This document shows positions 1 to 54,665 of a DNA stretch of 54,665 bases, in pieces. Source of the DNA: Phyllobates terribilis (lineage: Eukaryota); contig NW_027367813.1 in assembly GCF_046119375.1 (NCBI RefSeq), forward strand, positions 1 through 54,665. Direction: 5' to 3'. The first letter of the stretch is position 1. Each line of letters begins with the position of its first letter. The notes beneath the pieces were generated by a model. That model was not told the origin of the DNA, ran no database searches, and saw nothing but the letters and a program-made list of their open reading frames with translations. Position numbers and translations under genes: made by a program.

Positions 1-388
1 CCTGGCATGAATACTCTACACATTGGTGCAACATAAGCCACCTAGGCAGATTCCCTTCACTTTATTTCTTCATCGTTGAAGAACTGGATACACTAGCCGG
101 CAGTGACTCTCTTCGTTTCTATGCTAGTCAATTGCCTTCAACTCTTCTTCGCATCTTCACTTCAGAATTGTGATGCTTCAACTTAGATTTGATTGAGACT
201 GCCTTTGCAATACCTTCTATCTTCACAAGGCTCAAAGCTAGTCTCTAGCTTGTTCGCTTGGTCAAAGTGACTCTCTTTGCTTCTTAAGGTACTCTTGTAA
301 AGCTTAGAAAACATAAGATAGATCAAATGTAGTATTTATCATCATCAAAACAAAAGGAGCGATTAGTCTGAGCAAGCTGAAACTAACA
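1..388 (-). repeat. 3' LTR of element A' (partial)
   Basis: Matches ~4380-4721, ~18060-18452 and ~23050-23441; ends ...gagcaagctgaaactaaca directly beside the PPT. Confidence 0.85.
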
Positions 389-415
389 ATTTCCCCCTTT
401 TTGATGATGACAAAC
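389..415 (-). promoter_or_regulatory. Polypurine tract plus Sirevirus junction inverted-repeat arm (A')
   Basis: Plus strand atttcccccttttt (minus AAAAAGGGGGAAAT) followed by gatgatgacaaac, complementary to atcatcatcaaaa inside the LTR (~338-350). Confidence 0.85.
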
Positions 416-2264
416 ACTTAAACAGTGTAAGCACATCTATTTCAAAACGTACTCAATTAAGCTATAAGATATACAATGAACCTTAAACTGATACTTGATA
501 GATTGACCAAATCTGCTTAATATCTTGCTAAATGCACTTAGCAAGTGTACCTTTATTCCCTCTTAGACCAATCTGGTCTAAATTCTACCCAATTTCGACA
601 ACGGAAAGATTATTTACCTCAATCCTTCACCTGCCCAAACCGTTTTTCTTCCCCTTTTGTCATCATCGAAAAGGCATATATAATTCATCAAAGGGAACTA
701 AAAGTAAGGTATGCAATCATGCTTAACTCAGATAACAAGCATAATCATGTAAAGAGTGTGTAAGCGAGACAGTAACCATGAAGCACTAAAGTTACTAAAA
801 TCAATCTAAGGCATACCGTAAATAAGTATATTATTCCTCATGCCTTTTGTAGCTGGAACCCTAGAGAGTCTATCACATAGTCACGCAAAGAGAATTTAGA
901 AAGAAAGTGGGAGTATCAAATCAAATCACCTTCGTCTCAGTATGTTCACCAGCTTTTACTAATAGACTTGATTTCTTCTTGGTGTGGCTTCGCTTGTCTT
1001 AGTGCCAAATGATTAAGAGTGGCTTAGCATTGGTCTCAAGCTAATATACTTGAAGCGAGACTGGACAAGATATGGTTGTAATGTGTAGACTTCATACTTC
1101 ACCTCACCTGATTAGCACTTGATTTAGATAGGTGTGCTGGGCTTCGAGGCAGTCATTCTTCACTCGCTTTAACGATTGGCCCTTAGTTACTTATAGTGAG
1201 AGAAGTTCGATCATGCTTGAGATGAGATACGGTTGCTTAATCATGAACATCAAAGCGCAACAATGAGGGGATATAATGCACATATATGGGGGTCACTCAC
1301 ACTCAAATATAGCATGTAGATACTGTCTTTTTATCACAATAATGGATACTTCATGTGTGGAGATATATCAAGGGAATCGGGAAGCAAGCATTAGAGTCAG
1401 GCTTGGGGAGACTTAGAAGTTGATCATTTCTTAGGCATATAATAGGTAAAAAGACGATCACCACTTTCATGAGAGGTAAAGAAGAGCATGCAATGATATA
1501 GAAGATAGGAACATGTTTACATCAATATACTGATTAAGCTAGTCATTTCTCATTTAGATATAGCAGGTTAACAAGAAAAGATCATGAAAGCGCACCTCAT
1601 CCTAAGTTCCCAAAGATAAAATAAAATACTTAATCATAGCCAGTATGAAGGAACTTATAACGAATGGATGAATGGTCTAATTGATAGGAATTAAGCCCAT
1701 CTGAAGCCTTAGATTAATAAAGGTACCCTGTTTAGTGCTTTAGAAGAGATGTCATCGATTTGAATTTCTGTCGGTACATGAATAAGCTTCACCTTTATCA
1801 AAAAAATCTCTCCAACATAGATAGACAAGTTGTTGGATATAGTTCAGTGAGCATGAGTAAAGAGTCGCTTGAGACTCTTAGAGACTCTCTTTGAACTAAC
1901 TGAGTCTCGCTCTGGAATAATATATGTAGTTGCACCACTGAATGAGACATGCTTTTGAGTAAAGAGACATTAAATCTCCAAAGAAAAAGGTATACCTCCT
2001 GTAAAATAAGACTTAAGGAGAAGTATATTAGATTTTTGCTCATACTTGATCTATTCAGTTCAGCTCTGAAGGAGATAGAGATCTCCTCCTTGTAGTTTGG
2101 AATTTAAAAAGGTTGATGTAGACCTTGTATGTAGTGATCTTTCGCTCAAACTACATGGCTATTACATAGTGATCTTTTGCTCGAACTATGTATATACAAG
2201 CTGCAATGATCTTTCGCTCAAACCGCATCTGTTCATTAAGCACCAAGTCTTCATTCCAAACCTG

Positions 2265-3500
2265 CAAATATAAGATGAAACTTTGGAGATCCAACAAAGT
2301 GTTGGCTTTGTAAGGTTGTTAGCACCAGCAACTCCAAAACTGGAAGGTAGAACCCTCATCTTCACAGTTTTGGAGTCTTCCTCATAGTAACTTTCATCAT
2401 TAAGATCAAGCACCTTGTTACCTTTAAAAAGAGGCTTCCGTTGTGCTTTGGCTTGTCCGTGCTCGACTTTTGAGGGCATATTACGTACCTATCGAGTCTT
2501 AGAAGACTCGCTTTGGTCAGGCTTATGTGTAGCAACACTCGCTTGACCAAGTTGACCCTTAGATTTAGTCTTAATAGACTTATAGGGCCTTTGTTTAAGC
2601 GTTTGTAAACGCTCACACTCATGCTTTGAGTGACCATTATTCCCACAAAAAGTGCAATAGCGGTTATATCGAATATAACCATATTTGCCTTTTCCAGGGA
2701 GAAATGGTTCTCGTCATGTAAGAGGTTGAGTGTTAGGAGAAGAGCGCACTTATTTGATATACATGGAATCCGTTTTTTCTTCGTGGTACCATTGTTTGTC
2801 CTGAGCTTGTCTCTTCTCTAGAACATTCACTTTGCCTTTTAAATGTGAGTTTTCAGCACGGCAAGAGTGAAGTTCCTTGTCTAGCTTAGTGATTTTATCA
2901 TGTAGCTCGCTAGATAGAGAAGTGCCTGAGTTGGACGAATCATGATTGTTGTAGCTTAACCCCGATCTAGCTTTCACAAAAATTATTTGGTTAATAGTTT
3001 TGTCTTCCACAGACGCGGCTAGATTATCTAGCTTGGTTAAGACTTCATCAATCATGATCATAATAGATGAGTTATTGCTTTGGACAGACACTAAGCCATT
3101 TCCATTACAAAAATCACAAGATTTAGTAAGAAGTGCAGGCTTTATAGACAATCGGTTATTTAACTCCTCTATTTGATCTCTTAAATCACAAAGTTCTTCC
3201 TGTTGGGATTCCTCCTTAGCACGAACAACTTCATGATCCAAGGCCAACTCACGTAAGAGCTCAACAAGGGTGTTTTTAGGAAAAAGATCAAAGCCTAGAG
3301 AAACTGAGTCTTCAGCTTCAGAGTCATCGACAGTGATTAGACAAGTGTCTTGAAATTTAGTCTCATTATCCGAGTCTTCCCATAAGATCTTCTTAGGCTA
3401 CTCCTTCTCGCAATCCTCGGTTAGATGTCCATGATAGAGACAATTAAAGCACACCAAGTCCGAGCTTGAGCGAGAGTTTGAATCTGAAGATAGAACACCA
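2265..3500 (-). pseudogene. gag: gag C-terminal half remnant of A'
   Basis: Manual translation gives CFNCLYHGHLTEDC (~3410-3455) then W-EDSD, the coiled-coil ORF 2750-3247, a second knuckle CTFCGNNGHSKHEC (~2615-2655) and an end LCWISKV; interrupted by stops and frameshifts. Confidence 0.75.
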
Positions 3501-4721
3501 TAGTAAGCGTTTATAGAGTAGCTTTGAATTGACTACTCTTAGAGAAGAGTAGCTCGATTGACTAGCTTCAGTATTTAAGATATGCGGAAGTTAAAAACAC
3601 TTTTAATTGAGTCATTTTCCCTCAAGTAAGCACAACATGCTAGAAAGCGAGTATGCTATAGATGTAGAATAGAGAGGGAAAGCCACAATATGAATCTTAA
3701 ATGGTTAAATGAAAGATTCAGCTCAATATGCACAAAGAGACTTGCATGGTGAGAACACTTGGCAATAATACATGCTCAGGATGAAACTCACCAATATATT
3801 GAATACAATGAACAAATGATTACAAGGCCTTATAACTCTCCACTCACTACACTCGCGTTCAGCTCACTTACAATGTTTATCGCTCTCAAGTTGTATGACG
3901 ACACTCGCTCCCTCAGAGATCACCAACCAGCCCCAAATACTCAACCTTACTAACCTCCCAACTTTTAGTCTTGTTGCATCCCTCCAAGACACTCAACGTA
4001 CTAACTCCGAGGCTTTCCTTATCCTGTTGTGTTTGTGCTAGCTAGACTTTCTCTCCCTCTCGAGGTTTCCCAAGCTCGTGCAAATGCATACAACTATTTA
4101 TAGAAATCATAAACTTATTCCCCAAGTTAGAAAACTCTATACAATATTGTAATAAAGGAGATTGCCACCTTAGCAATCCGTGTGACTACTCTCCCAGGCA
4201 GCTCCTCCACAGATTCTCCTTTTTTTAGCAACAAACTTTGCCACGTTGGTGATCCGCCCCACACCACTCCGCTTCAACTCGTCCACGCTGGCGATCCATG
4301 CTCATCACTCTCCATAGGTAGAAACACATTTCCTTATCCTGAGCTTCACGCCATTCTCATCATCTGGCACGAATACTCTACACGTTGATGCATCATAAGC
4401 CACCTGGGAAGATTCCCTTCACTTCGTTTCTTCATCGTTGAAGCACTGGATACACTAGTCGGCAGCGACTCTCTTCGTTTATGCACAGTCCATTGCCTTC
4501 AACTCTTCTTCACATCTTCACTTCAGAATTGTGATTCTTCAAATATCTTCTATCTTTGCAAGGCTCAAAGCTAGTCTCTAGCTTGTTTTCTTGGTCAAAG
4601 CGACTCTCTTGGCTTCTTAAGCTACTCTTGTAAAGCTCAGAAAACACAAGATAGATTAAATGTAGTGTTTATCATCATCAAAACAAAATGAGTGATTAGT
4701 CTAAGCAAGATCAAACTAACA
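3501..4721 (-). repeat. 5' LTR of A', truncated on its inner side
   Basis: Aligns with the A LTR from ~22150 onward; TATA-like ctatttatag at ~4094. No PBS or gag N-terminus; the LTR is fused directly to the gag knuckle region. Confidence 0.75.
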
Positions 4722-5795
4722 GTGTATAATCTCTAAGTTACTCAAGTAGCTATATGAAGCTATTGAGCTTAAGTGCAGTATTGAGATTAACTACAATTAA
4801 GCGCAAGTAACACAATGTAAGCGCGCTTATATCTTTCACAAGAATTACTCAAGGTGAGAACCCTAGATCTCTAAAAGATCTGGGATAAAACTCACCACTA
4901 GCTTGTATTAGAAAAAGATCGATTACACACTCAAGATTGAGACAAACACTTTTAAGCTACACTTGGCTTCTCTCTAGTGTTTACTCCAAGCCTCTGGTGT
5001 AACACTCTCTCAAATACAAGTTTCTCTATTATCGCATACAAGTAATTCTCTCTCAAGCTTTCTAAGTGACTTCGGCTATAGCTTTGAATGATGCGTTTAA
5101 ATCTCGTGCCTAACAATCACCTAATGCATGCTATTTATAGAATTCTAACTAGAACTTCTATACTTGTGTTGCACGAAAATACTCCACCTCAGCAATCCGC
5201 ATGATCAATCTCTAAGAGAATTGCATCGACGCCCGACATTGCTTTGTGTTTCTTTGGCTTGATGATCCCGCTCCCACGTTGGCAATCTGCTTGCTTCTCC
5301 TGATTTGTTTAGCTCGGTGATCCATGGCTCCACGCTCCATTGGAAAATTCTTCTCGCAACCTCGTCGCACTCCATTATTCCAATTCTCGCTTCCATCCTT
5401 CCTTCGCATGGACCAAATCTTCTAAGCACGTCTCCAGAATTCCACCCGTGTAACGATGGATCAATTACTTGCATTTCTCTTTATCTCTTAACCTGAAGCG
5501 CGATCCTCTCGCTTAAAGCACAACCTCGCTGGCCTAAAGCGCAATCCTCTCGCTTCTTATTTCTTCACGCCTAAACTTATTCAGTCATAGCGAGAATCAG
5601 CTTTCCCTGCTAGACTCAAAGCTAGACCCTAGAAGGTCTAAGCTAGTCCTATTGTGTTAAAGTGCAATCCTAAACTCTTTGAGCATGACCTGGTTAGCTT
5701 AAAACACATAAAGAACATTAAACACTTAAGTTTGTTATCATCAAAACAAACGGAAGGGTTTATCTAGATCATTCCAGATCTAGCTCAAACCAACA
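4722..5795 (-). mobile_element. LTR of a third Sirevirus-like family (C), solo or 5' LTR
   Basis: Same motif order as the A LTRs (ggtgagaaccct...aaactcaccact, ctatttatag, cacctcagcaatccg, ttatcatcaaaacaaa); ends ctcaaaccaaca at 5795 with no PPT next to it. Confidence 0.65.
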
Positions 5796-6730
5796 AAAAA
5801 CTCTACCTTTCATTCAAGTTGTTCCTATTTCTATTCGAAATTAACTAGAATCTCATTCAGAGAATTTTAATCCTATCTAACTTAGTTAACCATGAAGTAA
5901 TCAAGGATTCAAATTAATAGAGGCAATAAAAATAGAATATGCAGGATATTGTGGTAGCAAAAATCAACCCAATACCTAGCTCGTTCACAATTCAACTCTA
6001 GATCAACCTGACACTAGTATGACATGCTTGATTCAAAGAATAGGAATTCTCAGTGCGATACAAACTATCCTAGAAATATGATAAATAAAACCAAATCTTA
6101 GATGATCAACCTAGAATTTAATAAATAAAGGAATAATCAGTCAATCGAAGAGACAAGAAAACAACAATTTCATAGGTAGAAATTGAATTAACTCACACTA
6201 CTAAAACTTCAACTCTACTTTGCTAAGAAAAAATGGAATTAGTGTGACATACCAAAGTATGAAAAGTCAAGTTTTGGCATGGAGGCTATTGTAGAATAAT
6301 AATTCTAAACTTCTTCTAATTAGGTTAAAAGACCTAATACACGTAAATCTCCAAACTAAACTTAATATAATCATAAATAAACAAAGGGTCTAAAATGAGG
6401 AAAACCAAAACAATAATATAAATCTCGAAAAAAAAGAAGTGAAAAGTCTTCTCGGTTGGCTAGTCCGCGAACAGCGGCCGCGACTAGGATAGAGGGGGTC
6501 GTCGTTAATTGAAACAGGTTTTCTTCAATCGGACTCAAACGACGGTTGAGGGTGCATGAAATTGGTCTTCATTCTTCTTCTTCAACACTCTATAGATCTC
6601 CATTAACTCCAAAATATCAAATAAAAGGCCAGAATACAATATGAACCAAATATGCACTAATGTAGCTCAAATCAACTATAAAAATATGCTAAAATTATGC
6701 CTATTATACACGTTATAAGTGCGTATATCA
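5796..6730 (-). mobile_element. Probable Ty3/gypsy Athila-like LTR fragment
   Basis: Minus strand begins TGATATACGCACTTATAACGTGTATAATAGGCATAATTTTAGCATATTTT, which resembles Athila-type LTR starts from recall; AT-rich body with one short GC-rich island (~6450-6500). No coding remnant supports it. Confidence 0.5.
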
Positions 6731-7297
6731 TAGGAGTGAGTAATTCATCTTATTGATATCTATAACGTTCTTTCAAATTCTCCCACAATTTCAAATGATT
6801 CCCCGTAAATAGGCACTCTACCTCAGATTGTCATGTATGTTGTGGTGCATAAATACAATAGATTTTGATATTGTTATGGTATGGTATCATTATTTGTCAC
6901 TATGGTATCCACTAGACCATGTACGTTGAGGTAAAGATAGAACATGAAACCTCCAATCTAGGTATCTTTGACCAACCAAATCAAGGATCTCATCTTATCT
7001 TTATGTAACTTTTATCGTTTTTTGCTTGATATTTTGATACGAAGTTAATTATTAGAGACTCCTCATGCTCATAAATATTTTAGACAATATTCCTTAAATC
7101 TGTTATAAGAGATAACACTTTAATAACTTTTGGTATTGAAATAAAGGAACAGAGATCAAAAACTTTAGAGTTATATTCCTTTTTCAAAGAAGAGTAAATT
7201 TCATTGAAAAGTATGGGGTACATTAGGCATATGCCTATGGGTTTATAGACGAGTGAGGATCGAGTATGATAAAGCGAGTGTAACTAGATATGATAAT

Positions 7298-8091
7298 TGT
7301 GGGTCGTGAAGATCTTAGTCTAACTAAAGATTGAACTTTTATGCGGAAATACAAGACTAAGAACAAACAAACAATTTAATTCCAAAACGTTGTTGATTTG
7401 ATTTCTTGTGAGACTTACAACTACTAGGCGAACATACAGTTCTTAGTTTCTCTAAACTCTCCTAGCTATTGCCTAAGCTCTAAATCAAGATGAACTCTTT
7501 CTCTCTAGTTCGACAAACCCCTGGTTTAAAGATAAATGAACTAAGTTATTTATACTATGGCATAATCACCGGGAACTAATTACCTAAAAGCAAGTAAATA
7601 ATATTAAATAAACTACTAAATTTAAACTAGCCGAATATAATGACAAACTAGCTTCAACTGTTAAGATCTCGAATCTGGTAAATCTCTGGCAAATCAAATC
7701 TTTCCTTCTTTAGCTCTTTGGAAGATTTCTTTCCATATACGCGCTCGGTCCCCTTGAGTGTCTTCGGTCCCATTGAGGCATCCTCCTTGTGTAGCGTGTT
7801 ACTTGTGCAGCTCGATCCTTCACTCTTATTGTTCGGTCCCCTCCAGCGACACTCGGTTCCCTTGCTCCTAGTTAAGCGCCTTGAGCGCTATTCTTCTCGA
7901 TGGACTCGCTCTTGTATCCCCACTTGATCTCGTTGTTTTCCACATGTAAACCTCCTAAGTAACTCAAAGGCCTATCGGTTTCCTGCGATATCTCACTCAA
8001 TACACATATTAGTTCATAAGGCAGTTTGTTATCATTAAAACTGAAGCATTATCAGTTACAAGAACTAAGGAGCTAGTTCATATAACTAACC
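7298..8091 (-). repeat. 3' LTR of element B
   Basis: ~794 bp, colinear with 16282-17077 and with the reverse complement of 24483-25261; carries repeated (c/t)tcggtcccc motifs at 7744, 7763, 7832, 7852. Confidence 0.92.
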
Positions 8092-8276
8092 ATTTTCCCC
8101 TATTTAATGATAACAAACTTAGAATCCTGGCATAGGCATACTATAGAGCTGAGAAAAGAAGTAGCTTTCAATTTCCCCTTAATCAATGAACAAGTAATAC
8201 GCATCGCCATTTAACTTTCATATGTTCTAGTTCCCCTAAATTAAATAACTCATATGCCAGTAATATTCCCCCTTTT
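8092..8276 (-). promoter_or_regulatory. Cluster of multiple polypurine tracts (element B)
   Basis: attttcccctattt (~8092), atttcccctt (~8171), ttcccctaaa (~8231), attcccccttttg (~8265). Multiple PPTs are an established Sirevirus hallmark. Confidence 0.8.
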
Positions 8277-8556
8277 GACATCATTTAAAAAGGAATGCAC
8301 AATATGAATCAATGGAAAGTAAGAGTAGCACGTGCATGCCTTCAGAGGAATGAATAAGTGATACAAAAGAAAACACAATGAGTCTAGCCCTAGCTCAGTA
8401 CGCACTAGAGCAAGCAGATAAGTGAATCAAAGCAAGCATTTCATTGGTAAATATGTAGAAGCACACACAAAAATAGTAAAAAAAGAGCAAAAAGACAAGA
8501 ATTTTTAGAGGAGTTGTTGGATTTCTAAGGAGCCCTAAGGAGAACTGAGACAACAG

Positions 8557-10145
8557 CTACTCCCAGTGATAGTCATCCTCGTAAGCATCTTTGCATCCCT
8601 CTTTCAGAGGCCCTATCATGAGCGCCATCATGTGATTAAGGTGTCAATCGATCATTCTCCTGAGCCCTGACAGATGCCGATTAGTCTGAAGTACAACTTC
8701 CAAGGTGTGAAGCTGAATTTCCTCTTAGCTCATATTCGGCGGCAGCAGCGGCTTGGGCTCCTTCGAAGGGATCTTGATACAGCGAGTTCTGGGTTCAGAT
8801 TTAGGAGGGGCTGAGATTTTTGGCTTGGGTTTGGGCTCGGGATGGAGAGTGGATCCAAGAATCAGCTTCTCTATTGCACATCCATACTGGCGTGTTTGAG
8901 CAGCATGCGCAGCCCAGTCTCGGTGATGATGCTCTCACAGGGCGTCTCTTTGACCAGCATGTAGATCCCCAGCTCGAGCATGAGCTTCTTTACGATGTGG
9001 GGATAGGGAAGCGCGTGATTCTTGTGCATCTTCACCATCATCATATGAGAGAGAATGAGGCACGGCGTGTCTATGATACTGCCTTCAATGACTTCACGCA
9101 GCAGGCAGGCATCCGTGATCGTTACTGTGTCGCGCTTCTCTTGTCGGGGAATGACGTTGCGCAGCATGATGTAGTGAATGAGCTTTGTTTCGAAGCTCAG
9201 CATGTGCGTCTTCATCTCTTTGGACGCGCCTTCCCCACTAGTAGATCCAAGGCCTCGATCTTACCTGAGGGCCAGTTCTTCTTGGGTAGAGATGGCATAC
9301 CCTTCGCTCGTCGGTAGTTCGAGCACCTTCGCTAGGAGCTTGATGTTTAGCGTCTTCGGCTCGTCTCCCATGGAATGTGAGCGACGGAATATAGCTGTCC
9401 TGGAGAGGAGGTCATCACTACTAACTCGTTGTAGAATTTGCACACTTCCTCATAGTCGACCGCGAAGGACTCGACCTCTAGATCTGACTAGCGAGTACAC
9501 TCGAGAGAGGCGACTGTGGTAGTGACCTCGAATTCGGCAGGGCTGAGGCTGGACCAGAACCCTTGTCCAATGATGAGGGGCTTGATGACGATGCGGGTAG
9601 AGAAGTTCTCGTGGACAAGCAGTAGGCAGAGGGACTCGTCGCTTTCAGGTGTTGCGATTGTCTTTTGGCACTTTTGGGTGGTGGAGGAAGGAGTGATGGC
9701 GAGGGTTCTTTTGTAGGATGAATGAGGCGGTGGAGAAGAAGGTGTGGTGAGGGCGAGAGTAGTGGAGGCGATGGCAAGATTCTGGTGGGTGGACTCGTCA
9801 TGCAAGGGAGGCGGTTGGGGTGTGTTCAGTGGAGTCGGTTGAAGAGGTCTTGTGTTCGGTGAAGGAGATAGGGTGAATTGGTGCTGGGTTTGGCTGGTCT
9901 TCCTCCATAGGAGCTGGAGATGTGGAGTGAGCGGAAAGTGGGGGATGTGGTGAGGATGAGGGTTAAGGACTAGGAACCTTTTCTGGTATAGGAGAGAGGG
10001 GCTTTTGAGGTGTTGGATTGGTGGAGACTGGCGCAGATGAGGTGGATGGGGGAACGGAAGTGGCGGCGGCTGAGCTTTCCATGAAAGCTTGAAATTTCAG
10101 GAATGCGTCCCATTTTTCTGGATCAATGTTCATGGGGTTGGCCAT
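8557..10145 (-). pseudogene. env-like extra ORF of element B, disrupted
   Basis: Starts MANPMNIDPEKWDAFLKF, then a Pro/Ser/Thr-rich tract, then FETKLIHYIMLRNVIPRQ...DACLL...IDTPCLILSHM...HALPYPHIVKKLM, typical of the plant-transposon extra-ORF domain, and a helical C-terminus ending at TAG 8557. Several stops and frameshifts. Confidence 0.75.
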
Positions 10146-11067
10146 TTTAGTGTTTGAGAAACCATATGAGAGAGAGAGATGACGAGTAAGGTGTGAGAGA
10201 TGAGTGCTTGGGAGAGAGAGAGGGCTTAAGTAGAGAGTGAATAGTTGTGAAGGCGGTGAAGGGGAACTGAATCGGGTCTGAGAGGCTATTTATGGAGGAC
10301 AGTGAACGGTCGAATCATAATGGTCTGATTTCAAATCTGGAACCGTGCCTCATTTATCATAGAAGCAAGTGGCCTAGAAGATAGTCGACTGTTGAGATGC
10401 TCGGTCCCTAAAATTTTGTCGGTCCCTATACTCAGTTCCTAAATTGATCTGCGCTTCACTCTATTTTGGGTTACTCGGTCCCCAAGGACGTGTTGTTTCA
10501 AAATATGTGCTTGTTATCTCTTATACTTACTCGGTCCCCATACACTGATGCGTTGTGTCTCAGTTCCCATTCTCAGTAGGATAATTCAACTCGCTCAAGC
10601 ACGTAATAATCTCACACACACAAAGGGACATAAAATCTCTTTTAAAAACAATAAGTGCTAAGCATATATGGGTAAGCCTTTTTGACATCTCAATGAATAT
10701 TCTTTGTTGTGGATTATATGGTCATAGGGAACGTAACATTAAGATCAAGGTTAAGGGACTGGCTTATAAGCACGAATCATATCTGGGGGGCTTGATTATA
10801 AGGTTAAGAGGCGATCATCGTGCATATATATAAGGGCTTAAAAAATAATAGCATGAATATGGATCAAGTTTTAGCAAGCAATAGTGCAATCCTAGAGATG
10901 GCCTAACTAAGCATTTATCATTTAGCATCACATAGAGCATGCGAATGACAAATACCCCTAAGAGAATAGGCTAGGTTCGCGCACATATTAGTCCTAAGTT
11001 CCCAAGATTAAAAGGAGCACTGAATTTACACAAGATCAAGGGAAGAGGCTTACGTGGAAGGAGATGC

Positions 11068-14000
11068 TTAATGAAAGGGGATCAAGCCCAAGTGAAGTAT
11101 GAGTTTGATGAATGGTTCATTGTTCAAGGCCTTGGTGAAAATGTCTGCTATTTGATCCTCAATTCTATAGTGGGTGAGCTCGATGTGCTTCTTCTCCACA
11201 TTATCTCGAAGGAAATGATGACGCATGTCAATGTGCTTGGTTTGAGAGTGGTGTGCAAGATTCTTTGAGATATTGATCGTGCTTGTTTTGTCACACCTTA
11301 TTTCAATTGAGCGCATCAAAATGCCAAAGTCCGTGAGTTGTTACTTGAGCCATAGGAGTTGAGCACAACAAGAAGTTGTTGCTATGTATTCTGCCTCGGT
11401 GGTGGACACAACTACTGAGTTCTGTTTGCGAGAGCCCCATGAAACAAGACAAGGGCCTAGGAATTGTGCCATATCTGAGGTGCTCTTTCGATCAACAAGA
11501 TAACCTGCATAGTCATCATTTGTGTATCCAACAAGGGTGAAATTGCAGTTCTTAGGGTACCATAAACAAAGACTATCAGTCCCTTTTAGGTAACGAAGGA
11601 TACGCTTGATAATGGCAACGTGCGACTCCCTTGGATCGGATTGAAAACGGCCACAAAGACTCACTGCAAATATAATATCAGGCCTAGAGGTTGTTAAGTA
11701 CATTAACAATCCTACCATACCTCTATAGAGTGTTTCATTTCCCTCTAGTCCGTTAAGATCTGCGTCTAGCTTAGTGCCTGTGGACACTGGAGTGTGAAGG
11801 GGCTTGCTATTGTCCATCCCAAACTTCTTTATGATCTCGCTTAGATACTTTTGTTGATGAATTTGAATGCCTTCAGCCTTTTGAACCACTTGCAATCCAA
11901 GAAAGAAGTTGAGCTCTCCTATCATGCTCATGTTGAACTTGCTACTCATCACGTCTTTGAATTTCTCTACAAGTGACATGTTAGTGGAACCAAAAATAAT
12001 GTCATCAACGTATACCTGAACCACTAGGATGTCTCCCTTATGTTCCTACATGAAGAGCATCTTGTTGATTGTTCCCCTTTTGTAGTTGTTGGCGAGGAGG
12101 TACTCGGAGAGGCACTCATACCATGCCCTTGGTGCTTGCTTTAACTCATAGAGGGCCTTGTCCAGGAAATACACGTGCTCTGGGTGAGTCGAGTCCTCAA
12201 AACCTGGAGGCTTCTTCACATACACTTCTTCATTGAGCACACCATTGAGAAAGGTCGCCTTCACATCCATTTGAAACGGCTTGAAGCCCTTGTGCGAAGC
12301 GAAGGCAATAAGAAGTCGAATGGCCTCTAATCTGGAAACTGGAGCATAGGTCTCGTCATAATTGATCCCTTCTTGTTGATTGTATCCATGTGCTACTAAA
12401 CATGATTTGTTCCTTACCACAGCTCCTGAATCATCGAGCTTGTTGTAAAAGACCCAACGAGTGCCTATGATGGTGCGATTGGAGGGCTTAGGAACTAGGC
12501 GCCAGACTTTATTTCGCTCGAACTCATGAAGCTATTCTTGCATGACTGCCACCCAATCTGGATCAAGGATAGCTTCTTTGATGTTCTTAGGCTCAGTGAG
12601 AGAGACAAAAGTGTTGAAGGCGCAAAGGCTGGTTTCCTCAGTTGTTTCATCAAGTGCTTCAGTGATTGACTCCGGAGGTGCTAGTCGAGCTACATGAGAG
12701 CGAGTGTGAATCCCAGAATGGACTGGGGCGAGCATGTTCTCTGGAGGATGAGCACCTTGTTGTTGAAAAGCTCTAGTTGGAGGCTCTGTGTTCTGATCAA
12801 TGTCTGAATTAGAAGGCCCTTCGTTATCACTGTCTGAGTCAGGGCCTGAGAGAACTGAGGCTATATAGGGAAGAGAGAGTGGATGTAAGGCTTTAGAAGG
12901 AGGGGCTCGATCAATACCTGAGGGAGATTCTAAGGGGGCGACTTCTAGGAATGGATCGGAGGTATTTGACGATGAAGGGAGGAACGTGCCTTCATCAAAC
13001 ACTACATGTATGCTCTCCTTGAAGGTTCTTGCTCTTTGGTTGAACACTTTGTACGCTTTGCTTGCTGGGACATAGCAAGAAAGATGGCTTCATCACTTCG
13101 TGCATCGAACTTGCCTAAATTATCTTTCCCATTATTCAGCATGTAGCACTTGCATCCAAATACCCTGAAATGATATATGCTTGGAGGGTATCCCTTGATC
13201 AGCTCGTATGGAGTCTTGCCTAGTGAGGGGCGTAGGAGAGCTTTGTTGGTGATGTAGCATGCAGTGTTCACCGCTTCACCCCATAGAGAGGGAGTGACTC
13301 CACTTTGAAGTAGCATGGTGCGCGCCATCTCTACTAACGTTCGGTTCTTTCTTTCAACCACTCCATTCTGTTGTGGTGTCCCTAGGAGCTGAGAAGTTGT
13401 GAGCAATTCCTCTTTCAGTGCAGTAGCTCAGCAGCTCTCCGTTCTCAAACTTAGTTCCGTGATCTGATCTTATAGAGCACACATTCAGAGATAGAGAATT
13501 CTCGGGTAAAGCGACTAGCTCGATGAAGCACGAGGATGCTTGATCCTTGGAGCGCGGGAATAAGGTCCAAGTGAACCTATAGTAGTCATCAACAATCACA
13601 AAAAATGTAGCGTGCTCCACCAGGACTTTGAACACGCATTGGTCCACAGAGATCCATATGAAGAAGCTCACGGGGCTTCTTTGTTGTGACGCTCTGCTTG
13701 GCTTTGAATGAGGTTCTGACTTGTTTTCCCTTGACACAATTAGCACAGTGTGTCATGTTGTCTATCTTGATAAGAGGTAGACCGTGAACTAGCTCCTTTG
13801 CACGCAGCTTATGTACAAGATGAAGATTGACGTGCCCTAGTCGTTGATGCCATAATTCCGTCTGATCTTCTATAGTAGCGAGACAAAGATGACTCTTTAG
13901 GATGAAGATGGAGTCGAATATATAGGTACTTTTGACTCGATCCCCCCTTAGAATGATTTCCCTAATAGCATTTCTCACAAGGCACTTCGAGGTAGTGAAG

Positions 14001-14299
14001 GTCACTTCGTTTGGTCCCTCATCACAGAGTTGAGCTACGCTTAAGAGGTTGTAGCGAAGGCTCTCCACAAAGTTCAGCATCTGGATCCTCTATCTTGTCA
14101 TTGAGATGTTCCTTTCCGTGTCCAGTGATTCTCTAGCTCTCTTGTCACCAAATGATACACTTCCACCATCATATACTTGAAAACTTCTTAGTCTTTCCTT
14201 GTCTCCAGTCATGTGACATGAGCAACCACTATCTATGTACCACTTGCTCTCGCTGCTCAAGTTTCCCTGTAAATAAGCAATCAAACTTTTGGAACCCAT
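11068..14299 (-). pseudogene. pol: pol (protease, integrase, RT, RNase H) of element B, disrupted
   Basis: KWYIDSGCSCHMTG (PR), LWHQRLGH and LLHMDLCGP (INT), PQQNGVVERKNRTL, FQMDVKATFLNG and QVYVDDIIFGS (RT), HHSQTKHIDMRHHFLRD...QIADIFTKAL (RH); split into ~8 ORFs. Confidence 0.95.
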
Positions 14300-16245
14300 T
14301 GAAGCTCAGCTTTTCTGGGTGGATTAGTTTTCTAATTAGTATGAGGCCAGTCACTAAGATCGAGCCTTTGGCCTTTATATGAAGAGGCAGGCACTACGTA
14401 AGAAGCATCATTCAAGCTACTCACTTCACGTGTAGCGCGAGTGGGTGACTTGTATGCCTTTTTACTTAGCGCTTGCTTCTTCTTGCAAGAGTGTATAGTG
14501 TGACCATTATTACCACAAAACCTACACCATTCATTGCACTTCACATAACCATATTTTTCCTTTCCAGGTCTAAAGGGCTTCATATCCTTAATCTTGGGAT
14601 CTAGTATGTTTGTGGCATTCCCTTGAGCTTGGCTCACATACATCTTATGAGCTTTTTCCCCATGAAACCAGTGATTTTCATCCCCTAATGGTTGTTCAAG
14701 TGCCTTAACCTTTTCTCTAAAATTCTTTCTTTCTTCTACAGATTTGAAGGGCTTTGTCTAAGGTCTCAACTTTTTCATTTAATTCTCTGGTGAGCTTTTC
14801 ATTAGCACTCGAGCACTTGGAGGAATCTAAGTCGTATCATAGTCCAGGTCTAGCTTTTGCAAAGACAGTTTGGTTCACCGTTTTCTCATTAATGGATTTA
14901 GTTAATTCAGTGATCTTCGTATGAATTATCCCTAAGTCACTTTCCACCTTGAGTTCTAAGTCCTTTAATGATCCCCTTTGAGGTTGCTTACCCTTGAAGC
15001 CCTCTCAGGATTTCATCATCAGACTCAGTTCCCTAGATTTTACTAAAGCCTTTTCTTTGTCAGCTAACCTAGTGCACAAGTCTAGACATTCACTACGTAG
15101 TTCAGTAACTTCCTCTTCATATTCAGTGATTTGGGATTCTAAAGCTTCAGTATCTTCTAGTAGCCCCTTAATCATATTAATAAGGTCTTTCTGTTCAAGC
15201 ATGTTTAAGCGATTAGGAAAGGAATCAGGAGTTTTTACCTCAGAAGTAAGTGCTTCTGCATTGGCCATGAGACATTTGCCTTGGAATCCTTCGTGAAGGT
15301 CAGCTTCATCATCTTCTTCTCCCCATGCTAAGGGAAGTGCCTTCTTCTCGGTAGCCTCTACCTTTGGGTTGGCGCACGTCTTGGCAAGATGTCCCTTCTC
15401 CTGGAAGTTATAGCATGTATACTCCTTGAGATCACACTTAGCCGATGATGATGCTTCTCCTGGTCCAGCTCTCTTCTTGAACCACTTCTTAACCATCTTG
15501 GTCATGAGAGCGACTTCTATATCATCGTCCTCATCTTCTTCACCATTGTTGATGTCCATCTACTCAAGCATCTTTGTGAGCTTCAGCATTGTTCCAGTGT
15601 CTTCCTTTACTTATCCCTTTAGCAAATCAGCGTTCTCTTGGTCGAAGAACTTACCAAATATGTCTACTACTGGAAGCTTCTTGCAGTCTGGAGACATGAG
15701 TGCGATTCGTCGAGTGAGCTCGAATTTATTGCTCATAGCGTAGATGACAACTATTGTATGCTCTGAGGCAGGAATGGTTACACCAGAGGCCGTTAATTTG
15801 TTGGTCAGTATAGTGAAGCGTGATTGGCAGACTGACACGCTTTTCCTAGGGAGTTATTTGAAGGACTGAAACTCCCTTTGAAACGTGAAATTTCCGGTAT
15901 CCTTCTAATCTTCTCTCCCTCTGTGTATGGAGATGATAGCTTCCCACATGTCTTTGGTCGTTTGTATGCCAATGACCTTGTCAATGTCCGTGTGAGAGAG
16001 TCCACACAGAATCAGTTGTCGATCTTTTGAACTCTTCTCCATCTTGGCATAGTGCTCTGGTTGCCAATCCTTTCTCTCCTTTAGCTCTGGAAGCACTTTG
16101 TCTCCAAGCTCTATGATTTTCCAGCATTGGTAGTCTTGGGTTTGAATAAACGTCGTGTGAACTCCCATCCACCAATCAAGTTCTCCTTCTCAAAGTGGTG
16201 AGGTTTGTTGAGGGACATGCCGAGGTAGAACTCTGAGTTCTTCAT
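14281..16245 (-). pseudogene. gag: gag of element B, disrupted
   Basis: ATG ~23 bp after the PBS (MKNSEFYLGMSLNKP), QDYQCWKIIELG, knuckles CYNFQEKGHLAKTC (degenerate) and CRFCGNNGHTIHSC, ending LQWVPKV* at 14281. Confidence 0.88.
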
Positions 16246-16267
16246 TGTCGTATTGGAATGGGATCCT

Positions 16268-16279
16268 GCTCTGATATCA
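16268..16279 (-). promoter_or_regulatory. Primer binding site (tRNA-iMet type), element B
   Basis: Minus strand TGATATCAGAGC, one mismatch to TGGTATCAGAGC, 2 nt from the 5' LTR. Confidence 0.85.
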
Positions 16280-16281
16280 AT

Positions 16282-17077
16282 TGTGGATTGTGAAGATCTT
16301 AGTCTAACTAAAGATTGAACTTTTGTGTGGAAATACAAGACTAAGAACAAACAAACAATTTAATTCCAAAACGTTGGTGATTTGATTTCTTGTGAGACTT
16401 ACAACTACTAGGCGAACACACAGTTCTTAGTTTCTCTAAACTCTCCTAGCTATTGCCTAAGCTCTAAATCAAGATGAAGTCTTTCTCTCTATTTCAACAA
16501 ACCCCCGATTTAAATATAAATGAACTAAGTTGTTTATACTGTGGCATAATCACCGGGAACTAATTACCTACAAGCAAGTAAATAATAATAAATAAACTAC
16601 TAAATCTAAACTAGCCGAATATAATGACAAACTAGCTTCAACTGTTAAGATCTCGAATCTGGTAAATCTGTGGCGAATCAAGTCTTTCCTTCTTTAGCTC
16701 TTTGGAAGATTTATTTCCATATATACGCGCTCGGTCCCCTTGAGTGTCTTCAGTCCCCTTGAGCGCGTCCTCCTTGTATAGCGTGTTACTTGTGCAGCTC
16801 GATCCTTCACTCTTATTGTTCGGTCCCCTCCAGCATCACTCGTTTCCCTTGCTCCTAGTTAAGCGCCTTGAGCACTATTCTTCTCGCTGGAATCACTATT
16901 GTACCCCACTTCAGCTCGTTGTTTTCCACGCTTAAACCTCCTAAATAACTCAAAGGCCTATCGATTTCCTACGATATCTCACTCAATACACATATTAGTT
17001 CATAAGGCAGTTTGTTATCATTAAAACTAAGGCATTATCAGTTACAAGAACTAAGGGGCTAGTTCATATAACTAACA
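16282..17077 (-). repeat. 5' LTR of element B
   Basis: tgtggattgtg...ataactaaca, ~796 bp, follows the PBS and precedes the TSD. Confidence 0.93.
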
Positions 17078-17082
17078 ATAAT

Positions 17083-18452
17083 GTTACACTTGCTCTAAAT
17101 CCAACACACAAAAGCTAGTAAGCTAGTGTACAAGGACCATATTCAACAAGCGAGTATATATAAGAATGAATCGTTGTTGAACACTTAATAGAGTATCTTT
17201 GATCGACGAGCTTTATAGAAGAGTAGCTCGATAGACTAGTTTAAGTGTTTTTAAGATGCGGAAATCGAAAAACACAGAAAGCGGGTTTAAGTCCCTTTGT
17301 AAACACAACAAGCGAGTAGCTAGTGTGTTTATTTGTAGAGGTTAGAGACTTAGCCACAATAATAACTTTAGATTGTTAGATTTAAAGTTCAGCTCAATAT
17401 GCACAGAGATTTGGTAAGGTGAGAACCCTTGGCTTAACTCAAGCCCAGGATGAAACTCACCACTACATTGATTATATCAAATGAAGATTACAGAAACTCG
17501 CACTCTCCACTCAATACAATCACGTTCAACTCAAATACAAGTCTGCTACTCTCAAGGTATTGTTGACTCACTTGATCCCTCTGAGATCACTAGCTTTTCA
17601 CCCTAAACACTCAATCGTACTCACCTCCAAGCTTTCTAGTCCTGTTGTGATCTTCCCTGACCACTCAACTATACTAACTCCCAGGGTTTCAGATCCTGTT
17701 GTGTTTTTCTCTTGAGATAGCTTCTCCTAAGCTCACTAGGTTGTTTCTCACTCAATGAGCTTCTCAAGCTTGTGCATTAACAAATACCTATCGCACCTAT
17801 ATATAGAACTTCCTAACTTATTCCCCAAGAAAGAAATTATATTACACATTGCAACAAAGCTCAATCTGTGTGTCGGTCCACCAAGGAGCACCATAAATTC
17901 CACATGCTTCCACTTTTGTTGAGAAACAAACTTGTAACAAACTTGTCCATGCTGGCAATCCATCCCACACCACTCGCAAGCCTTTAATTCGTCCAGCTTG
18001 GCGATCCTCGTCCATCTCTATCCATCGGTAAAAACACATTCTTCCCCGTCCTTAGCTTCTTGACATTCCCATTAGCTGCACATGAATACCCTACACGATG
18101 GTGCATGGATTCCACCTGGGACCTCGCTTGTTTCACTTGTGTTGAAGCAAAGGATTCACTAGCTCGCAGCGACTCTCCATGCACTACGCTAGTCCTTCGC
18201 CTTCAACGCACTTCACTCTACTTCACTTCAGATTTGATTTAGTTTCTTCAGTTTTGGTTGAGATTGCCTTTGCTATATTCTCTATCTTTGCAAGGCTCAA
18301 AGCTAGTCTCTAGCTTGTTCGCTTGGTCAAAGCGACTCTCTTGGATTCTTAAGCTATTCCTGTAATGCTTAGAAAATACAAGATATATCAAATGTAGTGT
18401 TTATCATTATCAAAACAAAAGAGCGATTAGTCTGAGCAAGCTCAAACTAACA
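17083..18452 (-). repeat. 3' LTR of element A (main part, after the B insertion)
   Basis: Continues seamlessly from 7236-7297 when compared with the intact copy (ctagatatgataat|gttacac at ~22041-22061); followed by PPT atttccccccttttg. Confidence 0.9.
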
Positions 18453-19784
18453 ATTTCCCCCCTTTTGATGATGACAAACACCTAAACAGTGTAAGCACGT
18501 CTATTTCAAAACGTACTCAGTTAAGGTATAAGATATAAAATGAATCTTAAACTGGTAGTAGACAGATTGACCAAATCTGCTCAAAATCATGCTAAAGGCA
18601 CTTAGCAAGTGTACCTTTATTCCCCCTTAGATCAAGCTGGTCTAAATTCTGCCCAATTTCGACAACGAAAAGATTATTCTACCTCAATCCTTCATCTGCC
18701 CAAACCGTTTTTCTTCCCACTTTTGGCATCATCAAAAAGGCATATATATTTCATCAAAGGGAACTAAAAGTAAGGTACACAGTCACACTTAACTCAGATA
18801 ACAAGCATAATCTTGTAAAGATCATGTAAGCGAGACAGTAACCATGAAGCATTCAAGTCGCTATAATCAATCTGAGGCATACAATGAATATGTATAAAAA
18901 TCTCATGATTTTTGTAGATGGAACCCTAGCGAGTCTATAACATAGTCACACAAAGAGAATTCAGAAAGAAAGTAGGAGTATCAACTCAAATCGCCTTCTT
19001 CTCATAATGTTCACCAACTTTTACCAATAGACTTGATTTCTTCTTGGAGTGTCTTCGCTTGTCTCAGTGCCAAAGGATAAAGAGTGGATTGGAACTGGTC
19101 TCGAGCTAATATACTTAAAGCGAGACTGGACAAGATATCGATGTAGTGTGTAGACTTCATATTTTACCTCGCTTGATTAGCACTTTAGTTAGATAGTTGT
19201 GCTGGGTTTCGAGGTGGTCATTCTTCACTCGCTTTGAACAATTGGCGCTTAGTTACTTATACTGGAAGAAGTTTGATCATGCTTGAGATGTGATACAATC
19301 GCTTAGCATGAACTTCAAAGCGTAATAATGAGGGGATATAATGAACATATAAGGGGGGGTCACTCACACTCAAATATAGCATGTAATAAGCATGTGCATA
19401 TATGGGATACTGGCTTTTTGTCACAATAATGTATACTTTCTATGTGGAGTTATATCAAGGGAATCAGGAAGCAAACATTAAAGTCAGGCTTAGAGACACT
19501 TAGAAGTGGATCATTTCTTAGGCATGTAATAGGCAAGAAGACGATCACCACTTTCATGAGAGGTAAAGAAGAGCATGCAATGATACAGAAGATAGCATGT
19601 TTGCATCAATATACTCATCAATCTAGTCATTTCTTGTTTAGATATAGCAAGTTAACAAGAAAAGATCATGAAAGCTTACCTCATCCTAAGTTCCCAAAGA
19701 TAAAATAAATTGCTTAAACATAGCCAGTAGAAAGGAACTTACAGTGAGTGGATGAATGGTCTAGTTGATAGGAATTAAGCCCAA

Positions 19785-19960
19785 CTAAAGCCTTAGATTT
19801 AATAAAGGTACCCAATTTAGTGCTTTAGTAAAGATGTCAGCGATTTGACTCTCTGTTGGTATATGAGTAAGCTTCACCTTCTTATGCTCAACGTGGTCTC
19901 GTAGAATATGATGGAGAACATCTATGTGCTTGGAGTGAGAGTGATAAATCGGATTTTCTT
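19785..19960 (-). pseudogene. pol: RNase H C-terminal remnant of element A
   Basis: NPIYHSHSKHIDVLHHILRDHVEHKKVKLTHIPTESQIADIFTKAL, the only clearly recognisable pol piece in A. Confidence 0.8.
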
Positions 19961-20423
19961 GTTCTTCTAATATGGGGAACTTACAGTGCATCACTTGTTC
20001 TTCTAATATGGTAAGAATGAAAACCGAATAGGCTAAAGGCTTATAAAGATATCCAAGTAAAGTGCCTTTAGTGAGATTAATTGAAGCTTTGGCTCTTCTG
20101 GAAGTATTAGTCATAGTTCAACGAGTTAAGTAATAGAGTCGCTTGAATCTTCAAAGACTCGCTTGAACTATCTGAGTCTCGCTTTGAGCAAATAGATATA
20201 GCTTTATGACCAAGTGAGACTCGCTATGCCAAAGGCTAATACTTTACCACATAATATAAATCTCATGTATGATAAGAGTGAGAGAGATGTTGAATAGAAC
20301 ACGCTTGATTATGTCAATTTAGCACTGAAGGAGATAGCAAAACTCCTTTGCTTAATAAGGATGAGAGTAGCTTTTAGATAATCCATTTGCCTTATACTTT
20401 ACACCCTTTCCTGCAAAATCAAA

Positions 20424-21928
20424 TCAAGCAGTGTGTTCCCAACAAAGTATTGACTTCGTAGGAACGTTAGAGCTAGCGATTCCATAACTGGAAGGTAGAA
20501 CTTTCATCTTCATAGTTCTAGGAACTCGCTCTAAATAGTCATCATCACAAAGACATGGCACAAGATGAGGTTTACCTATGAGAGGTAACACTCGATGTGC
20601 TCCTACTTGTTTGTATTTGGCTTGTAAGGGCTTCGTATATACAGATACAGTCTTAGATGACTCGCTCGAAGCAAGCTTGTCTATCTCAAGACTTGCTTGA
20701 ATGAGCGTATCCTCAGATATACTCATAACTGACTTAGAGGAAATAGAATCACTCAAATCAAGCTTGTCCTCAGATTGAATCGCTTGATTGAGTACACTCA
20801 TAGATATGGAAAGAGGGGGTGTAAGGAAGATGTCAAGTATAGGTTTTGGTTCAAGAACACTTACCTCAACTTCAGGTATAGGGGTTGGCACTGGAATAGG
20901 TTGAGCGACTATGAAGCAATTCTCAGGATCTTCACCATCGTCGGCTTCATCAACAGAATCGCCCCATAGAGTGACAAAGGCCTTCCTAGGAGGTGTTCCA
21001 GATCCACCTTCTTCTTCATTTGGTCTACCTTTTCACTTGGACAATCTCTAGAAAGATGTCCTCTACTTGAGCATTTGTAGCATGTAATGTTATTGAAGTT
21101 GAATGGCTTGTTGTCCTTTGGATCTCTGTCCTTGGTGGTGATGCCAAACTTCTTCTTGAATAACCTCTTGACCAGCTTAGTCATCATCACTACTTCCTGG
21201 TCTTCTTCATTTTCGGACTCATCATTATCCTTGACCTTTTGAAGTACGCGAGTGAGCTTGAGAGTGAATCATTGGATTTCTCTTGATGCTATTGACTCCT
21301 TTTGATCTTCAGCTTCCTGCACTCTTAATTTATTAGCAAGTACATATACAGGCAAACCTTTCGTTTCTTTGGTCATTAGCATTATTTGTTTAGTTGTGTC
21401 GAACTTAGACTTAACACCATGGATAAAAGCGAGGACGAGTTCCCATGATTCTACCTTGAGTCATGCGGAGGAAATCTTGTCACATAATACCTGGAATCTG
21501 GAATGGTAATCTGAGATAGACTCGATTTCTCCCATTTTAAACGAATGAAAGTCCCTTTGGAGCTCGAATCGATGGTTGTTCTTCATATCCTCATTGTCGC
21601 TGTGCATATATATGATAGCATTCCACATGAGCTTGGCAGTGGATAGAGACATGATTTTGTCGACGTCCTTGCGTGAGAGAGCATTGAGGATGAGTTACTT
21701 CGCCTTGGCATTCTTCTCTAGCGTAGCATACTCAATTCCCCATTTGTATGTGTTGGTTTCTTCTTTGAGAGTTTCTTCACCTTTTTCACTAATTCTCCAA
21801 CATTGATAGTCAGTTTGTTGGATATAGTTATTAGTCGTCATGAGACACTATTCTAGGTCACCCTCAGCTAATATATGGGGCTTAGCCAAAGAGATCCCTA
21901 GGTTAAAAGAATTTTTTTCGTTGCCCAT
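20424..21928 (-). pseudogene. gag: gag of element A, disrupted
   Basis: MGNEKNSFNLGISLAKP..., AKLMWNAI...FKMGEIESISDYHSRF, knuckle CYKCSSRGHLSRDC, ending LCWEHTA*; several stops. Confidence 0.85.
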
Positions 21929-21977
21929 GATTCAGACTAGAGAGTAGGAATCAAATATGTGCAAGATTGAGCAACCT

Positions 21978-21991
21978 GAGCTCTTATACCA
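21978..21991 (-). promoter_or_regulatory. Primer binding site (tRNA-iMet type), element A
   Basis: Minus strand TGGTATAAGAGCTC, 2 nt from the LTR. Confidence 0.85.
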
Positions 21992-21993
21992 AT

Positions 21994-23441
21994 TGTGGGT
22001 TTATAGACAAGTGAGGACCGAGTATGATAAAGCGAGTGAACTAGATATGATAATGTTACACCTACTCAAAATCCAATGCACAAAAGCTAGTAAGCTAGTG
22101 TACAAGGACTGTATTCAACAAGCGAGTATATATAAGAATGAATCGATGTGAACACTTAATAGAGTAGCTTTGGTCGACTGGCTCTTTATAGAAGAGTAGC
22201 TCGATAGACTAGCTTAAGTGTTTTTAAGATGTGGAAATGAAAAAACACAGAAAGCAAGTCTAAGTCTCCTTGTAAACACAACAAGCGAGTAGCTAATGTG
22301 TTTATATGTAGAGGTTAGAGACTTAGCCACAATAGGAAATTTAGATTGTTAGATTTAAAGTTCAGCTCAATATGCACAAAGATTTGGTAGGTGAGAACCC
22401 TTGGCTTAGTTCAAGCCCGGAATGAAACTCACCACTATATTGATTATATCAAATGAAGATTATAGAAACTCGCACTCTCCACTCAATACAATCACGTTCA
22501 GCTCAAATACAAGTCTGCTACTCTCAAGGTATTATTGACTCACTTGATCCCTCTGAGATCACTAGCTTTTCACCCTAAACACTCAATCGTACTCACCTCT
22601 CAGCTTTCTAGTCCTGTTGTGATCTTCCCTAACCACTCAACTATACTAACTCCCAGGATTTCATATCCTGTTGTGTTTCTCTCTTGAGCTAGCTTCTCCT
22701 AAGGTCACTAGGTTGTTTCTCACTCTATGAGGTTCTCAAGCTCGTGCATTAGCAAATACCTATCGCACCTATATATAGAACTTCCTAACTTGTTCCACAA
22801 GAAAGGAATTCTATTACACATTGCAACAAAGCTCCACGCTGGCAATCAGTGCATTGGTCCACCAAGGAGCACTACAAATTCCACACGCTTCCACTTTTCT
22901 TAAGCAACAAATTTGTAACAAACTTGTCCATGCTGGAAATCCATCCCACACCACTCTCAAGCCTTTTATTCGTCCAGCCTGGTGATCCTCTTCCCTCTCT
23001 ATCCATGGTAAGAAACACATTCTTCCCCATCCTTAGCTTCTCGACATTCCCATTAGTTGCGCCCGAATACCCTACTCGATGGTGCATGATTCCAACTGGG
23101 GCCTCACTTGTTTCACTTGTTGAAGCAAAGGATTCACTAGCCCACATCGACTCTCCATGCGCTATGCTAGTCCTTTGCCTTCAACGCACTTCACTCTACT
23201 TCACTCTACTTCACTTTAGAGTTGATTTAGTTTCTTCAGTTTTGGTTGAGACTGCCTTTGCTATATTCTCTATCTTCACAAGGATCAAATCTAGTCTCTA
23301 GCTTGTTCACTTAGTCAAAGCAACTCTCTTGGATTCTTAAGCTGTTCTTGTAATGCTTAGAAAGCACAAGATAGATCAAATGTACTGTTTATCATCATCA
23401 AAACAAAAGGAGCGATTAGTTTGAGCAAGCTCAAACTAACA
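21994..23441 (-). repeat. 5' LTR of element A
   Basis: tgtgggtttatagac...ctcaaactaaca, 1448 bp; palindromic cctatatatag TATA at ~22768. Confidence 0.9.
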
Positions 23442-23559
23442 ATACCATCGACGATACATTGCTCAAAGATTTATAAAAACAAGCAAGCTTGCTAAGTCCG
23501 TTCCAGCTTACATGCGAGTTGTAAATTTATCAAATGTCTACTTTGGTGCTTGAGCTAAT

Positions 23560-24482
23560 GTGTGCAGATAGAAGAAGTTAATGATCCTATAAACAATTAT
23601 TTATATTATGCACCAAGGAGTACACAGAGACATCGACACCTTTGAGAATCTTCATGTTTCTGGTCTTCCAAAGGAAATAGACGGTTGTTGCTAATGCATT
23701 GTGCTTGCCTCTCTTCTTGTGTTTGATGATACTTTTGTGTTGCTTCAGCCAAGTGAGAGATTCATTAATGCACATGATGGAAGTGGGCATACTAATCCAA
23801 CCATTGAACATTATTCTGGACTTCCTTAGTGAACTTACAATCAAAGAATAGGTGTGCACTTGTTTCCATCCCACCCTCGCATTGGATGCAAAAAGGGTCA
23901 GGTGAAGCAAGTGAAGCCTATCTTTAGTGGGCGGAGCAACCCTGGCCTCCAACCATATGATGAAGGCATGCTAGAGTCCTAAACAATTTTGCTCCAATGG
24001 ACTAGAGGCTTGGAGACCCTAAAGATATCATAGGCATCTCTTACATGGATCTCTTGGCTATCAATAAAGGAGAGTTTGGATAAGTGGAGAGCTCCTTGCA
24101 TGAGCTTTCCAATGCCAAATATAACAATCTATAAGAAACCCATGGTGAAGCCATCTGGTCTCTTCTTGCAGTGAATGTCCTATATTGTCGTAGACATGTG
24201 GGCCAAGTGTCATTGCATCAAGTTCTTTAGTACCATACCTCCTTCCTCCTTGGGAACACATACATGATCCCAAACCACTTTGGCCGAGATCCAAAGAAAC
24301 TTGCAGTAAATTTGTGTAACAGTGGTGATAAAATTGGCTTAGATGGGAACCAAGGAAAGCCACAAACCCAACGTTCCTTGAAAGTATGACCTGATGAGTT
24401 CTACATCTTCTTTGTGGGGACCCATCTTTGTAAGAAAGGTGAAGCAATAGGAACATAACAACGACACATCCAAATACTTTTA
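23560..24482 (-). mobile_element. Degenerate L1-type LINE, 3' end of ORF2
   Basis: Manual translation: KYLDVSL (cf. KYLGVPL), ELIRSYFQGTLGLWLS, KFLW...VVWDHVCVPKEEGGM, and LATTVYFLWKTRNMKIL at the C-terminus; stops and frameshifts. Confidence 0.8.
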
Positions 24483-25261
24483 TGTTAGTTATATGAACTA
24501 GCCCCTTAGTTCTTGTAACTTATAATACCTTAATTTTAATGATAACAAACTGTCTTATGGACTAATATGTGTATTAAGTGAGATATCACAGGAAATCGAT
24601 AGGCCTTTGAGTTACTTAGGAGGTTTAAGCGTGGAAAAACAATAAGCCGAAGTGAGGATACAAGAGCGAGAAGAATAGCACTCAAGGCGCTTAACTAGGA
24701 GCAAGGGAATCGAGTGATGCTGGAGGGGACCGAACAATAAGAGTGAAGGATCGAGCTGCACAAGTAACACGCTACACAAGGAGGACGCGCTCAAGGGGAC
24801 CGAAGACACTCAAGGGGACCGAGTGCGTATATATGGAAAGAAATCTTCCAAGAGCTAAAGAAGGAAAGATTTGATTCGCCAGAGATTTACCAGATTCGAG
24901 ATCTTAACAGTTGAAGCTAGTTTTTCATTATATTCGGCTAGTTTAGATTTAGTAGTTTATTTATTATTATTTACTTGCTTTTAGGTAATTAGTTCCTGGT
25001 GATTATGTCATAGTATAGATAGCTTAGTTTATTTATCTTTAAAGTTGGTTGTCGAACTAGAGAGAAAGAGTTCATCTTGATTTAGAGCTTAGGCAATAGC
25101 TAGGAGAGTTTAGAGAAACTAAGAACTGTGTGTTCGTCTAGTAGTTGTAAGTCTCACAAGAAATCAAATCATTTTGGAATTAAAGTGTTTGTTTGTTCTT
25201 AGTCTTGTATTTCCGCACAAAAGTTCTATCTTTAGTTAGACTAAGATCTTCACGATCCACA
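24483..25261 (+). mobile_element. Solo LTR of family B inserted in the LINE
   Basis: tgttagttatatgaac...cacgatccaca is the reverse complement of the B LTRs; flanks ctttta / cttta form a near-perfect TSD; removing the LTR restores LINE codons L-H-V-K-Y-L-D-V. Confidence 0.9.
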
Positions 25262-26440
25262 CTTTACATGTAAATGTTTGGCTCTTTACTAAGTAATAAT
25301 TATGGTGGGGAACATTTATGGTTTGCGCTTGGTCTTAACCAAGGTTATTAAACTTGAAGGCAACCACGACCACCACCATGATGACCTTCGTGTCATTGTT
25401 GTTGACCATATGTATCGGCATTGTAATTTTAGAATCTTTTGTCAACAAATAAATTCAGAAGGAGGCATAGAGCTAGTAGGTCTCGCATTATGATTTATCA
25501 TTAATAGGTCACTATTTTTTTCAATCATAAACAATACTTTTAAGAGTTCATACTATTATTTATAGCCTTGATGTTTATACAGTTCTTGTAACGACACTTT
25601 AGACAGATGCATTGTGGTGAATGCTTTTTTCTCAGAGGCTATTTTGTCACCTCATAATCTTAACATAGTCGTGATCATATACATAGCATTGATATAATCA
25701 CTTATGGACTTGAAGTCTTGAACCTTAATAGGTACACACCCGTCTTAAGACTGTCGTGCATGAAGTAGCACAAAAAGACAATAAATTTTACTTTTTGTTG
25801 AATATAGTTTCATCAAGGAAGAGGTCATCTGCCTTTATATAAAATAGAACATCGAACCTATTAAGAGGTCTCTTTAACCAACCAAGTGAAGGATGTCGAA
25901 TTATCTGTTTGTAATTTTTGTCATTTGTTATTGGATGTCCTGATAGTAAGTTAGTGACCGGAGACTCATCATACTTATAATGTGGTAAATGATTATGATT
26001 ATATGACTTAATCTTGTTATAAAAGAAAAAACTTACATTTAATTTATTAAAGGAAAGAAAGAGAGATCAAGAATTTTAAATTATATTTTTATTTTTTATA
26101 TGTAATTTATATTGATAAAGAATCCAGTTTATAAGTAGAGCACAATTTTTTTTTTGACTGATTACACTTTCTTACTCTGAACAATTCACCAAGTACATAG
26201 GCTTTATAATACACCAAACCTATAATGTGATCTTCTATAATGCATATTAAATAATTATGACTAAAATTATCATTTCAGCACACTAATTTTTTTGGTTGAA
26301 ATTTCATCACACTAATAGAAGATTGATCTGTTTCTGTTCTATATCCGTTCTCGTCTTCCGACTCCTTACTCCTCCACCTTCCAGCATAGGAACAACTTCT
26401 TTGTCCAAATCTCACAGATCCATATTGTCCACATTTCGCA

Positions 26441-29400
26441 ATGGCTCAGCCTCTCATAAAGAAGGACGATGATCGAGACGATGAAGGTAAATCGAATACT
26501 CACTCACTAGTTGCGTCCATTGATCGACATTCGCGCGCAATTGGCGCCGTCTACTATTTGGAATGCATGATTTGCACTATTAGATCTCACATTGAATTGT
26601 TTCGTTCTAGATCTGATTAGGTCTTTACATTACATCCTGTCTGTAACATCAGAGCAATTGAAGTGGGATTAGTTTGATCCAAATATCTAATCTGTTAGAC
26701 TTTCCGCATCGCATTTATGTTAGTGCTTATAATTGTTTAACGAACTGGTTCAGATCCGATTGTTTTGGACTTGTCTGTGTGTTGCTCTGTTATCCTTAGT
26801 GGTTATCTCGGTGGATTCAATTTATTGGATCTTAATAGTGCTTGCTCGTGTGTGATTGATGGTTACAGCGGAGTATTCTCCCTTTCTTGGGATTGAGAAA
26901 GGTGCTGTGCTTCAGGACGCTCGAGTTTTTAATGATCCTCAGCTTGATCCGAGAAAATGCTCTCAGGTTGTGGTTTTTCGCCTTCTATCAGTAACGTGTT
27001 TGTTTGCACATAGTTGCTATTTATCGTTCTTCTGTGCTAATGGATGAGAATGTTTTCAAATTTTGCGATCATCAGGTCATCACTAAGCTGCTCTACCTTC
27101 TAAACCAAGGCAATGCCTTCACCAAGGTCTAGCTGTCTACATTTTAGAGATTGATCTGTTACACTGGTAGTATGGATTAAGTTCTCTTCGTTTTGTAATG
27201 ATGAAAGTTTCAAATGGCTGATCAATAGGTTGAAGCTACAGAAGTGTTCTTCTCTGTGACTAAACTGTTCCAGTCCAAGGATACCGGGTTGAGAAGGATG
27301 GTTTACTTGATCATCAAAGAACTTTCTCCTTCTGCTGATGAGGTATTCCGATAATCCATGAATTAACATTTGGTACATCTCTCATATCTGAACTTAATGA
27401 TGGATACTTCTGGTTTGAAGGTTATTATCGTCACAAGCTCATTGATGAAGGACATGAATAGCAAGACAGACATGTATCGCGCAAACGCTATTCGTGTGCT
27501 TTGCCGGATCACAGACGGAACTTTACTGACCCAAATAGAAAGATATTTGAAACAAGCAATTGTGGACAAGAATCCCGTGGTTGCTAGTGCCGCTCTTGTT
27601 AGTGGCATTCATTTGCTCCAGGTAGTACTAGCGTGTATTTTGGTGATATGCGTTTCTGTTTGTAGCTTCCCACTAAAAATTATTGTACACTTCACCAGAC
27701 AAATCCAGAGATTGTGAAGAGATGGAGCAACGAAGTGCAAGAAGCTGTTCATTCACGTTCCGCACTTGTGCAGTTTCATGCTATAGCCCTTCTACATCAG
27801 GTATTGCAGTCTATATTATATGTCTAGATGTGTGTATTTTGTTGTTTTCCAAGATATGGAAGAATGAAGACACCATTAAACTGCACAACAGCATGAAAAA
27901 AGAAGCTCAATTGTCATTACTAGAATTTCTGAGAATACAGATAGATGTTTTTGGAGAACCTGGTTACAATAACAAAAATATATAAACTGTGATAAATTAT
28001 AAAAATAAGCACAGGTACTCACCGAACCCCAAAAAACAAATCAGTTTATGGACATAAGTTAACTGCATGAACAAAAAATCATCTAATACTTTGCTCTGAA
28101 TGGTGTATAAGATGCTCCAAGTGTTCCTTAAGGTAGTGCTTGTGCTCTTAATCCACCTTCATAATAATTTTTGAGCAGATAGATCATTATACAAACTATT
28201 ACTTCCACATACTCCCTGCCTTTGGTAGTGCTCTCTTAAAATTCATTTGTTCATGTCTACTTGCCCCGTTCTTTCGATTTGAAATGGCGAATTTCCATAT
28301 TGGGTCCTATAGCGTGTACAACAAATTAATGTTGGGGCTCATTTCAAGAGGTAGATTTTGGAGTGATCAAGTGAGTTTGTGGGATCTTTCAGACAGAACT
28401 TTGCTAATCTGCTACAAATTGCTCTAAACATATCTAAACGTGAAACACGCAGATAAGACAGAATGATCGTTTAGCAGTTAGCAAACTTGTTGCAAGCTTG
28501 ACAAGAGGTTCAGTGCGCTCACCTTTGGCACAATGTCTCCTAATTCGTTACACAAGTCAGGTACATATTTGAGACTCTGCTGTATTCAATTTTCAGTAGC
28601 TATAGATCAAGTTTCAAGTAATGATTGATAAAGTAACGTCGCAGATTATCAGAGAGTCATCCCAAACTGGTGACCGTCCATTTTTAGACTATCTTGAGGG
28701 TTGCTTGCGCCACAAGGCAGAAATGGTTATTTTTGAAGCTGCGAGAGCTATAACAGAGCTAAATGGTGTAACAGCTCGTGAATTGACTCCAGCTATCACA
28801 GTTTTACAGCTCTTTTTGAGCTCTTCTAAGCCTGTTCTTCGCTTTGCTGCAGTTCGCACTCTGAACAAGGTTTCTAATGCTACTTTGGAATTCTTTCTTC
28901 ATCATCTAGGAAAATGTCACTGACATGGTCAATAATGACCAAATATTTCAAATATGTTTCAATAAGAGGATAGTCACTAGCTTTTGACTAGGGTTCTGAA
29001 TTTAAACATCTTTGATATGGAATATTTGACTTTTTGATCTAGAACATTAAATAACTCCACTTACAAAAACTGATTCATATTATAAGTCGTTTTAGGATTT
29101 CTAGAAGAGAAGTTATGTAACTACATTTTCCAATGTCATGAATTTCAATTACTTCCTTTCTCTATGATTCTCTGTTGACTATCAGAGCATTTTAAGATTT
29201 TGTTATGTGGGCTTGCTATTATGATTTTGTGTACTTTTAATAATAACTTTAAATTATTAGTTAACTTTTCCTTAATATGTGTGATTTAATCCAAACCAAC
29301 AGTTAAATTGGATCGGAGGGAGTATCACTTAAGGTCCTTAACGCTTTATGCGAAAGGTTGAGAGGGTTATTTCAGACCTGCTTTTCAGTGCGTCAAGATT

Positions 29401-32400
29401 GGTTGATATAAAACTTGTTATGTTGTAGGTCGCAATGTCACATCCCATGGCAGTAACAAACTGCAACATTGACATGGAGAGCCTGATCTCAGATCAAAAT
29501 AGAAGCATTGCCACTCTTGCTATTACCACTTTGCTGAAGACTGGCAATGAATCAAGTGTAGATCGTCTGATGAAACAAATTACAAACTTTATGTCTGACA
29601 TCGCGGATGAGTTTAAGATTGTTGTGGTTGAAGCAATAAGATCTCTGTGTCTGAAATTCCCTCTGAAGTATAGAGCACTGTGAGTGGTCTGATTATGCTG
29701 TTGGAAAAATTGATTGTCTTTGAGCTTTGATGTGAACAATCTCTGCTGTAATACTTATTAATATGTTAAGTAATTTCTGACGATGCCTGTCCTTTTTTTC
29801 AGGATGAATTTCTTAAGCAATATCCTAAGAGAGGAAGGAGGATTTGAGTATAAGAAGGCAATTGTTGACTCTATTGTGATTCTTATAAGAGATATTCCTG
29901 ACGCGAAGGAAAATGGACTGCTACATCTGTGTGAATTTATCGAGGACTGTGAATTTACCTACCTTTCTACACAGGTTACTTACCTCAATATGTCTTTTCT
30001 GACATTTTCATTGATGTTTTAATCTTTGATATTATAATAATACATTTTTGGGCTCTTAATAAATCAATGCCAGATTCTGCATTTCCTAGGAATTGAGGGA
30101 CCCAAGACCGCAGACCCCAGCAAATACATACGATATATCTATAACAGAGTGATTCTTGAAAATGCAACTGTAAGAGCTGCAGCTGTTAGCACGTTGTCAA
30201 AGTTTGGAGCTACAGTAGATGCCCTGAAGGTATAAGCAGCTTGCTCCTGTTTATCGGATAATGAATGTTGAAGTAATTGAGGTTCAACTTTAATATTGTT
30301 TTCTGATTGCTCCATCTGAATTGCAGCCACGTATTTTCACTCTCCTAAGAAGGTGTCTCTTTGATAGTGATGATGAGGTAAGGCTTGATGACCACTATGG
30401 ACCCCTACACTTTTCTGAAATCCATCTCTTGTATCTGATGTATTTTTCTGTAATGTTAAATTTGTTAACTTGTACTGTAAAGAAGGTTGATTTGTTATTG
30501 AGACGGCCTCTAAACATCATCATGTCATGCTTTTTTGTATATAGTCAGTCAAACAAGTGTTTCTTTTGTGGACTAAGGTTGTATTTTGCATCGGATCTTA
30601 CTTTTTTGATATTTAATGGTAGGTTCGCGACAGGGCAACACTTTATCTGCAAACATTAGGAGCTGATGATGCAGCTGTTGAAACTGATGAAGTTGTGAAG
30701 GATTTTCTCTTTGGATCCCTTGATGTCCCACTGGGAAACCTTGAAGCTAGCTTGAAGAACTATGTAAGTTTTACTGAGTTTGTCATATTTTTAGCTTCAT
30801 AGAATCAATAACTTATACTAAACCCAAAGTTCTCTTTCCTAGGTGTCAAACATCTAAATGTTGTAAAAGAATATTATAGAAAGATTATTAGACAGTTTAC
30901 ACAAATCGTTTAGTTCTTAAGGTGGGTAAATACATTAAATTTCAAATTAATTTTGTTCTATTTATCGTCCATTTATCCATAACATATATTATACTCCATT
31001 TTCAAAAACTCTACCGATATAAATTAACCATGTTAGTATAGGTTAATTGTTGCATCTTATTTATCGTGCCCAAACCCACACAAGGCACATGTAGATATGC
31101 TAGTTGTACATCTGTATTCTGATACTTGATGGATAATCCACAATGCAGGAAGCTTCTGAATTGCCATTTGATATCCATTCTGTTTCCAAAGAGATTAAAT
31201 CACAAACCCTGTCTGAGAAGAAAGCACCTGGCAAAAAACCAACCGGGCTCGGCGCTCCTCCTACCACTCCGTCATCAGGCATTGATGCTTATGAAAAATT
31301 GCTTTCTTCAATTCCTGAGTTTTCTTCCTATGGAAAGCTTTTCAAGGTCCAAAACCAATATACTCATACAATTTACTTACATAATACTTTACTGAACCAT
31401 CCTTCAAGCACTTCTTTTCTGTTTCTTTTCTCTCCAGTCATCACCGCCTGTTGAGTTGACTGAAGCCGAAACAGAGTATGCAGTGAATGTTGTCAAGCAC
31501 GTCTTTGACAGCCATATTGTGTTCCAGTTCAACTGCACCAACACCATCCCTGAGCAACTTCTGGAAAATGTAAAATCATTTTGAAATAAGATATTCTTAA
31601 CATGTGTTGTACTGGTGCTTATGTTATTTATTGCCACCTCCAGGTTAGTGTTTTTGTGGATGCTTCAGAAGCAGAGGAATTTTCAGAAGTAGCGTGCAGA
31701 CCTCTTAGATCGCTTCCTTATGATTCACCTGGACAGACATTCGTTGCTTTTGAGAAGCCTGAGGGAATCCCTTCAATCGGGAAGTTCTCAAATGTGTTGA
31801 GATTCACTGTAAAGGAGGTATTTTTCTCTTTCTATGTGTGAAGGTATTAGGTGGGATAAATATGTTATAAAGAAACTGATAGTAATACCTCTCTATGTCT
31901 AGAGTTAAGTGCCGTTTTAGCGGAAAAAATGCGTCTTCCAGTAAGTCCCATTTTAAGTTTTCTTTTACCATATTTTGTCCATTTTACCCTTAATTATCAA
32001 CTGATTACACTTACCAAAAAGAAAGAACTCTATGGAAACTAAATAGGGGGTAGTTCAGTCTATTCTTTTTCTTTATAATCTTAATTTTTGTTGGAAATCT
32101 TAAAACGGTACATATATTTCTATGGAAAGAGTATAAAATGTTCAAATATTCAACATTCACTTGATACGATTCTGTGTGGAAAAATATTTTGTGGTTTATT
32201 CCTATATGCTACAATATTCAACTTGTGCATCACTGAGATCACATTACAGGAGATAGTGTGCTCAAGCAGACAAAAAATGTTAACCTAAAAGAAAGAGTTT
32301 AACAACATATTGTATTCAGATTGAGCCATCAACTGGAGAGGCAGAGGAAGAAGGTGTTGAAGATGAATATCAGCTTGAGGAGCTGGAAGTTACATGTGCA

Positions 32401-33365
32401 GATTACATGCAGAAAGTTGGTGTATCAAATTTCAGAAATGCCTGGGAAAGCATGGACCCTGAAGGCGAGCGAGTTGATGAATATGGCCTTGGATATAGAG
32501 AAAGCTTAGTGGCAGCAGTTAATGCTGTCATTAACTTGCTTGGAATGCAACCTTGTGAGGTAAGACAGTTCTTGTTGCTTCTCCCGGTTAAATATTTTAT
32601 ATAAATTATAAAATTGTTGATATATGTGATGTTATCTTTAAGATTTGGTATTTGTCTAATTCTGTCACATTTACAATGGTATAATGTTATACATAATAAT
32701 TTCTTTATATATTTTCAAATTATTAGAGTATGAATTTATGAAGAAAATCTACAAATATGATTAACATCATGAAAATTTCCTAAGTTCATTCTATATAATA
32801 TTTTTTAAGTTTGTAAAAACTTTATAAGCTCTACACATAAGTTCATTATATGAACTTCAACTTTATACAGCTGTTTGGAGTATTAAATACTTAGAAATAC
32901 TAGACTAATCTCCTCATAAATTAGAAAAGAAACAAAAAAACTTAGATTGCTGAAAACTCAGTAGCCTGGTAAATTTTATTGGAATAATGTGATTTAAATA
33001 AAAAAACAACTGTACATGGCCAAGAAAGCCGTTTACAAAATTGTGACAAGATGGAAAATTACATTAAGATCAAATCATGCAGCAAGACATAGTAGTTTTA
33101 TCAAGTTTCTTCATGAAAAATAGCCCCGTTCCTGATCATTAGCCTGGTTTTTTACTTAAAACTTTTTCAGGGTACAGAGACGGTTCCAACCAACTCCAGG
33201 TCACACACATGCCTTCTCTCTGGTGTATACATAGGCAACGTAAAGGTTCTTGTTCGTTTACAATTGGGTCTTGACTCGAACCGTGAGGTAGCAATGAAGC
33301 TGGCTGTTCGATCCGAAGATGAGGCTGTCAGTGACGTCATTCATGAGATTGTGGCAAGCGGCTAG
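26441..33365 (+). CDS. COPG: Coatomer subunit gamma (gamma-COP), 18 exons, 884 aa
   Basis: Exons 26441-26486, 26869-26966, 27076-27126, 27229-27342, 27421-27621, 27699-27800, 28453-28560, 28645-28869, 29429-29679, 29803-29974, 30074-30229, 30327-30377, 30623-30763, 31149-31346, 31438-31569, 31644-31817, 32320-32559, 33171-33365. All introns GT-AG; 2655 nt in frame; [15 protein letters not shown]...HEIVASG*. Confidence 0.97.
29055..29322. mobile_element. Degenerate Stowaway MITE in gamma-COP intron 8
   Basis: Right TIR gatcggagggag followed by TA (29323-29324); left end degraded (actccac...tataagtcgtttt). Confidence 0.55.
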
Positions 33366-34167
33366 AAAATTGTCACAGCAAACCAGGTATTTCTTCATTT
33401 TTATGTAAACAGAGTTGCACTTATATAGGATATCCTCACCTATTTCTTGACCTTCCTGAAGAAGAGCAATAGCCAAAGATTGTTTCAACCTGAGATTTTA
33501 TTTTTATATTTCAGATGTCATAAATGCCATTTTGATCCTGAGCTCCCTATTGTAAACCTTAAAGACCTTCCTATAAACATTTTGCTCATACATATATATT
33601 CATCTATGTTTGATTATTCTTTATAATTCATTGGATTATATTGCTTTTGTTTTGTTTAGAGATTATTCTGCACACTTTGACAACTATTTAATAGTCAAAT
33701 TGGTGGCTGGTGCCTGGAAACCATGCCTACCTAGAGCCTGTTTGGTAAGGCAAAAGTAACGTTACCATGCTAAACAGGACCCTAATTACTTGGTAATTGT
33801 TGCTAACAATATAATTTCCTTATATGTGTAGCCAGTTTTTCTAGTATAAGCTTTGACAAAATTGGTTGTATAAACATGGTGAAGCAGCAAAAAATGACAA
33901 GTGTAATTGGTGAGACTGACGAGATATAATATACTATCGAAATATGCTCACATATTTGGACAAGTTATGCGAACCCTTGTCTAAATTATACTGTCTCCAT
34001 CATAATTACACTAATAGATACAAAACCTTCATAGAGAGCCATTGGCAACCTTCTTTCACCGCTCATTGACAACAACACTTAAAATTGTTCTTTGCTGATT
34101 CATCTTCACCTTTCATTTCTTTTTAAGTTGCTGCTATCACCTAAATAAACCTGATATATGTCACTAT

Positions 34168-36539
34168 TTAGTAAGAAAATAGAAGAACCAATATGCAGCA
34201 GCAGCAGCAGCACCACCACCACCATACTCTCCCTCTGATATCACCAGCCCTTTCAGCTTTGTTCGCCAACTTTGATGATAAGCTGTTACCTCCAACACCA
34301 GCACCACCTCGAGGGTAAACGCAAGAATTATAACCTACCCAATAAAAATAACAACGTAGATGTTATGGTAAAATGAAGTAGTCAAAGAAGGTAAAATGGA
34401 TAAGAGTAAGGCGGCGGGGTTAACTGGGATTGACTGATGTAACAGTAGCGGTCTGAGAGAAATCACAGTCGGACGGCTGCTTACTGGATGCCTGGTAATA
34501 GGAGTTCATGGCATAAGCAGCGTGTGATGCCACTGTATTCGGGTCAAAACAGGCGCCACCTGGCTGAATGGGCCCACAGTCAACTCCCGGTTGACTGCAC
34601 GCGTAGTCAAGGGCTGCCTGCAGCTGAGAGTCAGAGACCCCTTGCTTCGGCACACACCAACCAGTTGTTGTTGCTGGTGGTGGGGTGGATTTGGATGGAC
34701 TCTTAGCCTGTAACGAGTATAGAATTATGAAACTACGTGACAAAGAAAACGGATATACTTTTAAAGAGAACATAGACTCACCTGACTGCTCTTGGAGAGG
34801 CCTGCGTCGTAGGCCATGGTAAGGTTGGGCCTGTAGAGCCCAAAGGAGCGCTCCGAGGTGGGCCCGGGCTTCAAGTCCTCGTCGTACAGAGCAAAGATGT
34901 AGGTGTCGACTGATTTCCCGGGCATGAGAGGCGTACCCACCATAGACCTCAGGTGTGAGATCAACCCGCCGTTGTAAGCCTTTGCGTTGTCAATGGTAGT
35001 CCCTGCCTCGTTGGTGTCTCCATTGTAAGGCCACCCGGTTTCCGCCACCACGATCTCCACGTCCTTGTATCCCATTGCGTTCAGTGCTGAATGTACTGCA
35101 TCAACCTATTTAGTTCACAGTCAAAATTGATTTCTAGCAAGAACATGTAGCGGATGTCTATGGTAAACGAATAATCCCTTAAAATAGTAGTACATATACT
35201 TACTATTTATGGTACTAGTGTATTTAAACCTACTACTCACAAACAGCATTCATAAGTTGCAACATAATGATTTCTAGCAAGAACTAGTTAACATGAAAGG
35301 GTTGGTATTAGTAACCTTTATTACTGCAATTATTGTACCACTATGAATGGCAGGCTGTCATTGAACTAGGACCGTAATTGAATTGACTAATCAATCATGA
35401 TATTGAGGAAATTATGCCATAATTTTTACTGCCAACTAATTATTGATACAAATTTCCAGCCTAAAATTCTATATATAATTGCATAAGCTTGTGAAGGTGA
35501 ATTAGCTAATTTTGTTAATTATGAGACAAATTATCATCAAATAAAAGACAAATCGATTAAATTATTTGTATGCTACTTTTTGTCCGGGAGAATAATCTTG
35601 TTAATTATGAGAAAGAAATAGGAACCTGCGCGTCGAACATATTCATGTACTTGATATTGGTATTGGAGTCGACCCGACCCGCGTTGGGTTGGAACAGGCA
35701 AAACGATAGCGTTTCGGGTCTCGGGTCGCTCTGGTAAGCAAAAAACGGGTACGGGTTTATGGTAAACGGCGACCCGTTTCCTTTGAGAAACTCAAGCAGC
35801 GCTTTCATCGTCCCCCCCAACGCCGGGTTAAAAGCTCCGGAAGACGGTGGGTCGGATTGGCTCAGCACCGCCATTGAATGGACCGTTGACACCTTGATTT
35901 TACTTCCCAATGAGGCCGACTTAAGGGCATTTTCGACATTCTGCATCGCAGGGAGTAGCTGCGATATCAAATTCTGGTCCCCTGAAAATGTACCAGTACA
36001 GTAGAATTATTTTCACCGCACAGTACTTTCTAGAAACAGATATTGATACTCTCGAACACCTGAGGAGATGACTTCGTTGCCAACGGTGATGAGGATGATG
36101 TTGCTAGCCGGGAAATAAGGGATGACGTTCGAGTTAATCCACTGAGTCGCTTGATTCGGATCGGTCGCTAGCGCCGGAATGTCGCCGTTGGAGGCGCCGA
36201 TTACAATGCCGATTCCGGTGTTGGCGAGAGCTTTCAACATCGCCGGATCAGCGCCGTACATCCTGACCTTCGAGATTGTAGTCGACTGTAGGAGCTTTGC
36301 AGTGTCCGTCGCCGGTGGAAGATTGTCGGCTACCTCGCCGTAATTAACTCCGATGAAGGATTGCGCCTCTGCAAAATTGAACGAATTTCCGAGACAAATT
36401 AAAACAGATCTAGAAAGTCGAATCTACTTGATTAAGCTGAAACTTGAATCGATGAATGGATTAGGTTGGGGATGCTACCGGAGGAATAGAATGAAAGGCA
36501 GAGAAGAGAGAAAAGGATTGTTGGAAAGCGGATAGACAT
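34168..36539 (-). CDS. Glucan endo-1,3-beta-glucosidase (GH17 catalytic domain plus X8/CBM43), 6 exons, 499 aa
   Basis: Exons 36479-36539, 36060-36368, 35626-35981, 34782-35105, 34425-34707, 34168-34334. Signal peptide, IGVNYG, ITVGNEV, INPYPFFAY, VVAETGWP, IFALYDEDLKPGPTSERSFGL and X8 WCVPK...LDYAC; 1500 nt in frame. Confidence 0.95.
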
Positions 36540-37497
36540 GGCGGATGAAATAATTAACCGCGAAGTAGCAGGTAACACACTATAAAGTGATGAAGCTCCA
36601 AATAATTAATAAGTCAAGAAGAAAGAAGAAAATTAGGCGAGGAGTAAAAGATTGAATAGTCACCAGAATTGACGAGGAAGGAGAAGGAGAGAAGAAGAAG
36701 AAGATAGACCTTAGACTCGAGTGTGGGAGTGGGGACCCACACAAGAGGTGTGGCATTTTCCTCATTAACATGCCAACTCTGCAAATTGTCTAAGCGTACG
36801 TTCGACGCAACACTTAAAAGATAATTGTTAGTGTACTCGAAGCCGAGTTGTTTGGGCGGTAGGGGTGTCCTCCTCACTCCTTTGTCCGGGTTCGATAGCA
36901 CTATTATGTATTTATGTTATAGTATCATAAGTATCAAGAACGGTCCAATTAGGATACGATAATATTTAGATCAATAAAAAACATGCAAGAAGTTACAGGT
37001 AGACACCTGTTTCGAACAGTTTACAAGCAACTACTATTAGAAAATCTATAAATAGTCCCTTGTTACTAAGGGACGAATTTTAATGGGAAATAAGAGAGTT
37101 TATGAATTTGAGATTTATGAGACATCGCATGCGAAACTAGATTGGATCAACTCACTCGCTCACAAAAAAACTCTTGTAATACTGCTGACATTTGAATAAT
37201 AACGTGTATTGATGTTCTAATCAATTAACATGTATCTAGTCTAAATCCGCCGCAAAGACTTTTCAGTGGTGATGTTTTAGCACATTTGTGTATGTTTTGA
37301 TCCCGACTCATGTGTTCTTGAAGGTACATTATTTTCTTCTACACTTTTGTTCGAGCCCATTACAGGTCCTTCCTACTCATGTAAGCAACACTAATAAAAT
37401 AAATGCTTAAACATGTCACATTCCATATTGTCATGTGAATATTATGGTCAGGGCCGAGATGGAAAGTCACTCGAAATTGGAAACCTCTCCCAACTTT

Positions 37498-37581
37498 TTG
37501 ACTGGTTCTTGGGCTATCGGGCTCGTCCATTTTAATAGTCCAGACTCACTAATCCCCTCAACCTGTGCAGGCCCAGGGTTT
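37498..37581 (-). mobile_element. 5'-truncated SINE 3' end
   Basis: Flanked by a 16-bp direct repeat aacctctcccaacttt (37482-37497, 37582-37597); minus strand carries accctgg...gaggggattagtgagt, like the 3' ends of the SINEs at 52.2 and 54.3 kb. Confidence 0.55.
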
Positions 37582-38248
37582 AACCTCTCCCAACTTTAAT
37601 AACATCATACATTCCAATATATAGGACTTCAACTCCGAGACCTCAAATTAGAATAGGAAAGTCTAACATTACCGTTGCTAGTGCGTCAACTACGTTCGAG
37701 TATCAGAATATATGATGTTCACTACTAAATATTGATACATCAACCAATACCATACATTGAAGTTTGCACAAATCTAGTCGGTGTTCAATTTCTAGATGGA
37801 TAAGTAACACAGTGTCTAGGGAGAAAATAAAGTTCTTATTATTGAATGTGCGATGAGATAGTCGCTCACATAACAAGGAAATATTACTAATTCAGTCGAC
37901 CTCAGAAGTCTCTTAATTATGTATTTTCTCTCCCAATTTTTTGACCCCCTCCTTGAAGGATGGCAAGTTGTATTTGTAGGGGTTGCACTAGTACCTCCTT
38001 GTGAGCGGCGCTTGATACGTTTCTTATAGGGGGCTCATTGCATGCTTACTTGTGGTCGAGGAGATGTCATTCCCATATTGGTCTGTACTCGGGCCCCCGC
38101 ATGGCATGGTGAATGCTGAATTCACCAGGCGGATCTTTGCGACGAGCTAGAGGGACAACACATGTGGATGTCAATGAGGTGTCCTAGTATGCGGAGGGTT
38201 ATTCGGCGCGTTGAGTGGTGTTGCAATTGTTGCATTCCATCATTAATA

Positions 38249-38451
38249 CTCTATATATCCCATAATGTAGTTCATGTTTTGACTTAACGCACTTGTTATA
38301 CACAATTTCTTTCATATTTAATAAATATCTCTACTTATATGTTTATAAAAAACCATAAATTTCTAATATAATTAAACAAGATTATACAAGAATATATATT
38401 TTTTTAGTGCAGGAAAAATAAAACACAGACTATATTACAAGTTCAAAAGAG
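38249..38451. mobile_element. Degenerate Stowaway-like MITE
   Basis: TA-flanked, imperfect terminal inverted repeats tactct...taatgtagt...gtttt / aaaac...actatatta...agagta; AT-rich interior. Confidence 0.5.
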
Positions 38452-38904
38452 TAACTATAAATTGGAGTTGTACATACTCCGTACTTCATATTGGGGAAGG
38501 AGCTGAGTGGGATGCGGGACTGGAGGAAAGATTCCGAGCTGTTGGCTCTCATCCGTTTGGATGCTCTAGTGCGACTATAGTCGATATCTATGTAGTCCCC
38601 TAATATTTTCCTTTATAAAAAAAAATATTGGGGAAGGAGCGAACGTGAATCTCCCGACAATATCCACAGCCTTGGAAATTTCTTCGCTTGGAAATTATTG
38701 TACCACAGCCTAGACGTATATACATAGATTTCTTCGCTTGGAAATTTCGTCAAAGCCACAGCCTCAAGCAGACACAGCGTAGACTCACAAGTCTTCGCCC
38801 GAGTGAAATCACCGAATTTCAAGTATACCATCTTATTCCATTTGCATTTTTTTCACTTGTGGTTTATGACTTCTGTCCCACCCTTAAATTCAGTGCTTAT
38901 ACTA

Positions 38905-39163
38905 TTCCCTCCGTTCCATAATGCTCTTCCCATTTCTTTTCGATTCACTTGTCGAGACACGTTTTATGTCTTAAATATCTCTCGGTATATGTTATTAAAA
39001 ATCGTAAAATTTATATACAGTTAAAGTATTCGTCGAGACGAATAAAACAAGATCACACATGACTATGTTTTTTCATACACATTAAGAGAAATCAAGAAGA
39101 TTCTCCATAAATATGAATAGTGATTAAAAATAAAATGGGAAGATGATATTGGGACGGAGGGAG
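38905..39163. mobile_element. Stowaway MITE
   Basis: TA|ttccctccgttcc ... gggacggagggag|TA, 259 bp. Confidence 0.85.
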
Positions 39164-39178
39164 TATTATGTTTTACTA

Positions 39179-39416
39179 CTCCCTTCCTTCCATGTTCATT
39201 CTTGTTTTGACCCTATTAATGATCGAAGTTTATTCTTGCTAATGTATAAGAAAAGAACATAGTCATGTAAGATCTTGTTTGATTCGTCTTGATAAGCACT
39301 TTAATGATATAAATTTTTATAATTTATACTAACACATAATAATAGATATTAACGATACAAAACTTGTATCAGCAAGTGTGTAAAAATAAATGAGAACTAT
39401 ATTACGAGACATAGAG
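39179..39416. mobile_element. Stowaway MITE related to 38905-39163, in opposite orientation
   Basis: TA|ctcccttccttcc ... gagacatagag|TA; internal aacatagtcatgtaagatcttgtttgattcgtc is the reverse complement of the neighbour's gacgaataaaacaagatcacacatgactatgtt. Confidence 0.65.
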
Positions 39417-39763
39417 TAGAAAATTATTATCTTTATTTTAATCTTTCTATTAGAGACGTCGTAATGCCAAATACTATAAACTCCATAGATCTATCACAGT
39501 GTTCTAGAAACAGTTGTCAAAGTTCCATTACAGAAACAACAACAGTTAAACACAAAGCCATTGGAGCAAAGCAATAAGTGTTCACAAATTTTCTTGAGAA
39601 ACAAACCCCAATAATATACTATAAGTCTATAAGCTTACAAGCAAAAGATAAAATGAATAACAAAAGGTAGACTCACTCAATACAATCAAAACCAGCAGGA
39701 AGTATAGGGATAAAAAAAGCTGCTTCCAGAGAAAAAATTGTGGAAAGGTAATGGCAATAATAC

Positions 39764-42459
39764 TTAGGCTCCTGAGTGCGAAAGTGGTGTTGTCACAAAC
39801 TGCCCATTTACATACTCGTGCACATATTGTTGAGGTAGAGAATGCTCCCCCTGCAGTTATATTCCAACCACTAATCTTAATAAAGATCATACAAAACCAA
39901 TTTGTTAAGAATAGATATATGAATGTATACCCAGTCTCCTTCTTCACTAGAGACCAGCACATTGATCTCACTGGATTTAGCAGTTGTAATTGATGCTCCC
40001 AGTGATTCTTTACTCAGATACAACTGGCATCCAGAAGTATTATCCACTGAAATTGTTGGTGCTGAACCCTATAGTGAACAGTTCTATTAGTTGGATTTCA
40101 TCATTTTAGATTCATAAACATCAAATCCTCTTTTGACACTTCCTACCTGGGATTGAACCTCGACACTGTTGCAGTTAACAACCTCAAAAGCAGCCACAAC
40201 ATCCTGCTTTCAAATATCAATCATTAAATACCATTTCAAAAATTGTGCTGTCAATTATACAAGAAAACTTGCCTGAAATACAATACCCATCTTGCTGCAT
40301 TTATCAAGAGTGATATTATTAACCTTCCCTGCCATAAGCAAAATTAAAGGAGTTCGATGAGTACATGGAGAAAAGTATACAGTATTCAAAAATGAGGTCT
40401 TAAGAAAAGACAAACCTTGGACTTGCAAGACAGAGTCTTTACATCCATAAACATAAACTGACTGTTTAGAATCACACTCACTTATAACCAAATCCTTCTT
40501 TCCAATATGATTTTCAACTACCCACCTGTCGAAACCATACAAGAAATTTATAAATGCTCTGTTTTAGGTTTATTAAATTTTAACGAATAATTAATTACTC
40601 ACTTGCGACCCATCTGAAGCTCCAGCTTTGGTGGGCCCGTCTTAGAGAATGCAGCTGTACTCTTGCGTGGTTCCTTTTCACCTGCGCTGACAACACCACT
40701 GCGGTCCGTACGATTCTTTGTTTTCATATCAGCTGTAACCTTTCTCAAACCTAACACATAACATACGGTTCCATTAATTATCATAATTTCAGCATATTGT
40801 TATTAGTATAAATTGAGTTTTAATCAGACCCATACAGAAAAACCAAGGACAGGTAGCTACCTGAAGTAACACCGCCGGAATTTATTTCCTGGAAAACAGC
40901 AGACATCCCAACTTTTGGAGCTGAAGATGAAGGCTTAGATGAGTCAGAGGTTAAAAGAGATGACCGTGGTGGTGGTGGTGGAGCAGGGCCAGCTGGCGGT
41001 GATGGTTTAGAAGGAGCTGAAATTACGGCTTTGCCAGAAGTGGACCAAACAGGCCCTAAGGGATAGAAACTTTTAACATAGTCCCTCAGGCCTGGAAGAT
41101 AAAGCTCCTTCACAGCTTTGGCCCACTCCACATGGTTTGGATCCTTATTTCTGTACTCCACTAGAACCTGTGTATGTGAATAGAATCCTAATAAAGGTGT
41201 TTGGATACTGAATAGAAGAAAAAATAGTTTGTACGAGCATGAAGCTTACCTTGTTGTTATAAAATTCAGCCATCTGCCAACAATCTTCTACATGGGCAAT
41301 GGGGAGGCTCATACCTTTGGTTACAAGATGGGTATATATGAGATAAACGAATGAGAATAACTTTTGAAATGGACAAAAATGAAGTCGGTCAATGCTTACT
41401 TACCGCAATCCTTCCCTGTATATGCAATCCATGCTAAAGCTGAAAGACTTTCGGCAATAGTTTTCTGATGGTTGAAGAAATCAGATCGCCTACCCTCAGT
41501 CAATGCCACACCTTTGCATATCACTTCGTTCAAAGGCTTCAGAAACTCAACTAACCCTTGCATATCAGGCTTCTGCAAGATTTAAACCCAATTCCAAGTA
41601 AACTGCTGTGGTATAAAACCCTATCATCAGCTAATCTATCAAGCATCATAGTTTAGAAATACAAGCAAATTTGGTAGTTACGGGTTCAATGACACGTAAT
41701 ATGAACTTTTTGAACTTACGATTTGATACAGGAAGATCTAATTAAAATGTTTCATCAGTAACTTATTTAAATGGAGTTCTTCAGCTACTGCAATTACCGC
41801 TTGTACCTTGATCTCACATATTGAAACGTGTCTCTCATTAATCTGAGATTGTCCCTTGAATCATTAATAAACTAGAGCTTTTATCACAAATCCATCACCG
41901 AAAATTGTATATTTGCAGAAGTTCCTATCCAAAACAAGGATAAGTAAAGCAACACAATCTCAATCCCATTAGGAAATTTCAAACTTTCCTTTCTTCTGTC
42001 ACTGTAATCTTCAAACGCAAAGCATTTTTCCCAAAACTAGAACAAAATTCAAATCAGTCCTGGTCCTCTTCATATAATCTTCCATTTACCAACAACGAAC
42101 ACACAGATCTCCTGACTATGAGCATAATTAAGTAGTCTAGAAAAGGAGCAATGTGCAGAAGCAAAATAAAAACTGACCTGAGATTGCTTGACCTTGATAA
42201 GAAGCTCCTTAAGAGCAGCAAACGCCGCTTCAAGGATCTTCGTAGCCTCAAGCACCTTATCGCCAATGCTCTCGGCAGCGGAGGAAACCCTAGCGAGAGA
42301 AGTCGCCATCAGATCGCTGAATGCCACAATCGCCGGATCTGATTCGAAATCCACGGCGTCATCCGCCGCGAAATCTCGCGAACCGACTCCGCCAGCGGCG
42401 GATAAGGACTCCAGCCGCGAAACCGCCCTCTCCAATCTCTCAATCAGCTTCTCATCCAT
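39764..42459 (-). CDS. CAP1: Adenylyl cyclase-associated protein (CAP/Srv2 family actin regulator), 10 exons, 472 aa
   Basis: Exons 42178-42459, 41404-41572, 41250-41314, 40861-41167, 40603-40750, 40416-40525, 40273-40328, 40147-40203, 39931-40068, 39764-39850. MDEKLIERLERAVSRLE (RLE motif), polyproline, WH2-like MSAVFQEI...LRKV, C-terminal TAKSSEINV...SHSGA*; 1419 nt in frame. Confidence 0.96.
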
Positions 42460-44176
42460 TGCTCAATCAGCGTCAATAGCCTTGAGCAGATCTGATATGG
42501 AAAGGAATTTAAGAGAATGACTTGAACAGAGAACACTGATATGATTCGTTGTCTCCTCTCTCTTCACGTTCGAACACCAAAAATTGGGAATTTCGGGTTT
42601 TTAATCTCTCTGTTTTTCAGGCGAAAAGATGGACACGTGGCGGGTGAAAAGGGATAGAGTGTTGGTGGTGGTGGAGTCCCATATTTATGTGTGTTCGTGG
42701 ACAAAAACAACATCTTGATGATATGTAATGGTAATATGTGGTTAGTCAGTTCATGGTTATTTCTTGTAATAACTAATACTGTAATGTTCATGTTTTGTAA
42801 GGACCGAGAATATAGATCTGCGTAATAGTATATGATCTATGAATATATATTTTTAACGTGTATAAGTTTTTTTTTCAAGAATCTTAATATGTTTTATTTA
42901 GTTTTAATTTTATTATAGATAGATTATATATGTAAATTTTTTATACGTAATGTATCACATTTTAAATGTTAACTTTTTTAAAGTTAGAGTTCACTAATGT
43001 TAAATTATGTACGAAATCAGCTATTTAGAATCTAAATTTACAATATAATATATGCGAGAATTGTATGATCATAGGTCAGAGACTCTATAGCTAGTGATTG
43101 AGACTTGATTTAATACATATTCATAAGATAACGATGGTAACAATTTATTAATCTCTTATACACGAGCAAGACAATTGTGTACGAAGACTTTGGGAGAAGA
43201 ACATAGAAAAAAATGTAAGTTCACTGATCTATAATAGGTTAGCGTATTGCTGTGACATAATTTGAGAGAGTAAGGATCATATGAGTACCATGTTTAAGGT
43301 GAGTAGGTGAGTAGTCATCTCAGCCGTTCAGATTGTTCAGTCCAACGACCAGGACGCACTCCTTCTTCCTACTATAGTTTAATGATGGAGGGTATTTTGG
43401 ACTTTTCATCCTTTATGTCTTCTTCCGATTGAACAACCTGAATCTCTGTTTGGCGAATTTGAGGCGATTTGTCGAGATCTCCTTCTACTTCCTTCGATCT
43501 CTCCCTATCGCGCATTTATCGGTGCTTCTCATCGATTTCTGAATCTTTGTTCTTTGCGTTTTCATCTGATTTTGGTGTTGTATGGCATCAGGTACCTGTT
43601 CTTCACCGAATTTCATTTATGCCCCCAATTTCTAGGTTTTTTGTTCCCGCGGCACTTTACATCGCTTTTTATGTGGTTGTTTAGCCTCACTATCTCTCCC
43701 GATTGTGATTTTCTCTGTGTTTGGAACATTCTTGCTCTGTGTTTTCGTATTTCATTAATTGAGAACGGATTTCTTCATTTTTTGGGATTTTTCTTGTATT
43801 TTAGTCGATGCTTGTGCATGTTTGTTTTTTGATGCGTTTTATTGCTGTTTTGTTTTGGTGTTTTTATTCTCAGTTTTTGGTGTTTTTGACGTTTTTTGTT
43901 GTGTGTTTGTTTTTGATGTTTTCTTCTTGCTGTTGCTGTTTGTTCCTGTGAGAAACTGTTCTCAGTTTTATGAACCGTACCTTTTTTAAATCATGTTTGC
44001 ACTAATATCCGATCCGCCTTTGTGTAATTTTTTCACTTTCTCTATTTATCATTTTTATAATATCTGCAACCCATGTGTACTTTTTTCAAAGATAGTGTAT
44101 TTTTATTGCCGAAACTTATCATGTGTGCTCTCACTTTTTTTCCTATAATATAAATCATCAATTATATTGCATCAAG

Positions 44177-44294
44177 CATGAAACTCGATGTTATAAACCA
44201 TGAACCTTAATCTTATAAAGCATGAACCTCAATGTAATAAACCATGAACCTCAACAATATAAATCATGAACCATCAGAATAAATCCTATGAACA
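44177..44294 (+). repeat. 22-bp tandem array 1 (CATGAACC core)
   Basis: Cores at 44177, 44199, 44221, 44243, 44265, 44287 (exact 22-bp period). Confidence 0.9.
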
Positions 44295-45252
44295 TCATGC
44301 ATCATATTTCATCAAGCTGGAAAACGTTGTTTTCAACCTGAATCTTAAGTTGGAATACATCATCATCATCAATTCCATTCGAAAGGCATTGTCAATTTTA
44401 ATATCAACCTGTTTGAAAGAAGACTATATCAAAACAAATATTTTTGCGTTTTCTGGTCACTCTTGGCTAGCAGGTGCTGGTTTTTTCTTTATGATATCCA
44501 ATGCTTGTTCAATCATCAAATTTGTTGGAGAAGTTATGATCCTGTGTGTGTATTTGACCTTCATACTTTTACACACTTCTACTTGTTCTTTTCTGACATT
44601 TGGTCTTAGGTACACCCATGTACACTTCCAGATGTCTCATTGCATATATTCCTGACGAGTACTCTTTAGCAACACTGGATTTGCAAGGAAGATTGACTAG
44701 CACTGAAGTTGATGCAGATTCTTCCATCATGTCCGCTTTCTTATGAAGGCGAACAATTCTCAGTTGTTTACCAAATATAGAGGCCTAAAAGACACAATAA
44801 ACAAACAACACACTATTTTTCAGTTTCTATTCAACTTGATAAACTACAAAGTTTTTTTTTCAAATTTAAGTTTTATGCTTACCAATTTTTGCACTATTGG
44901 CAAGTAGAATTTCATCCCTCTGTCTTCTTTTGCACTGTCCAGTATTTGTGACTTTTGATGTTCCAAATTGAGAACAACAACAAAATACTGTTGATCAACT
45001 TCTACTGGGACCATGATCTATAAACATTTTCATCATAGTTAAAGTTTAAACTATCACAAACACAACAAATATGAAAGTTATATGTCTAACTGGAAGGACG
45101 TACCATGTCTATGTCTTTTAATTTCCGTCCGTGCACTTGACTCAAAGCATAATTGATATTGTTTCTAACTTTGAGTTCTTCATCTTTTAGTCTCATACTC
45201 TGCATTATTGAACAATTGAAGTTTATTTTCCACTCATTTTACTACACATAAT

Positions 45253-45365
45253 CATGAACTTTATATTGTAAACTCATGAACCTTGAAATTATGCACCTTT
45301 TTGTCGCATAGATCATGAACCTTGCTATACATAATAATGAATCTTATATTTGAAACATATGAACC
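45253..45365 (+). repeat. 22-bp array 2 (CATGAACC core), intronic
   Basis: Cores at 45253, 45275, 45314, 45336, 45358, inside intron ~45242-45434. Confidence 0.8.
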
Positions 45366-46604
45366 TTATGCTTTTTTAAACATATAACATTTTTTATGTT
45401 TTTTCATGTGCAATAAGGATAATTTTTTACTTACCTAAATCTTCACATACAAGATTAGTCTGTTTGGATGTTCTGGGCTTCGTAATTCCTCGTTTTTGTT
45501 TAGAAGCGTGGTAAATGCATCCATGCATTTGAAGTGCACCTTTATCTCCATACTTGCAAATTCGATTGATTTGACATCTCGTCGCAGATCCTTGTATAAG
45601 GGTTGCTCACTGTTTCATTTTTAGTAAAATAATTATTATGCATTTAGTCATTCGCTCGTTGCTTGTATTTAACTTACGATTTTTTTCTAGACACAAACAC
45701 TTACTCAGTTATAGTTCTTGCACAACAATATCTGTAAACAGCTTTATGTTGCTCAGTTTGCCTTGATAAGATGTCAATGGTTCTCTGTTTGTACGGGCTT
45801 CTGAGATTACGCGACAGACGATTGTGTTTAATACGGTTTTTCTGGCTCAACCATTACAACTTTCCCCCTTGCTTTTGCTTTATCCTGTTGCATTTGTAAT
45901 CAGTGGGTTTTTTTGGCAGGTTATCTAAATGGTTGTATAATTGATAGTTTAGTATTTACCTTTAATCTCCTCCTTAAATCCTCCTCATCTTCTTCAATTT
46001 GTCTGGCCAATGCTTCTTGTGCATCCTCCTTCTCTTCAACGTCAATGATTTTTTGTATAGTATCTTCCTGCTCTTCAGAACTTATTAAGTGGAATGCTGG
46101 TGGTGAGATATCTATATTTGTCTTTCTAACATTCACCCCCACATGGCCTGTTCTCGGTTATTGTTGAGCTCCATCTTTTCCAACAACCTTTTCATTTATC
46201 TTTACACATTTACTCCCTATTGCTTCTGTTCCAATATCACTTATGTTTGCCCAGAACATGTCATCATTTTGTTCGACAACTTTGGGTGAGACTGTAGCAG
46301 CTGGATTTTTAACTGTCTTTTCTTTTGTATTCTCCTCAATCTCGCGTAGACAGTTAATGAGTTGTGGATCAGACCAGAACGGATGGTTTTCATCATTCCA
46401 CACACTCATAAAATCTTGCTTACTTTTCTCCTCATCTTCTATTTTCCTCATCATTATCTTTGTTGTATTCACAGCAGTTTTCACCCTTTCTTATGTATCG
46501 AACTCGTTTGGCATAGTCTTCATCATTTCTTCCACCTCGATGATTGCTTTCCCCAGCATTCTAGTTTTGCTAGTAAAATCAAGCAGCCATTTCTACATAA
46601 AAAC

Positions 46605-46677
46605 CATGAACCTCATGTTATAAACTATGAACCTCAATGTTATAAACCATAAGCCCTAAAAATAAATAATATGAACA
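46605..46677 (+). repeat. 22-bp array 3 (CATGAACC core), intronic
   Basis: Cores at 46605, 46626, 46648, 46670, inside intron 46593-46809. Confidence 0.8.
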
Positions 46678-48240
46678 TCATGCATTATTTTCAACATCAA
46701 CCTGGAAATACATCACAATTTTAACATCAACTTATTTTCAAAATCACAACTCAACATCATCAATTTCATTCAAAATGCATCCCAATATTCAAAATGCATC
46801 AACTTATACCTGTATTGCCCCTGCAGCTGGTGTTTCTGTGCTTTCATAGTTCATTGTTTCATGTTCTTCATTAATCCTGGCCTTTTCATGGTGTAATTGA
46901 AGCTTTCCTCTACCAAAACCACCAAACTTGATCTCATTATCCTCTCTTACATACAAATTCTTGTCTGTCCAGCTCAAAAATACAGGTGTTGAGTGCGGGT
47001 TTTCTTTGCCCATTATTGTCACTCTATCAACATACACTAAATGTACATAAAGCAGGTATACATAGTTGTTAAACTATGAAAATTATTATACTTAATGGTA
47101 AATATTTATAAAATTAAATAAATAAAGTTACCCCTTACCACAAGAAAGATGATAGGACCTTTGTAAAACCTATCCTTTTTAGCTTTCCAGTCGAGAGATG
47201 TTTGTGGCAATGAGTTCAATACAAACTCACACCAATTCTTGTTTCTGACATTCTCAACATCTGTAGTTAGCAAGCTCTTGTTGACAGTCCCTTTCTGATT
47301 CGATTCTATCAATCCTGTGATGAAGAGATTTATGAATAACCTCTTAAACCAAGTTTCATCCTTACAAACGATCAACCTCTCAGCAATGTGCGATGGTCTT
47401 GTACCGTCTATTTTATTGGCTGGTTTTGAGCTTGAGGTTGGCTGCGTTTTCTCATCTATTTTGAAGAAATTAAACCACTCATCCAAAACAGCATGTTGTT
47501 CTGCATTTGTCCTCTCTCTTGGGATCATTTGTTCTCCTCTTGGTATCCCAAGAACCCTTTCCGCATCTTTCTCATTTGCATCTATACAGCCTCCATCTCT
47601 CATTCTTATTGCGCATCTCACCTCATCATAATTATCCAATATCCAATACGCCATTGCATTCAGGACTTTAATGAATTTCAGATTTAAAAGATCTCCAAAA
47701 CCCATTTCTCTCACCCAGTTTTTCTGCTCTTCACTTAGGGCAGACATTGTCTCAACAAACATCTTGGGAATGTTTCGGGTAAGCAATTTTGGAAATCCAT
47801 CCACATCAATTTCCACTTTCACGGCTTTCCTTTTACCCCCCAGTTCAATCTGATCTTTCTGTTGCCTCTTGCCAAGCACTTTTACAATTGGTTCCTTCTT
47901 TCCTTTCCCTTTATCCCGAACCTCTAAGTTTAAATTTTCAGAGTCCATGGCCATCTGTTGCTTCTCCTTGGGTTGTGGACAAACTTTGCTACCTACGTGA
48001 ATCATATAATAATAAATATGTCAATTTAAAAACATAAGTTATATCTTTCAATAGTTTTTTGAAGTTGCATTTTTTTCTGTCTCTACAATGAACCTCATAG
48101 TAGATAGGTGTGATACAGTCTGTCAATTTCATGAACCTTAATATTTTTTTGTCACCCACTTTCTTTTCGTAACTGAAAATTTGAACTCTATTTAACTTTA
48201 ATCTTTATTAAATACATAAATGAATTCTGGAGTTCAATCT

Positions 48241-48402
48241 CATGTCCCGTTCTTTCAATGTCATGTTCCAGCATATACGTTTCCATGAACCTTACTGTTT
48301 TATTGTCATGTTCCTGTTCTTTTAATGTCATGTTCCAGCATATACGTTTTCATGTTCCAGCATATAAATTTTCATGTTCCAGTACATATATTTTCATGAA
48401 CC
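48241..48402 (+). repeat. 22-bp array 4 (mixed CATGTTCC/CATGAACC cores), intronic
   Basis: Cores at 48241, 48262, 48284, 48307, 48329, 48351, 48373, 48395, inside intron 47993-48469; extra cores near 48088 and 48130. Confidence 0.88.
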
Positions 48403-50640
48403 TTAAATTTGAGGATCATACAAATTTCATGTAGTTTTAAACTAAACAATCTAAACATTTTTTGCTTACTTGTAGCAACAGATCGTGGCAGCATTTCTTC
48501 CTTCTTTTTGTCTTTCTCTTTATGTTCTTTTTGCTCCTCCCCTTTTTTGTTGCTGATTTTCGTCTTCTTCCATTGGTTGTCCTTGTGTTGTCTTTATCAC
48601 AACACTTCTCTCTTTCATTTTGGGTCCTTTTTCTGCCAATCTCTTTCCATACGGCTTTAAGCCCTTCTTTCGTGCAACACATTTTACTCTCCCTAAGTAT
48701 GTAAGCTGATGTTTGTGGTTTTCTGCAGGCTCATGCATGTTTTGCGGTGATGAAATCTCATCTTAAAGAGCTTTGTAGCTTTGCATGCTCAGCTCAACTA
48801 GTTGTTATTGTTGCTCAGGCTCAGGCTCAAAATGTTATTGTTGTATAACCTCTTCACCTCCACTAGCGTTATCAATATCTCCTTCATCTGTAGCACTTCC
48901 TAACACAATTTGATCAACGGTTAAAGCAGCGCTGGAGTTTGAACTAGATGTTGAAGATGATATTGAACCAGACGAGGAAGATGTCCCAATTCTTATAACT
49001 TCAACTTCCATTCTAGGACCTTCAATCACATAAACAGTAGAAAATTACATCAAACTCTAAATTTTCCAAGTTGAAATGCTAATAAGGTTTATAGAATCTC
49101 AAAGTACGGAACATTTATCATATTTTGAATGAATAGATCTCAGTTTTGTTCATGCAGATTTTCAGTTCAAGCAAATCCAAATTATAGAACATTTTAACTC
49201 AAAAAAAACAGAACAGTCGACTAAAATCAGTTCGAAATCTCGCATCAACTATAATCTCTAGTGTGAAACCCTAAAACTAACTAAAAAAAGGTCGAAATCT
49301 CAAATTGGGAGAAAATCGAAAATTAGGTTTTTCAGCTCAGGATTGTTTTTACCAACGCCATGAGAATCGCTTTGTGTTCCTGACATTTGTGTGATTTTTG
49401 TTGATGCAATAGTCGGGGAATCGGGGTTGATTTTTGAGGATTTCGCTTCGATCGCTTTTCTTCTTCTGCAAGTCGCAATTTGTGTTACTGAGAGTGGAGA
49501 AGACGAGAAGACGCGAAGCAGGTACATAATTCCACGGGGGCAGTGTTGTCTTTCCATTCGGTTTTCCAGGTATTTACAAAATTAACCTTCTTTTTACTAC
49601 CCAGACACGCGCGTCGCTTTTTTCATCTTTGCTTTTTTTTATTTTTTTTTCCCAATTTTCTTGGGCCGTTGATCATCCTGATCCAACGGTCCAGATTCGT
49701 ACTCACCTACTCACTATAACACTTATACTCACAAGAACCTCCCTCTAGTTTGAGAATGCCATATTTCACTTAATTATTTACATATATTGTTTATTATCTT
49801 TAGGCAATAACCTACTATTGAATAAGAATCTGAGCTTAATTCTTTTTTAAAGAGAGGTTTTTCGTAAATTCATATCTCAATGGATTCTTCAAACTTTATA
49901 CAAGAATAAATATAAAACAAATATTCTTCAAACTTAATTTCTAAGATAAAAAGGGTGAAGGATGTGTAAAGAAATTAATAGTAAGTGAAGTATGAGTTAA
50001 TCTAATATACTATAAAACTTGAGTTGTATGTCCACTAATTATCTCCAAATCAATCACCACATTTTCGATTTTATCCTTACTCGCTGACAAGTTAATTACC
50101 ATAATCGCCCCTAACAAGTTAATTATATATTTTTGACCAAAATATTTTATTGTACCAATAAATCTCTTATTGAATTATCCATCCTCTTTGTATTCTCCAC
50201 TCTTATAAAATTAAATTCCACACAAATTATCATATGTTCTAAACCTATCTAATATATATTTTATTATAATCTTTATAAAATAAAGTTTATAACCGTTAAA
50301 CATCTCTAAAAATATATCTCTAATATATAAAATGTATGTACAAAATCTATCTCTCTATTGTCATATTATCTTTCCCCCTTTTTTCCTTTCATTTAAAAAT
50401 GGATGGGATAAAATCAATAAATGTCTCCATAATTTTCATTTGATTTTTTCTAATAATAATAACGTATCTATCATCTTCATAATAACAATAATATAATAAT
50501 AATGATAATAATCATAGTAATACTTATGAAGTTAAGTTTTTTGAAAAATTAATTTCTTCCAAACTCGACTTGGTGCCAATCTATCTAATATCTAATCTAG
50601 TTTAAGTTGATTAACAATTATTTTTTCTTCTTTTTTGTTC

Positions 50641-50848
50641 AACCTTTGAATATAGATGCAGTTAAAAGTTTCTCGGAGGTTACAAAACCTTTGATCTACC
50701 ATAGATAAACGATACATATATTGGGCATAAATATGCTATAAAATCAATCTTTGAATACGGATGCAATTAAATGCTTCTTGGAGTTTACAAAACATTTCAT
50801 CTACCATAGATGGACGTTATGCATATTAGGCTTAAATATGCTATCAAA
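50641..50848 (+). repeat. Two ~105-bp tandem copies
   Basis: aacctttgaatatagatgca...tctaccatagat...aaatatgctat repeated from 50746. Confidence 0.8.
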
Positions 50849-51030
50849 CTAGGCTCAGTCCTCATTATTCATTTCAGGTGGTCAACTAGAGCAGGTAATT
50901 TTTTTCATTCATCTTTGAATCTATATTATAATCATTGTTGTATGAACATTGTTATTTGGTGTAATATGATTTCAGACCATTACTTATGTGGTTGAACGTG
51001 TTGTTGGACGAGGGTCTTCCAATGTCGTAC

Positions 51031-51436
51031 GTGTTTCAATTAAGATATGTTGCTCTAAACATTTCACTGTTATAATTCAATTGAATGACTGATCAAGTTC
51101 TTCTATTGATTTCAACTGCGAATATGCAGGCTAAGTGCTTCATGACATTTCCTTCATGTGCTCCTAACGTCTTCTTCATCATTGATTCATCTCTACTTCT
51201 CAATTTACGGGTAAAAGGAGAGTCAAATATAATTTCAAGTAAGTGTTTCAAGTGAGACATGTTGCTCTCAACATTTCACTACTATAGTTCCAATTAACGG
51301 CTGATCAAGTTCTCCATTGATTTCAACTGTGAATATGCAGGCTAAGTGCTTCATTACATTTCCTTCATCTTAACATCTCCTTCACAATTGATTCATCTCT
51401 ACTTCTCACTTTATGGGTGAAAGGAGAAGCAAATAT
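51031..51436 (+). repeat. Two ~212-bp tandem copies
   Basis: gtgtttcaa...ctgatcaagtt...gaatatgcaggctaagtgcttca...aaaggaga starting at 51031 and 51243. Confidence 0.85.
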
Positions 51437-52243
51437 ATCATATATATTATAAAGCACGAGAACTTATAATTGGTGCAATTGAGTATACTAAATCAATTGA
51501 TATATGCTCTGTTGGTTGTGTGATTGCTGAATAGATATTTTGATTCTTTATTTTATTTTTGCCCTTTTACGTTAAAAATTGACAAATTTATTTTCTTTTT
51601 TGTCAGGCTCTTTTCAGAGTTAATCAACTTGTGGAGATCATTATAGTAAACTTCTTTGTACTAGAAGTTTCGCAAAAAAGCATACATTTTTTAAGTTGAC
51701 ACAAATTATGTGATTAATTAAGAGATTGTACTCATTCTAAATAGTATTAGGTATTAGGTTCCCTCAGATCAAAACTCATCCTTGACACAAGGTATGATAT
51801 TTATATATTACAATTTTTGAAAATCTCATGATATTAATAATGTAGTACAATTTCAAATGCACAATACAACTAAAGATTTTATTGGTGATTCAGCTATAGT
51901 TCGAGAAGATGCATAATAATAAGGTTCTCATAGTTTATTCACTTGTTAATATAATTTTTAATGCCTTTTTTTATATGTAATAGGGTCCATGATTCTCCTA
52001 GAGTTCCCCCTCTTGATGAGTTTTATTTAGTAAGATTACATCAATAGAAACATAATAGATGCATACAAAGTTACAAATCAATAGTAATACTAGATAATAC
52101 AACTCAAGTAGAGCAAAAAAAAATACATACAAGCCATAATAGTAATCTACTAATCTTTACTATACATGGATGAAAACTATAGATATATTAATGAAATATA
52201 TTACATTCTATCCGATATCTTTGTATAACAATAACTCAATACG

Positions 52244-52451
52244 GGCCCCATCGGAGATAGTAGAGCGGTAAGTGAGGAGTAGATCTCCGAGGTGTGCAAT
52301 ATTCCACCGTGGGTTCGAAACTCATAAGCTGCATAAATTGCGTTGTTTCCTGATTTACCCATGTTAAGGAGTGATGTGCTAGTTGAATTAGCGTGGGGAT
52401 TAGTGGGCTCACTAGTAGCGGCCCGACACCCTCGATAGCCCCGATAAAAAA
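52244..52451 (+). mobile_element. tRNA-derived SINE, full length
   Basis: Box A-like gatagtagagcggt, box B-like gggttcgaaactc, 3' ggggattagtgggc...ggcccgacacc, oligo-A tail, 11-bp TSD aactcaatacg (52233-52243, 52452-52462). Confidence 0.85.
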
Positions 52452-53059
52452 AACTCAATACGACAAATATTATTAGGGATAAACGCATATCATATGAAAT
52501 AGGATTCACTTAATACAAGAAATACAAAATATACCAGAGCACGGGTAAGTATAACCTAGTACATTTAAGTTTTAGGGAGGCATCTTAATACATATAAAGA
52601 TTAGGGGGACTTTGAAATCTTAAATGTAAATTTGCAATTTCATTACTCCTCCATTGAAGACCCATTTTCACCCATTTTTAATTTCCCTTACCTTTGAATA
52701 TAGCCTTGGCATCATTAATATCCTCCTTATTGTTTGGCATCATTAACCTCTAGAATTCCTATTACTCGGTCCAATTTGGTTAGCCCAATAGCCCAACCCC
52801 TCCTCCTTAGCCTATAAATAGAGACATTCTTCATTGTGCAAGAATATCTCCCTCTCTTCCTCTCTTCATCTCTCTTCCTCTCTCTTTAGAAGTATGCTCT
52901 GTAGTTGCCCACATACGGGATCCTCTACATCAGAAACTTGATTTTCTTCTTAGATCTAAATCGATTTGAGAAGTATGCCCTCAAACTCAACTTGGGTTTT
53001 GTTTAATTTTCCCCAGTTGCCCTTATTTTCTTTAATCATCTTTTTGGAAATAAGTGTGA

Positions 53060-54050
53060 AAGAAAAACTAAAATCTCTCACATAAAATGAAAATTGCATT
53101 AGCCTTCCACTCAATTAGGAAAGATAAATTCCTTCCGATTCGGAGCTCGAAATTGGCATTTTCGTTTTATCGATAAATTGAAGAAGGCCTTGGCTGTGGA
53201 GCTGAGTGAACTCTCTTGTCCAACATTGTTTTTTTTACGCCTGTGGAGCTTAGCTTCTTTTTAGTCAAATTAAGTAAATTAAGCTTCACGTCCCTTTGAA
53301 TTCCAAGAGTCCACATAATTCACTTCATCCTTTATTACTATTAAATAAAAATCATTTTTTATTCTGAAACCGCATTGAACCTTTGCTCTTTCTATAAACT
53401 AAAATCTCTTACATAAAATGAAAATTGCATTAGCCTTCTACTCAATTAGGAAAGATAAATAGTCAAATTAAGTAAATTAAGCTTCACGTCCATTTGAATC
53501 CAAGAGTCTACGTAATTCACTTCTTATTCTGAAACCGCATTGAACCTTTGCTTTTTCTATATTCCGACCCTTCTTTGCACAAGTCAAAGCATCACCTCCA
53601 TTGCTCTATAAATAAATAAATGAACACCCACATACAGTTCTATAAGAGAGCCCATCACCATGAATCTATACATCATATCATAATCCTTATAAAGTTGGGT
53701 TTTTGTAAGCATATTTCTCAACATGCCCTTATTTCCATTATTGATCATTTTTGAAGTAAATGCGAAAGAAAAAAAAGAAGAAAAACTCTCAAATAAAATA
53801 GAAGTTGTATTAACCCTCTACCTGATTATGGAAGATAAATAGTCAAATTAATTAAATTTAACTTCACGTCTCTGTGAATTCCAAAACTCCGCGTAATTCA
53901 TTTCATATCCTTTAGTACAATTAAATATTCTCATTCTCAAAACCGCCTTAAACCTTTTTCTTTTTATGTTTCGACCCTTCTTTGCAGAAGTCAAAGCATA
54001 ACCTCTATCACTCTATAAATATAGAAATGAATGCACGTATGCAGTCCCAT
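53060..54050 (+). repeat. Locally triplicated, shuffled modules
   Basis: tagtcaaatta..ttcacgtc...taattca at ~53262, ~53460, ~53840; aaaatctc..acataaaatgaaaattgcattagcc at ~53070 and ~53401; cgacccttctttgca...ctctataaat at ~53564 and ~53972. Confidence 0.8.
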
Positions 54051-54253
54051 AAAGTTGATAGATTACACAAAATGAAAAACACATAAAAAATGACAAATAT
54101 ATATGAAAAATGAAAAAACTAAATTTATTATATTAGGATATGATTAGGATCAGAACTAGAATTAGGAAGGATTAGGATAGTGTACTACCGAAAAGATATC
54201 AAATTCAAGTAATACACATTTATCTGACACATTTTGTACTCATTAATGTATTA

Positions 54254-54464
54254 TTTTTTTGTCGAGAGTAGTGTTGAGAGTGTCGGACCGCTACTAGCGA
54301 GTCCACTAATCCCCCGGCTAAGACAACTAGCCCATCACTCATTAGCATGGTTAAATTAGGAAACAACGCAATATACGCAACTCACGAGTTCCGAATCCGC
54401 GATGGAATATTACACACTTTGGAAATGTACTTCTCATTTACCACTCTGCTATCACCACAGGGTT
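54254..54464 (-). mobile_element. tRNA-derived SINE, same family as 52244-52451
   Basis: Reverse complement aligns along the whole first copy (gatagcagagtggt, ggattcggaactc, ggggattagtggactcgctagtagcggtccgacact, oligo-A); imperfect TSD attaat(g/a)tat. Confidence 0.8.
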
Positions 54465-54665
54465 ATTATTAATATATCATTACTTAATTAGTAATTACTA
54501 CAAATAGTTTTAGTAGTAGGGTACGAATTACGTGACAATAAAATGTATCTATAACTTAGGTTTGTTTGATATGAATCCCACCGTCGGAACATTGAGTATT
54601 AAATTACACGGAAAATTGGTTGTCTGTCAAATTTTACAAAATAAAAGGTGGTTCTGTAAAACACC

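What the first reader, a model, noticed from the sequence alone, without database searches (positions are those of the whole stretch)
44177..48402. MULE with four phased 22-bp CATGAACC arrays in the non-coding parts of its own DUF1985/Ulp1-like gene: candidate VANC-like anti-silencing system
Seen: about 23 copies of a CATGAACC-type core, mostly with a 22-bp period (about two helical turns), form four same-orientation arrays. Three lie in introns of the element's only gene and one just 3' of its stop codon. I noticed no such arrays outside the TIRs. Array 4 mixes in a variant core, CATGTTCC, which suggests motif turnover. Established: Arabidopsis VANDAL MULEs encode VANC proteins (DUF1985/DUF287-type) that bind short motifs amplified as tandem repeats in non-coding parts of the element and locally remove silencing marks. 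Inference: this may be an analogous self-recognition system in another plant lineage, with the DUF1985-like protein as trans factor and the arrays as its binding sites. This copy's gene is broken, so any activity would come from intact relatives.
Basis: partly seen in the sequence, partly recalled or inferred. Interest (0 to 1): 0.8.

Follow-up and report, generated by a model that had tools for sequence, protein, structure and literature searches.

The report
Dead Mutator transposon with VANC-like motif arrays
A broken, transposase-less plant Mutator-like transposon carries a gene whose DNA-binding-type domain folds like the known anti-silencing protein VANC21, and its non-coding DNA holds phased arrays of one short motif, so it is most likely a further member of the known VANC-type transposon counter-silencing systems rather than a new kind.

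Summary
All 10 exact CATGAACC sites in the 54.7-kb window lie on the + strand inside 44199-48402. With 5 CATGTTCC and about 7 one-mismatch copies they form four arrays, mostly spaced 22 bp, all outside exons.

The arrays sit in a 6,478-bp Mutator-like element (43268-49745) with degenerate TIRs, a 9/10-matching 10-bp TSD and no transposase.

Its only recognisable gene runs on the minus strand and is broken. The N-terminal domain has no Pfam hit, but its model (pLDDT 91) matches VANC21 bound to DNA as the only significant PDB hit (Z 11.8). It also matches MAIL1, MAIL2 and MAIN. The C-terminal Ulp1-like domain lacks the catalytic Cys.

Contigs from four species labels show a high-copy family with array-unit gain and loss.

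The closest sampled relative (L007) is a MULE with a convergent transposase gene. It carries the same core, AGGTTCA, 38 times (35 in gene sense; about 2 expected) without any DNA similarity. Four more distant relatives carry other motifs.

Most likely this is a non-autonomous member of a VANC/KIU-type anti-silencing family. Binding and demethylation are untested. The scan noted a similar element with another motif elsewhere in this genome.

The parts
43258..43267 (.). Left target-site duplication, TAATTTGAGA
   Evidence: Matches 49746-49755 at 9 of 10 bases.
43268..43340 (+). Left degenerate terminal inverted repeat; contains GTGAGTAGGTGAGTA
   Evidence: Inverted repeat I3, about 71% complementary. 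The 15-mer occurs only twice in the window, once at each end in inverse orientation.
44177..44297 (+). Array 1: 22-bp units with the CATGAACC core, 3' of the gene's stop codon
   Evidence: TRF period 22, 4.4-4.9 copies; exact cores at 44199, 44221, 44243 and 44265. This bin has the highest contig depth in runs X1 and X2.
44460..44784 (-). Last exon of the Ulp1-like domain. The Cys box reads SSGIYAMRHLE, so the catalytic Cys is absent. The reading frame changes near 44605.
   Evidence: tblastn against relatives that read FDCGIYVMRHMETY; frames; other copies carry 13 extra bases after 44605.
44847..45238 (-). Two small Ulp1-like exons (44847-45017 and 45089-45238)
   Evidence: Frame translation; the 45089-45238 exon matches L007 DNA.
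45253..45365 (+). Array 2: five cores spaced 22, 39, 22 and 22 bp, in an intron
   Evidence: contigs from other copies show unit gain here ('goes back 43').
45438..45614 (-). Ulp1-like exon
   Evidence: Matches L007 at 35% identity, E 7e-9.
45924..46592 (-). Variable middle exon with two in-frame TAA codons (46491-46493 and 46158-46160)
   Evidence: Every laid contig in all four runs reads G at 46493, giving CAA, so that stop is private to this copy. This exon matches only L007 DNA, E 5e-10.
46601..46650 (+). Array 3: 21-22-bp units in an intron, next to the splice acceptor. With its flank it forms a roughly 230-bp duplicate of array 1.
   Evidence: TRF; alignment to the array 1 region at 76% identity.
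46810..47052 (-). Conserved exon (YVDRV...GGFGRG)
   Evidence: tblastn against five relatives, 31-41% identity.
47136..48005 (-). Large exon encoding the PMD/DUF1985-fold domain
   Evidence: 1034 homologues. AF2 model pLDDT 91.2. Matches VANC21-DNA 9lnj_A at Z 11.8 and MAIL1 at TM 0.69. No Pfam hit.
48087..48402 (+). Array 4: mixed CATGAACC and CATGTTCC cores, 22-bp period, directly 5' of the PMD exon
   Evidence: Contigs in three runs skip 66 bp (three units) here.
48403..49672 (-). 5' region of the element: Lys-rich and Ser-rich ORFs without family matches; possible upstream exons or promoter
   Evidence: No Pfam hits. Contig depth matches the rest of the element up to 49000, where the laid stretch ends.
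49673..49745 (-). Right degenerate terminal inverted repeat
49746..49755 (.). Right target-site duplication, TAGTTTGAGA

Best explanation
The element at 43268-49745 is a dead, non-autonomous copy of a high-copy Mutator-like family. Its one gene encodes an N-terminal PMD/DUF1985-fold domain and a C-terminal Ulp1-like domain that has lost its catalytic Cys.

The inferred mechanism runs by analogy with VANC21 and with the Ulp1-carrying VANC genes (KIU). Protein made from intact family members would bind the AGGTTCATG core, read in gene sense. That core is arrayed at 22-bp spacing, about two helical turns, in the non-coding parts of every family copy. High-density binding would locally counteract silencing, either DNA methylation or possibly Polycomb marks as for the PMD-C proteins. 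That would keep the family transcribable and mobile in the presence of a transposase-bearing partner.

Shown here: element structure, fold, array anatomy, family copy number, array turnover, and the shared core in the closest relative.

Inferred: protein-motif binding and any effect on silencing.
For: Element. TIRs and a 9/10 TSD are present. No transposase remnant is found.

Fold.
- MAIL1, MAIL2, MAIN and the PP7 long-form homolog match at E 1e-6 to 2e-4.
- AFDB clusters named DUF1985, Ulp1 and PMD match at TM 0.7-0.8.

Arrays.
- All 15 exact + strand cores (10 CATGAACC, 5 CATGTTCC) lie in non-coding DNA, although exons make up 40% of the element.
- One core is shared by arrays with three different spacers.

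Family. At >=85% identity, 2292, 1838, 1051 and 426 contigs from four species labels lay on the element. Joints in these contigs skip or repeat about 22, 44 or 66 bp inside the arrays.

Closest relative, L007.
- It has a convergent FAR1-MULE-SWIM transposase gene.
- It has 38 AGGTTCA sites, 35 in gene sense, against 2.1 expected and a maximum of 8 in shuffles.
- It has no blastn similarity to this element.
- It is the only relative that matches the fast-evolving middle exon.

Distant relatives. Four carry other strand-specific motifs in non-coding DNA, 9-14 copies against 0.2-0.5 expected. Control 6.5-kb tiles reach at most 4-7 copies of their commonest 8-mer.

Literature.
- VANC motifs are arrayed in one orientation as tandem repeats in introns (PMC5735166).
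- KIU-type VANC genes act in the same way (PMC13317346).
Against: - There are no binding, methylation or expression data. No RNA run holds the PMD exon.
- Pfam DUF1985 and PMD models do not hit this protein. No DUF287 was found.
- The domain is structurally closer to the host PMD-C proteins than to VANC21.
- Arrays 1 and 3 are copies of one module, and tandem units are not independent events.
- The motifs in the relatives were picked after the fact as the commonest k-mers.
- Co-variation of motif and protein rests on one close pair and four distant loci. A fifth distant locus, L006, showed no clear motif.
Confidence: 0.55

Rival explanations
1. The arrays are neutral minisatellites. Slippage and segmental duplication in AT-rich introns of a decaying transposon produced them, and they bind nothing in particular.
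For: - Arrays 1 and 3 plus their flank are one duplicated 230-bp module.
- Units within an array are near-identical, which points to recent duplication.
- This copy is dead.
- No RNA run holds the exon.
Against: - The same core sits in arrays with three unrelated spacers.
- The arrays persist, with turnover, in copies from four species labels.
- L007 keeps the same core in the same orientation relative to the gene, 35 of 38 on one strand across several separate clusters, without detectable DNA similarity.
Confidence: 0.2
2. The arrays are real cis sites, but for another factor: either the family's transposase (FAR1/WRKY-GCM1-type DNA-binding domain, as co-encoded in L007) or a host transcription factor. 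The PMD-like protein would not be the binder.
For: - L007 and L005 encode a MULE transposase next to the PMD-Ulp1-like gene, and motif copies extend into the transposase region.
- From general knowledge, some transposons carry arrays of binding sites for their own proteins near their ends, for example En/Spm TnpA.
Against: - The arrays are internal (introns and the 3' flank of the gene), 0.9-1.3 kb from the TIRs, not at the element tips.
- The only solved structure with this fold is a sequence-specific DNA complex.
- The non-autonomous element kept the PMD-like gene and the arrays together while losing the transposase.
Confidence: 0.15
3. The same protein-motif module exists, but it opposes Polycomb (H3K27me3) silencing, as proposed for the PMD-C proteins MAIL1, MAIN and MAIL2, rather than DNA methylation as VANC21 does.
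For: - The domain is structurally closer to MAIL1 and MAIL2 (TM 0.69 and 0.64) than to VANC21 (TMq 0.53).
Against: There is no chromatin data for this genome. The Ulp1-carrying architecture is that of KIU/VANC genes, for which loss of DNA methylation is reported (PMC13317346).
Confidence: 0.1

Closest known systems
VANC21 / VANC6 of Arabidopsis VANDAL21 and VANDAL6 (Fu 2013; Hosaka 2017, PMC5735166; structures 9LNJ/9LNK)
   Same: - Encoded by a Mutator-like element.
- The DNA-binding-type domain has the same fold (Z 11.8).
- A short motif without CpG is arrayed in one orientation as tandem repeats in introns and other non-coding parts.
- A variant motif type occurs within the family (AA-type and TT-type here; C-type and T-type there).
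- Repeat units are gained and lost between copies.
   Different: - There is no Pfam DUF1985 or DUF287 hit.
- Identity to VANC21 is only 11-14% in the structural alignments.
- A Ulp1-like C-terminus is present.
- This element still has recognisable, if degenerate, TIRs and lacks the transposase and a VANB-type gene.
- The motif is different.
- No functional data exist.
Kaonashi (KI-MULE / KIU) Ulp1-carrying VANC genes (Hoen 2006; Sasaki 2022, as summarised in PMC13317346), and the Ulp1-carrying MULEs of melon, rice and grapevine
   Same: A MULE-borne gene combines a VANC-type N-terminal region with a transduplicated Ulp1-like domain. [quoted passage not shown]
   Different: This family's N-terminal domain scores nearer to PMD than to DUF1985 in Pfam (9 versus 3 of 50 relatives, all below threshold). 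The catalytic Cys is lost here and in 8 of 20 relatives. I could not read Sasaki 2022, so I could not compare motifs or periodicity with it.
PMD-C proteins MAIN, MAIL1 and MAIL2 (PMC5418596; preprint 10.1101/2024.09.27.615353)
   Same: These are the best Swiss-Prot structural matches (E 1e-6, TM 0.6-0.7). They associate with specific DNA motifs and oppose silencing.
   Different: They are single-copy host genes acting at promoters through single motifs, with no Ulp1 domain. Here the gene is transposon-borne and the motifs are arrayed inside the element itself.

Membership tests
VANC-type anti-silencing system | Gene carried by a Mutator-like element | tested here: met
   TIRs and a 9/10 10-bp TSD. 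Relatives L005 and L007 sit next to MULE transposase genes.
VANC-type anti-silencing system | DUF1985 domain by sequence (Pfam PF09331) | tested here: not met
   No hit at E<=1 for this protein. Only 3 of 50 relatives hit, best E 0.028. The profile gives no sequence match to VANC21 in the PDB.
VANC-type anti-silencing system | VANC21 DNA-binding fold | tested here: met
   9lnj_A: Foldseek E 8.3e-4, probability 1.00. VIA-align Z 11.8, 200 residues aligned, rmsd 3.8 A, the only chain with Z>=2.
VANC-type anti-silencing system | DUF287 domain | tested here: not met
   Absent from the Pfam results for all exon pieces and for the 50 relatives. As I recall from Sasaki 2022, this domain is gained and lost among VANC genes.
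VANC-type anti-silencing system | [quoted passage not shown] | tested here: met
VANC-type anti-silencing system | Motif specific to the family and changing with the protein subfamily | tested here: inconclusive
   No exact copies outside the element in 48 kb. The closest relative, L007, shares the core. Four distant relatives have other motifs. There is no genome-wide census, and only a few loci were sampled.
VANC-type anti-silencing system | The protein binds the motif and causes local loss of silencing marks | not testable with these tools
   Needs EMSA or DAP-seq, and bisulfite or ChIP after expression of an intact copy.
KI-MULE / KIU (Ulp1-carrying VANC) | Ulp1 (Peptidase_C48)-like C-terminal domain | tested here: inconclusive
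   This copy's pieces have no Pfam hit. 10 of 50 relatives hit Peptidase_C48, best E 1.7e-7. The Cys box aligns, but Cys is replaced by Ser.
PMD-C (MAIN/MAIL) domain family | PMD by sequence (PF10536) and by fold | tested here: inconclusive
   Fold met: MAIL1 E 1.2e-6, TM 0.69. Sequence: no hit for this protein; 9 of 50 relatives hit below the gathering score, best E 5.6e-4.

The most novel reading that the evidence does not exclude
MULE-borne PMD-like/Ulp1-like genes form a large family (over 1000 homologues at 50% clustering). Across this family they may generally travel with their own strand-specific, roughly 22-bp-phased motif arrays. A protein-motif pair (AGGTTCA) would then persist after all other DNA similarity is lost. 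That would make these genes a broad class of self-recognition modules sitting between host PMD-C proteins and Arabidopsis VANC, possibly acting against Polycomb as well as DNA methylation.
Probability: 0.3. Interest if true: 0.6.

Novelty: new member of a known kind. Interest (0 to 1): 0.45.

Why it matters
If the inference holds, this family would give a candidate protein-motif pair for VANC-type anti-silencing outside the Arabidopsis VANDAL families where that system has been tested. Its DNA-binding-type domain sits structurally between the host chromatin regulators MAIN/MAIL and VANC21. The shared AGGTTCA core in two elements with no remaining DNA similarity offers a concrete pair for binding tests. 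It also bears on the open question of whether transposon-encoded PMD proteins oppose silencing. For this particular copy the practical meaning is small: it is a dead, non-autonomous element about 800 bp upstream of a CAP gene.

Tried and rejected
- Pfam on all exon pieces gave no DUF1985, PMD or Peptidase_C48 hit.
- The word-indexed homologue search with the 299-aa ORF returned nothing.
- A profile of 76 domain sequences against PDB sequences gave no VANC21 match. Only fold comparison linked them.
- I tried to read Sasaki 2022 (EMBO J) by DOI and by PMC id, and searched the library for the paper on the VANC21 structure. Neither is held or turned up.
- I looked for a second Ulp1-like gene beside the TCATGAAACCT array in L002. 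None is recognisable.
- I ranked relatives by identity in the N-terminal half of the domain to place L007. That region is too conserved to discriminate. The variable middle exon and the Ulp1-like exons were used instead.
- The information content of the core is partly circular, because units were anchored on a core pattern. I do not use it as evidence.
- L006 showed no clear motif.
- P0087 has no locus on record.
Full report
**Observation.** CATGAACC occurs exactly 10 times in the 54,665-bp window. All 10 are on the + strand, between 44199 and 48402. Dinucleotide shuffles give a mean of 1.76 and never more than 6. The variant CATGTTCC occurs 5 times on the + strand, all at 48262-48373; the window's one other copy is on the opposite strand, outside the element. 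Adding one-mismatch cores gives about 22 units.

Tandem Repeats Finder reports 22-bp arrays at 44177-44297 and 48328-48398 and a 21-22-bp array at 46601-46650. The array at 45253-45365 is irregular, with spacings of 22, 39, 22 and 22 bp. The one addition is that the gene lies on the minus strand, so in gene sense the core reads AGGTTCATG.

**The element.**
- An imperfect inverted repeat links 43267-43328 and 49685-49746.
- The 15-mer GTGAGTAGGTGAGTA occurs only twice in the window, once at each end, inverted.
- Reading the ends gives TIRs starting at 43268 and ending at 49745. They are flanked by TAATTTGAGA and TAGTTTGAGA, a 10-bp target duplication matching at 9 of 10 bases.
- The element is 6,478 bp long.
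- It holds no transposase remnant. Its other ORFs have no family match.

**The gene.** Minus-strand translation and tblastn with five relatives give these exons:
- a large exon at 47136-48005;
- a conserved exon at 46810-47052;
- a variable exon at 45924-46592;
- four small exons down to 44460.

Arrays 2 and 3 lie in introns, and array 1 lies 3' of the stop. Array 4 lies immediately 5' of the large exon. Whether that position is an intron or the leader cannot be settled without transcripts.

The copy is broken in at least three places:
- an in-frame TAA at 46491-46493;
- an in-frame TAA at 46158-46160;
- a change of reading frame in the last exon near 44605, where other copies carry 13 more bases.

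All laid contigs in all four runs read G at 46493, which gives a Gln codon. That stop is therefore private to this copy.

**What the protein is.** The 299-aa ORF has no Pfam hit even at E<=1, but it has 1034 homologues in the 50%-clustered library, the best at 34% identity over the full domain. Among 50 long relatives, Peptidase_C48 is hit in 10 (best E 1.7e-7), PMD in 9 (best 5.6e-4) and DUF1985 in 3 (best 0.028).

An AlphaFold2 model built on 76 aligned domains has mean pLDDT 91.2.
- On re-alignment this match gives Z 11.8, 200 residues and rmsd 3.8 A. It is the only one of 507 chains with Z>=2.
- Against Swiss-Prot models the matches are MAIL1 (E 1.2e-6, TM 0.69), MAIL2, MAIN and the PP7 long-form homolog.
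- Among AFDB clusters the best matches (TM 0.7-0.8) are plant proteins named Ulp1 protease family, DUF1985 domain-containing, or plant mobile domain.

The domain therefore belongs to the PMD/DUF1985 superfold and is somewhat nearer to PMD-C than to VANC21. This agrees with published statements that VANC is structurally homologous to MAIN/MAIL1 (PMC13547354; preprint 10.1101/2024.09.27.615353).

The C-terminal Cys box aligns with that of relatives, which read FDCGIYVMRHMETY. Here it reads SSGIYAMRHLE. Of 20 relatives with a recognisable box, 12 keep Asp-Cys and 8 have lost the Cys. Protease activity is therefore unlikely to be the conserved function of this domain.

**Family behaviour.** I laid Logan contigs from four runs, each with a different species label, on 43100-49000 at >=85% identity. 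This placed 2292, 1838, 1051 and 426 contigs, with identities spread from above 99% to below 90%. The element is therefore high-copy.
- The bin holding array 1 has the highest summed depth in two of the runs.
- Contigs show joints that skip or repeat 43-66 bp inside the arrays. One example is a 66-bp skip in array 4, seen in three runs.
- Loose ends carry further CATGAACC units in other contexts.

The arrays are thus a family feature with unit gain and loss, as described for VANDAL21 (PMC5735166). No RNA run holds the PMD exon. Arrays 1 and 3, with about 150 bp of flank, are 76% identical, which makes them one duplicated module.

**Relatives.** I fetched genomic loci for seven relatives.

L007 is the only locus whose DNA matches the fast-evolving middle exon (E 5e-10) and two small Ulp1-like exons of this gene. 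None of the 150 representative proteins matches that middle exon.
- L007 has a convergent transposase gene with FAR1, MULE and SWIM domains.
- It has 38 AGGTTCA sites, 35 on the gene-sense strand. Shuffles give 2.08 +/- 1.59 and at most 8.
- The sites form clusters upstream of the gene, in introns, 3' of the stop and in the transposase region.
- blastn finds no similarity between L007 and the window element.

In the window, 12 of the 20 AGGTTCA sites lie in the element, all in gene sense.

Four more distant relatives each carry a different strand-biased motif in non-coding DNA:

| Locus | Motif | Copies | Expected |
|---|---|---|---|
| L002 | ATGTTAGCA | 9 | 0.20 |
| L004 | TTAATTGCT (partly at 22-bp spacing) | 12 | 0.53 |
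| L005 | TGCTTAAAT (locus also has a MULE transposase gene) | 14 | 0.51 |
| L003 | TAATGTGCA | 9 | 0.25 |

L006 shows nothing clear. In control 6.5-kb tiles of the window and in locus flanks, the commonest 8-mer mostly reaches 4-5 copies and at most 7 in the window tiles, against 12 in the element. Three locus flanks reach 8: the right flanks of L002 and L005, which hold motif arrays, and the left flank of L006.

Caveats: these motifs were chosen after the fact, many copies arise from longer tandem units, and L003 is an internal duplication.

**Interpretation.** The anatomy matches the published VANC logic point by point: a MULE-borne protein with the VANC21 fold, and a short motif arrayed in one orientation in non-coding DNA. 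There is also a variant motif type, repeat turnover between copies, and a family-specific motif that the closest relative keeps while everything else has diverged.

A review reports that Ulp1-carrying VANC genes (KIU) likewise recognise family-specific motifs and cause hypomethylation, and that the Ulp1 capture is old and conserved in eudicots (PMC13317346, citing Sasaki 2022, which I could not read). I therefore read this as a dead, non-autonomous member of a VANC/KIU-type anti-silencing family, with confidence 0.55 for the functional part. The structural description is near certain.

The rival readings are:
- neutral minisatellites (0.2);
- binding sites for the transposase or a host factor (0.15);
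- a Polycomb-directed rather than methylation-directed variant (0.1).

**Novelty.** This is a new member of a known kind. That motif is absent from this element in that orientation; its reverse complement occurs once. This fits family-specific motifs. It also means the scan has already seen this kind of system on other DNA.

Noticed in passing
window 42070-42459 (-): The first exon of a cyclase-associated protein (CAP) gene (Pfam CAP_N-CM, E 2.3e-7) starts about 800 bp from the MULE's left TIR. The element therefore sits in that gene's upstream region.
   Followed up: partly
window 7295-17079: A Ty1/copia retrotransposon lies on the minus strand, with an RVT_2 hit at 11341-12024 and a gag-pre-integrase hit at 13589-14080. 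Direct repeats 93-95% identical lie about 8985 bp apart (7295-8093 and 16279-17079) and are likely its LTRs.
   Followed up: partly
window 1-2405 / 18201-20553 and 17078-18421 / 22050-23409: Further long direct repeats, 85-95% identical, are spaced about 18.07 kb and about 4.97 kb apart. This suggests nested or tandem LTR-type elements.
   Followed up: no
window 38899-39318: Two short inverted-repeat pairs have arms containing CTCCCTCCGT-like ends. As I recall, these resemble Stowaway-type MITE termini.
   Followed up: no
window 52253-54456: A 181-nt inverted repeat, 82% complementary, has arms 1.8 kb apart. A 105-bp tandem duplication lies at 50639-50848.
   Followed up: no
L002 15950-16440: In another genome there is an array of TCATGAAACCT / CGTGAAACCT cores, one base longer than this element's core. 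It lies 4.4 kb beyond the annotated PMD-Ulp1-like gene, which itself uses a different motif. No coding partner is recognisable in the 1.1 kb available.
   Followed up: partly
L008 12310-12704 and 16479-16741: Dense arrays of a CpG-rich core, GAGTCGCGA, spaced about 20-22 bp, lie downstream of another PMD-Ulp1-like gene. Unlike the AT-rich motifs of the other loci, this one contains CpG.
   Followed up: no
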